Positions 1-64,000 of a stretch of 64,000 nt of DNA are shown here, in pieces. The DNA comes from Betaproteobacteria bacterium. Its GTDB lineage: Bacteria > Pseudomonadota > Gammaproteobacteria > Burkholderiales > SG8-41. The translations under genes were made by a program, and so were the position numbers. Below the pieces are notes generated by a model. The model saw only the letters and a program-made list of their open reading frames with translations, did not search any database and was not told where the DNA came from. The DNA lies in the NCBI GenBank assembly GCA_052389535.1, contig JBQTHU010000041.1, forward strand, positions 12,972 through 76,971, read 5' to 3'. Each line of letters starts with the position of its first letter. Positions within the stretch are counted from its first letter, which is position 1.

Positions 1-1503
1 CGCGAGTTCGCCGGAAAAGCGGACCTGCATGGCGCGTTCGGCTTTCCGCTGGTCGGCGGCAACGAGGTGCTGGGCGTGATGGAGTTCTTCCATCGCGACG
101 TGCGCGAGCCGGACGAGATGCTGATCCAGATCGCGCACTCGATCGGCAGCCAGATCGGGCAGTACATGGTGCGGATGCAGGCCGAGGAAGCGGTCAAGTT
201 CGTCGCCACGCACGATGCGCTGACCGGCCTGCCGAACCGCGTCATGTTCAACCAGCGCCTGGACCACGCGATCGCGCAGGCGCGGCGTTACGCGCGGCGG
301 CTCGCCGTGCTGTTCATCGATCTGGATCGCTTCAAGATCATCAACGACACGCTGGGACATGAGTCGGGCGACGTGCTGCTGCGCGAAGTGGCGCAGCGCC
401 TCACGGAGAACCTGCGCGCTGCCGACACCGTCGGCCGGCTGGGCGGCGACGAATTCGTCGTGCTGGTGGAGCAGGCGGGTGACGCGCACGATCTCGCCGG
501 CGTTGCCCAGAAGCTCATTTCCGCGCTGACCGCCGGTTTCCCGGTGCACGGGCAGGAGTACCACGTCACGGCGAGCATCGGCGTCAGCACCTTCCCCGAT
601 GACGGCGAGGACGTGCAGACGCTGCTCAAAAACGCCGATATCGCCATGTACCGCGCGAAGGAACAGGGGCGTAACGCCTATCGCTTCTATTCAGCGCAGA
701 TGAACGTGCACTCGATGGAGCGCCTCACGCTCGAGTCGAGCCTGCGCCGGGCGATCGAGCGCCGGGAGTTGATCCTGCACTACCAGCCGCAGGTCCACAT
801 GCGGCGCGGCCACATCACCGGCATGGAAGCGCTGGTGCGCTGGCAGCATCCCGACCTGGGGCTGGTGCCGCCCGATCAGTTCATACACATCGCGGAGGAA
901 ACGGGGCTCATCGTCCCGATGGGCGAATGGGTGCTGCACACCGCGTGCGAAGCGCAGCGCGCGTGGGAAAGCCTTGGCGTCCCGGACGTGACGGTTGCGG
1001 TGAACCTGTCCGCACGGCAGTTCGTGCATGGCGATCTCGGGCGGGAGGTGACGCGCGCGCTGGAGCGCACGGGATGCCCCGCGCGGTGCCTTGAGCTGGA
1101 AATTACCGAGAGCATGGTGATGCACAGTCCGGAGCGTGCGGTGGAGGTCCTCAGTGAGCTGCAGGCGATGGGCATCGGCGTCGCCATCGACGATTTCGGC
1201 ATCGGTTACTCGTCGCTTGCCTATCTCAAGCGCTTTCCGATCGACAGCCTGAAAATCGACCGCTCGTTCATCATGGACATTCCCGGCGACAAGAACGATG
1301 CGGCGATCACCCAGGCGGTGATCGCCATGGCGCACAGCCTGGGCATCAAGGTCATCGCGGAAGGCGTTGAGACGCGGCAGCAGTACAACTTCCTGCGCAA
1401 GCACCGTTGCGACGAGATGCAGGGTTACTACTTCAGCGCGCCTTTGCCTCTGGAGCAGGCCACCGGTCTGCTGCTGGAGCAGCGGCAGGTGAGCAACGCA
1501 TGA
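1..1503 (+). CDS. GAF(C-terminal part)-GGDEF-EAL cyclic-di-GMP signalling protein, 5' end cut by window edge
   Basis: Frame 1 is open from base 1. Residues before the first Met (REFAGKADLHGAFGFPLVGGNEVLGVMEFF) look like the end of a GAF domain. GGDEF motif RLGGDEF and EAL-domain motifs (EALVRW, DDFGIGYSSL, KIDRSF) follow. Confidence 0.9.
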   Translation, partial: REFAGKADLHGAFGFPLVGGNEVLGVMEFFHRDVREPDEMLIQIAHSIGSQIGQYMVRMQAEEAVKFVATHDALTGLPNRVMFNQRLDHAIAQARRYARRLAVLFIDLDRFKIINDTLGHESGDVLLREVAQRLTENLRAADTVGRLGGDEFVVLVEQAGDAHDLAGVAQKLISALTAGFPVHGQEYHVTASIGVSTFPDDGEDVQTLLKNADIAMYRAKEQGRNAYRFYSAQMNVHSMERLTLESSLRRAIERRELILHYQPQVHMRRGHITGMEALVRWQHPDLGLVPPDQFIHIAEETGLIVPMGEWVLHTACEAQRAWESLGVPDVTVAVNLSARQFVHGDLGREVTRALERTGCPARCLELEITESMVMHSPERAVEVLSELQAMGIGVAIDDFGIGYSSLAYLKRFPIDSLKIDRSFIMDIPGDKNDAAITQAVIAMAHSLGIKVIAEGVETRQQYNFLRKHRCDEMQGYYFSAPLPLEQATGLLLEQRQVSNA

Positions 1504-1506
1504 AAA

Positions 1507-1526
1507 AGCGGGAACGAAAGCCCGCT
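1507..1526 (-). terminator. Hairpin (6-bp stem AGCGGG/CCCGCT, 8-nt loop) followed by a short U-run on the minus strand; likely clpB terminator, possibly bidirectional
   Basis: Sits between the convergent GGDEF-EAL gene and clpB. On the minus strand the stem is followed by TTTTT (complement of A1503-1507). A second GC-rich hairpin lies at 1591-1620. Confidence 0.4.
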
Positions 1527-1626
1527 TAACAGAAACAGCACGCGAACGAAGGCCCCCAAAAAACCGAGCGGGAAGGGAAGCCCTTAAAGAGCGGAGCGGG
1601 AGCGAATCCGTCCGCTCCGCGTCCTC

Positions 1627-4230
<2,604 letters not shown>

Positions 4231-4257
4231 GGTCCATCCGCACCGTGGTTAATCGGG

Positions 4258-4285
4258 ATATTGGGCGGCGATGCCCTTTTTCAAG
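4258..4285 (-). promoter_or_regulatory. Putative sigma-32 heat-shock promoter of clpB
   Basis: Minus strand reads CTTGAAA-13 nt-CCCAATAT, close to the sigma-32 consensus CTTGAAA-N13/14-CCCCATNT. It lies about 30-55 nt upstream of the clpB start. Confidence 0.5.
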
Positions 4286-4481
4286 ACTCGGATATGAGAC
4301 CTATACCTGACTTGCGTCTGGGGTCGTCTAACACCACGGGGTAGCCACCTGCAAGAACGGAAACCCGTCACAGGACGTGTCACCTACATTCTCCTTGTCG
4401 TCACGCTGGCCGAAATCGCGCTCGCAGGTCTCGTGATGGCTGTCTGCTGGGCCGAGCAGCTACGCTGGATCCGGCCCTACG

Positions 4482-5999
4482 TCATGCCGCGGCGCTGGTC
4501 CGCGCGGGGCCTGACAGCTCGCGCTTTCCGGTTTCCGGGTAAGGGTGCAGCATGTTGAGCGCGATGCTCTGGTTCGCCGACTGGACAATACGCACGTGTT
4601 CGCGCTTGAGCTCGCGCGCGTGGCGACATCCGCAGGAATGCGCCAGCATGTCGATCTCCCGGTTCATGTTCCTGCAATAATTGGCGACGCGCAGATACTT
4701 TTCCTCCACCACGAGCCCGCGCTGCAGGCGCCGGTTGTGGGTGGTGACGCCGGTCGGACAGGTGTTGGTATGGCAGCGCAGTGCCTGGATGCAGCCGAGC
4801 GCGAACATGAAGCCGCGCGCCGTGTTGACGAAGTCCGCTCCGACGCAGAGCGCCCAGGCCGCGCGCGCCGAAGTCACGAGCCGGCCCGCCGCGATCACGC
4901 GCACGCGGCTCTTGAGGTCGGACTCGATGAGGGCATCCACGACACGGGGCAACGCTTCCGCGATCGGCAGCGCCATGTGGTCCATCAGCGTCTGCGGCGC
5001 CGCACCGCTGCCGCCCTCCGCGCCGTCGATCGCGAGGAAATCGGGGGCATGCTCGCGTCCGCGGCGCAGGATGGCGTCACACAGATCGTTGATGAAGTCC
5101 CACCCCCCGATCGCGGTCTTCACGCCGACTGGTCTGCCGGTGAGTTCGCGGATGGAGGCCACCTGGTCGAGGAGCTGGTCCACGTTCGCGATATCGCGGT
5201 GGCGGTTGGGACTGATCGAGTCCCGGCCCGCGGGTATGCCGCGTATGCGGGCGATCTCCTCGGTGACCTTCCCGCCCGGAAGCACTCCGCCTTTGCCGGG
5301 CTTTGCGCCCTGCGAGAGCTTGATCTCGAAGGCCTTGACCACCTGCGCGAGCTCGCGCGCCTTCTCGCGCGAAAACGCGCCATCGAGATCGCGTATGCCG
5401 TACTTCGCCGTGCCGATCTGCATGATGATGTCGCACCCGCCCTCCAGGTGATGCGGAGAGAGACCGCCCTCTCCCGTGTCCATCCAGCACCCGGCCTCAG
5501 CGGCACCGCGCGACAGCGCCCGCACGGCCGGCGCCGAGATCGCACCGAAGCTCATGCCGCTCACGTTGACGATCGAGCGCGCGTCGAACGGATTCCGGCA
5601 GTAGCCCTCGCCGACCAGGAGTGAGGGCGTCGGCAGCCGGTCCTCCTCCAGCACCGGGTACGGATGGTTGACGAAAAGTATCGAGCCCGGCTCGCGCAGG
5701 TCGTTCGTCGATCCGAAACCGATGATCCCGCCCTCGTTCTTCGCTTCCTTGTAGACCCAGCTGCGGGTCGCGCGGTTGAAAGGCATCTCGTCGCGATCGC
5801 CGGCGAAGAAGTACTGACGGAAGTACTCCCCGAGATCCTCGAAGAAAAATCGCAGGCGCCCGATGACCGGAAAATTGCGCAGAACGGTGTGCTTCTTCTG
5901 CGTGACGTCATGCACGATCGCCGTGATGAGCCAGCCGATCAGCAGAAACCCGAGCACCGTGCCGACGCCGTACGAGACTACCGTCATCATCCCGTCCAT
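4482..5999 (-). CDS. FMN-binding glutamate synthase family protein (GltS FMN-domain-like), N-terminal membrane helix
   Basis: 505 aa. Hydrophobic N-terminus, then sequence typical of the stand-alone GltB domain-2 family (SFGAIS, KPGKGG, IDGAEGGSGAAP, CIQALRCHTNTCPTGV). Confidence 0.85.
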   Translation of the reverse strand: MDGMMTVVSYGVGTVLGFLLIGWLITAIVHDVTQKKHTVLRNFPVIGRLRFFFEDLGEYFRQYFFAGDRDEMPFNRATRSWVYKEAKNEGGIIGFGSTNDLREPGSILFVNHPYPVLEEDRLPTPSLLVGEGYCRNPFDARSIVNVSGMSFGAISAPAVRALSRGAAEAGCWMDTGEGGLSPHHLEGGCDIIMQIGTAKYGIRDLDGAFSREKARELAQVVKAFEIKLSQGAKPGKGGVLPGGKVTEEIARIRGIPAGRDSISPNRHRDIANVDQLLDQVASIRELTGRPVGVKTAIGGWDFINDLCDAILRRGREHAPDFLAIDGAEGGSGAAPQTLMDHMALPIAEALPRVVDALIESDLKSRVRVIAAGRLVTSARAAWALCVGADFVNTARGFMFALGCIQALRCHTNTCPTGVTTHNRRLQRGLVVEEKYLRVANYCRNMNREIDMLAHSCGCRHARELKREHVRIVQSANQSIALNMLHPYPETGKRELSGPARTSAAA

Positions 6000-6055
6000 A
6001 CGCCCTCCCGGTTTTTTGGCGTTAGAATGCCCGGTTCAAAATATAGAGTAAATCC

Positions 6056-6907
6056 ATGGATTTGGCATCCGAAATTACACGCAACGTGGGCGCGGCGCTC
6101 GCCGAGGACGTGGGCGGCGGCGACCTGACCGCCCTGCTCACGCCGGCCGCCAGCGTGGCGACGGCTGAAGTCATATCCCGGAGCCGCGTGATCGTATGCG
6201 GTGGCGAGTGGTTCGATGCCTGTTATCGCATGCTCGATGCGCGAGTAAAAATCGCCTGGCGCGTTCCCGAAGGCGCAATGACCGCGCCCGGAGCGCGGGT
6301 CTGCACCGTGACCGGCCCGGTGCGCGCGCTGCTGACGGGAGAACGCACGGCCCTCAATTTCCTCCAGTTGCTCTCGGGTGTGGCGACGATCACACGATGC
6401 TACGTCGATGCCATCGCCGGGACGCGCGCCGTGATCGTGGACACGCGCAAGACGCTGCCCGGGCTGCGCCTTGCGGAGAAGTACGCGGTACGGATCGGCG
6501 GCGGGACCAATCACCGGCTGGGCCTCTACGACGGCATCCTCATCAAGGAAAACCACATCGCCGCCGCCGGCGGCGTGGCGGCCGCGCTGGAAGCCGCACG
6601 CCGGATAGCGCCACCGGGAATCTGGATTCAGATCGAAGTCGAAAACCTGGAACAGCTTGCAACCGCGCTGAACGCCGGCGCTCGCAAGGTGTTGCTGGAC
6701 AATATGGGCACGGCAATGCTGAGGGCCGCGGTCGAACTGACTGCGGGCCGCGCCGAACTGGAGGCTTCGGGGGGCATCACGCTGGAGAACGTGCGCGCGG
6801 TCGCCGAAAGCGGCGTGGATCGCATTTCCATCGGCGGGCTCACCAAGGACGTCGCCGCTGCCGATCTGTCGATGCGGTTCAGCGCTGCGGAAGGTGCTTC
6901 CGGATAA
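6056..6907 (+). CDS. nadC: Nicotinate-nucleotide pyrophosphorylase (quinolinate phosphoribosyltransferase)
   Basis: 283 aa with NadC-like sequence throughout ([35 protein letters not shown]). Confidence 0.93.
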
Positions 6908-8033
6908 GGCCTTCGATTGCGGGCAACTCTGCCTCCACGCTCAACGGCTTCGCACTCTGCGCGATCGCAGTATCCGGATCCTTCAAACCGTGGCCGGTCA
7001 GCGTGCACACTATCGTGCTGCCCTCGCGTATGCGCCCTGCCTGGAGGTCTTTCAGGAGTCCCGCGACAGCGATCGCCGACGCGGGCTCGCAGAACACGCC
7101 TTCCGCCTCGGCCAGCAACTTCTGCGCCCGCAGTATCTCCTCGTCGCTGCACTCGCCGAACCAGCCCCCCGACTCCTGTTGCGCGGCGAGCGCCTGCTGC
7201 CATGACACCGGATTGCCGATGCGTATCGCGGTCGCGATCGTTTCGGGATTTTCGACCGGCCGCCCGCGAAGGATCGGTGCGGCGCCTGCTGCCTGGTAGC
7301 CGAGCATCACCGGCCGGCGCGTCGCAATCTTTTTGCGCTGATAGGTGCAGTTTCCGCTGCACAACGCGCAGGCACCCGTGTTCTCACAGACGGCCTCGGA
7401 ATAACCGATCCAGTGCGCGGTGATATTGCCGGCGTTTCCCACCGGCAACGCGTGGTAGTCCGGGGCATCCCCCAACGCCTCGATGATCTCGAAGGCGATC
7501 GTCTTCTGGCCCTGCAGGCGGTAGGGATTGATCGAGTTGACGATGTTGACTGGCAGCGTGCGCGCTGCCTCCTGCACCAGGCGCATGCCATCGTCGAAAT
7601 TTCCGCGGATCTGGATCACGACGGAGCCATGCATCATCGCCTGGGAAAGTTTACCGAGCGCGATCTTCCCTTCGGGAATCAGCACGAAGCATGCTATCCC
7701 GGCACGCGCCGCATAAGCTGCGGCGGCCGCTGAAGTATTGCCTGTGGACGCGCAGATGATCGCCCGCGCGCCGGCTTCCACCGCCTTGCTCACGGCCATG
7801 GTCATGCCGCGGTCCTTGAACGACCCCGTCGGATTCAGCCCTTCGAACTTCGCGTACAGCCGCATAGCCTTGCCCGCGCGATGCGGCACGCTCTTCAGCT
7901 CGATCAGGGGCGTTGCGCCTTCGTTGAGTGAGACGACCGGCGTGTCAGGCGCCACGGGCAGCCGATCGCGATACTTCTCGATCAAGCCGGAGTAACGTAC
8001 GCGCCCGGCCATGCCGACGTCAGCGCCGGCCAT
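6879..8033 (-). CDS. thrC: Threonine synthase (short type) with a Cys-rich insertion
   Basis: PLP-lysine context (FKDRG) and the GNAGN and QAAGAAP motifs. The start may instead be the Met at 8012. Its 3' end overlaps nadC by 29 nt. Confidence 0.92.
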
Positions 8034-9339
8034 CGAGCTGCTCGAGCCGTATGCGGGTCACCTTGCCCGACACCACAGGCAACGCCTCTATTCTTGCAAT
8101 CGCGGCATTCACCCGCTTTTCTATCGTCTGATGGGTCAGCATGATGATTTCAGCCTGATCCTCGCCCGCATGCGGCTGCTTCTGCACCATCGCATCGATC
8201 GAAATTTCCAGGTCGGCGAGGATGCGCGTGATATCGGCCAGCACGCCGGTCCGGTCCAGCACCCGCAGGCGCAGGTAGTAGGCGGTCTCGACCTCCGCTA
8301 TGGGCAGGATCGGCACGTCGGACAGCTGGTCGGGCTGGAACGCAAGGTGCGGAACCCGGTGCTCCGGGTCCGCGGTCAGCATGCGGGCGACATCGACGAG
8401 ATCCGCGATCACCGCCGAGGCGGTCGGCTCCGAACCCGCACCGGCCCCGTAGTACATCGTCTGACCCACCACGTCGCCCTGCACCAGTATCGCGTTCATC
8501 ACACCTTCGACGTTCGCGATCAGCCGCCGCGCCGGTATCAGCGTCGGATGCACCCGCAGCTCGATTCCGGCCGGCTTGCGCTTCGCGATTCCGAGCAGCT
8601 TGATGCGATAGCCGAGCTCCTCCGCGTACGCGATATCCTCTCGCGTCAGCTTCGAGATGCCTTCGATGTGCACCCTGGCGAACTGGGCCGGTATGCCGAA
8701 TCCGATCGCGGCCATGATGGTCAGCTTGTGCGCGGCGTCCACCCCTTCGATGTCGAAGGTGGGATCGGCTTCCGCATAGCCCAGGCGCTGCGCCTCCTTC
8801 AACACGTCCTGGAACTCCGCGCCCTTGTCGCGCATTTCCGACAGTATGAAGTTGCTGGTGCCGTTGATGATGCCGGCGATCCATTCGATACGGTTCGCCG
8901 TGAGCCCTTCACGCAACGACTTGATGATCGGAATCCCGCCCCCGACCGCGCCCTCGAAAGCCACCATCACGTCGCGCTCCTGCGCCGCGGCGAAGATTTC
9001 GTTGCCATGCTGCGCGAGCAGCGCCTTGTTCGCGGTGACCACGTGTTTGCCGTTGGCGATCGCCCGCAGCATGAGATCCCTGGCGATCGTCGTGCCGCCG
9101 ATCAGCTCGACCACGATGTCGATCTCGGGACTGTTGACCACTTCGCTCGCGTCCGGTGTCACGGTCGCGAGTTCTCCGACCAGCGCCCGCGCGCGATCCA
9201 GATCCTTGTCGGCCACCATCTTCATGGTGATGGCGCAACCCGCCCGGCGCGCGATCTCCTCCCGGTTGCGCCGCAGGACCGCAAAGGTGCCGCTGCCCAC
9301 GGTCCCGATGCCGAGGAGCCCGACGTTGATCGCTCTCAT
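8020..9339 (-). CDS. hom: Homoserine dehydrogenase
   Basis: 439 aa. N-terminal NAD-binding fold ([12 protein letters not shown]), homoserine dehydrogenase catalytic domain and a C-terminal ACT domain. Confidence 0.95.
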
Positions 9340-10550
9340 AGCAGGCCATCCTTGCGGAACATGTCCCGTATTCCGCGCAGCGCCTGTCGCGTCCGGGCTT
9401 CATTTTCGATCAACGCAAAGCGCACGTGGTCGTCGCCGTAGTGGCCAAAGCCCGTGCCCGGCGCGACCGCCACCTTCGCTTCGATCAGGAGCTTCTTGGA
9501 AAACTCGAGCGAGCCCATGCTGCGATAGCGTTCCGGTATGGGCGCCCACACGTACATCGTCGCCCTGGGCTTCTGCACTTCCCATCCCAGGCCGCTGAGT
9601 CCGCCGCAGAGCACGTCGCGCCGTCCCTGGTAAACCGTCCGCACCGTCTTCACGCATTCCTGCGGACCCTCCAGGGCGATAATGGAAGCGACCTGTATCG
9701 GCGTGAACGTTCCGTAGTCGTGGTAGCTCTTCATGCGCGCGAGCGCAGTCACCAGCTCGCGGTTTCCCACCATGAACCCGACGCGCCACCCTGCCATGTT
9801 GTAGCTCTTCGACAGGGTGAAGAACTCGACGGCAACCTCGCGCGCACCGGGCACCTCGAGGATGGAGGGCGCCTGGTAGCCGTCGAATACGATGTCCGCG
9901 TATGCGAGATCGTGCACCACGTAGATGTCGTGCTCGCGCGCCATGGCCACCAGCCGCTCGAAGAAAGCGAGATCGACGCACTGCGTCGTCGGGTTGCTCG
10001 GGAAGTTGACGATCAGCATCTTGGGCTTGGGATACGAATCCTTGATCGCCTGCCCGAGCGACTCGAAGAAATCGATGCCGGCATGCATCGGCACGTGACG
10101 GATGTCGGCGCCGGCGATGACCGGGCCGTAGATATGTATCGGGTAGCTGGGATTCGGGACGAGCACGATGTCACCCGTGTCCAGCGTGGCGAGCGCGAGA
10201 TGCGCGATGCCCTCCTTGGAGCCGATGGTGACGATCGCTTCCGAATCGGGATCGAGCTCCACGCCGTAGCGCCCCTGGTACCAGCCGCATATCGCGCGCC
10301 GCAGCCGGTAGATGCCTTTCGAGACGGAATAGCGATGCGTATCCGGCCGCTGCACCGCCTCGATCAGCTTGTCTACGATATGGCGCGGCGTGGGCTGATC
10401 GGGATTGCCCATGCTGAAATCGATGACGTCCTCCCCCCGCCGCCGCGCTGCGAGCTTCAGCTCGCCGGTGACGTTGAATACGTACGGCGGCAGACGTCTG
10501 ATGCGCGAAAACTCTTCCATGGCAGGCAGCGGCCCGATCCCGTGCGACAA
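9336..10550 (-). CDS. alaC: Class I/II aminotransferase, AlaC (alanine transaminase)-like
   Basis: 404 aa, with close full-length resemblance to E. coli AlaC/YfdZ as I recall it ([31 protein letters not shown]). Overlaps the hom start by 4 nt. Confidence 0.9.
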
Positions 10551-10607
10551 AAGCGTATAATTCTACCCCAGCTCCCTCGCTCCAGCCGCTCGGCTCTCCG
10601 CTCTTTC

Positions 10608-10976
10608 GTGAAGCTCCACATCGCGCAGACTTCCGGACAAAACCTCTTTACCGGATATGGGGACGGTTTCGTCGCCGTGAACGGCGCCCGGCACGAGACG
10701 CACCTGCTCGTGACGTCCGAGCGCGTCGTTCACTGGAACGTCGGAAGCTTCGAGTCCCTGACTGCAGACACGGCTGGAGAGTTGATCGCGCGGGGCGCCG
10801 AAATCATCATCCTCGGAACCGGCGCGAGCCTGCGCTTTCCGCCGCCCGAAATCGCGCGCCGCATCGCCGCGGCCGGAATCGGGCTCGAAGTGATGGACAG
10901 CAAAGCGGCCTGCCGCACCTACAACGTGTTGATGGCCGAGGGTAGGCGCGTGCTCGCCGCGATCCTGATCGAATAA
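10608..10976 (+). CDS. Mth938-like (DUF498) domain protein
   Basis: C-terminal part of the long ORF 9426..10976. The remainder of that ORF is antisense to alaC. GTG start at 10608. The sequence is typical of the Mth938/NDUFAF3-like family. Confidence 0.75.
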   Translation: MKLHIAQTSGQNLFTGYGDGFVAVNGARHETHLLVTSERVVHWNVGSFESLTADTAGELIARGAEIIILGTGASLRFPPPEIARRIAAAGIGLEVMDSKAACRTYNVLMAEGRRVLAAILIE

Positions 10977-11002
10977 CGTACGCCGGCCATCTACGTCTGA
11001 CG

Positions 11003-14000
11003 CTACCGCATTTCGAGCGCGGCGCTTGCGACTGCGTCTGCCGGACGTTGCAGCTGCCGCCCGCTCGCAATGAAAGCCGTGCACTCGTCGGCCGGCAACG
11101 GGACGGAAAAATAGTATCCCTGGATCTGGTCACAGTCGTTGGCGTAGAGAAACGCGAGCTGCGCTTCGGTTTCCACGCCCTCTGCCACCACGGCAAGTTC
11201 CAGGCTGTGCGCCATGGTGATGATGGCCCGCGTGATCGCCGCGTCGTTGGCGTCGGTGGTGATGTCGCGCACGAAGGAGCCGTCGATCTTCAGCGCGTCG
11301 AGCGGGAAACCTTTCAGCCGGCTCAGGCTGGAATAGCCGGTGCCGAAGTCGTCGATCGCCACCCGCACCCCGAGCGCGTTGAGATAGGCGAGCGTGCCCG
11401 CAGCCTCTTCCGCATCGGTCGTGAGCGAGCCTTCGGTGATTTCGAGCTCCAGCAGATCGTGCCGTATGCGCTCTTCCTCCAGGATGCGGGAGATCGTCAT
11501 GCCGAGATCCTTCACCTGGAACTGGCGTGCCGACAGGTTGACCGCGATCGGGATGGCCGGCAGTCCAGCCTGCTGCCACGCCCTGATCTGGGCACACGCG
11601 GTGCGGATCACCCATTCTCCCGCGGCGACCACCAGTCCGGTCTCTTCCAGCATGGGCATGAACTCCAGCGGCGAAACCAGGCCGAGTTCCGGGTGGCGCC
11701 AGCGCAGCAGCGCCTCCACGCCGACGACCTCGCCCGTGCCGAGGCTCGCCTTGGGCTGGTAGTGCAGCAGGAACTCCTCGCGCTCCAGCGCCCGGCGCAG
11801 CGAGCTTTCCATACTCAGCTTTTCCAGCGCCCGCGCGTTCATCTCGGGCGTATAGAACCGGAAGCTGTCGCGGCCCAGCTCCTTCGCCCGGTACATCGCC
11901 GTATCGGCGTTCTGTATGAGCGTGTCCTGATCCTGGCTGTCCGTCGGGAACAGGGTGATTCCTATGCTCGTGCTGACGAACACTTCCTTCCCGTACAGGT
12001 TGAACGGCTTGTGGAAAGTGCCCATGATCTTCTGCGCGACCAGGCTCGCATCATCGGGACCCGCGAGGTTCGAGCACACGATGGCGAACTCGTCGCCGCT
12101 CAATCGCCCCACCGTGTCGCCCGAACGCACGCAGGCGGAAAGCCGCTCCGAGACCTGCCGCAGCAGCAGGTCTCCCGCGCCGTGTCCCAGCGTATCGTTC
12201 ACGTTCTTGAAACGGTCGAGGTCCAGGAACATCACCGCGGTGATCCACTCGTTGCGCCGCGCCTGGGACAGCGCCTGCTTCAGGCGGTCGTAGAACAGCA
12301 CCCGATTGGGCAGGCTCGTGAGATTGTCGTAGTGCGCGAGATACAGCAGCCGCTCCTCGGACTCCCGGATGTCGGTGATGTCCTCGGCGATGCCGGCAAT
12401 GCGGTAGACCCGGCCCTGCGCGTCGTGGATGGGAAAGGCCCGGTCGCGCACCCAGCGCACCGTGCCGTCGTTCCGGATCACGCGGAACACCTCGTCGTAC
12501 TCGCCGCCCGCGGCCGATATGCGGGCGGTCTTGACCCGCTCGCGGTCCTCCTCGTGAACGAACCGGAGCCAGCTGCGCGCATCCTTGCGCAAGCGCTCGT
12601 TCGACTGCCCCGTGATGCGCTCATAGGCCGGGCTTACGTAGATCATCTCTTTCTGCAGGGCATCGCAGATCCAGAAAATCTGCGGAATGTTGTTTGCGAG
12701 CTGGTGGAACTGCTCCTCGCTTTCGCGCAGCGCTTCTTCCGCACGTCTGCGATCGGTGATGTCCTGGATGATCGATATGACGTGTGTGGGCCGGCTGTCC
12801 GCGCCGCGCACGGCGGTCAGCGAGATGTGCACCCATATGATCTCGCCGTTCTTGCGCATGTAACGCTTCTCGCGCGAATAGGAGCCGATCTCTCCGCTCA
12901 GCAGCTGCTCGTTGCGATCGATGGCGGCATTCCTGTCCTCGGGTGGCGTGACATCGACCGAGGTAAGGTCGAGCAGCTCTTCGCGCGTATAGCCCAATAT
13001 GTCGCAGAGTTTCTGGTTCACCCGCAGCCAGCGCGGGTTGCGCGGGTCCACGCCGCGCAGCGCCATGCCCACCGACGCCTGCTCGAACGTGGCGCGGAAG
13101 CGCTCCTCGCTCTCGCGCAGGGCTTCCTCGGCACGCAGCCGCTCCGAGACGTCGTTGATGAGGAGGATACGCGAGTTGCGCCCGTGGAACGCGAGCGGGC
13201 GTGCCGTGACTTCGACGTGGATCACCTGACCGCTGCTCGTCACGTGCCGGCGCTGGAAAAGCGCCGATCTCGCCGCCTCCGCACCCAGTTCCTGCGCCAC
13301 TCGCGCCCGATCCGCTTCGGGCTGCAGATCGAGTATGGTCATGGAAAGTAATTCTTCTCGGGCGTAGCCGTACTTCTCCTCCGCCGGCCGGTTTACCGCC
13401 AGTATCTGGAGGGTGGAGTCATCGATCACGATGAGCGGGAGGGGAGCCAGCTCGAACAGGTTGCGATAGCGGTCTTCGCTTTCGCGCAGCGCCTCTTCCA
13501 TGCGCTTGCGATCGGTGATGTCGCGGTTTACGCCGACCAGTCCGAATACGTTTCCCGCGTCGTCGCGCAACGGCACCTTCGAGGTCACGTGCCAGCGCGC
13601 CTCGCGGCTGCCGTCCTCCGTCCGGCTGAAGAAAGTCTGGCCTTCCCGGTCCAGCAGCGGCATCCCGTTTTCCATCACCGCACGGTCTTCGGCCTCGAGC
13701 TTTTTTGCAAGATCCTCGGGAAAGATGTCGTAAACCGTCTTGCCGACGATTTCGTCGTGGTCGGTAATGCCCCGTATCCTGAGGTTGGTGGCATTCTGGA
13801 GCAGGAAACGACCCGCACGATCCTTGACGTAAATGCGTTCCGGCATCGCGTCCACCACCGCCCGCAGCAGCGCGCGCTCGCTCGCGAGCCTCTCCTCGGC
13901 GCGCTTGCGGTCCGAAATGTCCTCCGCCACAGTGATGAAGTGGCGCGGCTCGCCGCTGTCATCGCGTATGAGCGTCGTCGAGTGGGTCACCCACACCAGC

Positions 14001-16201
14001 GTGCCGTCGCAACGCCGCACCTGGCGCTCGCTGCTCGAGTGGGTCCACTGGCCGGAAAGCATCCTGTTGCGATTGGCGAGCACGTCTTCGATGTCGTCGG
14101 AACGATTCACGTCGGAAATCGACATCCCCAGCAGCTGGCCGCGGTTGTACCCGAGCATTTCGCAGTACTTGTCGTTCACCTGCAGGTAGCGCGAATCGAG
14201 CGAGGTCACGAAAATGCCCACCCCCGCCTGGCTGAACGTCGCGGTGAGCAGCTGTTCGCTCGCCCGCAGCGCCTCCTCCGCCTTCTTGCGCTCGGTGATG
14301 TCCTCCACCACGCTGATGACATATTGGGGATTGCCGAGCTCGTCGCAGGCGGTGGACATGGTGCGGCGCGTCCAGATCAGGGAGCCGTCGCGGCGCACGA
14401 AGCGTTTTTCCCCCGATACCGAGCGCATCGTCCCGCCGGTCAGCTGCTCGCGGTAGCGTGCGCCTTTTCCATAGTCATCGGTGTGGGTGATGTCGCTGAT
14501 CGCCCGGCCTATCAGCTCGTCTCGCGCGTAACCCAGGAGGTCGCAGAACTTCTGGTTCGCATCGATCAGCACGCCGTGGAGATCGACCCGTGTGATTCCC
14601 ACCGCCGCCTGGTCGAAGATGTCCCGGAATCGGCGCTCGCTCTCGCGCAGCGCGGATTCGGCCTCCTTGCGCGCTGAAGTCGTCCGCAATCCGACGATGC
14701 CGAATGCGATGTCGTCCGCCAGTTCGCTCAGCAGCCCCAATTCCTCGCTGTCGAAAGCGTCCGGCTCGGTGGCATAGATCGCGAGTGCGCCCAGTATTGC
14801 GCCCTGATGCTTGAGGGGCAGCGCGATCGAGGCCTGAAATCCGTGCTGGACCGCCCGCCGGCGCCGCCGCGCGTGCGCCGGGTCGCTCAGTATGTGGCGC
14901 GCGATGTATGCTTCGCCGCTCGTGATCGCCTCACTCATGAAGCCCTGGTAGCGCCCGTCGGCGCTCCAGCCGACAGGATCGCTCATCGGCGCGTCGCTGC
15001 CGAAACCGGCGTGGGCCGCCGGATAGACCGGACGGTCGGCGTCGCCGGTAACGAGCCCGACCCATGCCATCTTGTAGCCGCCGGACTCCGCCACGATGCG
15101 ACACATGTCCGCGAGCATGCCGCGCTCTTCGGCGCCGTGCACGAGCACGTGGCTGCACTCTGCCGTGACGCGACGCGCGCGCGTGACCCGCGCCAGCCGC
15201 GCCTCTGTCAGCTTGCGCTCGGAGATGTCCTCGATCACCTGGATGAGATAGCGTTCGCCGGTCGATTCGCGGCGGGCCAGCGTGACCGTCCGGTTCACCC
15301 AGATGGTGCTGCCGTCCTTGCGCAGGTAGCGCTTTTCGCTGTTGAAAAAACGCCGCTCGCCGGACAGGAGTGCCACGCGCAGCGCGTCCTGCCGGTCGCG
15401 ATCCTCGGGATGCGTCAGGTCGCGCGTGGAAAACTGCCCCAGCTCCTCGCGGGCGTAGCCGAGTATCTCGCAGAGCTTGTTGTTGATCTCGACGATCTTC
15501 CCGTCTTCCGTGGTATGCGCGATTCCCACTGCCGCCTGGTTGAAGGTGGCTTCGAAGCGGCGCTCCGCCTCCTTGCGCCGCGAAATATCGTCGACTACCG
15601 AAATGAAGTATTCGGGATGCTGCTGTTCTCCCCGCACCAGCTGGACCGCCACGCTGCACCAGCGTACGGTGCCATCCTTGCAGCGGTAGCGCTTTTCCCG
15701 GGTAAACGACCCTATCCTGTCTGCGATCAGGTCCCGCTGCAGCGCCTCGCCTTCCGCCCGGTCCTCGGGCAGCGTGACATCGTGCACGGTGCGAGACAGC
15801 AATTCTCTTCTCGAATAGCCGAGGAGCGCGCACAGCGCGGGGTTGGCGTGAAGATAACGGCCGTCCAGTCCGATGTGCGCGATGCCGACCGGCACGTGCT
15901 CCAGGCCCGTCTCGGCGGCTGTCGAAACGCGCGCCACCTCGCGCACGGCCCGCTTCGCGGTTCGGGTGCCGCCGTTCGAAGGCGGCGCAGGCGCCTTCTT
16001 GATTCTGTGGCGGGCCGGCCGCTTGAGCGCCCGTACGCCCGCCCCCACGGCGCGCCGGGCTTTCGCTTTCCTGTCCATCGGCATTCCCCCCTTTTGCGGC
16101 GCTTCTCCCGCCCCTGCGTCAGAGCCGCTCCCGACGCCTGCCCGCAGCGGGCGGCTCATTATGACACCGCTTGCCACGGCAAGGTGGGGAGCAATGCACA
16201 A
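11003..16201 (-). CDS. Giant cytoplasmic c-di-GMP signalling protein: about 8 PAS domains + 1 GAF + GGDEF + EAL
   Basis: 1732-aa ORF with repeated PAS/PAC units, each ending in an I(T/S)ERK-like motif. A GAF domain follows PAS2. GGDEF motif RLSGDEF; EAL motifs EALLRW and DDFGTGYSSL. The true start may be an internal Met (for example MPMDRK). Confidence 0.9.
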   Translation of the reverse strand: MCIAPHLAVASGVIMSRPLRAGVGSGSDAGAGEAPQKGGMPMDRKAKARRAVGAGVRALKRPARHRIKKAPAPPSNGGTRTAKRAVREVARVSTAAETGLEHVPVGIAHIGLDGRYLHANPALCALLGYSRRELLSRTVHDVTLPEDRAEGEALQRDLIADRIGSFTREKRYRCKDGTVRWCSVAVQLVRGEQQHPEYFISVVDDISRRKEAERRFEATFNQAAVGIAHTTEDGKIVEINNKLCEILGYAREELGQFSTRDLTHPEDRDRQDALRVALLSGERRFFNSEKRYLRKDGSTIWVNRTVTLARRESTGERYLIQVIEDISERKLTEARLARVTRARRVTAECSHVLVHGAEERGMLADMCRIVAESGGYKMAWVGLVTGDADRPVYPAAHAGFGSDAPMSDPVGWSADGRYQGFMSEAITSGEAYIARHILSDPAHARRRRRAVQHGFQASIALPLKHQGAILGALAIYATEPDAFDSEELGLLSELADDIAFGIVGLRTTSARKEAESALRESERRFRDIFDQAAVGITRVDLHGVLIDANQKFCDLLGYARDELIGRAISDITHTDDYGKGARYREQLTGGTMRSVSGEKRFVRRDGSLIWTRRTMSTACDELGNPQYVISVVEDITERKKAEEALRASEQLLTATFSQAGVGIFVTSLDSRYLQVNDKYCEMLGYNRGQLLGMSISDVNRSDDIEDVLANRNRMLSGQWTHSSSERQVRRCDGTLVWVTHSTTLIRDDSGEPRHFITVAEDISDRKRAEERLASERALLRAVVDAMPERIYVKDRAGRFLLQNATNLRIRGITDHDEIVGKTVYDIFPEDLAKKLEAEDRAVMENGMPLLDREGQTFFSRTEDGSREARWHVTSKVPLRDDAGNVFGLVGVNRDITDRKRMEEALRESEDRYRNLFELAPLPLIVIDDSTLQILAVNRPAEEKYGYAREELLSMTILDLQPEADRARVAQELGAEAARSALFQRRHVTSSGQVIHVEVTARPLAFHGRNSRILLINDVSERLRAEEALRESEERFRATFEQASVGMALRGVDPRNPRWLRVNQKLCDILGYTREELLDLTSVDVTPPEDRNAAIDRNEQLLSGEIGSYSREKRYMRKNGEIIWVHISLTAVRGADSRPTHVISIIQDITDRRRAEEALRESEEQFHQLANNIPQIFWICDALQKEMIYVSPAYERITGQSNERLRKDARSWLRFVHEEDRERVKTARISAAGGEYDEVFRVIRNDGTVRWVRDRAFPIHDAQGRVYRIAGIAEDITDIRESEERLLYLAHYDNLTSLPNRVLFYDRLKQALSQARRNEWITAVMFLDLDRFKNVNDTLGHGAGDLLLRQVSERLSACVRSGDTVGRLSGDEFAIVCSNLAGPDDASLVAQKIMGTFHKPFNLYGKEVFVSTSIGITLFPTDSQDQDTLIQNADTAMYRAKELGRDSFRFYTPEMNARALEKLSMESSLRRALEREEFLLHYQPKASLGTGEVVGVEALLRWRHPELGLVSPLEFMPMLEETGLVVAAGEWVIRTACAQIRAWQQAGLPAIPIAVNLSARQFQVKDLGMTISRILEEERIRHDLLELEITEGSLTTDAEEAAGTLAYLNALGVRVAIDDFGTGYSSLSRLKGFPLDALKIDGSFVRDITTDANDAAITRAIITMAHSLELAVVAEGVETEAQLAFLYANDCDQIQGYYFSVPLPADECTAFIASGRQLQRPADAVASAALEMR

Positions 16202-16209
16202 TTCCGCGA

Positions 16210-16733
16210 CTAGAGATCGCTCAGCACCTTGATGTGGTGCATGACGCTGCGGCCCAGCGCGTGCAGTTCATATCCGCCCTCGAGCATGGACACGATCCTG
16301 CCTCGCGCATGGCGTTCGGCAACCTCCTTGACGAGCCCGGTCACCCATGCGTAATCCGCCTCGACGAGCTGCAGCATGGCCATGTCGTCGTCGCGGTGCG
16401 CGTCGAACCCGGCCGAGACAAAGATCATCTCGGGGCGAAACGCCTCCAGCGCCGGCAGCCAGTGCTGCTCGACCGCGTGCCGGAACGTAATCGAGATGCA
16501 CCCGTCCCGCGGACGGCGCCGCTTGTTCCATGGCATCGACATGATGCCGGGTATGCACGCGCTCCCGCTCGGGGCGCCGCACGAGCGGCGCTTCGAGGTG
16601 CGCAAGGGTGATCCATCAGCCCGGAAGCGATGAGCTGGTCCTCCACTGCTTGCAGCCGCGCCGGCTGTTCGGGATGCCCGGGCCCCATCTCGTGCAACAG
16701 GCAGTCCGGGTGGCTCACGAACGCTGTAGTCAC
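16210..16733 (-). pseudogene. Decayed histone deacetylase / acetoin-utilization family gene (frameshift plus large internal deletion)
   Basis: Three frames carry consecutive pieces of the protein. Frame a: MTTAFVSHPDCLLHEMGPGHPEQPARLQAVEDQLIASGL. Frame b: ITLAHLEAPLVRRPERERVHTRHHVDAMEQAAPSAGRVHLD. Frame c: FRHAVEQHWLPALEAFRPEMIFVSAGFDAHRDDDMA...SMLEGGY. About 130-140 aa of the catalytic middle are missing, with the junction near 16485-16500. Confidence 0.75.
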
Positions 16734-16772
16734 GTCTTCCGACTCCTCGCGTCACGTCTTCCGACTCCTCGC
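16729..16772. repeat. Perfect 22-bp tandem duplication (GTCACGTCTTCCGACTCCTCGC x2)
   Basis: Read directly: copy 1 at 16729-16750, copy 2 at 16751-16772. It covers the GTG start and the GGAG ribosome-binding site of the HDAC pseudogene. Confidence 0.95.
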
Positions 16773-16962
16773 AACGCCAGCATCTTATAATGCAGCCAGC
16801 GAACACACCAACATTGCGCGCGCGACGATCCGACAGCATGCGGCGCTGTCCCGCTGCGCGAACTATCGCCGCAGATGCTGTCTCACTTCACGCAGGTGGA
16901 TTATGACCCTCACATGGCGCTGGTCGCGGCCCGTGGAGCGCGACTTGTAGAAGGATAATGCC

Positions 16963-17937
16963 GTGCCCGATACCGGACGAAATGTGGCAAACTCGCCGCC
17001 GGAGCGCAATGCCGTTTCGATGACGCCTCTGATCGATCAGGTGGTGGCGCAGGTGAGCCGCATCGTCCTGGGCAAGGAACACCAGGTGCGGCTCGCTCTG
17101 GCATGCCTGGTCGCGCGCGGGCATCTGCTGATCGAAGACATCCCCGGCGTGGGCAAGACCATGCTCGCGCATGCGCTCGCATCATCGCTGGGGCTGGGTT
17201 TTCAGCGCATCCAGTTCACGAGCGACCTGCTGCCGGCGGACGTACTCGGCGTATCCATCTACAACCGCGACGCACAGGGCTTCCAGTTCCATCCCGGGCC
17301 CATATTCACGCAGGTGGTGCTCGCGGACGAGGTCAATCGGGCCACGCCCAAGGCGCAGAGCGCGCTGCTCGAGGCGATGGAGGAGCATCAAGTCACCACC
17401 GAAGGCGAAACGCGCCGCCTGCCGCAGCCATTCTTCGTGATCGCAACGCAGAACCCGTCGAACCAGGTCGGCACGTTTCCCCTGCCCGAATCGCAGCTCG
17501 ACCGCTTTCTCATGCGCATCGAGCTGGGCTATCCGGATGCCGAAGCCGAACGCGCGCTGCTCATGGGGGAGGACCGCCGCGATCTGCTGGCGACGCTCAC
17601 GCCCTGCATGACCCCGAAGGCGCTCATGGAAGCCCAGGCGCATGCACGCCGCATCCATACGTCCGGAGCGCTGCTCGATTACGTGCAGGCGATCGTGCAG
17701 TACACGCGGCGGTCCGCGCAGTACGCGGGCGGCCTGTCTCCCAGGGCGGCGCTTGCGCTGCTGCACGCGGCGCGCGCATGGTCCTTCATGCATGGGCGCG
17801 AGCATGTGCTCCCTGAGGACGTGCAGGCGGTGATGCCCGGCGTGGTCGGCCACCGGCTTACTCTCGCCGGACAGGTAACGCGCGTCGACGGCGTACACGT
17901 CGCCCAGCATCTGCTCGATCACGTTCCCATCCCTTGA
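16963..17937 (+). CDS. MoxR-family AAA+ ATPase
   Basis: 324 aa. Walker A GVGKT, Walker B LADEVNR, and the typical MoxR C-terminal lid. The start may be the Met at 17020. Confidence 0.92.
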   Translation: MPDTGRNVANSPPERNAVSMTPLIDQVVAQVSRIVLGKEHQVRLALACLVARGHLLIEDIPGVGKTMLAHALASSLGLGFQRIQFTSDLLPADVLGVSIYNRDAQGFQFHPGPIFTQVVLADEVNRATPKAQSALLEAMEEHQVTTEGETRRLPQPFFVIATQNPSNQVGTFPLPESQLDRFLMRIELGYPDAEAERALLMGEDRRDLLATLTPCMTPKALMEAQAHARRIHTSGALLDYVQAIVQYTRRSAQYAGGLSPRAALALLHAARAWSFMHGREHVLPEDVQAVMPGVVGHRLTLAGQVTRVDGVHVAQHLLDHVPIP

Positions 17938-17970
17938 CAGCACGCCACGACGGCAGCGGTTGATCCTCTC

Positions 17971-18954
17971 ATGTACGCGGCGCTCCGCAACCATCTCTAC
18001 AACTGGCTGTTCCAGATCCGCGGCCCGCACACCGGGCCGATAGTGCTGGTACAGCGGCGCGTATTCATACTGCCCACGCGCCAGGGGCTGCTTTTCGCAG
18101 CCGTGCTCGTGCTCATGCTGGTGGGTTCCATCAACTATGCGTTGAGTCTCGGGTTCGTCCTGACGTTTCTGCTGGTCGGGCTCGGCCTGAACGCCATGGT
18201 TTACACCTTTCGCAACCTGGCGCGTCTGAGCCTGTCGGGCGGCCGGGTACAGCCCGTGTTCGCCGGCGAAACGGCCTGGTTTCCGGTGCATCTCGAGAAC
18301 CCGGGACAGACCGACCGCCATGCCGTCGGCTTGACTGCAGACAAGCAGACCGCCGTTTACGTTGACGTGCCCGCCCGCCAATCCGCAGTCGCGCCGATCG
18401 GCATACCCGCGCGCCGCCGTGGGCGGCTGCGCCCGGGCCGGCTCACCATCTTCACGCGTTACCCCTTGGGTCTTTACCACGCATGGTCCTACCTCGATTT
18501 CGGCGCGCACTGCCTGGTTTACCCGCGGCCGGCGCCCGCCGGGCTGCCTTTGCCGGCAGCCGGGGCCGGCGCCGGGACCGGCACGCTGCTGGGACAAGGC
18601 CGTGAGGACTTCTCCGGACTGCGCCAGTACTTTCCTGGCGACTCGCCACGCCACATCGCGTGGAAAGCCGTCGCGCGCGGCGAGGAGCTGCTCACCAAGC
18701 AATTCAGCGGACGCGCCGATACCGAGTTATGGCTCGAATGGCGCCGTTTACCCGCTGGTCTGGATACGGAGCAGAAACTCTCCCGCCTCGCGCGCTGGGT
18801 ACTCGATGCCCATGCCGCCGGCTTGAACTACGGTGTGCGCATCCCGGGCCGGACGGTGGATCCGGGACAGGGCGAGGCGCACCGCGAGCGCTGCCTGGAA
18901 GCGCTGGCCCTTTTCGGCATCGACGATGACGGCGTTGACGGCGCCGCGGATTGA
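17971..18954 (+). CDS. DUF58 domain protein (vWA-like partner of MoxR)
   Basis: 327 aa with two N-terminal TM helices and a DUF58-type core (FSGLRQYFPGDSPRHIAWKA). Sits in the canonical position after MoxR. Confidence 0.85.
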   Translation: MYAALRNHLYNWLFQIRGPHTGPIVLVQRRVFILPTRQGLLFAAVLVLMLVGSINYALSLGFVLTFLLVGLGLNAMVYTFRNLARLSLSGGRVQPVFAGETAWFPVHLENPGQTDRHAVGLTADKQTAVYVDVPARQSAVAPIGIPARRRGRLRPGRLTIFTRYPLGLYHAWSYLDFGAHCLVYPRPAPAGLPLPAAGAGAGTGTLLGQGREDFSGLRQYFPGDSPRHIAWKAVARGEELLTKQFSGRADTELWLEWRRLPAGLDTEQKLSRLARWVLDAHAAGLNYGVRIPGRTVDPGQGEAHRERCLEALALFGIDDDGVDGAAD

Positions 18955-20887
18955 TTTCCGCAACATCGCGTGGCTGACGGCCGGGCTGGCCCTGGTCGCG
19001 GCCCCGCACGTACAGCGGCTGCCGGCGTGGGTCATGCTGCTCGCTGCGATGCTGGTGTTATGGCGTCTTTACATCGGCAGCAGGCGCCTGGCCCTGCCGC
19101 GCAAGGCGCTCATCATCGGCGTGGTCGCCGTCGCCGCGCTCGGAGTGTTCCTGAACTATCGCACCCTGTTCGGACGTGACGCCGGCGTGGCGCTGCTGAT
19201 CGTCATGCTCGCGCTCAAGCTGCTCGAAGCCGAATCGCGGCGCGACGCGCTCCTGCTCATCTTCATGAGCTACTTTCTGATCGTCACCAACTTTCTCTAC
19301 TCGCAGACGCTCACCACCGCGCTCTACATGCTGGTCTGTCTGTGGATCATCACCGCCGCGATGATCGCCTGCAACCAAACTTCGTCCCAGCCGGATTCCC
19401 GCCATCAGCTGCGCGCCGCGGGCCTGATGCTCGCCCAGTCCGCTCCCGTGATGCTGGTGCTGTTCCTGCTCTTCCCGCGAACCGCCGGACCGTTGTGGCG
19501 GCTGCCGCAGGATGCCCACGCCGGAGTGAGCGGACTGTCCGACTCGATGTCGCCCGGCAGTGTCTCGCAGTTGAGCCTTTCGGACGCCGTCGCTTTCCGC
19601 GTCGAGTTCAAGTCTGCAACGCCGCTCGCGCGCAACATGTACTGGCGCGGCCCGGTGCTGTGGGACTTCGACGGCCGCACCTGGACGGTGCCGAACGCTT
19701 TTCTGCGCGGGAAGCCCGTGCTCGAGGCCCTGTCTCCCGCCGTCGAGTACGCGGTGACGGTGGAACCGCACAACCAGCGTTGGCTGTTTGCGCTGGATCT
19801 CCCGGATGCGGCGCCATCGCGTGCAGTAACGACCAGCGACTTTCAGTTGCGCTCCCCGACGCCTTTGACTCACAGGCTGCGCTACGAAGCGCGCTCGTAT
19901 CTCGAATACCGCACCGGAACGGACGAGCGCCGGGAAGTGCTGCAGCGGGCGCTCCGGCTGCCGGAGAATTCCAATCCGAGAACCGTCCAGTTTGCCCGCG
20001 ATCTGCGGCGCAGGCATGCCAGCGACACCGCGCTGATCCAGGAAGTGTTGCTGATGCTGCGCAACGAGAAGTTCTATTACACCCTCGATCCGCCGTTGCT
20101 GGGACTCCATGCGGTGGACGAATTCCTGTTCGACACGCGCAACGGATTCTGCGAGCACTATGCCTCGGCTTTTGCCGTGCTCATGCGCGCAGCGGGCATA
20201 CCCGCGCGGATCGTGACCGGCTACCAGGGCGGGCAACGCAATCCTTTCGGCAACTATTACATCGTGTACCAGGCGGATGCCCATGCATGGACCGAAGTCT
20301 GGCTCCCCAATGAGGGATGGGTGCGGGTGGATCCCACCGCGGCGGTATCTCCCCTGCGGATCCAGTCCGGGATCGCCGCAGCCGTATCGCGCAACGAACC
20401 GCTGCCCTTGCTGGTGCGCGGAGATAATCCATGGCTGCGCCAGCTGCAATTCAGCTGGGATTCACTCGCCAACCAGTGGAACCAGTGGGTGCTCGGCTAC
20501 AACCCCGAACGCCAGCGCTGGGTGCTCTCGCGCGTCGGCATCGACGAGGCCACGTGGAGAACGCTCGGCATCTCCCTGGTGATCGCGACCGCGCTGATCA
20601 TGCTCCTGCTCGTGCCTTTGATGCTGCGCACCCTGCGAGCCCAGACCGTCGATCCGGCGCACCGCGCCTATTCGAGGTTCTGCGCGAAGCTCTCGCGCAA
20701 GGGCATGGAACGCCGTCCAGCGGAAGGCCCGCTGCACTACGCCGCGCGCCTGTCGCGGCTGAGGCCCGACCTCGCCGCGCAGGTGGCAAACATCACCGGT
20801 CTGTATGTCACGCTGCGCTACGGCGTCGATCCCGGCACCGCCTCGCTGCGCGAGCTGGAGCAGCAGGTCCGGCAGTTCAGCGCCTGA
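18926..20887 (+). CDS. tgpA: Transglutaminase TgpA-type membrane protein (DUF3488 - transglutaminase core - DUF4129)
   Basis: Multi-TM N-terminus. Cys-His-Asp core (NGFCEHYASAF, DAHAWTEVW, VRVDPT). C-terminal TM plus tail. The Met at 18926 overlaps the DUF58 stop; the ORF opens at 18833. Confidence 0.85.
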   Translation: MTALTAPRIDFRNIAWLTAGLALVAAPHVQRLPAWVMLLAAMLVLWRLYIGSRRLALPRKALIIGVVAVAALGVFLNYRTLFGRDAGVALLIVMLALKLLEAESRRDALLLIFMSYFLIVTNFLYSQTLTTALYMLVCLWIITAAMIACNQTSSQPDSRHQLRAAGLMLAQSAPVMLVLFLLFPRTAGPLWRLPQDAHAGVSGLSDSMSPGSVSQLSLSDAVAFRVEFKSATPLARNMYWRGPVLWDFDGRTWTVPNAFLRGKPVLEALSPAVEYAVTVEPHNQRWLFALDLPDAAPSRAVTTSDFQLRSPTPLTHRLRYEARSYLEYRTGTDERREVLQRALRLPENSNPRTVQFARDLRRRHASDTALIQEVLLMLRNEKFYYTLDPPLLGLHAVDEFLFDTRNGFCEHYASAFAVLMRAAGIPARIVTGYQGGQRNPFGNYYIVYQADAHAWTEVWLPNEGWVRVDPTAAVSPLRIQSGIAAAVSRNEPLPLLVRGDNPWLRQLQFSWDSLANQWNQWVLGYNPERQRWVLSRVGIDEATWRTLGISLVIATALIMLLLVPLMLRTLRAQTVDPAHRAYSRFCAKLSRKGMERRPAEGPLHYAARLSRLRPDLAAQVANITGLYVTLRYGVDPGTASLRELEQQVRQFSA

Positions 20888-20889
20888 GC

Positions 20890-20943
20890 AGAACCTATCT
20901 CAATAATGGACGCGCGCACGTGCCCATTATTGAGATAGGTTCT
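20890..20943. terminator. Perfect 20-bp AT-rich inverted repeat with 14-nt GC-rich loop between convergent tgpA and nlpD; probable bidirectional terminator
   Basis: AGAACCTATCTCAATAATGG (20890-20909) / CCATTATTGAGATAGGTTCT (20924-20943). It starts 3 nt after the tgpA stop and ends 8 nt before the nlpD stop. Confidence 0.55.
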
Positions 20944-20950
20944 ACGTGCA

Positions 20951-21892
20951 TCACGCGGGGCGGTCCGGCAGCAGCTTGACCGGATCCACCGGCTTGCCGA
21001 AGCGCCTGATTTCGAAGTGGAGCTTCACCTGCTCGGCGTCGCTGTTCCCCATCTCGGCGATCTTCTGGCCGCGGCTGACGGTGTCGCCCTCCTTGACCAG
21101 CAACAGGTTGTTGTGCGCGTAGACGGACAGAAAGGCGTCGTTGTGCTTGATGACGATGAAGCGCCCGAGTCCCCTGATGCCGGTGCCGCTGTGTATCACT
21201 TTGCCCGAGGCGCTCGCGAGCACCGGCTGTCCGAGCTTGCCCGCGATCGCGATCCCCTTCGCGGTGCTGCCGTTGAACGTCCCGACGAGCTTTCCGGTTG
21301 CCGGCCAGACCCAGGTGAGCGCCGCGCCCTCCGTCACGCCTTCCGGTTTGGGCCGGACGTCGACCGGCTTCGGAGGCGCGGTCGCCTCCGGCTTTATCTG
21401 CGCAAGCTGGGCATAGTTTTGATCCGAGTACGGCAGGCGCACACCCTTCGGCTCGGTCTTGACTGCCGCTGCACCCGGAACCGGCGCAGCCGTCGTTCCA
21501 GGAGGTGCGCCGAGAGGCCGGGCCTCGATCGAGGGCGGCGCGGACTTGAGCGGCGCGGCGCTTACGGTCGTGTCCGGCGGCGTGAGACGCAGCTGCTGTC
21601 CCGTCTGCAATCTGACCGGATCGATGCCGTTCCACTCGGCAAGCTCCCGGTAGTCGAGCCCGTACTCCAGGGCAATGCTGTACAGGGTCTCGCCTTTTCT
21701 TACGGTATGGAAAGGCGGGCGCGATTCGACGGGCACAGGCGCCTTCACGGTGGGCGCCGGTTTTACCGGTGCGGCGGGCTTGGCCTGCGGGGCTCTCTCG
21801 ATCACCGGTGCGGGGCGCGGCGAAGTGCAGCCCGCGCTCAACAGCACAGCCGCCATCGAGACGACGCCTAAACTGATCCAGTGCCCCGCCAC
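20951..21892 (-). CDS. nlpD: LysM-M23 murein hydrolase activator lipoprotein NlpD
   Basis: Lipobox (LLSAGC), LysM domain (HTVRKGETLYSIALEYGLDYRELAEWN), Pro/Ala-rich linker and a C-terminal M23 peptidase domain. Confidence 0.9.
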   Translation of the reverse strand: MAGHWISLGVVSMAAVLLSAGCTSPRPAPVIERAPQAKPAAPVKPAPTVKAPVPVESRPPFHTVRKGETLYSIALEYGLDYRELAEWNGIDPVRLQTGQQLRLTPPDTTVSAAPLKSAPPSIEARPLGAPPGTTAAPVPGAAAVKTEPKGVRLPYSDQNYAQLAQIKPEATAPPKPVDVRPKPEGVTEGAALTWVWPATGKLVGTFNGSTAKGIAIAGKLGQPVLASASGKVIHSGTGIRGLGRFIVIKHNDAFLSVYAHNNLLLVKEGDTVSRGQKIAEMGNSDAEQVKLHFEIRRFGKPVDPVKLLPDRPA

Positions 21893-21899
21893 GCTAACG

Positions 21900-22571
21900 T
21901 CACCCTACTCCGGGCAGCAGCGGAACGAACTTGACATCGTCCATCTTCTTCTCGCTGTAACCCTGCATCGTACGCTCTATGACACAGAGCCGCTGCTTGC
22001 GGTTGCTCACCATGGGCAAAATCATTCTACCACCTGGAACGAGCTGCCCGAGCAGCGCTTCCGGCACGTGTGTCGCCGCCGCCGCCATGACGATCGCCTC
22101 GAAAGGCGCAACCTCCGGCATGCCGTGCAAGCCGTCACCGTGCCTGAGTCGCACGTTGGTCACGCGCACCTCCCGCAGATGCCGGCGCGCCTTCGCAAGC
22201 AGCGGCGCCAGCCTCTCGATCGAATAGACCTCTTTCGCCAGCCGGGCGAGTATGGCCGTCTGGTAACCGCAGCCCGTTCCGATCTCGAGAACCTTGCTGA
22301 TGGGCGCGCCGTTGCGCGCCAGCTCGCTCATCCGCGCGACGATGTAAGGACTGGAAATCGTCTGGCCGAAGCCGAGCGGGAGCGCAAAATCGTCGTAGGC
22401 CCGGCTCGCCAGCGCCTCATCCACAAAGATGTGACGCGGCACCTCGCCCATCGCCGCGAGCACGACTTCGTCCCTGATCCCCTGGCCGCGCAGTCGCTCC
22501 ACCATGCGCAAACGCGTGCGCTGCGAGGTCATCCCTATGCCCCCGTGGCGGGAGCCGCTCATAGCAGCCAA
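21900..22571 (-). CDS. pcm: Protein-L-isoaspartate O-methyltransferase
   Basis: 223 aa. SAM motif [13 protein letters not shown]. Canonical surE-pcm-nlpD order. Confidence 0.93.
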
Positions 22572-23299
22572 TTGCGCACGACCTCCAGCTGCGAGTAGCG
22601 CGTAAGGTCCATCTGCAGCGGAGTGATCGAAACGGCGTGCCGGGCGACGGCGTGGAAGTCCGTGCCTTCTCCTGCGTCCTGAGCACCGCCCGCTGCGCCG
22701 ATCCAGTACACCACGTCGCCACGCGGGGTACTGGACTTCACCACGGGCTCGGCCTTGTGCCGCTTGCCCAGCCGGGTCACTTCCATGTCGGCCAGGCTTT
22801 CGTAGGGCACGTCGGGAACGTTGACGTTCAGCAGGACCGGTTGCCCGATTGGATTGGACGTGAAGCGGCGCACGATGTCGACCGCGACGCGACCTGCAGT
22901 CTCGTAGTGATCGGCGCCTTCGGCGACGAGCGATATCGCGATGGAGGGAATGCCCAGCAGAAACCCTTCCGTCGCGGCTGCAACCGTCCCGGAATAGATA
23001 GTGTCGTCGCCCATGTTGGCGCCGTGATTGATGCCCGAGATCACGACATCCGGGAGCGCTTCCAGCAAGCCTGTCACCGCAAGATGCACGCAGTCGGTGG
23101 GCGTGCCGTTGACGTAGTAGAAGCCGTTCTGCGAGCGCCGCACCGTGAGCGGCCGGTCGAGCGTGAGCGAATTGCTCGCTCCGCTGCGGTCGCGCTCCGG
23201 AGCGACAACCGTGACTTCGGCGAGCGACGCGAGTGCGCCATGCAGCAGCGCGATACCGGGTGAGAAGTAACCGTCGTCATTGCTGATCAGGATGCGCAT
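22559..23299 (-). CDS. surE: 5'/3'-nucleotidase SurE
   Basis: 246 aa. Hallmark N-terminus [10 protein letters not shown] and the GINHGAN motif. Confidence 0.95.
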
Positions 23300-23485
23300 G
23301 ATTCAGCGTGCCGGCGGCATGCGCCGCGCGCGGAGCGATGATGGCGGTGTGCGGGTTGCAGCGATTATCCTTCGCTGGCAAAGCGGTACGGAACCACGCG
23401 GGATTGTATCACGGCGTGCGCGCAGGCCGACCTCATGGCGCGACGGCAGAGGCGCCACAAATAGCACACTGCGTTCTTTGATCGA

Positions 23486-24316
23486 TCAGTCCTGCGGCGG
23501 CGCGTAGCGGCGGTCGTGCTCCAGGGAAGGCATCATGCCTCTGATGCGCGCAACCTGCGCGGCATCGATGTCCGCGTAGATGATGCCGATCTCTTCCCCG
23601 GCCTCGGCAAGGATGTCGCCCCAGGGATCGATGATCAGCGAATGACCGTAGGTCTGCCGGTTTCCGGGATGGTCGCCGCACATCGCGGGCGCGAATATGA
23701 AGCATTCGTTCTCGATCGCCCGCGCTCTCAGGAGCGGATGCCAGTGCGACCTGCCGGTCTGACGCTGGAACGATGACGGCACCGAGATGAACAGTGCGCC
23801 GGCCTGCGCCAGCGTGCGAAACAGCGTGGGGAACCGCAGGTCGTAGCAGACCGTCATGCCCAGTTCGCCCCACGGAGTCCGCGCGACGACGGCGCGGTCG
23901 CCGGGACGGTACGCCGACGACTCGCGTATCACCTTCCCGTCCGGCAGCGTCACGTCGAACATGTGGATCTTGTCGTAGGTTGCAACCACCGCGCCGTCGG
24001 CGGCGACGAGAAACGAACGGTTTGCGATCCGTGCCTCTTCGGTGCGCACGGTGAGCGAGCCGATGAGCAGCCATACGGAAAGCTCTCGCGCCAGCGTTTG
24101 CAGGGCCCGGAGCGGCGCGCCGCCGTCCGCATCCAGCGCTCGCTCGCGCATGACGCGACCGTTGCCGTCGAGCATCAATGCATACTCCGGGGTGAGCACG
24201 AAACGGGCGCCGCCGCCGGCCGCCTCGCGTATCCCGGCCCGGACGCGCGCAAGATTCGAATCGAGATCGTTACCTGAATTGAGCTGCAGGCAGGCTGCGC
24301 GAAACGGGGCGGTCAT
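23486..24316 (-). CDS. Carbon-nitrogen hydrolase (nitrilase superfamily, omega-amidase-like)
   Basis: Glu-Lys-Cys triad contexts TPEY, KIHMFD and CYDLRFP. Start taken at MTAPFRAACLQ (24316). The upstream 82 codons of the ORF are Arg/Ala-rich and look non-coding. Confidence 0.88.
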   Translation of the reverse strand: MTAPFRAACLQLNSGNDLDSNLARVRAGIREAAGGGARFVLTPEYALMLDGNGRVMRERALDADGGAPLRALQTLARELSVWLLIGSLTVRTEEARIANRSFLVAADGAVVATYDKIHMFDVTLPDGKVIRESSAYRPGDRAVVARTPWGELGMTVCYDLRFPTLFRTLAQAGALFISVPSSFQRQTGRSHWHPLLRARAIENECFIFAPAMCGDHPGNRQTYGHSLIIDPWGDILAEAGEEIGIIYADIDAAQVARIRGMMPSLEHDRRYAPPQD

Positions 24317-24401
24317 GATTCGGGTATCCGGGACGAGCAGACAGGGGCTGGCCGTTGCATCAACAGCCGCAGTATACGAATTCCGGAAGATTCGCGGAGG
24401 C

Positions 24402-24429
24402 CCCTGTGCCGCTTTTCCGCGGCACAGGG
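24402..24429. repeat. Perfect 11-bp stem hairpin (CCCTGTGCCGC-TTTTCC-GCGGCACAGGG)
   Basis: Read directly. No U-tract on either strand. Lies about 90-110 nt upstream of the nitrilase-family gene start. Confidence 0.6.
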
Positions 24430-24767
24430 ATGACGACGCTGCCGCGCTCAGGACACGGTTATACCGCTGCCTTGTGGAGCCTCCGACGATGCGTCCCGCA
24501 ACGCCCGGGCCGCCGATCGCCAGCCACGGGTGATACCGGACGAGCCGGGCGCAAGCAGCCAAGCGCGATGCGCGCGAAGCGCACTGCCAGACGTTCCACC
24601 TGCGCCAGCAGCCCGAAACGCGGCCGCGGCATCAGCCCCGGCCAGGTCGGGTCGCCGCGCGCCCTTGCAGGCAGGCCCGCATCACGGCATGAGAGGCGTG
24701 GCCGTTCGCGGCGCCGGTCGGCATGACTGCGGGGATGCGGCCACACGGCGACTGCACCGCGCCGATG

Positions 24768-24968
24768 CTACAGCTTGCCGGGATAGCGGTTCAGCAGCTC
24801 GCCAGGCCGGCGGCGGAGGGGAGCGACCTTGATCTTCGCCTCTTCGGCTGCCGCAGCCGCCTCATGATCGTGCATGCGTTGCTCGCGGCGCACCCGCGCG
24901 AAGGTTTTTCTGAGGTCGGTATGCGCACTCGGGGTGTACCGAAAAGAACGATCCAGTATGGATTTCAC
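24768..24968 (-). CDS. Small (66 aa) conserved hypothetical protein
   Basis: ORF MKSILDRSFRYTPSAHTDLRKTFARVRREQ... resembles a small protein I recall as conserved in betaproteobacteria. No domain assignment is possible. Confidence 0.5.
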   Translation of the reverse strand: MKSILDRSFRYTPSAHTDLRKTFARVRREQRMHDHEAAAAAEEAKIKVAPLRRRPGELLNRYPGKL

Positions 24969-25155
24969 AGTGTCTCCTCGCCGTCAACTTGCGAGCATGA
25001 GCCGAGCGGATCGATCGCTATGCCGATGTAATATAGCGTCGCGATGCCGTGCGGCAATATCGCGATCGCTGGATTTTCCTGTAGCGATTCGGCGCGCAAC
25101 GCTGTCGTGCCTCTGCTACACCACAACGGGCTCGCGCGAGCGCATCCACCAGAAC

Positions 25156-25491
25156 TCAAATCCGCCAGACCCTTACGGTTGTCATGTCGTCCTCGCTGGC
25201 ATTCGCCGCCCATACGACCATGGCGGCGATGTCGGCCTTGGCCCGCCCGAGCAGCGAGCCGTTCTTCTTGTACCAGATACTGGTGAACGCGGTCTCCTGC
25301 GCCTGCAGGTCGATCAGGCGCAGGCCGTCGGCGCGCAGCTTCAGGATCGTTTTCACGAAGTGCGTGTTCCCGACGTAGTTGCGCTCCGCAACGGGATAGC
25401 GGGACATGATTTCGCGCATGATTCGCGACCTCTGTTCCGCGGGAAAGGCCTTCATGTGATCCCTGTCCTGGCTGGTGATGGATGCCGCCAT
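25156..25491 (-). CDS. Hypothetical protein (111 aa)
   Basis: Very high third-position GC. AAGGA ribosome-binding site upstream of the Met at 25491 (the ORF opens at 25572). No family recognised. Confidence 0.6.
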   Translation of the reverse strand: MAASITSQDRDHMKAFPAEQRSRIMREIMSRYPVAERNYVGNTHFVKTILKLRADGLRLIDLQAQETAFTSIWYKKNGSLLGRAKADIAAMVVWAANASEDDMTTVRVWRI

Positions 25492-25630
25492 AAGATTTCC
25501 TTGCGGAGACCGTAAGGCGCCATTCCAGCGCACCGGAAATTGACTGGTTCGTCGCCCGCCCTTCGGTCGCATAGACCGAATGGCGCAGTCGATGACATTG
25601 GAATGAGCCCGTTGGGGTCGGGCCCTTCCC

Positions 25631-26398
25631 CTAGGCGCCGGACACGAGCGCGGAGACCCGCTGCAGCAGCGCCTCGCGCGAGACCGGCTTGGTGACGAAA
25701 TCGTCCGCGCCGGCCTGCATGCCGCTCAGCCGGTCGTCTTTCCGGTCCAGTGCGCTCAGCAGCACGATGGGAATGGCCGCGCTCTGTGCGCGAGCCCTGA
25801 TGCGCCGGCATACCTCGAGTCCGTTCATCCCCGGCATGACCACATCGAGCAGCACGAGCGCCGGAGGGGTGTCCTCCCCGATAATGGCAAGCGCTTCGTC
25901 GCCCCCGGCCGCCTCGCGTACCGCGTAGCCTGCGTTTTCCAGATAGTGCGCGATGAGTATGCGGCTCATCGCATCGTCGTCCACCACCAGAATATACGGA
26001 CGCCGCCCTGCATCTCCGGCGTGAAGCGGCAGCCTTGTGTCGCCCGGACGTGCTGCTTCTATGCGGGTGCGCAGCAGGTAAGCATCTATGCCGCTTTCCA
26101 CCCGCCCTATTTCCGCAGTATCGCGGGCGTTCGCCGCCTGCTGCAATCTCGCACCGAGCTCCGTCAATTCGGAAAAGCCGAACATGCGCCCGGACCCGTG
26201 CATGTTGTGGCCGATGCCGTGTATCGCATCGTAGTCCTGCCGTCTGAGAGCGGCGCGGATCGTCTCGAGATCCTTCGCGCGATTGGCGAGATACGCGCGC
26301 GCCAGACTCACGATGTCGGGGTCGAGCTGGACTACGTTTACGTCCTCAGAAAGTCCTGCCATCCCCGACGCTCCCGAACCGGCTGCCGGGTGCTGCAT
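25631..26398 (-). CDS. Hpt-REC fusion protein (histidine phosphotransfer domain + receiver)
   Basis: Hpt motif (IHGIGHNMHGSGRMFGF), then a receiver domain (ILVVDDD ... LLDVVMPGMNG ... DDFVTKP). The start may be the Met at 26362. Confidence 0.85.
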   Translation of the reverse strand: MQHPAAGSGASGMAGLSEDVNVVQLDPDIVSLARAYLANRAKDLETIRAALRRQDYDAIHGIGHNMHGSGRMFGFSELTELGARLQQAANARDTAEIGRVESGIDAYLLRTRIEAARPGDTRLPLHAGDAGRRPYILVVDDDAMSRILIAHYLENAGYAVREAAGGDEALAIIGEDTPPALVLLDVVMPGMNGLEVCRRIRARAQSAAIPIVLLSALDRKDDRLSGMQAGADDFVTKPVSREALLQRVSALVSGA

Positions 26399-28535
26399 GC
26401 GGCCGCCAGGCGTGGCAGGCAGCGAGCGCCGCGTTCAGCATTTCGACCTGCCGCTCCAGGCTGGCAAAGCACGATGCAGCGCCCACCGCATCGCCGTGCG
26501 CATCGCAACGCTGCAGTCTGTCAACCGCATGGCATGCCGCATGCGCGGACAGGTTGCGAAACATCCCCGAAAGCGTGTGCAACGCCTGGTGGAGTCCCGG
26601 TGTGTCGCGCTGGTCCAGGGCGCACCGTGCCTGGGACAGCAGCCGCGCGCTGTCGCGACGGAAAGCCTCCTTCATCGCATCGAGAAGCGTCATATCGCCG
26701 GCGACGCGCTCCAGCAGCGCCGTCCGGTCCAACACCGGTCCGGCCTTCGTATCTCCGGAAAGAACGGATCGCGCGCGCTCGATGGCCGCGAGCAGCGCGG
26801 CGGGCTGGATCGGCTTGATAAGGCAGTCGTCCATGCCGGCCTGAAGGCAGTCCTCCCGGTCTCCCACCATGGCGTTGGCGGTCAACGCGATGATGGATAC
26901 GTGGGACCCGGTGTACCTCTCTTTCTGTCGGATCCGTTCGGTCGCCGCGAGTCCGTCCATGCGCGGCATGCGGACATCCATCAATATCAGATCGAAACGA
27001 CGCCGTTCGTATGCTTCCAGCGCCGCCACGCCGTTGTCCGCCACCCACACCTCGTGCCCCTGCCTGCGCAGCAGGTGGCACGCCAGCTTCTGGCTCAGAA
27101 GATTGTCTTCGACGAGCAGGATATCGAGGCCTACGCCGGTCGAGCATATCTTTCGGGCGTCACCGGCATCCGCGTCCGCCGTCGTTCCAGTCGCGGCCGC
27201 TTCCGAAGAACAACCCGCTTCCGGCTGCAGCGCGAAACGCGCGGTGAAGTGAAAGGCGCTGCCTTTGTCAGGCTCGCTCTCCAGCCAGATTTTCCCGTGC
27301 ATCATTTCGACCAGCCGGGCGGAGATGGTCAGCCCGAGGCCGCTGCCGCCGTAATGGCGCGTCGTCGAAGGATCGGCCTGCAGAAAGCGCCGGAAGATCG
27401 CGCCCTGCCTGTCCCGGGGAATGCCGATACCGGTGTCGCGCACGGAAAACCGGCAGACCAGCTCCCGGTCGCTCCACGAATCGAGCGCAATGCACACCTT
27501 CACCTGTCCGCGCTCGGTGAACTTGAGCGCATTGCTCACCAGATTCATGACGATCTGGCGCAGTCGCAACGGATCGCCGACCAGCCCGTCGGGTATGTCG
27601 CTCGCAATCTCGCACGTGAGCTCCAGATGTTTCTGGCGCGCCTGGAGCGCCAGCGCCTTCAACGTTCCGCCGACGCATTCCCGCAGCGAAAAGGCCGTCG
27701 CTTCGATGGCGAGCCGTCCGGCTTCGATCCGCGACAGATCCAGGATATCGTCGATGATGCCGAGCAGCGAGTCGCTGGCGGTCTTGACCGCGCCGAGATA
27801 CTCGCGCACTTCGTCCGGGAGGTTGCCCTGCAGTGCGAGCTCGGTCATGCCCACCACGACATTCATGGGCGTGCGGATCTCATGGCTCATGTTGGCAAGA
27901 AATTCGGTCTTGGCGCGGCTCGCCGATTCCGCCGCCTGCTTCGCCTGGCGCAGCTCGTCTTCCATGTTCCTGCGGATCTCGATCTCGCGACGGAGCCGTT
28001 CGTTTGTCGCCGTGAGGCTCAGGGTGCGTTCGCGGACCTTGGCCTCGAGCTGCTCGTTCGAGCGGGACAGCGCCTCCTCCGCCCGCTTTCTCTCGGCGAT
28101 CTGGCGCGCCAGCGCCGCGCTCTTGTAGTACAGGTCCACGAAGACCGCCACTTTCGACCGGAGCACCTCGGGCTGCACCGGCTTCACGACGTAGTCCACG
28201 GCCCCCGCGGCATAGCCGCGCATCACCGATGCCATGTCTTCGTACGCGCCGGTGAGAAAAATGACCGGGGTGCGCTGCGATCGCGGGCACGCGTGTATCA
28301 GCCTGGCGGTCTCGAAGCCGTCCATGCCGGGCATGCGCACATCGAGCAGCACGAGCGCGATGTCGTGGACTGCGGCTGCGCGCAAAGCCTCCGGCCCCGA
28401 GGAGGCCAGCACCACTTCGCGATCCGGTCCCTGGAGCAGCTCGTTGAGGGCAAGACGACCGTGCGGTTCGTCATCGACGACGAGTATCTTCGCCCGGGAC
28501 AGTGCGGGCGCCGGCGTGTCGCTCATGCCCTGCAC
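26346..28535 (-). CDS. Soluble hybrid histidine kinase: REC - coiled coil - HisKA - HATPase_c - REC - Hpt
   Basis: 729 aa. N-terminal receiver (ILVVDDEP...LLDVRMPGMDG), H-box FLANMSHEIRTPMN, G-boxes, a second receiver (ILLVEDN...LMDVRMPRMDG) and a C-terminal Hpt (HTLSGMFRNL). No TM segment or sensor domain. Confidence 0.92.
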   Translation of the reverse strand: MQGMSDTPAPALSRAKILVVDDEPHGRLALNELLQGPDREVVLASSGPEALRAAAVHDIALVLLDVRMPGMDGFETARLIHACPRSQRTPVIFLTGAYEDMASVMRGYAAGAVDYVVKPVQPEVLRSKVAVFVDLYYKSAALARQIAERKRAEEALSRSNEQLEAKVRERTLSLTATNERLRREIEIRRNMEDELRQAKQAAESASRAKTEFLANMSHEIRTPMNVVVGMTELALQGNLPDEVREYLGAVKTASDSLLGIIDDILDLSRIEAGRLAIEATAFSLRECVGGTLKALALQARQKHLELTCEIASDIPDGLVGDPLRLRQIVMNLVSNALKFTERGQVKVCIALDSWSDRELVCRFSVRDTGIGIPRDRQGAIFRRFLQADPSTTRHYGGSGLGLTISARLVEMMHGKIWLESEPDKGSAFHFTARFALQPEAGCSSEAAATGTTADADAGDARKICSTGVGLDILLVEDNLLSQKLACHLLRRQGHEVWVADNGVAALEAYERRRFDLILMDVRMPRMDGLAATERIRQKERYTGSHVSIIALTANAMVGDREDCLQAGMDDCLIKPIQPAALLAAIERARSVLSGDTKAGPVLDRTALLERVAGDMTLLDAMKEAFRRDSARLLSQARCALDQRDTPGLHQALHTLSGMFRNLSAHAACHAVDRLQRCDAHGDAVGAASCFASLERQVEMLNAALAACHAWRPHAAPGSRFGSVGDGRTF

Positions 28536-28966
28536 CAGCTTTGCAGCATGTCCAGCAGGACATCGATGTCGACGGGCTTCGCGATGTAATCAGATGCGCC
28601 TGCCTCCAGACATTTCTCCCGATCGCCGTGCATCGCTCGCGCGGTGACGGCGATGATAGGCAGTTCGCTGAACCGGGGGATACCGCGGATGACCCGGATG
28701 GTGTCGTAACCGTCCAGTCCGGGCATCATGATGTCCATCAGCACTGCATCGCTGTCCGGATTGCGCTTCAGAACCTCGATCGCGTCCAGGCCGCTTTCCG
28801 CGCTCAGCACGTTCACGCGATGCTGTTCCAGGATACCGCAAAGCGCCAATACGTTGCGCGGGTCGTCGTCGACCACCAGCACCTTGCGTCCCGAAAGCGC
28901 GCGACCTCGCGGCATCCGGCGCCCGCCGGTGCCGGGCATTCCCGCCGCAGTCTGCATGTCCGTCAT
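28523..28966 (-). CDS. Single-domain CheY-like response regulator
   Basis: 147 aa. VLVVDDDP, LMDIMMPGLDG, AVTA, DYIAKP. Confidence 0.9.
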   Translation of the reverse strand: MTDMQTAAGMPGTGGRRMPRGRALSGRKVLVVDDDPRNVLALCGILEQHRVNVLSAESGLDAIEVLKRNPDSDAVLMDIMMPGLDGYDTIRVIRGIPRFSELPIIAVTARAMHGDREKCLEAGASDYIAKPVDIDVLLDMLQSWCRA

Positions 28967-29062
28967 GCTGCTCCCTCCTGCACCTTCTTGTAATCGGGTT
29001 CCGGCGCGTCACAGCGTGCAGTCCGTCCCGGCGGCACGTTTGTTCATGATTACGGCGGCACG

Positions 29063-29278
29063 CTACTCTTCCCCGCCGGCTTTGCACAGCAGACGTTCGC
29101 CCGCGCTCGCGCCCAGCAGAACCGGGCGAATTTCCCGGTACATCCGCAGGTGCGTTTCATACGGCTGCACCAAATCCATTCCTCCGGAATGATGCCGCCA
29201 GTCGCGCGAAGCGAGTCCCATGCCCGTCAGGGAAAGCACCATCACCAGCGTGAACACCCGGCTCTTGTTCACGGACAA
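29063..29278 (-). CDS. Small (71 aa) protein with N-terminal signal/TM segment
   Basis: The start codon lies 2 nt after the stop of the upstream REC gene. High third-position GC. Hydrophobic N-terminus VFTLVMVLSLTGMGLA. No family recognised. Confidence 0.45.
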   Translation of the reverse strand: MSVNKSRVFTLVMVLSLTGMGLASRDWRHHSGGMDLVQPYETHLRMYREIRPVLLGASAGERLLCKAGGEE

Positions 29279-29280
29279 CC

Positions 29281-29658
29281 TCAGTGCGGTCCGGATCGCG
29301 CGGGGATGTTGCCGAGCACCGACCCGAGCTGCGGGTACTCCGAGGACTTATCGTAGAAATAGTCGGCTCCGGCCGCCAGGCCGTGTTGCTGGTTCTCGGG
29401 ACAGGCTTCGTTGGTGAGCACGATTACCGGCGTGCGGGGATCGGCGCGCTTCACGTCCCGGAGCAGCTTCATTCCGCGCCCGCTGCGCGTGTGCGCATCC
29501 ATGATGACGGCGTCCGGCTTCCGTTTTCTCGCGGGTTTCCTGCCGCTCTCCACCCGTCCCGTCCCGGTTACGATCCCCACCCCCTGCAGGCGTGCCAGCA
29601 GCTGTTCCAGGCGGTCCCTTACGACGGCAGAGTCATCGACGATCAGGAGCTTCCTCAT
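29281..29658 (-). CDS. Single-domain response regulator receiver protein (atypical alpha2 region)
   Basis: MRKLLIVDDS ... VIMDAHT ... VIVLTN ... YFYDKS preserve the acidic pocket, phospho-Asp, Thr and Lys positions. A basic insertion (GRKPARKRKPD) is present. Confidence 0.8.
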   Translation of the reverse strand: MRKLLIVDDSAVVRDRLEQLLARLQGVGIVTGTGRVESGRKPARKRKPDAVIMDAHTRSGRGMKLLRDVKRADPRTPVIVLTNEACPENQQHGLAAGADYFYDKSSEYPQLGSVLGNIPARSGPH

Positions 29659-29800
29659 CCGGTCGCGGCAAAGCACAGATTCCGCTTCGATAATAATGCT
29701 GTGCGGATAAATTCAATATCGCCGAAACCGGAAGTTTTTGTGGCTCTTCGGCGAGGCAGTGTCGCGCTTTGACTACGGAGGACGCGCCGGCCGGCGCATT

Positions 29801-30430
29801 TCAGGCGATCAGTCTGTGCCGGATGGCATAGCGCACGAGTTCGGCGTTGGTCGCAACGCTGAGCTTCCTCAGTATACGAGCCCGGTAGGTGCTCACCGTG
29901 CTCGGACTGACGAACATTTCCTTCGCGATCTCGTGGATCTGCATGCCCGAGGCGATCAGCCACATCACGCGGTATTCGCGATCGGACAGGGTCTCGTGAG
30001 GAGGCTGCTGGGCGTCGCTTATGGTATCGAACGCGAGCTTTTCTGCGAGGGTGGGGCTCACGTACTTGCCCCCCTGGACGACCTTGCGTATGGCGGCGGT
30101 CAGTTCCTCGGACGCGCTTTGCTTGTTGATGTATCCCGCGCCTCCCGACTTGAGCACGCGCGTTGCGTGCAATTCTTCGGGATAGATGCTGAGGATCAGC
30201 ACCGGACGCTCAGGAAACTCGCGCTTGAAGTCCTTCAGCAGCTCGATCCCGCTGCGCCCCGGCATCGAGTAGTCGAGAATGGCCACGTCCCACGCATGGC
30301 GGCGTGCGAGCTCGAGCGCTTCCGTGCCGTTCGTCGCATCGGTCACGACCTCGACTTCCGGATCGGCTGCAAGAATCTGCTTCAGCCCGTGCCGAACGAC
30401 CGGATGATCATCCGCAATGAGTACTTTCAA
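29801..30430 (-). CDS. NarL/FixJ-family response regulator (REC + LuxR HTH), paralog 1
   Basis: 209 aa. MKVLIADDHPVVRHG, ILDYSMPG, and a C-terminal LuxR-type HTH (LSDREYRVMWLIASGMQIHEIAKEMFVSPSTVSTYRARILRKL). Confidence 0.93.
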   Translation of the reverse strand: MKVLIADDHPVVRHGLKQILAADPEVEVVTDATNGTEALELARRHAWDVAILDYSMPGRSGIELLKDFKREFPERPVLILSIYPEELHATRVLKSGGAGYINKQSASEELTAAIRKVVQGGKYVSPTLAEKLAFDTISDAQQPPHETLSDREYRVMWLIASGMQIHEIAKEMFVSPSTVSTYRARILRKLSVATNAELVRYAIRHRLIA

Positions 30431-30699
30431 AAAACCTTCCCTTCAATAGGCGCAACTGAAGTCCGTCGAACTTCGCGTATCGCGCGCGATCGGAGAAGTG
30501 ACCGGAGTCCCGCGAAAATTATACCGTCCCGCACGCGGACCTCCCGGCGTTGCAGGCACGCGACAACCTCTCGATTTCTCCCAGCGGTACGCCGGTGCAC
30601 TTGTCGCGATGCAGCTACATGCCGTCAGCCCGCCGCTACAAAAAAATCGTGATCGCATGATAGTGACCTCCCGCGCGAAGGCATATCATTCATTCCACG

Positions 30700-30810
30700 T
30701 TGTCGCCGGCCGCAGCCGCCGCTGACACGCAGGTTCCACCTTGCATACGCACGCCCCTCCCCTGTGCGTTTGTGAGTAGGAAGCCCCGGCGCCCGCCGGG
30801 GCTTTTTTTT
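30700..30810 (+). ncRNA. Candidate small RNA with C-rich (CCCCUCCCC) hairpin loop and intrinsic terminator; 5' end not defined
   Basis: Hairpin ACGCAC-GCCCCTCCCCT-GTGCGT at 30747-30769, then the terminator at 30783-30810. A possible -10 box TATCAT lies near 30693. The overlapping 75-aa ORF has poor codon bias. Confidence 0.35.
30783..30810 (+). terminator. Strong rho-independent terminator (8-bp GC stem, GCCC tetraloop, T8)
   Basis: GCCCCGGC-GCCC-GCCGGGGC followed by TTTTTTTT. It is specific to the plus strand, since the minus strand has no T-run after the stem. Confidence 0.8.
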
Positions 30811-30824
30811 GCCCGTACAGCAAC

Positions 30825-30851
30825 TTGCCGCAGGGCACGCGCGGGTATAAT
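30825..30851 (+). promoter_or_regulatory. Putative sigma-70 promoter of the MASE1 kinase gene
   Basis: TTGCCG - 15 nt - TATAAT, 54 nt upstream of the ATG at 30905. The spacer is shorter than optimal. Confidence 0.4.
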
Positions 30852-30904
30852 TTTTCGGTCGCCAGCGCGCCAATTCGAATCCTACAAGACGAGCCCGCCC
30901 ATAG

Positions 30905-33577
<2,673 letters not shown>

Positions 33578-33632
33578 CGCAGGTGCTCGCGGTGCAATGA
33601 GCGCCAACTTGCGGCAATAAGCGCCGGGCCGC

Positions 33633-35099
33633 ATGGCGGGAGCGTTGCGCGTACTGTTCGTCACGCCCGAATGCGCGCCGCTCGTCAAGGTCGGCGGGCT
33701 CGGAGACGTCAGCGCGGCACTGCCCGTCGCGCTGCGCGCGATCGACGTCGACGTGCGCGTACTGCTGCCAGGCTATGCAAACGTCATGGCTCGCCTCGGC
33801 GATGCGGCAACGCTGGCGTCGCTCGAAATCCTGGGACACCGTGTCCGGTTGCTGGACGCCCGCCTCGCCAGCGGCGTGCCGCTCATCGTTGTCGACTGTC
33901 CCGCGCTCTTTCAGCGCAGCGGCGACCCTTACCAGGACGAAGCGGGCGCGGACTGGCCGGACAATGCCGCGCGCTTCGGCGTATTGTCCAAGGCCGCCGC
34001 GGCGCTCGGCAGCGCCTCCACTCCGCTCGGCTGGCAGCCGGACGTCGTGCATCTCAACGACTGGCCGGCGGCGCTTGCGGCAGCCTATCTGCACTACGGG
34101 CATGGGCCACGTTCGACCAGCATCGTGACGATTCACAATCTCGCGTTCCAGGGCAATTTCGAACCCGGCGTTCTGCCGCACTTGCAACTGCCTCCCCAAA
34201 GCTACGCCCCTGAAGGCCTCGAGTTCCACGGCCAGGTCTCGTTCCTCAAGGCAGGCCTCTGCTATGCAGACCGGATCACCACCGTCAGTCCGACCTACGC
34301 ACAGGAAATACAGCGCGAGGCCACGGGCGCGGGCATGCACGACATCCTGCGACACCGCAGCCCGGCGTTGACCGGAATCCAGAACGGGATCGACACCGGC
34401 GAGTGGGATCCGGCTGCCGACTCCTGCTTGCCCGCGCATTACACCGCCGGGACGCTGACGCGCAAAGCCGATGTCAAGCGTGCGCTCGCCTCGCGCCTGG
34501 GGCTCACCGAGATTTCGCCCGATGTTCCGCTGCTCGGGTTCGTGGGCCGCTTGACACACCAGAAAGGCGCCGACCTGCTGGTCGCTGCAGCACCCGACCT
34601 ACTTGCGATGGATGTGCGGATGGTGGTACTCGGGACCGGCACGCGCGAGCAGGAAGACGCGCTGCGCGCGCTCGCCGATCGCTACCCCGGGATGGTGAGC
34701 GTCACCCTCGGCTTCGACGAGCCGCTGGCGCACCTGATCGAAGGCGGCGCCGACCTGTTCATCATGCCGTCGCGATTCGAGCCCTGCGGGCTGAACCAGA
34801 TGTACAGCCAGCGCTATGGCACGCCACCGGTGGCGCACGCAACCGGCGGGCTCGTGGACACCATAGCGGACTGCACCGAGGAAACGCTGCGCGCCCGAAC
34901 CGCCACCGGTTTTCTGTTCCGCGAGCCATCCGCGCGCGCGTTGATCGCCGCCGTCGAGCGCGCGCTCGCCGTCTATCGCGTGCCCGACCGCTGGCGCAGT
35001 CTGCAGCGCAGCGGCATGGCGCGAGACTTCAGCTGGACCCGGCCGGCCCGGCAGTATGCCGCGCTCTACCGTCAGCTCGCCGCACGCGATCGGGATTGA
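33633..35099 (+). CDS. glgA: Glycogen synthase (ADP-glucose type)
   Basis: 488 aa with the KVGGLGDV motif and full-length GlgA resemblance, including the C-terminal DFSW region. Confidence 0.95.
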   Translation: MAGALRVLFVTPECAPLVKVGGLGDVSAALPVALRAIDVDVRVLLPGYANVMARLGDAATLASLEILGHRVRLLDARLASGVPLIVVDCPALFQRSGDPYQDEAGADWPDNAARFGVLSKAAAALGSASTPLGWQPDVVHLNDWPAALAAAYLHYGHGPRSTSIVTIHNLAFQGNFEPGVLPHLQLPPQSYAPEGLEFHGQVSFLKAGLCYADRITTVSPTYAQEIQREATGAGMHDILRHRSPALTGIQNGIDTGEWDPAADSCLPAHYTAGTLTRKADVKRALASRLGLTEISPDVPLLGFVGRLTHQKGADLLVAAAPDLLAMDVRMVVLGTGTREQEDALRALADRYPGMVSVTLGFDEPLAHLIEGGADLFIMPSRFEPCGLNQMYSQRYGTPPVAHATGGLVDTIADCTEETLRARTATGFLFREPSARALIAAVERALAVYRVPDRWRSLQRSGMARDFSWTRPARQYAALYRQLAARDRD

Positions 35100-36027
35100 T
35101 CACGCCGGGGCTGTCGTTCCACTCGCTCAGCTTGCGGAACAGCTCGGTATGCCCCTCGCCGTGTATCGGCCACCGGCGGTTCCAAAGATCGAAGCGCGGG
35201 CGCGGCCCGATGACGTCGTTGCGGGCGGCGGCGAGGCTGTCGATGGTGCCTACGTCCCGCCAGTATCCGGCTTCCTCGTAGGGCTTGATGCCGGGAACCT
35301 GGTTGTTCGTGAAGTCGTAGGCGAGAACGCGGCAGCAACCCGGGAGGCCCGGCATCACGTCCCGGCCGAAATCGACCGCCCCCCGGCGCTGCGCGGCTTG
35401 CAGCAGTCCGACCAGCACGTCCGGGTTGAAGAGGTAATTGCCCATGGAGGCCTGCGCCTGCCCGGGATCGTGCGGGGACGGCGTCGGACGAGCCGGTTTC
35501 TCCTGGAATTCCCGGATGCGCCCCTCTCTGTCGGTCACGACGACCCCGAATGAGGATGCGCCCTGAATCGGCACGGGGACGGCCGCAACCGTCACGTCGG
35601 CGTTGCGCGACGCGTGAAACTCCACCATCTGCCGCACATCCATCCGATACACATGGTCCGCTGCGAAAATCGCCACCACATCGGGGCGATGCCGGACGAT
35701 GAGATCGAGGTTCTTGTACACCGCGTCCGCGGTTCCGAGGAACCGGGCGCCATTGCCGTCCTCGCCGGGGAGGATGACCCTGATCGTGCTGCCCGGCCCC
35801 GCAGACCACCGCGCCCACGCCCTGCCGATGTGACGCACGAGCGCCTCGGGCTTGTACTGCCCGACGACGTAGATCGGCTCGATATCCGAGTTCACCAGAT
35901 TGCTCAGCACGAAATCGACAATGCGATAGCCGTTGACGAACGGCACTGCGGGTTTCGGGCTGTCGGCGGTGAGAGGATACAGACGCGTGCCTTCACCGCC
36001 AGCCAGGACGATCGCCAGAATTTTCAT
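35029..36027 (-). CDS. glgC: Glucose-1-phosphate adenylyltransferase catalytic domain only (C-terminal left-handed beta-helix domain missing)
   Basis: MKILAIVLAGGEGTRLYPLT ... FAADHVYRMD ... YWRDVGT match GlgC. Similarity stops after RRWPI, and the last ~45 codons run into the 3' end of glgA (71-nt convergent overlap). Confidence 0.8.
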   Translation of the reverse strand: MKILAIVLAGGEGTRLYPLTADSPKPAVPFVNGYRIVDFVLSNLVNSDIEPIYVVGQYKPEALVRHIGRAWARWSAGPGSTIRVILPGEDGNGARFLGTADAVYKNLDLIVRHRPDVVAIFAADHVYRMDVRQMVEFHASRNADVTVAAVPVPIQGASSFGVVVTDREGRIREFQEKPARPTPSPHDPGQAQASMGNYLFNPDVLVGLLQAAQRRGAVDFGRDVMPGLPGCCRVLAYDFTNNQVPGIKPYEEAGYWRDVGTIDSLAAARNDVIGPRPRFDLWNRRWPIHGEGHTELFRKLSEWNDSPGVINPDRVRRADGRARHTAGPAGSS

Positions 36028-36261
36028 GGAATCCCTCTGTCCGGAACTGTTGCGTTGGCGGAAGTCTCGCCCGCGAGGTGATGCTTGTTCTCCGAACAGC
36101 CAGAGCGGAACGCGGGGCGCGAGAGGACTATAGTTTCCGCAGGCGCGCCGCGCTATCGGTTTGCCTTGATCTTTTTGTGGCGAAGCCGCGGCGCGCTGTA
36201 GTCGCCGCACGACAGGCGCGCGATGCCAGCGGCACAACGCCGGCCGGGACCGGCCGGAAGG

Positions 36262-36891
36262 TCAATCTACGAGGCGATGCTTGATGGCGTAGTGCACCAG
36301 CTCGGCGTTGGTGCGCAGGCTCAGCTTGCGGAAGATGCGCGCGCGATAAGTGCTGATCGTGCTGGGACTCACGAACAGCTCCGAGGCGATCTGGTGGATC
36401 TGCTTGCCGGAAGCGAGCAGCCACATCACGCGGTACTCCCGGTCCGACAGCGTTTCGTGCAGCGGCTTCTGCGTGTCGCGCGACAGCTCGAATGCAAGCT
36501 TCTCGGCAAGCGAGCGGCTCACGTAGCGCCCGCCGTTGGTGACCTTGCGCAGCGCGGAGGTAAGCTCTTCGCCCACACATTCCTTGTTGATATAGCCCGC
36601 ACCGCCCGCCTTCAGCACCCGTGTCGCGTGCAGCTCCTCGGGGTACATGCTGAGAATCAGCACCGGACGCTGCGGAAACTCGCGCTTGAGTTCCTTCAGC
36701 AGGTCGAGACCGCTCCGCCCCGGCATCGAGTAATCGACCAGGGCCACGTCCCACTCGACTTTACGCGCGAGATCAAGCGTTTCCGTGCCGTTCTTCGCCT
36801 CACCGACCACTTCGATGCCGGAATCCGTCGCCAGTATCTGCCTCAATCCATGCCGAACCACCGGATGGTCGTCCGCGATCAGTACCTTCAC
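36262..36891 (-). CDS. NarL/FixJ-family response regulator (REC + LuxR HTH), paralog 2
   Basis: GTG start at 36891 (VKVLIADDHPVVRHG). About 70% identical by eye to the regulator at 29801..30430. The upstream part of ORF 36262..37491 is an out-of-frame overlap with the kinase gene. Confidence 0.93.
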   Translation of the reverse strand: MKVLIADDHPVVRHGLRQILATDSGIEVVGEAKNGTETLDLARKVEWDVALVDYSMPGRSGLDLLKELKREFPQRPVLILSMYPEELHATRVLKAGGAGYINKECVGEELTSALRKVTNGGRYVSRSLAEKLAFELSRDTQKPLHETLSDREYRVMWLLASGKQIHQIASELFVSPSTISTYRARIFRKLSLRTNAELVHYAIKHRLVD

Positions 36892-36932
36892 GATTCTCTC
36901 CCTGTTCTTTTGCCGCCTGCCGGAAAGCAGCG

Positions 36933-38150
36933 TCAGCCGCGCGCGGCATGCGCAACCGGTCGCGGACTGCCGAGCGGTATGCGTACCCTGACGGCCGTGC
37001 CCTTGCCGCGCTGGCCCTGTATCTCGATTCTTCCGTCGAAGGGCAATACCCGCTCCCGCATGCCCAGAAACCCGAGCGATTTGGAACTGTTGATCTTCGC
37101 CTCGCCGATGCCCTTGCCGTTGTCCTGCACCCGCAACCAGATCTCGCCCTCGTCCTCGCCCATGCAGACGTCCACGCGGGTGGCGTGGGCGTGGCGCGCG
37201 ACGTTGGTGAGCAGCTCCTGGAAGATACGGAACATGGCCGTGGAGCGCGCCTGATCCAGCGACGGGCCGTCGGCCGGAATCTGGACACTGCACCGGATGC
37301 CGGACCGGACCTGGAAATCGCGCGCCTGCCAGCCGATCGCGGCCGCGAGCCCGATCTCGTCCAGCACTTCCGGTCGCAGGCCGGAGGCGATTCTTCGCAC
37401 CGATCGGATCGTGCCGTCGATCAGCCGGAACATCGCCGTGGTCTTTTCCGCCAGCGCTTTCTGCTCGGGTTGCAGTCCGCTGGCGAGCCACGTCAGGTCC
37501 ATCTTGAGCCCGGTGAGCGCCTGGCCGAGCTCGTCGTGTATCTCGCGCGCGATGCGGATCTGCTCCTCCTCGCGCACCGACTGCAGCCGCGCCGCCAGCG
37601 CGCGCAGGTTTTCCTCGGACTCGCGCAGCCGTTCCTCCGTCACGCGCCGCTCCGCGATCTCCCGCGTGAGCGCAAGGTTCTTGTTGTAGAGATCGACGAA
37701 CACCGCGATCTTCGAGCGCAGCACCTCGGGGATCAGCGGCTTCACGATGTAATCGACCGCGCCGACCTCGTATCCGCGGAAGATCGAGGCAAGATCCTCG
37801 TACGCGGCGGTGAGAAAGATGATCGGCGTGTGCCGCGGCCCGGGCTGCTCCCGGATGCGGCGCGCGGTGGTGAACCCGTCCATGCCGGGCATGCGTGCGT
37901 CGAGCAGGATCACGGCGAACTCATCCTGCGCCACCTTCTTGAGCGCCTCCTCGCCCGAACTGGCAAGCACCAGCGTCTGGCCCGGCGCATCGAGCAGCTC
38001 GCGCAGGGCGAGGAGATTGCGCTGGTCGTCGTCGACAGCCAGAATCTTCGCCGCGCTCCCTGCCGACGTCACTTCGGACACCTCGCGTTCGACACGTTGT
38101 TGCATTCCTGCCCTGCCGCGTATTATCGGTGCAAGCGCTGTGCAAGCCAA
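36933..38150 (-). CDS. Soluble REC-input histidine kinase: REC - coiled coil - HisKA_3 - HATPase_c
   Basis: Receiver (ILAVDDDQ ... LLDARMPGMDG ... DYIVKP), H-box REIHDELGQ (NarX/DegS type) and an ATPase domain. The start may be the Met at 38105. Confidence 0.88.
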   Translation of the reverse strand: MACTALAPIIRGRAGMQQRVEREVSEVTSAGSAAKILAVDDDQRNLLALRELLDAPGQTLVLASSGEEALKKVAQDEFAVILLDARMPGMDGFTTARRIREQPGPRHTPIIFLTAAYEDLASIFRGYEVGAVDYIVKPLIPEVLRSKIAVFVDLYNKNLALTREIAERRVTEERLRESEENLRALAARLQSVREEEQIRIAREIHDELGQALTGLKMDLTWLASGLQPEQKALAEKTTAMFRLIDGTIRSVRRIASGLRPEVLDEIGLAAAIGWQARDFQVRSGIRCSVQIPADGPSLDQARSTAMFRIFQELLTNVARHAHATRVDVCMGEDEGEIWLRVQDNGKGIGEAKINSSKSLGFLGMRERVLPFDGRIEIQGQRGKGTAVRVRIPLGSPRPVAHAARG

Positions 38151-38218
38151 CCCCAGCGAACCAGGGCCGTCGTCCCGGGCATCCTTGGTCCCAACGGACC
38201 AGCCGCCCCGCTTGCAGA

Positions 38219-38242
38219 TTAATGTGCCTTGTCGGACATTAA
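38219..38242. promoter_or_regulatory. AT-rich palindrome TTAATGT-N10-ACATTAA in the divergent intergenic region
   Basis: Read directly. Lies 70-135 nt upstream of the REC-input kinase start. Candidate operator, partner unknown. Confidence 0.3.
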
Positions 38243-38400
38243 CGACTTGGGTGTCGTACGCCCGCTACATCGGGACAGCTGCCGATGGCCAGCCCGCTGT
38301 TATCAGTCGGCCCTCCGGCCAAACAAAGCGCAGCCATCGACCTGTTCCTTCCCGAACCGCTCCGTCGCTGACGCCGCCGCGGAATATTCCTTCGGCATAA

Positions 38401-38435
38401 CGCGGGCAAACCACGCTCGCCCGCGCTGATTTTTT
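38401..38435 (+). terminator. Orphan intrinsic-terminator-like hairpin (7-bp stem CGCGGGC/GCCCGCG, 11-nt loop) followed by CTGATTTTTT
   Basis: Read directly. No convincing CDS lies upstream on the plus strand. It sits 130 nt before the first EPS gene. Confidence 0.5.
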
Positions 38436-38464
38436 CTGGCCGCGCCGACGTGATTGCGACCATG

Positions 38465-38509
38465 AGCCGGATAGCTCAGTCATTTACGAGGTCAACACAA
38501 AGTCTGTTC
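38465..38509 (+). other. tRNA 5'-half-like remnant (acceptor 5' strand, D-arm, degenerate anticodon arm); no T-arm
   Basis: CCGGATAGCTCAGTC (38467-38481) is identical to the 5' acceptor/D-arm of tRNAs such as E. coli tRNA-Phe as I recall it. A 4-bp stem with a 7-nt loop (AACA-CAAAGTC-TGTT) follows at the right spacing. There is no GTTCGAATC-type T-loop and no acceptor 3' strand. Confidence 0.3.
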
Positions 38510-38565
38510 TTCCGCTACGCATACGATGCCCCGGTGCACGCTACATCGGCGAAGGAAATCACAAT

Positions 38566-39594
38566 ATGCCCGGCACCCCGCTAATCCAAGGCCTGAAAAT
38601 ATTCTCCACCTGCCCGCCCTCCAACCGGATTCCGCAGGCGGAATACCTGCAGCGGGTACAGGAAATCGCACGATGGAGCGAGCAGGCCGGCTGCGAGGGC
38701 ATCCTGGTGTACACCGACAACGGCCTGCTCGACCCCTGGCTGGTATCGGAGGCAATCATCAATGCGACGCGCAAGCTCTCGCCGCTCGTCGCGATCCAGC
38801 CCGCTTACATGCATCCCTACAGCGCCGCCAAGATGGTCGCCACGCTCGCATACCTCCACGAGCGGCGACTGTATCTCAACATGGTGGCAGGCGGCTTCAG
38901 GAATGACCTGATTGCGCTCAATGACCCGACGCCCCACGATGAGCGCTACGACCGCCTGGTGGAGTACACCACGATCATCAAGGCGCTGCTGCGAGGCAGC
39001 GACGCGCTGACGTACGAGGGCCGGTACTACCGCGTGGCGAACCTCAAGCTGACGCCGCCGCTTGCGCCGGCCCTTATGCCGGGCGTCTTCGTGTCGGGTT
39101 CCTCGGACGCCGGAATGGCGGCGGCGCGCAAATTGTCCGCCACCGCCGTGCAGTACCCGCGACCGCCGTCCGAGTACGCGCCGGCGACCGGCAACACGAC
39201 AGGCAGCATGGGGATCCGCATCGGGATCATCGCGCGCGAGGAGGACGCTGAAGCATGGCACGTCGCGCGCACCCGGTTTCCGGAAGACCGCAAGGGACAG
39301 CTCACCCATCAGCTGGCGATGAAAGTGTCCGACTCGTCGTGGCACAAGCAGCTCTCCGAGCTGGGGGAGACGCCGGCCTCTTCCGAGAATCCGTACTGGC
39401 TGGTCCCGTTCCAGAACTACAAGACCTTCTGCCCGTACCTCGTCGGCGGTTATGACCGTGTCGCCGACGAAGTGTCCCGCTACGTGGAGGCCGGCTACCG
39501 CACTTTCATTCTCGACGTGCCGGCCGGCCCGGAGGAAATGCAGCACATAGGCGAGGTGTTCGAGCGCGCGGTCTGCGCGTTCGCGATCGGATGA
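38566..39594 (+). CDS. LLM-class (luciferase-like, SsuD-like) flavin-dependent monooxygenase
   Basis: 342 aa with a TIM-barrel LLM pattern resembling SsuD along its whole length. GAAGGA ribosome-binding site upstream. Confidence 0.88.
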   Translation: MPGTPLIQGLKIFSTCPPSNRIPQAEYLQRVQEIARWSEQAGCEGILVYTDNGLLDPWLVSEAIINATRKLSPLVAIQPAYMHPYSAAKMVATLAYLHERRLYLNMVAGGFRNDLIALNDPTPHDERYDRLVEYTTIIKALLRGSDALTYEGRYYRVANLKLTPPLAPALMPGVFVSGSSDAGMAAARKLSATAVQYPRPPSEYAPATGNTTGSMGIRIGIIAREEDAEAWHVARTRFPEDRKGQLTHQLAMKVSDSSWHKQLSELGETPASSENPYWLVPFQNYKTFCPYLVGGYDRVADEVSRYVEAGYRTFILDVPAGPEEMQHIGEVFERAVCAFAIG

Positions 39595-41198
39595 ACATGC
39601 TACTGCAGCACGGTGTTACGGCGCAGGCGGAAGCGCGCCCGGAAGCCATTGCGCTCGTCGGCAGGAGCGAGCGGATCACCTACGGCACGCTCGAACGCGA
39701 CAGCAACCGGCTGGCGCGGCTGCTGATCGAGTCCGGCTGCGGCAGAGGCGAACGCGTCGCGCTGCTGATGCCGAAGGTTCCGCAGGCGATCATCGCCATG
39801 CTCGCCACGCTCAAGGCCGGGGCGATATATGTCCCGCTCGACCCTGCCGGACCGCCGAGCAGGCTGGCGCGCATGCTCGAGATCAGCGACTGCTGCTGCA
39901 TCCTGGCCTGCGGACCGGTCGAGGACATGCTGCGCGAGACGCTGGCTGCGGCGCGGCTTGCCCGGCAGCCGGTCGTCGGCTGGCTGCAGGGCCGGGTGCC
40001 GGAAGTGGCTGGCGTAGCCGCCTTCGGTGAAGCCGCGGCCGCGGGATTTCCGGACACTCTGCCCCCCTGCGACAGCAACGATGGCGACCTTGCGCACATC
40101 CTCTTCACTTCGGGTTCCACCGGGTTGCCCAAGGGCGTGATGATCGCGCATCGCAGCGTCGTGCATTTCATCGACTGGGCGCGGGCATACTTCGGCACCG
40201 CGCCCGGAGAGCGCATCTCGCAGCACCCGCCCTTTCACTTCGATCTGTCCACCTTCGACATCTACGGCACGCTATGGGCGGGCGCCGAGCTGCATCTGGT
40301 CCCGCCCGAATTGAACCTGCTGCCCCACAAGCTCGCGCGGTTCATCGCCGAAGCAGAGCTTACGCAGTGGTTTTCCGTGCCTTCGGTGCTGAACCTCATG
40401 GCGAAATACGACGTGGTGCCATCGGGATCGCTGCCGAGTCTTGAACGGGTGATGTGGTGCGGCGAGGCCATGCCCACGCCTACGCTCATTTACCTGATGC
40501 AGCGCCTGCCGCACGCGCGCTTCACCAACCTTTACGGCCCTACGGAAGCCACGATTGCAAGCAGCTACTACACCGTGCCCGGCTGTCCGCGCGACGAGCG
40601 CGTAGCGATTCCGATCGGCACGCCGTGCGATGGCGAAGCGCTGCTGGTGCTCGACGAGGCGCTGCGGCCGGTGGCCGCGGGTGATATCGGGGATCTCTAC
40701 ATCAGCGGAGTGGGGTTGAGCCCCGGTTATTGGCGTGACCCGGACAAGACGCGCGCCGCATTTTTGCCCCGCCCCGGCGGCGGATATCCTGACGAGCGCA
40801 TCTATCGAACCGGCGATCTCGCCCGCGTGGGCAGCGACGGGCTCGTGTATTTCCTGGGCCGGGCCGATTCCCAGATCAAGAGCCGCGGCTACCGCATCGA
40901 GCTGGGCGAAATCGAGGCCGCCGCGAACGCCACGGGATGGCTGCGCGAGTGCGCCGTGGTGGCATTCGCGAGCAACGGTTTCGAGGGGCACGCCATCTGC
41001 TGCGCCTATACGCCGCTGCCCGATGTCGAAGTGACGCCCGCCCGTCTGCGCGAGCGGCTGCGCTCGCTGCTGCCCGCCTACATGCTGCCCACCCACTGGC
41101 GCGCTTTCGAATTTCTCCCCAAGAACCCCAACGGCAAGATCGACCGGCCGGCATTGCGGGCGGCGTTCCAGCAACCGTCGGAAGTGCTGCATGTTTGA
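39591..41198 (+). CDS. Stand-alone amino acid adenylation enzyme (NRPS A-domain / DltA-like)
   Basis: 535 aa. Core motifs FTSGSTGLPKGV (A3), FHFDLS (A4), NLYGPTEAT (A5), YRTGDLAR (A7), GRADSQIKSRGYRIELGEIE (A8), PKNPNGKIDR (A10). ATGA overlap with the LLM gene. Confidence 0.9.
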   Translation: MNMLLQHGVTAQAEARPEAIALVGRSERITYGTLERDSNRLARLLIESGCGRGERVALLMPKVPQAIIAMLATLKAGAIYVPLDPAGPPSRLARMLEISDCCCILACGPVEDMLRETLAAARLARQPVVGWLQGRVPEVAGVAAFGEAAAAGFPDTLPPCDSNDGDLAHILFTSGSTGLPKGVMIAHRSVVHFIDWARAYFGTAPGERISQHPPFHFDLSTFDIYGTLWAGAELHLVPPELNLLPHKLARFIAEAELTQWFSVPSVLNLMAKYDVVPSGSLPSLERVMWCGEAMPTPTLIYLMQRLPHARFTNLYGPTEATIASSYYTVPGCPRDERVAIPIGTPCDGEALLVLDEALRPVAAGDIGDLYISGVGLSPGYWRDPDKTRAAFLPRPGGGYPDERIYRTGDLARVGSDGLVYFLGRADSQIKSRGYRIELGEIEAAANATGWLRECAVVAFASNGFEGHAICCAYTPLPDVEVTPARLRERLRSLLPAYMLPTHWRAFEFLPKNPNGKIDRPALRAAFQQPSEVLHV

Positions 41199-42141
41199 GT
41201 GGTGGCGTCCGCGGAGTGCGACTGTTCTGCTGGTCGCCGAAGAGGCGGCGGGGGTACAGACGCTGCGCGCCATACTGAAGGGCAGACACCGGCTTGTCGG
41301 AGTGGTGACTTCGGAAAGCGAGGACCTGCGGCGGGGGGCTACCGTGCGCGGCGTCGCCGAGAGCAGCGGCTGCCGCATCTGGCCGGCAGAGTCGGTCAGG
41401 AGTCCCGGCTTTGTCGATGAAATCCGCGCGGCGGAGGTGGACATACTGCTCAACGTGCATTCGCTGCGCATGATCCATCCCGCAGTGCTCGCAGCCCCGC
41501 TCATCGGCAGTTTCAATCTGCACCCGGGGCCGCTGCCCGAATATTCGGGACTCAACGCCCCCAGCTGGGCGATCTATAACGGAGAGCCGCGTCACGCCGT
41601 CACGGTCCACTGGATGACCGCAGAAATCGACAGCGGCCCCGTGGCTTTTCGCGAGGAACTGATCACCGTGGAGGACGAGACGGGCCTGACCCTCAGCGCG
41701 AAATGCGTTCGGGCGGGCGTACCGCTGCTGCTCAGAGTGCTTGACGCGGCCAGCGAGGATCCCGCATCGATTCCGCGCCTGCCGCAGGATTTCTCGCGCC
41801 GCCGCCGCTACGGCCGGGAAGTCCCGCAGAACGGGCGTTTGCGCTGGTCGCAATCCGCAGAGCGGATCGTACGGTTTGTACGGGCATGCGACTACTCGCC
41901 GCTGCCTTCTCCATGGGGATACCCGTACACCCGGCTGAAGGGCGAGCCCTGCGCCGTGCTCAAAGCCGCGCGAACCCGGCGCCGCTGCGCGGTGCCCGCG
42001 GGCACCATCGGAGAAATCAGGGACGCGACCGCGCTCGTGGCTGCGTCTGACGAGTGGGTGGCGATCAGCCAACTCAATGTTGCAGGCCGTGCGCTGCGTG
42101 CGGCCGACGTATTGCACACAGGAGCACGCCTTGAAGATTGA
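41191..42141 (+). CDS. Formyltransferase (Fmt/ArnA-N-like, with Fmt-type C-terminal domain)
   Basis: 316 aa. SFNLHPGPLPEYSG and EIDSGPV match the N-x-H ... D catalytic signature of formyltransferases. 8-nt overlap with the adenylation gene. Confidence 0.85.
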   Translation: MFEWWRPRSATVLLVAEEAAGVQTLRAILKGRHRLVGVVTSESEDLRRGATVRGVAESSGCRIWPAESVRSPGFVDEIRAAEVDILLNVHSLRMIHPAVLAAPLIGSFNLHPGPLPEYSGLNAPSWAIYNGEPRHAVTVHWMTAEIDSGPVAFREELITVEDETGLTLSAKCVRAGVPLLLRVLDAASEDPASIPRLPQDFSRRRRYGREVPQNGRLRWSQSAERIVRFVRACDYSPLPSPWGYPYTRLKGEPCAVLKAARTRRRCAVPAGTIGEIRDATALVAASDEWVAISQLNVAGRALRAADVLHTGARLED

Positions 42142-42406
42142 TGCCGATCTCCCCGATCTCGCGCTCTACGACGAGATCATCACTCTTTTCCTGGAGCGCC
42201 TTAACGTGACCGTCCCCTCGCTCGAGGCGGATCTGCTTGCAAGCGGGGTGCTCGACTCCCTGGCGCTGGTGGAACTGCTGATGCAGATCGAGCTGCGCTA
42301 CGGGGTGCAGATCTCACTGGAGAGGCTCGACTTCGAGGACTTCCGGTCCGTGGCAGCGATTGCCGCGTTCATCGCACGGGAGCGGTTGTGCTGCCAGCCT
42401 CTATAG
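42131..42406 (+). CDS. Acyl/peptidyl carrier protein (DltC-like)
   Basis: TTG start at 42131, preceded by GGAG. Phosphopantetheine-site context GVLDSLALVELL. About 91 aa. Confidence 0.75.
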   Translation: MKIDADLPDLALYDEIITLFLERLNVTVPSLEADLLASGVLDSLALVELLMQIELRYGVQISLERLDFEDFRSVAAIAAFIARERLCCQPL

Positions 42407-42479
42407 CACAGCCGGCAAGCCGGATCCGGACATTTCGCGCCGAGAGCATCCCCGATATCCATCGCGCGCGCGGGGGCGA

Positions 42480-43295
42480 ATGGTGGATGCGCTTTTCCGA
42501 CCAATGAACCTTTGTGCAATCGCCATGACGATTCTCCCTTCGATCCTGAAACGACATACCGCGCCGCTCGGCGGGAGCGAGACTGCGCTCGAGATCGCGA
42601 GCTATCCCGAGCGGACTTCCCTGATCGAAAGCTGGATCCGCAAACTTTCGCACCGCGCCGCGCCCGTACGGATCCTGGAAGCGGGGTGCGGACAGAAGTG
42701 GCCGCTGAAGCTGGACGGCATACGCTACACGTTGACCGGCCTGGACGTGGACGGGAAAGCGCTGGAGATAAGAAAGAATGTGACCCGCGACCTCGATGAA
42801 GCGATCCACGGCGACCTGCGCTACGCCGATCTCGGTGGACGGCAGTTCGACGTGATATACAGCTCATACGTTCTGGAGCATGTCAAGGAGGCGCAGGTCG
42901 TGCTCCACAACTTTTCGCGGTGGCTGCGCCCCGGGGGCCTCCTGGTCCTCCTCATACCCGATCCCCATTCGGTACGCGGATTCATCACGCGTATCACGCC
43001 TCACTGGTTCCACGTCCTTTACTATCGGCACGTCCTCAGACTGCCCAACGCCGGGAAGCCGGGCTTCGGCCCGTACGTCACGTACTACGCGCCCGTTGTA
43101 TCGCAGTCCGGAATCAAGGAATTCTGCGATCGGCATGGCCTGCGGATCGTTGCCCGGCGCGGCAGCATATCGTACCCCGGACGGGGAACCGCCGCGGTCC
43201 TCAGCACAGCGGCGGCGCGCCTTGTTGCCTGGCTTTCGCTGGGTCGGCTGAAGAACGATCACGCCGACCTGCTCTACATCATCGAGAAAATATGA
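42480..43295 (+). CDS. Class I SAM-dependent methyltransferase
   Basis: Motif I ILEAGCGQ, DVIYSSYVLEHV, LRPGGLLVLLIPD. The start is uncertain (the ORF opens at 42360). Confidence 0.8.
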   Translation: MVDALFRPMNLCAIAMTILPSILKRHTAPLGGSETALEIASYPERTSLIESWIRKLSHRAAPVRILEAGCGQKWPLKLDGIRYTLTGLDVDGKALEIRKNVTRDLDEAIHGDLRYADLGGRQFDVIYSSYVLEHVKEAQVVLHNFSRWLRPGGLLVLLIPDPHSVRGFITRITPHWFHVLYYRHVLRLPNAGKPGFGPYVTYYAPVVSQSGIKEFCDRHGLRIVARRGSISYPGRGTAAVLSTAAARLVAWLSLGRLKNDHADLLYIIEKI

Positions 43296-43331
43296 CGCGC
43301 TCCGCCTCCTTAACACAGTGTCGAGGTCGCG

Positions 43332-44492
43332 ATGAAAATCTGCTTTATCGGATTTGACAATCTCCCGATGCTGGCTCCGGAGTTCGAGCAGTACCATCTC
43401 GGCGGTGAATCGGTTCAGCAGACGCTGCTCGCCCGGGCGCTGGCGCGGCGCGGCCATGATGTCAGCATGATCGTCACCGATTATGGCCAGCCGGACCCGG
43501 CCATGTGGCACGGCATACGGGTATTCAAAGCCTACCGGCGCGATGCCGGGATGAAGATGATCCGGTTCTTTCATCCGCGCTGGACTGGCATGTGGTCCGC
43601 GCTGAAACGCGCCGATGCCGATATCTACTACACCAGTTGCGCCGACATGCTGCCCGGGATGCTCGCCCTCTTCTGTCGCCGCTTCGACAGGCGTTTCGTA
43701 TTCCGGGCCGCCAGCGATCCGGACTGCGACCGTTCCCGCCTGCATCTGCTCGTGCGCTATGCGCGCGACCGCCGGCTCTATGCATACGGATTGCGCCGCG
43801 CCCACGCCATACTGGTGCAGAGCAATGCGCAGGCCGACCTGCTGGCGCGGAGCTACGGCCTCACATCGCGTGTTGCGGGAATGCTCGTGGACAAGCCGCT
43901 GCCGAACGCCGCCGATGCGGACATCGACGTGCTGTGGGTCGGCAACATCAAGCGCGTGAAACGGCCCGACCGGCTGCTCGAGCTTGCTGCGAAGCTGCCG
44001 CATCTGAAATTTCACGTGGTGGGCGGAAAGACCGCCTATGAAGAAAAGCTTTTCGACGACTTCACCCCTGCGGTCGCCGCCTTGTCCAACGTGGTTTTTC
44101 ACGGCCGGCTGTCGTACCGCAAAACTGCCAGCCTGTATGACAGAACGCGGCTGCTCATCAATACCTCGGACGTGGAGGGCTTTCCCAACGTTTACCTGCA
44201 AGCCTGGGTTCGCGGCGTGCCGGTGGTGACGCTGCTCGACCCGGACGGGATCATCGAGAGAAAAGGACTGGGCGCTGCCGCGGGTTCGTTCGCAGAGATG
44301 GCGGACGCGATCGGGACCCTGCTGGAAAATCCGTCCCGCTGGCAGTCCGCGAGCGAGCGTTGCCGCGCGTTCATGGCTCGGGAATACGCTGAAGACAAGG
44401 TGCTGAGCATCTACCTCCGCACATTCGAGGACGTCATGAGAAATGACCATCTCGGCCGCGGCCGATTTGCAGCGAGCGAATACCATGTCTGA
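43332..44492 (+). CDS. Glycosyltransferase (GT-B fold, GT4-like)
   Basis: 386 aa. MKICFIGFDNL N-terminus and C-terminal EGFPNVYLQAW (E-x7-E region). Confidence 0.85.
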   Translation: MKICFIGFDNLPMLAPEFEQYHLGGESVQQTLLARALARRGHDVSMIVTDYGQPDPAMWHGIRVFKAYRRDAGMKMIRFFHPRWTGMWSALKRADADIYYTSCADMLPGMLALFCRRFDRRFVFRAASDPDCDRSRLHLLVRYARDRRLYAYGLRRAHAILVQSNAQADLLARSYGLTSRVAGMLVDKPLPNAADADIDVLWVGNIKRVKRPDRLLELAAKLPHLKFHVVGGKTAYEEKLFDDFTPAVAALSNVVFHGRLSYRKTASLYDRTRLLINTSDVEGFPNVYLQAWVRGVPVVTLLDPDGIIERKGLGAAAGSFAEMADAIGTLLENPSRWQSASERCRAFMAREYAEDKVLSIYLRTFEDVMRNDHLGRGRFAASEYHV

Positions 44493-45525
44493 GACACCTT
44501 TTATCATCACCATAGACACCGAAGGCGACAACCTCTGGGCCCGCCCCCGCGAGATCACGACCCGGAATGCAGCCTTTCTCCCGCGCTTTCAGGCGCTGTG
44601 CGAGAGCTTCCGCTACAAGCCGGTTTACCTGGTGAACTACGAGATGGCCATGTCGGACGAGTTCGTCGAGTTCGGGCGCGATGTCATCGCCCGCGGCACG
44701 GGAGAGATCGGCATGCATCTCCACGCCTGGAACTCCCCGCCCCTGTACGCGTTGACCGACGACGATTTTCGCCATCAACCTTATCTCATCGAGTACCCGG
44801 CGGCGGTGATGAAGGAGAAGATCAAGACGCTCACCCATATTCTCGAGGACCGCTTCATGCAGCGTATCGTCAGTCACCGGGCAGGCCGCTGGGGGTTCGA
44901 CGGCCGCTATGCCGCAATGCTGCTCGACACGGGATACCGCATCGATTGTTCCGTGACACCCGGGCTGGACTGGAGCCGTTGCGCCGGAGCGCCCGGCGGC
45001 AAGGGCGGCACGGACTACACGCGTTTCCCGCATCGACCGTACTTTTTCTCGCCTTCCGATATCTCGACGCCTTGCAGTGGCGCACTCCTGGAAGTCCCCA
45101 TGACGCTCCATATCGGGCGGCTGTACCAGAGACTCCCATGGACCTATCACACGCCGCTCGTACGCTGGGGCGCCAAAAAGCTGTCGCCGCCGCCGCGTTG
45201 GCTGTGCCCCACTCCCGTTCACGAGAGGCACAATTTTCAGGCCATGCTGCAGCTCGCGCGCCGTAAACGCTCCGACGGGGCGAGCCATATGGAATTCATG
45301 CTGCACTCGTCGGAACTCATGCCGGGCGGCAGTCCCGTATACCGCAACGCGGCGGAAATCGACCGTTTGTACGCGTATCTTGAGATCCTTTTCGAGGAAC
45401 TCTCGGACTGGTGTCATGGTGCGACCCTTCAGGAATTCGAAGCGCAGCTTCAGAATTCCCTGAGGACGCGCACGCAGAACGGCGCGGCGGGGACGCGTCT
45501 CAACGGGGCGCCAGCACCGGCCTGA
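44485..45525 (+). CDS. Polysaccharide deacetylase-like protein (carbohydrate esterase 4 superfamily, WalW-type)
   Basis: The IITIDTEGD N-terminus and GMHLHAW resemble the deacetylase-like proteins found in LPS/EPS loci. Assigned from memory of the family. 8-nt overlap with the preceding GT gene. Confidence 0.6.
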   Translation: MSETPFIITIDTEGDNLWARPREITTRNAAFLPRFQALCESFRYKPVYLVNYEMAMSDEFVEFGRDVIARGTGEIGMHLHAWNSPPLYALTDDDFRHQPYLIEYPAAVMKEKIKTLTHILEDRFMQRIVSHRAGRWGFDGRYAAMLLDTGYRIDCSVTPGLDWSRCAGAPGGKGGTDYTRFPHRPYFFSPSDISTPCSGALLEVPMTLHIGRLYQRLPWTYHTPLVRWGAKKLSPPPRWLCPTPVHERHNFQAMLQLARRKRSDGASHMEFMLHSSELMPGGSPVYRNAAEIDRLYAYLEILFEELSDWCHGATLQEFEAQLQNSLRTRTQNGAAGTRLNGAPAPA

Positions 45526-45569
45526 CGCCATGTTTGCCGGATGGCTCTTTTGCGCAAGGAAGCCGGTTG

Positions 45570-46364
45570 ATGATCTGCTATAGGGGTCGGGGCGCAGTTT
45601 ACGGCGAGCTCTGGTACGACGAGGATGCAGAACTCCCCCGTGCGGCCGTCGATATCATTTTGTACCGGCAGAGAAAGGCTCCGGTTCCCGGGGCGCACAG
45701 CACCCCGCTGCTTTCGCTGGTGATCGACCTCACCGTCCCGGCACCCGCAATAGTGGAGCAGTTCGGAAAAGACTGCCGCTACAAGATCAGGCGCGCTGAC
45801 ACGAAGGACGGGTTGCGCATGGAGTTCATCAGTCAGCCGGGCCCCAGACTGGACGAGTTCTGCGACTTCTACGATGCTTTCGCCGGGCAGAAGTCGGTGG
45901 GACCGGCAAACCGTCAGTGGCTCGAAGCTGCCTGCAGCGCCGGCCGTCTGCTGCTCACATCGGTTTTACGCGGCAGCGAAGTGATCGTCTGGCATGCTTA
46001 TCTCGTAACCGGCACGAGCGCCTGGCTGCAGTACTCCGGCTCCTGCTATAGAGACAAGGCGAACGAGTATCGAGCGCTGGTAGGTCGTGCCAACCGCTGG
46101 CTGCACTGGCAGGAGATGCTGCGGTTCAAGGAAATCGGCATGACCCGCTACGACTGGGGCGGATTGTTCGAGAATGAATCCTCCCCGGAGCACGCGGGCA
46201 TCAACCGCTTCAAGAAGGAATTCGGCGGCCGGCCGGTGCGCAGCTATGATTGCGTTCTGCCGGTCACGCTGAGAGGCAGATTATGGCTGCCCCTGCGCGG
46301 TGCCTGGCGGAGCAGGACCTCGCTGCGCAATTTGTTCACGCGGACCCTGTCCCAGGAGCATTGA
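45570..46364 (+). CDS. FemAB-related / GNAT-fold acyltransferase (type associated with PEP-CTERM EPS loci)
   Basis: Start taken at MICYRG. FGKDCRYKIRRA, AWLQYSG and GINRFKKEFGG resemble FemX/FemAB-family proteins. Confidence 0.65.
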   Translation: MICYRGRGAVYGELWYDEDAELPRAAVDIILYRQRKAPVPGAHSTPLLSLVIDLTVPAPAIVEQFGKDCRYKIRRADTKDGLRMEFISQPGPRLDEFCDFYDAFAGQKSVGPANRQWLEAACSAGRLLLTSVLRGSEVIVWHAYLVTGTSAWLQYSGSCYRDKANEYRALVGRANRWLHWQEMLRFKEIGMTRYDWGGLFENESSPEHAGINRFKKEFGGRPVRSYDCVLPVTLRGRLWLPLRGAWRSRTSLRNLFTRTLSQEH

Positions 46365-47263
46365 TGGTCTCAAAAGCCGCTCGTGCAGCATCTGCAGGCC
46401 TTCTATGCCTGGCCATTGTCCTGATCTCTTCCAACGTGGCGGGATTGATCACATCGCTGCGCAACGATGAGATCTTCTCCGAGAAGAACGTGCTTTTCCC
46501 GGATGACATAACGCTCACCGCAAGGCAGGTTCACGACGTAATCGCTGCGCCTGCGGCCGACAGAAAGTCTTACGCCATGGCGGTAAGCCACGCCATAAAC
46601 AAAGGCGTTGCCCACTATCTGTGGCTGGATGAAGGCATAGAGAAGTACAACCTGCGCGTCCCGTTCCATGAAAACTACATTCTATTCGTCGCAAGCTATC
46701 TGATACCGCAATACTATCGAAAGTACGAGTTCAGGGACTACCGTAGAGCCATAGAGCGGGGCGTAGGATTGTGTTCCCAGCATGCGATAATCGTCGCGGA
46801 GATCCTGCGCAAAAAAGGCCTGGCTTCCGGGATCGTGAGCATGCCCACTCACGCGGACATGCCCGGCCACGTGGTCGCAACGGCCCGCGTCGACGATGCG
46901 CGGAATGAATGGTGGATACTGGATGCGGATTACGGTGTCGTCGTGCCCCACGGCATCGAGGCCGTCCGGGCGCAACCGAGCATCGTCGCTCCCTACTACC
47001 GGCGTCGCGGCTACGACGAACAAACCGTCGCCACGCTTGTTTCGAACTACGCCAAGGACGCGCGGGTCTTTCCCGATGGAGCGAAGAACTATGGCGTCAT
47101 GACATACTGGGCCGAGGCCATCGCGTATGCGCTGATCTGGATCATTCCCGGCTTCCTTGCGATCCCCTTCGTCCTGACGCTGCGCTCCGGAAAACAGCCG
47201 CTGCGGCATCGGAAATACAGGTGCTGTGCGGCTGTCATCCCGGCCGTGATTCTGATCGATTGA
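46364..47263 (+). CDS. Membrane-anchored transglutaminase-like (papain-fold Cys-His-Asp) protein
   Basis: N- and C-terminal TM helices. Putative triad contexts GVGLCSQHA, PGHVVATA and WWILDADYG. TGATG overlap with the FemAB-like gene. Noticeably lower GC. Confidence 0.55.
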   Translation: MVSKAARAASAGLLCLAIVLISSNVAGLITSLRNDEIFSEKNVLFPDDITLTARQVHDVIAAPAADRKSYAMAVSHAINKGVAHYLWLDEGIEKYNLRVPFHENYILFVASYLIPQYYRKYEFRDYRRAIERGVGLCSQHAIIVAEILRKKGLASGIVSMPTHADMPGHVVATARVDDARNEWWILDADYGVVVPHGIEAVRAQPSIVAPYYRRRGYDEQTVATLVSNYAKDARVFPDGAKNYGVMTYWAEAIAYALIWIIPGFLAIPFVLTLRSGKQPLRHRKYRCCAAVIPAVILID

Positions 47264-47266
47264 GCA

Positions 47267-48613
47267 TCAACGCGCGATGACGTTCCCCGGCGCCTGGGAT
47301 GCACCGGGCCCGTTCCACAGCGCCTCGTAGGCAGCAATGAGCTTCGGGATTTCATGGCGCCACTCGAGTTCGCTCTCGACGCGCCGGCGCCCGTATTGCC
47401 CCATCCACGCCCGCCGCGCGGGATCGTCGAGCAATTCGAGTATCTTCTCCGCCAGATCGATCGGATCGTTGCGGCGCGCGTACAGCGAAGCGTGCTGCGC
47501 CGAGTACCGCCCCTCCGTGAGATCGAACTGCACGACCGGCTTGCCCAGCGCCATGTACTCCATGATCTTGTTCATCGTAGACTTGTCGTTCATCTCGTTC
47601 GCCACGTCGGGGTTGACGCATATGTCGGCGGTATTGAGCATGGCGAGCAGCGTCTCTTCCGGAACGCGTCCCGTGAAAGTGACATACGACGCGATCCGGA
47701 GGTCCTCGGCCAGCTTCCTGAGCTGCGCGAGCGACGTCCCGCCACCGACGAGGCCAAAGTGCACATCGTTACGAGCCAGACCGATGACGATGTGACGCGC
47801 GGCCTGCAGCAGATACTCTATCCCCTCCTGCTTGCCCATCACGCCCACATAACCCACGAGGTAGCGGCGCCCGCCTTTCAACGCCGGATCGGGCGGCCTG
47901 ACTTTCATGCGCTCCAGGCTCGGCCCGCTGCGCACTACGAATACACGCTCGGGCGGCATGCCGCCGCGCTCGATGGCGATCCTGCGATAGGACTCATTCG
48001 TGGCGATCGACACGTCCGCGGTGCGAAAGGACCAGCGTTCCAGCATCAGGAGCAGCCTGTGCATGCGGTCGCGCCGGCCGAATTTCGCCTCATACAGCTC
48101 CGGGTTGATGTCATGGTGATCGAAGAGGAACTTTTTTCCGAGCAGCTTGAAAAATCCGCCGATGAAAAAGAACAGATCGGGCGGATTGCACGCGTGAATG
48201 ACGTCGAAGCCGCGCTTGAAGTACACCTTCCATGCCAGAACAAAAGTCCAGGCGAGAGCGGCCGAATATTCGATGGCGTATCCTTTGGCGCCCTCCCCCT
48301 CCACCGGAAGAGGATAACGCCAGATGTGAATATCCCCGATCGCTTCGAATCTCCCTTCGCAGCCTGGTCCTGTCGGGCAGATGATCGAGACCGTATGGCC
48401 TGCGTCGCGCAGGGCGGTGGCCTCCTGCCAGACGCGGCGATCGAACGGACTTGGCAGGTTTTCGACCAGGATGAGAACGCGCCTTCGGCGATTTTCCGGA
48501 CCGGGATGCTGCACGGAGAACGTCGACTGCTTCGGGAGTTCCGGCGCGGATCCCGTGGAATGCGCCCTACCAGCAGATGCCGTCATAGATACCGGCCACG
48601 CTGCGGGAATCAC
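47267..48613 (-). CDS. Glycosyltransferase family 4
   Basis: 448 aa, GT-B fold. RVLILVENLP at the N-terminus and the C-terminal sugar-donor domain (GKQEGIEYLL, NKIMEYMALGKPVV). Confidence 0.88.
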   Translation of the reverse strand: MIPAAWPVSMTASAGRAHSTGSAPELPKQSTFSVQHPGPENRRRRVLILVENLPSPFDRRVWQEATALRDAGHTVSIICPTGPGCEGRFEAIGDIHIWRYPLPVEGEGAKGYAIEYSAALAWTFVLAWKVYFKRGFDVIHACNPPDLFFFIGGFFKLLGKKFLFDHHDINPELYEAKFGRRDRMHRLLLMLERWSFRTADVSIATNESYRRIAIERGGMPPERVFVVRSGPSLERMKVRPPDPALKGGRRYLVGYVGVMGKQEGIEYLLQAARHIVIGLARNDVHFGLVGGGTSLAQLRKLAEDLRIASYVTFTGRVPEETLLAMLNTADICVNPDVANEMNDKSTMNKIMEYMALGKPVVQFDLTEGRYSAQHASLYARRNDPIDLAEKILELLDDPARRAWMGQYGRRRVESELEWRHEIPKLIAAYEALWNGPGASQAPGNVIAR

Positions 48614-49880
48614 ATATGCGCACCAGATCGATCAACGTCTGCCCTTCCCTGAGCCGCGCGGGGACATCGGTGAATTCCGGGGCGGCGTTCCCGATGACGA
48701 CGGTGCCGGCATGCGCCAGCAGCTCGTCGATGGTTTCCACCATCAAGCGCGAAATATGCGGGACGTGATTCAGTATGTAATCGCGGTTCGCGCCCTGAAG
48801 CGCGGCAAGCCTTACGCTGCTGTCGTAGACCCGCAGATCATAACCCTTGCCTATCAGCCGCTCGGCGAGTTCCACTACGGGGCTTTCCCGCAAGTCATCG
48901 GTGCCCGCCTTGAAACTGAACCCGAGTATCCCTACCTGCCGGTTGCCTTTCTCCATCACGCTGCGCACGCCGCGGTCGATCTGCTGCTCATTGCTCGGCA
49001 GAATGGCGCTCAGAATTGGCGAGGACAGGTCGAGCGCCTTCACCTTGTACAGCAGCGCGCGGAGATCCTTAGGCAGGCAGGAGCCGCCAAACGCGAAGCC
49101 GGGCTTGAGGTAATACGGCGACAGGTTCAACTTGACGTCCTGACAGAAGATGTTCATTACACTATGGCCGTCAACCCCTATAGCCTTGCAGATGTTGCCG
49201 ATTTCATTGGCGAAGCCTACTTTCAGCGCGTGCCATGCATTGTCCGTGTATTTCACCATCTCCGCGGTGTCGATGTCGGTCCTGATGAGAGGGGCGCGCA
49301 CGTGGACGTACATGCTCGCCAGAAGGTCACCGCTCGCCTGGTTCACCTCTCCTATGACAGTCTTCGGCGGATTGTAGTAGTCGTGCACCGCCGATCCCTC
49401 GCGCAGGAACTCCGGGTTGATGCAAACGCCGAACTCGCCGCCGGCGTGTTTCCCCGCACCGGCCTCCAGGGTCGGGATAACGACTTCGCGCATGGTTCCC
49501 GGCAGCAGTGTGCTGCGCATCACCACCACCGGCGCTCCGGCGTGTTCGCGCAGAGCCAGCCCGATCTGCTCGCATACACGCCGCACGTACTGCAGATCGA
49601 TGCCGCCGTTGCGCAGCCCCGGCGTGCCCACACAAACGAATAGCAGGTCGCTGTGCCGGACGGCGGTGGCCACCTCGGTAGTCGCCGAGAGCCTGCGGGC
49701 CGCAACCTGCTGTCCGATGATTTCCGCCAACCCCGGTTCGACGATCGGCGACTTTCCCGCGGCGATGAGATTGACCTTCGCATCGTTCGAATCCACACCG
49801 ATGACGTGATGTCCGTCTCTCGCGAGACAGGCGGCGGAAACCGCCCCGACATAACCGAGACCCAATACGCTGATTCTCAT
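48567..49880 (-). CDS. algD: GDP-mannose 6-dehydrogenase
   Basis: 437 aa with close end-to-end resemblance to P. aeruginosa AlgD as I recall it (MRISxxGLGYVGAV, GKSPIVEPGL, GFAFGGSCLPKD, FKAGTDDLRESP, C-terminal GICW). Confidence 0.93.
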   Translation of the reverse strand: MRISVLGLGYVGAVSAACLARDGHHVIGVDSNDAKVNLIAAGKSPIVEPGLAEIIGQQVAARRLSATTEVATAVRHSDLLFVCVGTPGLRNGGIDLQYVRRVCEQIGLALREHAGAPVVVMRSTLLPGTMREVVIPTLEAGAGKHAGGEFGVCINPEFLREGSAVHDYYNPPKTVIGEVNQASGDLLASMYVHVRAPLIRTDIDTAEMVKYTDNAWHALKVGFANEIGNICKAIGVDGHSVMNIFCQDVKLNLSPYYLKPGFAFGGSCLPKDLRALLYKVKALDLSSPILSAILPSNEQQIDRGVRSVMEKGNRQVGILGFSFKAGTDDLRESPVVELAERLIGKGYDLRVYDSSVRLAALQGANRDYILNHVPHISRLMVETIDELLAHAGTVVIGNAAPEFTDVPARLREGQTLIDLVRICDSRSVAGIYDGICW

Positions 49881-50075
49881 GCTATCCGAACCTTTCAGAC
49901 AAAATGCAACGAACCGCCGGGCGTTGTTGCGGCGTCACGGGAACGCCACGTACAGCATGCGGCGGCATGTTTATGTCAGTGCCGCCGGCCGCGTAGTCCG
50001 GACAGACCGCAACCGCTCGGAGGGGGCGCTACGGCGGTTCCGGCGGCCGCGGGGCGAACCCTGTTGCCGAGCCAG

Positions 50076-50930
50076 TCACGCCGTCTTGCGCAGGACGCCC
50101 GCGGGTCCGGCCGTTTTTCCGGACGGCCGGCTCTCTTCGAGGAACCAGATGCTGATCATCAGAAAGATCAGCGACGAGAGCCATTCCATGGCTTCGTTGG
50201 CCGTATCGTAGAACTGATTCGTTTCGCCCGCAGGCAGAAGCGACAGGACCAGGCGGTACGTCAGCCAGTTCACCGCGAACAGCAAGCCGATGGCGAGCGG
50301 CGGAAGCGGAATATGCAGCCGGCTCACGATCAACCCCGCGGGTCGCACGCTGTACGCGACGATGGGCAACAACACGCCATAGCAGAGCCAGAACAGCTTG
50401 TAGAGAAAATTCACGGTCAAGAGTTTTTCAAGGCCCCTCTTCTCACTACCGTCTGATCTCCGCGCATTGAGCAGCTCGATGTTGTGCAGGTTGAACTCTT
50501 CCTGCACGTTGACCGCAGCGATGGAGTCCGGGGTCTTGAACCCGAACACCCGCTGCCCCCAGCTGATCTCTTCTCCGCAGCCGACAAGGAAAACAAATGA
50601 CAGCAGCAGGAGAAACCAGTTGCGCGACCTGAAAAAAGCTGCCAGAAAACATAGGGACGCGGCGAAAAAGGCGGCTGCGGTCAGGTTCTCGAACAGGCCA
50701 TCCTCCTCGCCAATCGCCGCGACCGTGCCTGAGTCCAGCACGAAGTAGGTGCCATACGAGAGCAGGACCGCGCCGACTATGATCGATACGTGACCTCCGG
50801 CAGCCCGGATACTGTCCAGGCCGATGCGTGCCAGTCGGGCCAGACGCAAGGCAGGCGTTCGCCGTTTGACGCCGAACGCGTCCGTTTGCACCGCCGGTGG
50901 CTCCCCCGCCGAGGTTTGTTGGGCTCGCAT
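50076..50930 (-). CDS. Multi-pass membrane protein of unknown function
   Basis: 284 aa with about 6-7 hydrophobic helices. No family recognised. Lower GC than its neighbours. Confidence 0.6.
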   Translation of the reverse strand: MRAQQTSAGEPPAVQTDAFGVKRRTPALRLARLARIGLDSIRAAGGHVSIIVGAVLLSYGTYFVLDSGTVAAIGEEDGLFENLTAAAFFAASLCFLAAFFRSRNWFLLLLSFVFLVGCGEEISWGQRVFGFKTPDSIAAVNVQEEFNLHNIELLNARRSDGSEKRGLEKLLTVNFLYKLFWLCYGVLLPIVAYSVRPAGLIVSRLHIPLPPLAIGLLFAVNWLTYRLVLSLLPAGETNQFYDTANEAMEWLSSLIFLMISIWFLEESRPSGKTAGPAGVLRKTA

Positions 50931-51017
50931 TACGCTTGCGAGACAGAAAGGTTTAGATTTTGTTACAGCGATGACCGGCGGCGCGGATCTGCGTGCGGGA
51001 AAGATAGTCCGTACGGC

Positions 51018-53075
51018 TCAGCAGCTGATTTCGCTGCGCAGCACCGCGCTGCCCGTAATGCGGCTGCGCCAGGCGATGGTGGGTGACGGATGTTTCTCGT
51101 CGAAGCGCCGCGATATCCAGCCCAGAATAGGCGCCACACTGCCACGACGTATGCTCCTCTGCCCCTGCGGTTGCTGCGGCAGCGCCAATAAGATGCGCCT
51201 GGACCCATGACCGATGGCGTAGCCTTGCGGCGCTTCTTCGATCCGGCACTGCTCGCTGCAATGGAAGTACAGCTCGATAGTGTGCGTGCCCCGCATCTCG
51301 AGCGAGTCTTCGATCATGAATCGCCGGGCCTGCTTGTCGAGCGTGATCCTGCGCCGGTGCAGCACGGGATCGGGCAACCGAAGGTAACCGTCGTGTCTGG
51401 CTTCGAAGATGTCCTGCTCCGCAGTGCTGGACCAGTGACTGCAGAGTGCCCGCGCCTTCTGCACCCACATGAACTTTCCGCCGGAACGGGACTGATCCAT
51501 GCCGTCGACGCGCACGGTATTGTGTGCCGAGGTGCCGCGGAAGTAATGGCGCCACTCCTCCCGCGTGTGATAGGCGTATGTCCCGGGATCGATGAAGAAC
51601 TCCGCCCCACCGACCGATAAGGTAAAAGCCAGCGCATCGGCGTGGCCGTGCGCCGCAATGGTCTGGTACCCGAGCGGACCGGCGTCGACGACAAGGCGGA
51701 CTTCCTGGTCTGTCTCGAAGTCGCATCCGAGCACATAGTAGCCGCCTTCGGGGAACGCCTGTTTCACAGGAAGCGTGGCTGCTGAACGATCCAGATTCCG
51801 GAAGGCCGCATCGGCATCGGGAACGAGCCAGCGTGCGTTGCCGTCGGGCGATCGCGCCTTTTCTGCGAAGTCGGCGCGGTGGAATATCAGCGCGCCGATT
51901 GCGAGCAGCGACCGATACGGACACAGCGCCGGGTTATGGTCGAGCCGGAGGATTACGGCATCGTCCGAGTCGCCGATCATGGGCACATGGCCGCCTGCAT
52001 CCATTATGGATGCCAGGTATTCGAGCATGCTTTCAAGGCGCGCGCCGTAAGCTTGTGCGAAAGGCGCGCCGTTCGCTTCGGCCGCAAGCCGGCACAGCAG
52101 CAGCAATTCGAGATCGAACCGCTGGTAGGAAACCGCCTGCTCCAGGTTCACTCCGTCAGCGGAGTTCTGCAGCAGCGTCTCCCGCTCCAGAATTTCTCGC
52201 GCTGCAGCGCGCCAGTCATGCGCCCGCGCCCAGCAGGGCCAGGTCAACGCGGCGACGAAAAGACCCGCCGCTTCGCCGATGAGGTGGTTATTGGCCGAAG
52301 AATAGCGCGAGAAATGCCCGTAGATGAATTCCGCATGTTGATATACGGACTTCACCCAGCGTTTCCGCAGCGAGGCACCGACCGCGGTTCTGAAAAAACG
52401 CGATTGCGCACCACCCAGGATCTGCCATGCCGTGGACCAGCTGATCAGTCGTATCCCGGCCTCGAGCGCGCTCGACCAGTTCGGCCCCATGCCGTATGGA
52501 CAGGCATCGAACCAGCTCTCGAGGTGCACGCGCAGAACGTGGAAGTACCGTTCGGCGCCGCTGATCGCGCACGCTTGAGCGAGCGTGACGATATGCAGAT
52601 GGCGATTGGGCTCCCACAGATACTTGATGTCCCCCACCAGGCGCTCATCCCGGTAGTCCAGCAGTTTGCCGAACCGCAGGGGGGCTACTACACCCGTCCT
52701 GGGATCCCGGTTCCATCGCGGCGGACAGCCCAGCGTCACGCCCTTCAGCGCAAAAATATCGAAGTCACCGGCGGCGATCCGGTCGGCCGCTACGACACAC
52801 GACGCGCTGCCGGGATCGAGCGGTACGTGAAACCACGCCCGCCCTGAATGGGAAAGATCCGGCTGCGGTGCCACTGGAATGGCGCTGAGTCCCCAGCGTT
52901 CGGCGCGAGCCGTTACGGCACGCACAGCCCGATGGCATATCTCGGGTGGCGTCATGCACGACAGGCGATTGATGTACCAGCGCGCCCGCTCCGCCGCGCG
53001 GGACATGAAGGAACCGCGTAAGGACGAGTCGCTCCCCGCCATGCCCTGCTGCGGCATACCGCGGCTAATGCCCAA
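51018..53075 (-). CDS. Heparinase II/III family protein (alginate-lyase-like N-domain + heparinase II/III C-domain)
   Basis: 685 aa. [16 protein letters not shown] and other family-typical segments. Confidence 0.8.
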
Positions 53076-54147
53076 CCGTGGCTCGCAGCCCGGCTAAGCG
53101 GCTCGCTGGCGTTCGCCGCGGCGGGAGGTTGGCCGCGTACCAGTCGATGGCGTGCGCCAGGCCGTCTCTCACCGACCACGCCGGTCGATAGCCGAGCAGC
53201 CGCTTTGCTTTGCCGATATCGGCCTGCGACAGACGGACATCCCCGGGCCGGAAATCGCGGTAGACCGGGCACAGGCCGCGCACCTGCGGATACCGCGCCT
53301 CCAGCAGCGAACGGATCATTTCAAAGAGCTCGAGCAGCGTCGTCCTGCCACCGACCGCGATGTTGTATACCTCATTGACCGCATTCGGCGATCTGACCGT
53401 AGCGGCAAGAATATTCGCCTGCACCACGTCCTCGACGTAGCAGAAGTCGCGCGTCGTCTGTCCGTCGCCGTTGATGCAGACCGGTTCATTGCCGATCATG
53501 CTGGCAACCCACTGCGGAATTACCGCGGCATACGCGCCATGCGGGTCTTGCCGCGGGCCGAACACGTTGAAGTAACGCAGACCGACCGATTCGAGACCGT
53601 AGCAGCGCGCGAACGTCCGGGCGTAGATCTCGTTCACGTACTTTGTGGCGGCGTACGGCGAAAGAAACTGTCCGATCTCGTGCTCGGCTTTGACCGCCGC
53701 CGCGTGATCTCCGTAGACGGCGCTCGAACCGGCGTAAACAAAACGGCCAACCCGGGAATCGCGCGCAGCCAGCAGCATGTTGAGGAATCCCGTGCTGTTG
53801 CTCGCGTGCGCGGCAAGAGGATCCTCCAGCGAGCGCGGAACGCTGCCCAGGGCCGCATGATGCAGCACGAACCGGGCGGATCGGCAGGCTTCGCGGCAGG
53901 CGTCGATGGCGCAAATGTCGTCCTGGATGATGCGAAACCGGCTCCACTGCGCCCTGCTGACCGCATCCCTCACCTGCGCGAGATTGTGCTGGTGCCCGGT
54001 GGAGAAATTGTCCAGCCCGATTACGGTTTGCTGCAATTTGAGCAACGCCTCGACCAGATTCGAGCCGATGAAACCGGCCGCCCCGGTTACGACCCACCTG
54101 CCGGGACGCTCTTTCAGCGTGGCCTTGACGCTCTCGTACGTGTTCAT
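53065..54147 (-). CDS. NAD-dependent nucleotide-sugar 4-epimerase, WbpP/TviC-like (UDP-GlcNAc/UDP-GlcNAcA 4-epimerase)
   Basis: Start at [26 protein letters not shown] (YxxxK) and the typical WbpP N-terminus. The ORF opens at 54270. Confidence 0.88.
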
Positions 54148-54250
54148 GGTGTGATTGTCCCGTCGCGCGCGGATTCGCGTAGGAGCGCGACATGCTCCAT
54201 ATGGACCGCGCGCGCTCGTGCACGCCATGTGTCGCGGCCGTGAACATCCC

Positions 54251-55747
54251 TCATGCCCCGTGTCCGGCATTGCGCGCGGCGGTGAGCTCCCCGCGGCTCC
54301 GCCCCAGCAGACTCAGCAAGCCGTAGGACAACGCCATGACCACACCGCCCGCCGCGAGCCGCACGTACGGTGCGGCGTGTAAGAAGTAATGGCCCGCCAC
54401 CCACCACGCCAGCGCCGCAGACGCTGCGGCAAAAAGGATCAGCGTACCCAGCGAGCGCCAGTCCTGCAGGGCCCGAAACGGGACACCGGTGATGCGCGCG
54501 ATATGCCTTAGCGTAGCGAGACGATCGAGGTAAATCATGATCACGCTGCCCGCCGCCGCGCCTGCCAGGCCGAAGTGCTGCGCCGCCAGCCAGCTGATCG
54601 GTACGGCAAAAAGCAAGGCCACCAGGTTCACGCCCACGACGAACGGACCCTGTCTCAACAAGAGCGTGACGGTGGCCAGTTCGACCACAAGGGGAACAAG
54701 GCCCACCACGTAGACCCGCATCACCGGCGCCGCCTCGAGATAGGCCTTCGTATAAACGAGGGTGATCAGCTCCTCGGCAAAGACGAATGCAAACGCCGCG
54801 ATCGGGCACGCCAGTGTGCCCACCATGACATTGGCCCGGCTGTTGAGCTTGAGCATGCCGCGGAGGTCGCCCGCCGACTGGAGTCGGCTCATGCTGGGAA
54901 GAAAAACACTGTTCACCGACTTGCGGAACAGCGCGACCAGCGTCCCGAATATTGCCGCGATCGAGAACGAGGCGAACAGCCCCAATGAGAACAGCGCTGC
55001 CGCCACCCACTGATCTGCCTGCGTGCGCAAGTCGTATAGCGCGCCGGCTGCGCCGAACGGCGCGGCGTGTTTCACCTGCTCCCGCAGTGCGCGCCAGCGC
55101 GCGATGGGCCCGCCCAGACCGTGGTACTTCACCACATAGAAGAGCAGCAACGCGAGTTTCAGGACCACGAAAATCAGCAGCACTATAAGCACCGGGCGCA
55201 GTTCGCCGGTGAGGAACGCGGCGGCGCCGAGCGCCACGGCGCGCACAAGGGCAAGCCAGACGATGACGTGCACCTGCCACCTGACGCGCTCCTCGATTGC
55301 CGGAAGCATGTCGAGCAGTGAACTGACAACCCAGAGCGCCACGAATGCCGGAACTATGGCGTCGTACTCCGCGAGTCCCTGAACCGTCTCGGGGCGCCAT
55401 GGATTCCAGCCGCTCACCGCCCATCCTGAAACAAGACCGGTGCAGGCCAGAAAAAGCAGCGTCTGATTGATGTACAGGCGCTTGTTCGTTCCATCCGAGC
55501 GCGGCAGGAAATAGTAAAGGCTCACCGGCACGGCTAGCGGCGCTATGGCAACGACCGTTCTTACGACCAGCCACAGCAGGCGATACTGCCCGAAGGCGAT
55601 AACATCCAGGCAGCGCGCCAGCACCACGGGAAGCAGAAACTGGGTGGCATAGTCGAATGCATTGGCACCACCCAGGGAAAAAGCGCGCTGCCGGAGCCGC
55701 CGCATGGTGGGGACCGCCTCGTGGGAAAGCTCGCGTTCCGGATTCAA
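54251..55747 (-). CDS. Wzx-type oligosaccharide flippase (MOP/PST family)
   Basis: 498 aa with about 12-14 TM helices and a typical polysaccharide biosynthesis protein N-terminus. Confidence 0.85.
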
Positions 55748-56931
55748 CTGCCGCGTCCCAGCTCGTGCACGGGTTCATCCGGAGGACACAGAGCGTCCTT
55801 CACGTATCTGCGATATACGGCCTCCAGTCGTGCGACCGCTTTGTCGATGGTGGCATGGGCCTCCACCCACTGCCTTTGCCTGGCTGCTATGACGTCGCGC
55901 CGGGCATGGGCCCAGATCACCGCTCGGGCCATCGTGTCCGCGCAATGCCTTTGCATCACCTGTTCCGGGAATGGCAGGATGCGCCGAATGTCGGAATAGT
56001 CGGTGCTCACCACCGGCACACCGAGGCACATGGCCTCGAGCACGACGTTGGGAAAACCTTCGTGCAAGGATGTGACGAAGAGCACATCGCTCGCGCGCAG
56101 TATGGCGGGAACATCGGTCCGCTGGCCGCAGAATCTGATCCTGTCGGACAGGTTCAGTCGCCCGTAGTGCTCCAGGACCTGCCGTTTGTAGCGGCTCGTA
56201 TCGGACGCCGCTCCCGGCCTGTAGGGGCCGATTGTGGAAAGCTGGTCACCGACGAACAGCACTCGCCACGCCGGATTCGAGGCGACCAGGCGTGCCGCCG
56301 TGCCGAGCGCGAGGTGGTAATTCTTCTGTGGCTTGATGCTGCCGACGAGACAGGCCACGCGGACGTTCGGGTCGCCGAAAAACTGCCTTCTATAATCGAT
56401 GCCGGCAACCGCGGCCTGCCGCTCGAGTTCCTCCGGCTGAATGCCGTTCCATACCACGTGCACCTTGTCGCCCGGCAGGTTGAACAGACGCTCCGCGAAT
56501 GCCTTGCCGGCAAACGTATTGGCGATCACGCCTCGCGCAAGGCCTCTCGTGATTCGATGGGCACATGCCTGCTGCCATGACATCTGGTAGGCGTCGTTGC
56601 GCTCGGAGTTGAGCACCGGAATCCCGGTGCCGGCTGCCGCCAGTCGCGAATAGATGTCGCCGTCAAAAAGAAACCCGTGTATCACGTCCGGTCGCCAGCG
56701 CGCCACCATGCGCCGCAGCCGCCACAGCACTGCAGGATCGAGCTTCGTGCGTTTCTGATCCGTTACGAGCGCTATTCGCGTGCCGGCCAGCTCCGGCGCC
56801 CGGGCCAGATCGGCGGTAAGCGTATAGATGGCAATCTCGTGCCCCCGGCGATCCAGAGCCTTTGCCAGCGCCACCAGCTGCTTTTCGGCGCCGCCCAGCC
56901 CGAGACCGCTGATCAGGTAGAGGATTCGCAT
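55744..56931 (-). CDS. Glycosyltransferase family 4
   Basis: Start at MRILYLISGLGLGGAEKQ. C-terminal EGFPNVVLEAM. The ORF opens at 57297, but the upstream part looks non-coding. Confidence 0.88.
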   Translation of the reverse strand: MRILYLISGLGLGGAEKQLVALAKALDRRGHEIAIYTLTADLARAPELAGTRIALVTDQKRTKLDPAVLWRLRRMVARWRPDVIHGFLFDGDIYSRLAAAGTGIPVLNSERNDAYQMSWQQACAHRITRGLARGVIANTFAGKAFAERLFNLPGDKVHVVWNGIQPEELERQAAVAGIDYRRQFFGDPNVRVACLVGSIKPQKNYHLALGTAARLVASNPAWRVLFVGDQLSTIGPYRPGAASDTSRYKRQVLEHYGRLNLSDRIRFCGQRTDVPAILRASDVLFVTSLHEGFPNVVLEAMCLGVPVVSTDYSDIRRILPFPEQVMQRHCADTMARAVIWAHARRDVIAARQRQWVEAHATIDKAVARLEAVYRRYVKDALCPPDEPVHELGRGS

Positions 56932-57196
56932 AGGTTGCGCGGTGAAGTAAAGGCCTTTTCGGATGCGTGCCTCGCGTCGGGCGCAGCAATTTTCATCCAC
57001 CGCCGTGTTCCGGCCACGCATCTCCCCCGTTCCGGATGGACTATCGAGGCCTCTAAAGGCGTTTCCGGCCGCGCACCATACTCGCGTATCCACATGGAAC
57101 ACGGCTTCGCAGGATGAGCCACGCCACCGCTGCAACTGCCACGGCAAAACATATCCAGGCGCATAACCTGTGCCCGGCATCGTCAGGAAGACCGCG

Positions 57197-58249
57197 ATGA
57201 CCGTGCTCGTGACCGGCGTAGCCGGTTTCATCGGTTGCGCACTTGCGCTGCGGTTGCTCGAGGGTGGCGAGGACCTCGTCGGTGTCGACAACCTCAACGA
57301 TTACTATGATGTCCGCCTGAAGCGCGCGCGGCTGTCGCGACTGGAAAACCGGGCGGATTTCCGGTTCGTCAGACTGGACATCGCGGATCAGCGCGCGATG
57401 ACCGATCTTTTCGCGCGCAACCGTTTCAGCGCAGTCGTACATCTCGCGGCGCAGGCGGGCGTGCGCCACTCCATCGAGCACCCCCAGGCGTACATCGACT
57501 CGAACCTGGTCGGTTTTTCAAACCTGCTCGAATGCTGCCGGCGACACGGCGTCGCGCATCTCGTTTTCGCCTCATCGAGCTCGGTATACGGCGCGCACGC
57601 GACGCAGCCCTACTCCGAGCACCGCAGCGTCGACCATCCGGTATCGCTCTATGCCGCGACCAAAAGAGCCAATGAGCTGATGGCGCACAGCTATGCCCAT
57701 CTCTACCGGATCCCGTGCACGGGACTGCGCTTCTTTACCGTGTACGGGCCGTGGGGCCGGCCGGACATGTCTTACTACAAGTTTGCACAGGGCATACTCG
57801 CCGGTCGTCCGATACCGGTGTTCAACCGCGGGGACATGCTGCGTGACTTCACCTACATCGACGACATCGCGGAGGCCGTAGCACGCGTCGCAGGCAAAGC
57901 GCCTGCGCCCGACCCGGCGTGGAACGCGAGCGTGCCCGACCCGGCCACCAGCAGCGCGCCCTACCGCATTTACAACATCGGCAACAACCGGCCGGTGAAC
58001 CTGCTCCAGTTCATCGGGCTGATCGAAAAGCACCTCGGGAAAAAGGCGATTCTCGATCTTCTCCCCATGCAGGCGGGTGACGTGTCCGCCACCTGCGCCG
58101 ACATCACGGGCCTGGAAGGCGCCATCGGTTTCCGTCCCCTCACGCCTGTGGAGACCGGCGTGGAGCGGTTCATCGCCTGGTATCTCAGCTATCACGAAGC
58201 CGGCGCTCGGTTCAGCCGCGGGTCGTTTGCAGTTTCCCACACGGCATAG
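57197..58249 (+). CDS. UDP-glucuronate 4-epimerase (CapI/LpsL-like SDR)
   Basis: MTVLVTGVAGFIGCAL, NLNDYYD, YAATKRANE, FFTVYGPWGRPDM. Confidence 0.88.
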   Translation: MTVLVTGVAGFIGCALALRLLEGGEDLVGVDNLNDYYDVRLKRARLSRLENRADFRFVRLDIADQRAMTDLFARNRFSAVVHLAAQAGVRHSIEHPQAYIDSNLVGFSNLLECCRRHGVAHLVFASSSSVYGAHATQPYSEHRSVDHPVSLYAATKRANELMAHSYAHLYRIPCTGLRFFTVYGPWGRPDMSYYKFAQGILAGRPIPVFNRGDMLRDFTYIDDIAEAVARVAGKAPAPDPAWNASVPDPATSSAPYRIYNIGNNRPVNLLQFIGLIEKHLGKKAILDLLPMQAGDVSATCADITGLEGAIGFRPLTPVETGVERFIAWYLSYHEAGARFSRGSFAVSHTA

Positions 58250-58259
58250 GCAGGCCCCG

Positions 58260-59591
58260 ATGAAGCTCAGCGTCATAGGAACGGGTTATGTAGGGCTGGT
58301 CACGGGCGCCTGCTTCGCCGAGATGGGCAACACCGTCGTCTGCGTCGACAACGACGCAGCCAAAATCGCCGCGCTGCGCACGGCACAACTGCCATTTTCG
58401 GAGCCGGGGCTTGCGGATCTCGTAACGGCGAACCTGCGCGCCGGGCGTCTGCACTTCACCCATTCGCTCGCTGAGGCACTCGACGCCACCCCCCTGCATT
58501 TCATCGCGGTCGGCACGCCACCGGAGGAGGATGGTTCCGCCGATCTCAGCCATGTGCTGGATGTTGCGCGCGATATCGGCAGGCACATCCGGTCCGGGTG
58601 CATCGTGGTAAACAAGTCCACCGTGCCGGTCGGTACCGCTGACAAGGTTCGGGCCGAGATCCGGGAACAGCTGCGACTGCGCGGACTCGACCTCGAACTG
58701 GAGGTCGTGAGCAATCCGGAGTTTCTGAAAGAGGGCGATGCCGTCAACGATTTCATGCGCCCCGAGCGGGTCATCGTCGGAAGCGGCTCGCCCTGGGCGA
58801 TCGAGGCCCTGAGGAACCTGTATTCGCCGTTTACGCGCAGCCACGACCGGCTGATCGTCATGGGCGTGCGCGACGCCGAAATGACGAAGTACGCCGCCAA
58901 CGCGATGCTCGCCGTACGCATCTCCTTCATGAACGAGATGGCGACGCTTTGCGAGCAGGTCGGCGTGGACGTGGAAAACGTCCGGCTCGGCATCGGGTCG
59001 GACTCGCGGATCGGGCATGCTTTTCTCTATCCAGGCTGCGGGTATGGCGGCTCGTGCTTTCCCAAGGATATGAAAGCGCTGGTACACATGGCCGCCGCGA
59101 GCGGCGTAGATGCCGGCATCCTGCGTGCCGCCGAAGCGCGCAACCGCTCGCAGAAGCATCGCCTTTACGAGAAAATCCACGAGCATTTCGACGGCCGGCT
59201 GGCCGGAAAAGTCATCGGCCTGTGGGGACTGGCGTTCAAGCCCGGCACCGATGACCTGCGTGAAGCGCCGTCGATAGTGTTGATCGAGCGGCTGCTCAAC
59301 GCCAATGCCGGAGTGCGCGCGTACGACCCGATCGCAATGGACAACGCGCGCCGGACCTTTCCCGAAGAATGGCTACGTTCCGACAAGTTCGAACTGGTAG
59401 ACCGGCAGTACGACGCGCCGGCGGGGGCGGATGCCCTGGCGCTGGTGACCGAATGGAAGCCGTTCCGCCGCCCCGATTTCGACGAACTGAAGAAACGGAT
59501 GGTCTCGCCCGTCATCTTTGACGGCCGCAATCAGTACGACCCGCGTCAGGTTCGCGCGGCCGGTTTCAAGTACGTCGGAATCGGGCGCTGA
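58260..59591 (+). CDS. ugd: UDP-glucose 6-dehydrogenase
   Basis: MKLSVIGTGYVGLVTGACFA, GYGGSCFPKD, AFKPGTDDLREAP. The ORF opens at 58077. Confidence 0.95.
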   Translation: MKLSVIGTGYVGLVTGACFAEMGNTVVCVDNDAAKIAALRTAQLPFSEPGLADLVTANLRAGRLHFTHSLAEALDATPLHFIAVGTPPEEDGSADLSHVLDVARDIGRHIRSGCIVVNKSTVPVGTADKVRAEIREQLRLRGLDLELEVVSNPEFLKEGDAVNDFMRPERVIVGSGSPWAIEALRNLYSPFTRSHDRLIVMGVRDAEMTKYAANAMLAVRISFMNEMATLCEQVGVDVENVRLGIGSDSRIGHAFLYPGCGYGGSCFPKDMKALVHMAAASGVDAGILRAAEARNRSQKHRLYEKIHEHFDGRLAGKVIGLWGLAFKPGTDDLREAPSIVLIERLLNANAGVRAYDPIAMDNARRTFPEEWLRSDKFELVDRQYDAPAGADALALVTEWKPFRRPDFDELKKRMVSPVIFDGRNQYDPRQVRAAGFKYVGIGR

Positions 59592-59648
59592 TCCGGCCTG
59601 TCCCACCTCGTCGGCCGGGCTGGCCAGGAAGTCACGTTAGCGGTTCGC

Positions 59649-61577
59649 TCAGGCCCATTCCTCGCGCCACATCTCGAACGCGGCGAGAAGCCATACTCTC
59701 TGCACGTCCAGACGGTCGCGCCGGGGACCGGCCTCCCTGAAGCATTGCAACGCGTGCCGCACCACCTCGGGGTCATAGATTCCGGCCTGGCGGATGCGAT
59801 CCGGAGCGAGATAGGTGTCCAGCATGTCCGACAGCCCGGCACGCAGCCAGCGCGACATGGGAACCGCGAATCCGCGTTTGGACCGCTCCATCATCGGCCG
59901 GGGCACATACCGGTACAGGACCCGGCGCAGCAGGTGCTTGGTGCCCAGCGACCCGCGCCGCAGGTGGAGCGGCAGCCGCAAAGCGAATTCCACCAATCGG
60001 TGGTCGAGCAGGGGCTCCCTTCCTTCAAGTCCGACGGCCATCGTAGTGCGATCGACCTTGGTCAGGATATCGTCGGGCAGGTAGTAGCGTATATCGCTGT
60101 GGCTCATGTGATCCGCGAGGCAGCGTGCGTGGCCGTTCAGCACGGGGCGGCCAACATACGGTCCACCGAGAAGTTGCTCGCTTTCAGCCGGAGTCCAGAG
60201 CGATAAGCCGAGTTCGTAGAGCTTGGACGCATCCAGGTCGGGCGGTATGCTGCGCAACCGCGCAACGCGGTTGAGGACCGAACGCCTGGCAGCATGTTTC
60301 ATCGATGCCGGCGCCGGCAACCGATCCACCAGTCGCTGCAGCGACGCATCGGGTAACGACTGCAGCGTATGGGACAACGCGTATCGGAGTGCGGCAGGAA
60401 TTCGCGCAAGCAATCTCTCGCGCTGCAGCATGACGCCGTAGTGATGGTAGCCGCTGAACAGCTCGTCTCCGCCATCGGCGGACAGCGCCACCTTCACGCT
60501 TTCGCGCGCCACGCGGGACACCAGAAAGGTCGGCACACCCGACGGATCGCCAAACGGTTCATCGAACAACGTCCCCCACCGAGCGAGTATTGCCAGCATC
60601 TCGTCGGGTGTAAGGATGCGCTCGCTGTGGCAGGTGCCCAGCCGCTCTGCGATCTCGCGGGCCTGCTGCGATTCGTCGTATTCCGGGTCCGGGAAGCCGA
60701 TGGTGAAAGTGTGGATCGCCTGTCCCGAATGACGCGCAAGGACCGCCGCCACCAGAGCCGAGTCCAGGCCTCCCGACAGGAAAACGCCGACAGGCACATC
60801 CGCAACCATCCGGTAGCGGAATGCATCGATGCAGAGGGCCTCCAGACGCTCCGCAAGCTCGGCTTCCGACGCCACCAAAGGTTCGCGCGGCACCGAGGCC
60901 GACCAGTAACACCGGCTGACCGGTTCACCCCCGTCGCGAAGTTCCAGCCAGTGCCCCGGCTGAAGCTTGTAGACATGGCGATAAATGCTGCGCGGCGCCG
61001 AGATGTAGCCGTACTGGAAATACTCCCCCACCGCGTTGCGATCGATGTCTGCGCGCCATGCGCCAAAGGCGCGCAGCGCCTTCAATTCCGAACCGAACCA
61101 GAAAACCCGGCCGTCCCAGGCATAGTAGAGCGGCTTCACCCCCAGCCGGTCGCGTATGAGCCACAGGCGGCGCTGGCTTTTGCACCACAACGCGATGGCG
61201 AACATTCCGATGAATCGCTCGACCGCTGCCGGTCCCCATACACGCAGCGCGGTGAGCACCACTTCCGAATCTCCGCTGCTCCTGAAGCGGTGCCCGCGCG
61301 CCTGAAGCTCCGAGCGGATCTGCGCGTAGTTGTAGATTTCGCCGTTGAACACCATGACGAAATCGCCGTCGCTCGACACCATCGGCTGGTGCCCGAGATC
61401 GGAAAGATCGAGTATCGAAAGCCGGGTATGGCCGAACGCCACATCCCGTTCGCTGCTTACCCACACACCGTGGTCGTCGGGACCCCGCTGGCGCAGCGTT
61501 TCAACGGACTGCGGCAGATCGCACGCCCACGGGTCGGGCTCACAGCCCTGCGCCCAGTACCCGGTAATCCCGCACAT
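59649..61577 (-). CDS. Asparagine synthase (glutamine-hydrolysing) family amidotransferase, EPS-locus type
   Basis: 642 aa. N-terminal MCGITGY (class II glutamine amidotransferase Cys2) and the SGGLDS PP-loop. Confidence 0.93.
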   Translation of the reverse strand: MCGITGYWAQGCEPDPWACDLPQSVETLRQRGPDDHGVWVSSERDVAFGHTRLSILDLSDLGHQPMVSSDGDFVMVFNGEIYNYAQIRSELQARGHRFRSSGDSEVVLTALRVWGPAAVERFIGMFAIALWCKSQRRLWLIRDRLGVKPLYYAWDGRVFWFGSELKALRAFGAWRADIDRNAVGEYFQYGYISAPRSIYRHVYKLQPGHWLELRDGGEPVSRCYWSASVPREPLVASEAELAERLEALCIDAFRYRMVADVPVGVFLSGGLDSALVAAVLARHSGQAIHTFTIGFPDPEYDESQQAREIAERLGTCHSERILTPDEMLAILARWGTLFDEPFGDPSGVPTFLVSRVARESVKVALSADGGDELFSGYHHYGVMLQRERLLARIPAALRYALSHTLQSLPDASLQRLVDRLPAPASMKHAARRSVLNRVARLRSIPPDLDASKLYELGLSLWTPAESEQLLGGPYVGRPVLNGHARCLADHMSHSDIRYYLPDDILTKVDRTTMAVGLEGREPLLDHRLVEFALRLPLHLRRGSLGTKHLLRRVLYRYVPRPMMERSKRGFAVPMSRWLRAGLSDMLDTYLAPDRIRQAGIYDPEVVRHALQCFREAGPRRDRLDVQRVWLLAAFEMWREEWA

Positions 61578-61583
61578 GGATGT

Positions 61584-63080
61584 TCAGCTGCCGGCGGCCT
61601 TCCGTGCGCGCATGCCATACATCATGCCGATTGCGAGCCACAGGAAAAACTGCTCGGGCTTCGGTGTCAGCGTGCCGTCAACGAGGGCGCCCATCAGGAA
61701 CGCCGCCAGTCCGGCGGCCGCGCCCGCGAAGAAGCCGCGCAAGGAATCGCTCAGCGCCGGATCCGCAGCCAGACTCCGGAATCCCTTCCAGACGTGCGCG
61801 AAATAGGCGCAGACCAGTATGAGCCCGACCAATCCCATGTCGAGCGCAGTCTGGAGATAAGCGTTGTGCGGATGGGTTACCAGAATGGCGCGTCCCGAGC
61901 GCATGGCGTCCGACCACAGGGTAGACCACAGGCCGCTGCCGTATATCGGGCTCTTCATCAGGTCCGGAAGCAGCGGTAACCACAGCCCGTCTATGCGGCC
62001 GGCGCTGATGGCGTTCGCGCCTCCGCCAACGCCATACGAGACCCGCTCATATACGGCATCCGGCAGCACGAACAGTACTACCGCCACCGCCAGCGCCCCA
62101 AAGAGCAGACCCGTGATACTGCGGCGCGAAATCAGAAACAGCGTTACGACCAGCACCACACCCGCAAAACTGCCGCGCGAAAAGGTGAGCACCAGCGCGA
62201 CCGCTACGATACCCATGGCCCCCAGGAGCAGCACCTTCGCCGTGTAGTCCCGGGTGCCGGCCCAGGTGAAAAGCAGGATGGCGAACGCGATCACGTACAA
62301 CCGGCCCAGTTCGTTGGCGTGCATGCCCAGTGGCGACAGGAATCCCCGCGCATCGCTCCTGGCGATCTGCCCGAGGCTGCTGCCGGACAGGACGAAGTAG
62401 ACCACCACCATCAGGCTGATGGTGCAGATGGAAATCACGATGGCCGGCAGGAACTTGTCCGGTTTCACGCTGCGCGCCACGGCGCCGCCGAGCAGCAGCG
62501 CGAAGATGACGAGAAACAGCGGTTTCACGACCAGATCGCGCATATAGCCGGTCGCGTCTATGAAGTCGATTCTCTCGGTAATGAAGAAAAAAGTCGGAAT
62601 CTCGCCCACGTGGCGCGATCCCATTATTCCGGCAATCACAAACGGAACGACAAAGAGCCACAACAATGATCGCGGCACGACGCGCACGCCATTTCTCTGC
62701 AATAGCGCAGTCAGCACGAAAGAGCCCAGTGTGCCGACGAGGAGCAGATTCACCGGGTTCAATCCGGTGATGCCGGCGATCTGGCGCGGAAATATTTCGC
62801 TGTATGAAAGCGGCATCAGCAGGATGAGGAGCACGACACCCAGACGGAAGTCGAGAAGGACCATCATGCACGCCAGCACGGCAACCCCGACGAACAGCGC
62901 GTTCCACTCTGCGACTACGACGGCATAGCCCCAGAACATGCAGAGCAGCACCACGCCGGCCATGATGCCGAAATTGCGCAGCCGGTCGTGCTCGACAAAG
63001 GAATGATGCATGGCGCGCCGGCCACGGGACGCGGGCCACGGTCCCCCGGGCGCGGGACGGACGGAGGTATCAGGCGTCAT
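61584..63080 (-). CDS. O-antigen ligase / Wzy-like polymerase family membrane protein (exosortase-locus type)
   Basis: About 12 TM helices with a large periplasmic-loop region (HPHNAYLQTALDMG, a Wzy_C-like motif). The start is uncertain. Confidence 0.8.
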   Translation of the reverse strand: MTPDTSVRPAPGGPWPASRGRRAMHHSFVEHDRLRNFGIMAGVVLLCMFWGYAVVVAEWNALFVGVAVLACMMVLLDFRLGVVLLILLMPLSYSEIFPRQIAGITGLNPVNLLLVGTLGSFVLTALLQRNGVRVVPRSLLWLFVVPFVIAGIMGSRHVGEIPTFFFITERIDFIDATGYMRDLVVKPLFLVIFALLLGGAVARSVKPDKFLPAIVISICTISLMVVVYFVLSGSSLGQIARSDARGFLSPLGMHANELGRLYVIAFAILLFTWAGTRDYTAKVLLLGAMGIVAVALVLTFSRGSFAGVVLVVTLFLISRRSITGLLFGALAVAVVLFVLPDAVYERVSYGVGGGANAISAGRIDGLWLPLLPDLMKSPIYGSGLWSTLWSDAMRSGRAILVTHPHNAYLQTALDMGLVGLILVCAYFAHVWKGFRSLAADPALSDSLRGFFAGAAAGLAAFLMGALVDGTLTPKPEQFFLWLAIGMMYGMRARKAAGS

Positions 63081-63141
63081 TCGCGTGGAGATCCAGTTGC
63101 GGAGATAACAGCGCCCGCGCGATGCGGGCGCTCTACAGCGG

Positions 63142-63981
63142 CTAAAACGTATTCATCACGGCGCCCACGACCTGCGCCCCGGTATCGTTGAGATCACGGA
63201 TCACGTTCTTGGTGTCCGCAAGCCGGGTGTGGTTCTTGCGCGCCAGAACGACTGCCCCGCCCGCGTGATAAGTCACGCTTTGCGCGTCCGCATACAGCTT
63301 CGCGGGCGGCGTATCGATCAGGATGACGTCGAACTTCGTCTGCAGGTCCTGCAGCAGGCGCGCAAGTCCCGCCCGCGACAGCAATTCCTGGGGATTGGGC
63401 GGAGGGGCGCCGGCCGGCAGCAGGGAGAGGCCTGCAAAGCCGGGGACCGTCATCACGGCACTGTGGTCCACACGGCCCGACAGCACGGTGGAGAGCCCCA
63501 CCCGGTCGTTGACGTTGAACAATTTGTGCTGGCGTGGCGAGCGCAGGTCGGCGTCGATGAGCAGCGTCCTTTCGCCGAGCTGGGAGAACACGATGGCCAG
63601 GTTCGCGCTTACATAGGTGCGGCCCTCGCCCGTGGACGGGCTCACGATCGCGAGCACCCGGCGCTGGTGCGTGCTGTTGAACCAGCGGATCACCAGCTGC
63701 GTCCTTAACGCTCGCAACTCCTCGACGCGACGGTGAAACGGTGCATACGCCGCCACCAGTTCCGGGCTGATCGCCGCGTCGCCTGACGCAAGCTGCGGGA
63801 AGTTGTACTGCCGCGCCAGCGCGAGGTGCAGATCCTCCTCGGTGATGAGGCCAAGCCAGATCGCGGCCTCTCCGAAACGCAAACCTTCGACGCGCTGCAG
63901 ATCCACGATACGGCGCGTATCTGCCTCGCTCAGCTTGCCTTCTTCGACCAGGATCGAGCCGATATTGCGCTCCGACCCCAC
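63142..63981 (-). CDS. EpsG-type chain-length-determinant tyrosine autokinase (P-loop ATPase with GspE-N-like domain)
   Basis: The N-terminal IGSILVEEGKLSEADTRRI region is T2SSE_N-like. P-loop SPSTGEGRTYVSANLA, LLIDADLRSP. GTG at 63981. The frame stays open to the window edge, so the start could lie beyond 64000. Confidence 0.8.
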   Translation of the reverse strand: MGSERNIGSILVEEGKLSEADTRRIVDLQRVEGLRFGEAAIWLGLITEEDLHLALARQYNFPQLASGDAAISPELVAAYAPFHRRVEELRALRTQLVIRWFNSTHQRRVLAIVSPSTGEGRTYVSANLAIVFSQLGERTLLIDADLRSPRQHKLFNVNDRVGLSTVLSGRVDHSAVMTVPGFAGLSLLPAGAPPPNPQELLSRAGLARLLQDLQTKFDVILIDTPPAKLYADAQSVTYHAGGAVVLARKNHTRLADTKNVIRDLNDTGAQVVGAVMNTF

Positions 63982-64000
63982 GACGCGGGCCGTTGCATCC

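What the first reader, a model, noticed from the sequence alone, without database searches (positions are those of the whole stretch)
38566..42406. Translationally coupled LLM monooxygenase / DltA-like adenylation enzyme / Fmt-like formyltransferase / DltC-like carrier cassette at the head of an EPS operon
Four genes with overlapping stop and start codons open the plus-strand EPS operon (ATGA at 39591-39594, 8-nt overlap at 41191-41198, 11-nt overlap at 42131-42141).

- The first is an SsuD-like flavin monooxygenase.
- The second is a free-standing 535-aa adenylation enzyme with all NRPS/DltA core motifs. Its A4 motif FDLS keeps the Asp that normally contacts a substrate alpha-amino group.
- The third is a formyltransferase with an intact N-x-H...D signature (SFNLHPGPLPEYSG, EIDSGPV) and an Fmt-like C-terminal domain.
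- The fourth is a 91-aa carrier protein (GVLDSLALVELL).

No condensation domain, thioesterase, DltB (MBOAT) or DltD partner is visible.

Inference: an amino acid is loaded on the carrier, N-formylated and/or oxygenated while tethered, and then transferred to the polysaccharide or its lipid-linked repeat unit. ACP plus AMP-ligase side-chain cassettes exist in O-antigen loci; from memory, the tetronate genes of the V. cholerae O1 rfb region are one example. I do not recognise this four-gene combination in an exosortase-style EPS locus as a characterised pathway.
Basis: partly seen in the sequence, partly recalled or inferred. Interest (0 to 1): 0.7.

Follow-up and report, generated by a model that had tools for sequence, protein, structure and literature searches.

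The report
Free-standing formylating aminoacyl-carrier cassette in EPS locus
Four overlapping genes at the head of a polysaccharide operon encode a small, free-standing assembly line (amino-acid loader, carrier protein, flavin oxygenase, formyltransferase) that probably puts a modified small amino acid on a surface sugar; it is uncharacterised yet turns out to be common in soil bacteria of many phyla.

Summary
Coordinates, overlaps, motifs and domain assignments all hold. The adenylating enzyme is of the amino-acid type, not a fatty-acyl ligase.

1. The conserved unit elsewhere is LLM oxygenase + adenylating enzyme + carrier, often followed by an Eis-like GNAT. The Fmt-like gene is an add-on in about one fifth of LLM-anchored loci.
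2. In this window the GNAT has been deleted, leaving a 30-nt relic at 42475-42504. A methyltransferase sits in its place. The four genes still evolve under purifying selection (dN/dS 0.10-0.17 against a relative with the same deletion).
3. The specificity code DLFF[L/I/M]CLIAK is near-invariant across at least ten phylum labels. It is closest to AlmE (glycine) and DltA (D-alanine), so the substrate is probably a small amino acid.
4. Relatives place the cassette next to a C-A-T-TE NRPS module, or replace A/carrier/LLM with a FemAB-like gene fused by overlap to the Fmt-like gene. Both patterns fit formylation of an aminoacyl amine.

No curated family model and no paper I could find describes the cassette. 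The chemistry of the LLM step and the final acceptor remain inferred. Verdict: a new variant of carrier-dependent envelope aminoacylation, of moderate to high interest.

The parts
38566..39594 (+). LLM-class flavin-dependent oxygenase, 342 aa. It belongs to its own highly conserved subfamily and is only distantly SsuD/MsuD-like.
   Evidence: PF00296 at 2.8e-34. The best NCBIfam hits are far below their cut-offs. The best PDB hit is SsuD/MsuD at about 1e-24. More than 100 database clusters are 68-92% identical to it. dN/dS is 0.095 against L085.
39591..41198 (+). Free-standing amino-acid adenylating enzyme, 535 aa, with specificity code DLFFMCLIAK.
   Evidence: TIGR01733 scores 386 bits, above the 317 cut-off. 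The code is conserved in 46 of 48 orthologues. In the pocket region the closest solved enzymes are PltF, 4oxi (AlmE) and DltA.
41191..42141 (+). Fmt/ArnA-type two-subdomain N10-formyl-THF formyltransferase, 316 aa.
   Evidence: PF00551 plus PF02911. The Asn-His-Asp triad is invariant. The AF2 model has pLDDT 91.7 and matches Fmt and ArnA-FT over its full length at TM 0.83-0.85.
42131..42406 (+). Carrier protein, 91 aa, with the phosphopantetheine-attachment Ser in GVLDSL. Start is TTG, preceded by AGGAG.
   Evidence: PF00550 at 8.7e-10. NCBIfam similarity to AmcB, DltC and AsbD is below cut-off. The start codon was read. The same 91-aa gene is called in L085 and L087.
42475..42504 (+). 3' relic of the deleted Eis-like GNAT gene (..GEWWMRF..), lying in the 118-nt carrier-methyltransferase spacer.
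   Evidence: tblastn with the GNAT of L001 matches only its last 10 residues. The DNA alignment with the end of the L001 GNAT confirms it.
42525..43295 (+). Class-I SAM methyltransferase, 256 aa, occupying the GNAT position.
   Evidence: PF13489 and PF08241. The start was fixed by alignment with L085. A methyltransferase also follows the carrier gene in seven Acidobacteriota loci (L019, L030, L034, L043, L053, L061, L069; the three I checked against one search are Terriglobales or unclassified Acidobacteriota), at 28-34% identity.
43332..44492 (+). GT4 glycosyltransferase.
   Evidence: PF13692, PF00534 and PF13579. It is conserved with the two genes downstream in related loci.
44485..45525 (+). 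346-aa protein of an unnamed large family, probably a CE4-like deacetylase. It could expose a sugar amine.
   Evidence: No Pfam or NCBIfam hit. It has 5738 homologues, two of which NCBI names 'deacetylase'. The AF2 model is weak, pLDDT 64. The top Foldseek hits are PdaC, ArnD and a CE4 xylan esterase, E 1e-4 to 1.5e-2.
45570..46364 (+). FemAB-like GNAT-fold protein, 264 aa. Candidate aminoacyl transferase.
   Evidence: PF13480 at 5e-6 and PF02388 at 3e-5. The ATG start with an AAGGAAG ribosome-binding site was read. The orthologue is 264 aa in L085.
46250..47263 (+). Transglutaminase-like protein; true start uncertain. Alternative candidate for acyl transfer from the carrier.
   Evidence: PF04473 at 3.7e-5. 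Among the fetched loci it matched only L085 and L086, the methyltransferase-bearing, GNAT-less relatives.

Best explanation
The four genes form a free-standing, NRPS-like tailoring line that supplies a modified aminoacyl group to the exopolysaccharide made by the rest of the locus.

Step 1 (strongly inferred). The 535-aa adenylating enzyme activates one particular small neutral alpha-amino acid. Glycine is the best guess, then D- or L-alanine, then proline. It loads the residue as a thioester on the phosphopantetheine arm of the 91-aa carrier.

Step 2 (inferred). The LLM enzyme oxygenates the tethered residue, using FMNH2 supplied by a flavin reductase encoded elsewhere. The most likely site is C-alpha, next to the nitrogen.

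Step 3 (inferred). The Fmt/ArnA-type enzyme transfers formyl from N10-formyl-tetrahydrofolate to the residue's amino group. This happens either on the carrier, as in the LgrA initiation module, or straight after transfer.

Step 4 (inferred). The group is passed to a sugar amine exposed by the CE4-like deacetylase encoded three genes downstream. In most relatives an Eis-like GNAT next to the carrier gene is the obvious transferase. In this window that gene has been deleted, so the FemAB-like or the transglutaminase-like protein of the same operon would have to do the transfer. The methyltransferase that replaced the GNAT may add a methyl group.
For: - Domain calls are firm, and TIGR01733 scores above its cut-off.
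- Stop/start overlaps join the four genes.
- LLM, A and carrier are linked to the Fmt-like gene in 33 of 49 well-flanked genome loci. These loci carry at least ten phylum labels.
- The specificity code DLFF[L/I/M]CLIAK is conserved in 46 of 48 orthologues whatever the context. This points to one substrate.
- Of the nine pocket positions, 6 are identical to 4oxi/AlmE (glycine), 5 to DltA (D-Ala) and 3 to PltF (Pro). All pocket residues are bulky and hydrophobic.
- PF01613 flavin reductase genes lie beside the cassette in L001, L087, L003 (fused to another domain), L029, L051, L055, L056, L060 and L160. This supports a two-component oxygenase.
- Precedent for the LLM step: flavin monooxygenase domains in NRPS modules hydroxylate C-alpha of glycyl-S-PCP in myxothiazol, melithiazol and solanimycin (PMC10204066).
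- Acidobacteriota relatives (the three I checked against one search are Terriglobales or unclassified Acidobacteriota) put the cassette next to a C-A-T-TE module with an intact HHxxxDG motif. This is the logic of a formylated starter unit.
- Gemmatimonadales loci lack A, carrier and LLM. They have instead a FemAB-like gene overlapping the Fmt-like gene, beside a PglF-like dehydratase or DegT. So the Fmt-like enzyme again travels with an enzyme that handles an activated amino acid.
- The polysaccharide context is clear: GT4s, Wzx, Wzy, EpsG, UDP-sugar dehydrogenases, a TviC-like epimerase and the CE4-like protein.
- dN/dS is 0.10-0.17 for all four genes against L085, which also lacks the GNAT.
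Against: - No biochemical datum exists for any member.
- By sequence the Fmt-like protein is nearer ArnA-FT (1e-22) and Fmt (4e-18) than the LgrA F domain (4e-4). The fold cannot discriminate between them.
- 9 of 49 well-flanked Fmt-anchored loci have no LLM, A or carrier nearby.
- LLM-A-carrier usually occurs without the Fmt-like gene. The formyl step is therefore not integral to the core chemistry.
- The LLM did not match TIGR04020, which from memory is the natural-product LLM-domain model, at E<=1e-3. Its reaction is inferred from family chemistry only.
- The window has no flavin reductase, no PPTase, no aminotransferase and no GNAT. The last transfer step therefore has no firm candidate.
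- The substrate prediction rests on 9-10 pocket residues. Over the whole pocket segment PltF (proline) scores best.
Confidence: 0.45

Rival explanations
1. Two independent arms. The Fmt-like enzyme is an ArnA-type sugar N-formyltransferase acting on a nucleotide- or lipid-linked amino sugar, possibly paired with the CE4/ArnD-like protein as a deformylase. LLM, A and carrier separately add an oxidised aminoacyl group. The gene adjacency reflects a shared glycan target, not a shared substrate.
For: The best sequence matches are the ArnA formyltransferase domain (1e-22) and NF005414/PRK08125. The full-length fold equals ArnA-FT. Fmt-like genes sit next to a PglF-like dehydratase or DegT without A or carrier in L007, L012, L017, L037, L040 and L054. 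LLM-A-carrier mostly occurs without the Fmt-like gene. ArnD is among the top structural hits of the downstream 346-aa protein.
Against: In the window and most Acidobacteriota and Betaproteobacteria loci the Fmt-like gene lies between A and the carrier with overlapping codons. The window has no aminotransferase homologue (tblastn with DegT) and no 4,6-dehydratase-type match above the curated cut-off among the ORFs I scanned. In A-less loci the Fmt-like gene overlaps a FemAB-like aminoacyl-transferase gene, which would compete for the same sugar amine unless the two act in sequence. The CE4-like protein also occurs in loci without the Fmt-like gene, such as L107, L138 and L150.
Confidence: 0.22
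2. Hydroxamate line. The LLM N-hydroxylates the tethered amino acid and the Fmt-like enzyme (or, in relatives, the GNAT) N-acylates it. The product is an N-formyl-N-hydroxy-aminoacyl (hadacidin-like) metal-binding decoration. This parallels the monooxygenase plus formyl/acetyltransferase pairs of hydroxamate siderophores.
For: The oxygenase recurs with an N-acyl-type transferase: the GNAT in 7 of 28 and the Fmt-like gene in 6 of 28 LLM-anchored loci, and both in L001, L003 and L087. From general knowledge, Fmt-like formyltransferases pair with N-hydroxylases in coelichelin, rhodochelin and pyoverdine pathways.
Against: No LLM-class enzyme is known to me as an N-hydroxylase. Known LLM reactions are C-hydroxylation next to a heteroatom, Baeyer-Villiger oxidation and desulfonation. 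L089 has LLM-A-carrier with no acyltransferase at all. Nothing in the sequence speaks for N- over C-oxygenation.
Confidence: 0.1
3. Formyl thioester. The Fmt-like enzyme formylates a pantetheine thiol (CoA or the holo-carrier), as LctF, HypX and 10-formyl-THF dehydrogenase do. Formyl is then a C1 acyl unit rather than an N-cap.
For: LctF is 32% identical to Met-tRNA formyltransferase and makes formyl-CoA, which is passed to an ACP (PMC11730586). HypX and the FDH hydrolase domain are among the structural and sequence neighbours. The Fmt-like and carrier genes overlap.
Against: The single carrier is also the only partner for an amino-acid-type adenylating enzyme. There is no KS, AT or aldehyde dehydrogenase to use a formyl thioester. 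FemAB-like/Fmt-like pairs occur with no carrier at all.
Confidence: 0.07
4. The cassette makes a small diffusible N-formyl peptide or amino-acid metabolite and is only physically embedded in the EPS locus. Alternatively, in this window it is a decaying remnant after loss of the GNAT and the flavin reductase.
For: An NRPS C-A-T-TE module sits beside the cassette in Acidobacteriota relatives (Terriglobales or unclassified). The GNAT is deleted and no flavin reductase is in the window.
Against: There is no C or TE in the window. The cassette opens an operon of GT4, deacetylase-like and FemAB-like genes that is syntenic in relatives. All ORFs are intact and dN/dS is 0.10-0.17 against a relative with the same deletion.
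Confidence: 0.1

Closest known systems
AlmEFG of Vibrio cholerae (glycine addition to lipid A) and DltABCD (D-alanylation of teichoic acids)
   Same: A free-standing DltA-type adenylating enzyme loads a small amino acid on a small free-standing carrier for decoration of an envelope glycoconjugate (PMC12930378). Of the nine pocket residues, 6 are identical to 4oxi and 5 to DltA. That 4oxi is AlmE is from memory.
   Different: The window has no AlmG-type or DltB (MBOAT)/DltD transferase. The DltA and DltC equivalog models score far below their cut-offs. Neither known system has an oxygenase or a formyltransferase. The target here is a Wzx/Wzy exopolysaccharide.
LgrA initiation module of linear gramicidin synthetase (F-A-PCP)
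   Same: A formyltransferase with the Asn-His-Asp triad works with an amino-acid A domain and a carrier. LgrA is the top PDB hit of the A enzyme. In Acidobacteriota relatives (Terriglobales or unclassified) a C-A-T-TE module follows the same logic.
   Different: Here the three activities are separate proteins. The Fmt-like protein keeps the C-terminal subdomain and is much closer to ArnA and Fmt than to the LgrA F domain (1e-22 against 4e-4). There is no condensation domain in the window, and an LLM oxygenase is added.
ArnA formyltransferase domain and sugar N-formyltransferases (WbkC, FdtF, VioF)
   Same: Same fold and catalytic triad, and a polysaccharide-locus context.
   Different: The window has no aminotransferase or dehydratase partner. 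The gene is wedged between the adenylating enzyme and the carrier gene. NF005414 scores 103 bits against a cut-off of 316 and PRK08125 scores 102 against 777.
Flavin monooxygenase domains of NRPS modules MtaG, MelG and SolF (alpha-hydroxylation of glycyl-S-PCP)
   Same: A flavin oxygenase acts on a carrier-tethered glycyl unit (PMC10204066). The predicted substrate here is likewise a small, glycine-like residue.
   Different: Those are embedded domains acting on N-acylated glycine within an assembly line. The window's LLM is free-standing and did not match TIGR04020, which from memory is the natural-product LLM-domain model, at E<=1e-3. That the MtaG-type domains are LLM-class is from memory.
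Exosortase A/PEP-CTERM-associated acyl-CoA ligase + carrier set (TIGR03098 and partners) and the V. cholerae O1 RfbKLMNO tetronate genes
   Same: An AMP-ligase and a carrier protein sit inside polysaccharide loci to make a non-sugar substituent. The window locus has EpsG (TIGR03029, above cut-off) and XrtA-type glycosyltransferase and amidotransferase relatives.
   Different: TIGR03098 scores 247 bits against a cut-off of 592. No PLP decarboxylase or hydrolase partners are present. The Rfb comparison could not be tested with these tools and rests on memory only.

Membership tests
NRPS-type amino acid adenylation enzymes (TIGR01733) | Score above the curated cut-off; core motifs A3, A4 (FDxS with Asp235), A5, A7, A8 and A10 Lys | tested here: met
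   386 bits against a cut-off of 317.4. FTSGSTGLPKG, FDLS, NLYGPTE, YRTGD, GRADSQIKSRGYRIE and NGKIDR are all in the translation.
   The best fatty-acyl-CoA ligase model (NF004837) scores 221 bits against a cut-off of 476. It ranks below ten amino-acid/NRPS-type models.
DltABCD D-alanylation system | DltA equivalog score | tested here: not met
   TIGR01734 scores 278.8 against a cut-off of 559.85. NF003417 scores 288.5 against 476.
DltABCD D-alanylation system | DltB (MBOAT) and DltD encoded alongside | tested here: not met
   No MBOAT or DltD hit among the window ORFs I scanned.
AlmEFG glycine-lipid A system | AlmE-like specificity pocket | tested here: inconclusive
   6 of 9 pocket residues are identical to 4oxi. 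The overall pocket segment has E 2e-17, weaker than PltF at 1e-22.
AlmEFG glycine-lipid A system | AlmG-type (lipid A late acyltransferase-like) transferase in the operon | tested here: not met
   No such family among the Pfam or NCBIfam hits of the operon proteins.
Formyltransferase superfamily (Fmt/ArnA-FT/FDH type) | N-terminal Rossmann-like domain with Asn-His-Asp triad plus C-terminal OB-like subdomain | tested here: met
   PF00551 plus PF02911 above cut-offs. N109, H111 and D147 are invariant. TM 0.83-0.85 to Fmt and ArnA-FT.
Methionyl-tRNA formyltransferase (TIGR00460) / ArnA (PRK08125) | Equivalog score | tested here: not met
   87.3 bits against a cut-off of 201.5, and 101.9 against 777.
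LgrA-type formylating initiation module | F, A and PCP fused in one polypeptide and followed by a condensation domain | tested here: not met
   They are three separate ORFs and the window has no C domain. A C-A-T-TE gene is adjacent only in Acidobacteriota relatives (Terriglobales or unclassified).
LgrA-type formylating initiation module | Formylation of aminoacyl-S-carrier | not testable with these tools
   Needs an in vitro assay with 10-formyl-THF and intact-protein MS.
Alkanesulfonate monooxygenase SsuD | Equivalog score | tested here: not met
   TIGR03565 scores 123 bits against a cut-off of 518. NF001939 scores 126 against 510.
Two-component LLM flavin monooxygenases | LLM TIM-barrel domain plus a separate flavin reductase | tested here: inconclusive
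   PF00296 is met. A PF01613 reductase lies beside the cassette in at least nine related loci, but none is in the window.
Natural-product LLM domain family TIGR04020 (model identity from memory) | Match to the model | tested here: not met
   It is not among the 13 NCBIfam families with E<=1e-3.
Exosortase A-associated acyl-CoA ligase (TIGR03098) | Equivalog score | tested here: not met
   247.2 bits against a cut-off of 592.35.
Carrier proteins (PF00550) | Four-helix PP-binding domain with Ser in the (D/x)S(L/x) motif | tested here: met
   39.2 bits against a cut-off of 20.8. The motif is GVLDSL. A G-x-x-D-S-x motif is found in 28 of 40 orthologues by a strict regular expression.
V. cholerae O1 RfbKLMNO tetronate cassette | Homology of components | not tested
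   No V. cholerae sequences were reachable with the tools. The comparison is from memory only.

The most novel reading that the evidence does not exclude
LLM-A-carrier, with Fmt-like and/or GNAT add-ons, is a previously unrecognised and very widespread pathway. It shows up in hundreds of soil-metagenome loci and at least ten phylum labels. It would install a new kind of glycan substituent derived from one small amino acid. Candidates are an N-formyl-alpha-hydroxyglycyl group or an N-formyl-N-hydroxy (hydroxamate, metal-binding) group. The LLM would then perform a reaction not yet described for a free-standing LLM on an aminoacyl-S-carrier.
Probability: 0.2. Interest if true: 0.8.

Novelty: new variant of a known kind. 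Interest (0 to 1): 0.6.

Why it matters
Carrier-protein-dependent aminoacylation of the cell envelope is known from only a few systems, such as Dlt and Alm. Both matter for antimicrobial-peptide resistance.

This cassette would extend that logic to exopolysaccharides and add on-line tailoring (oxygenation, formylation, methylation) done by separate small proteins. The invariant specificity code and the 65-90% identity of the LLM across phyla imply one conserved, still unknown building block on the surface glycans of many soil bacteria.

The system is small and soluble. Each step predicts a diagnostic mass shift on a 10-kDa carrier. Cultured strains carry it (Pseudonocardia sp. H11422, Pseudonocardia sp. 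CNS-004, Gracilimonas tropica DSM 19535). The question is therefore directly testable.

Tried and rejected
- **Fatty-acyl ligase reading of the A enzyme:** rejected.
- **Membership in Dlt, SsuD, Fmt, ArnA or TIGR03098:** all equivalog scores are far below their cut-offs.
- **Literature:** six full-text searches for the gene combination found nothing on the cassette. Some of them, and a seventh on AlmEFG, gave precedents only.
- **Missing partners in the window:** tblastn for the GNAT, a flavin reductase, a PPTase and DegT found only the 30-nt GNAT relic.
- **Are the FemAB-like proteins of the window and of L007, and the Eis-like GNAT, the same family?** No detectable BLASTP similarity.
- **AF2 model of the 346-aa downstream protein:** low confidence (pLDDT 64). 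Foldseek gives only weak CE4 matches, so 'deacetylase' stays tentative.
- **Fold search of the Fmt-like model:** it could not separate Fmt, ArnA and FDH as the nearest neighbour.
- **Simple sigma-70 scan:** no + strand promoter upstream of 38566.
- **A-domain code of the neighbouring NRPS module in Acidobacteriota relatives (Terriglobales or unclassified):** read only partly (D S.. V ... E V W) and not interpretable.
- **Gene caller:** my GC3-based caller missed some genes, so context strings were cross-checked with tblastn.

Full report
**1. The observation**

The + strand carries four ORFs at 38566-39594, 39591-41198, 41191-42141 and 42131-42406.
- The stop/start overlaps are exactly as described: ATGA, 8 nt and 11 nt.
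- The 11-nt overlap assumes a TTG start for the carrier. AGGAG lies 6 nt upstream of it. Gene callers chose the same 91-aa product in relatives.
- GC3 of 0.75-0.85 marks all four as coding.

Pfam and NCBIfam confirm the four assignments:
- an LLM-class oxygenase (PF00296);
- an amino-acid adenylation enzyme (TIGR01733, 386 bits against a cut-off of 317);
- a two-subdomain formyltransferase (PF00551 plus PF02911);
- a PP-binding carrier.

All quoted motifs are present. The formyltransferase triad N109/H111/D147 is invariant in 13 homologues.

**2. Surroundings**

The cassette follows a 415-nt gap. That gap is divergent from a response-regulator/histidine-kinase gene.

The cassette opens a nine-gene operon:

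| Coordinates | Product |
|---|---|
| 42525-43295 | methyltransferase |
| 43332-44492 | GT4 glycosyltransferase |
| 44485-45525 | 346-aa protein with no family hit |
| 45570-46364 | FemAB-like protein |
| 46250-47263 | transglutaminase-like protein |

Convergent minus-strand genes, plus a short + strand pair at 57170-59591 (an SDR epimerase/dehydratase-type ORF and the second UDP-sugar dehydrogenase), complete the locus. They encode GT4s, two UDP-sugar dehydrogenases, a TviC-like epimerase, a heparinase II/III-like protein, Wzx, Wzy, an Asn-synthase-type amidotransferase and EpsG (TIGR03029, above cut-off). So this is a Wzx/Wzy exopolysaccharide locus with uronic acids, of the EpsG/XrtA-associated style.

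None of the ORFs I scanned in the window is a condensation domain, thioesterase, MBOAT or DltD. There is also no aminotransferase homologue, flavin reductase or PPTase.

**3. Relatives**

*Fmt-like gene as anchor.* The Fmt-like protein has more than 2000 database relatives.
- A genome scan found 193 species-level loci, of which 80 were kept.
- Their record titles name Betaproteobacteria, Acidobacteriota, Actinomycetota, Gemmatimonadota, Planctomycetota, Verrucomicrobiota, Nitrospira, Chloroflexia, Trueperaceae, Binatus, 'Heliobacteriaceae' and Gracilimonas.
- Of 49 loci with at least 5 kb on both sides, 33 have LLM, A and carrier within 5 kb, and 9 have none.

*LLM as anchor.* The picture differs.
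- The LLM family is very conserved. The 120 best clusters are 68-92% identical.
- Among 28 loci with enough flank, A is present in 24, the carrier in 20, an Eis-like GNAT (PF13527, about 375 aa) in 7 and the Fmt-like gene in 6.
- The core is therefore LLM-A-carrier, commonly followed by the GNAT. The Fmt-like gene is an accessory.
- L089 shows the bare trio followed by Wzy, Wzx and GT2.
- L088 has a PPTase gene just upstream.

**4. Context classes**

- Betaproteobacteria syntenic with the window: LLM-A-Fmt-carrier-GNAT-GT4-346aa-FemAB-like, then a flavin reductase.
- Actinomycetes: DegT, a PglC-like transferase, an NTP-transferase fused to a flavin reductase, LLM-A-carrier-GNAT-Fmt, a deacetylase, a kinase, Wzx and Wzy.
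- Blastocatellia: the cassette plus SxtJ-like, two carbamoyltransferases and GDSL proteins.
- Other Acidobacteriota (Terriglobales and unclassified): a C-A-T-TE NRPS module with an intact HHxxxDG motif, a sulfotransferase, then LLM-A-Fmt-carrier-methyltransferase.
- Gemmatimonadales: no LLM, A or carrier. Instead a FemAB-like gene overlaps the Fmt-like gene, beside a PglF-like dehydratase or DegT.

**5. What happened in the window**

The GNAT is missing.
- Only its last ten codons survive at 42475-42504, in the carrier-methyltransferase spacer.
- L085 and L086 (86% identical) have the methyltransferase and no relic.
- Another close relative has neither gene.
That spot holds a flavin reductase in the GNAT-bearing relatives.
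- dN/dS between the window and L085 is 0.10-0.17 for all eight shared genes. The cassette has therefore stayed under purifying selection without the GNAT.

**6. Substrate**

I placed the Stachelhaus positions by motif. The window's code is DLFFMCLIAK. In 46 of 48 orthologues from all context classes it is DL[F/Y/other]F[L/I/M/V]CLIAK. This argues for a single substrate everywhere.

Pocket residues read off the HMMER alignments to solved enzymes:

| Enzyme | Substrate | Code (9 positions) | Identical to window |
|---|---|---|---|
| 4oxi (AlmE, from memory) | glycine | DLHLFCLIA | 6/9 |
| DltA | D-alanine | DLMTMCTVA | 5/9 |
| PltF | L-proline | DLLYLALVC | 3/9 |

- PltF nevertheless has the best E-value over the whole pocket segment, 1.3e-22.
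- That 4oxi is V. cholerae AlmE is from my memory. The AlmEFG function is described in PMC12930378.
- The pocket is lined by Leu, Phe, Phe, Met/Leu, Cys, Leu, Ile and Ala. That points to a small neutral residue.
- My ranking is glycine, then alanine, then proline. This is inference.

**7. The tailoring enzymes**

*LLM.* It is only distantly like SsuD/MsuD. It did not match TIGR04020, which from memory is the natural-product LLM-domain model. PF01613 reductase genes next to the cassette in at least nine relatives support a two-component FMNH2 oxygenase. LLM chemistry typically hydroxylates a carbon next to a heteroatom. Flavin monooxygenase domains of NRPS modules hydroxylate C-alpha of glycyl-S-PCP (PMC10204066). 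I therefore favour C-alpha oxygenation of the tethered residue, with low certainty.

*Fmt-like protein.* It models confidently (pLDDT 91.7). It superposes over its full length on Fmt and ArnA-FT at TM 0.83-0.85. By sequence it is nearer ArnA-FT and Fmt than the LgrA F domain. Its acceptor cannot be read from the sequence.
- Two contexts favour the alpha-amine of an activated or just-transferred amino acid: the NRPS neighbours, and the FemAB-like/Fmt-like pairs.
- ArnA-like similarity, and the loci without A or carrier, keep a sugar-amine acceptor alive.
- LctF (formyl-CoA, PMC11730586), HypX and FDH keep a pantetheine-thiol acceptor possible.

**8. Acceptor and transfer**

The 346-aa protein downstream belongs to a large unnamed family.
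- It has 5738 relatives, two of which NCBI names 'deacetylase'.
- Its weak AF2 model finds CE4 deacetylases first: PdaC, ArnD and a CE4 xylan esterase, with WbmS much lower at E 0.1.
- A de-N-acetylated HexN(A) in the repeat unit is thus a reasonable acceptor. This is tentative.
- In relatives the Eis-like GNAT is the likely transferase. GNAT-fold enzymes can use acyl-carrier donors (general knowledge).
- In the window the FemAB-like or transglutaminase-like protein must substitute, or transfer works differently.

**9. Comparison with known systems, and novelty**

- Functionally the nearest systems are Dlt and Alm (aminoacyl-carrier decoration of envelope glycoconjugates) and the LgrA initiation module (formylation of an aminoacyl-carrier).
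- Membership in each fails on defining features: equivalog scores, missing DltB/DltD/AlmG, and unfused proteins without a C domain.
- No curated NCBIfam model and no paper found in seven full-text searches describes the combination.
- I therefore rate it a new variant of a known kind. It is widespread, with an unknown product.

**10. Confidence**

| Claim | Confidence |
|---|---|
| Genes and domains real | ~0.97 |
| An alpha-amino acid is loaded on the carrier | ~0.85 |
| LLM acts on the tethered residue | ~0.6 |
| Formyl goes to that residue's amine | ~0.55 |
| Destination is the EPS | ~0.65 |
| Whole scheme | ~0.45 |

Noticed in passing
window 42407-42524 (relic at 42475-42504): The carrier-methyltransferase spacer holds the last ~10 codons (GEWWMRF) of an Eis-like GNAT gene that is intact in relatives L001, L005 and L087. 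This is a gene replacement by a methyltransferase caught with its scar.
   Followed up: yes
window 44485-45525 (+): A 346-aa protein with no Pfam or NCBIfam hit has 5738 relatives at about 65-70% identity. NCBI calls two of them 'deacetylase'. A weak AF2 model finds the CE4 enzymes PdaC and ArnD first. This is a large unnamed family common in EPS loci.
   Followed up: partly
In GNAT-bearing relatives that spot holds a flavin reductase. Its ORF overlaps the FemAB-like gene by about 115 nt, so the true start is unclear.
   Followed up: partly
L007:8839-10957, L012:8874-10942, L017:8626-10942: In Gemmatimonadales loci a FemAB-like gene (about 370 aa) overlaps, or in L017 directly abuts, the Fmt-like gene. 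The pair sits next to a PglF-like dehydratase or DegT, with no A, carrier or LLM. This may be a tRNA-dependent counterpart of the cassette.
   Followed up: partly
L019:1777-12023 and the similar L034, L043, L061: In Acidobacteriota loci (L019 and L043 carry unclassified Acidobacteriota titles; L061 is Terriglobales) the cassette follows a C-A-T-TE NRPS gene and a sulfotransferase. It precedes a methyltransferase and a large NHL-repeat protein. Blastocatellia versions instead carry SxtJ-like, two carbamoyltransferases and GDSL proteins.
   Followed up: partly
L089:10001-13064; L108, L110, L127, L130, L131: LLM-A-carrier occurs without any Fmt-like or GNAT gene (L089, followed by Wzy, Wzx and GT2). 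One recurrent class has two carrier genes and a divergent carbamoyltransferase.
   Followed up: no
window 30905-38150: A MASE1/PAS histidine kinase, GlgA, GlgC (-), a GerE-type response regulator (-) and a receiver-HisKA_3 kinase (-) lie upstream of the cassette. The same order is found in L001, L085 and L087. The glycogen genes and the two-component pair thus travel with the EPS operon in this lineage.
   Followed up: partly
window 48567-49880 (-) and 58077-59591 (+); 53065-54270 (-): Two UDP-sugar 6-dehydrogenase paralogues and a TviC-like UDP-GlcNAcA 4-epimerase relative, with an Asn-synthase-type amidotransferase at 59649-61577 (-). Together they suggest (amidated) HexNAc-uronic acids in the polymer.
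   Followed up: no
window 50076-50930 (-) and 18833-20887 (+): ORFs with a coding-like GC3 profile and no hit in the libraries tried: Pfam and NCBIfam for the first, NCBIfam only for the second.
   Followed up: no
window 11003-16201 (-): A 1732-aa signalling protein with about eight PAS domains, a GAF domain, GGDEF and EAL. A second GGDEF-EAL protein lies at 67-1503. The window is rich in c-di-GMP signalling genes next to the EPS locus.
   Followed up: no
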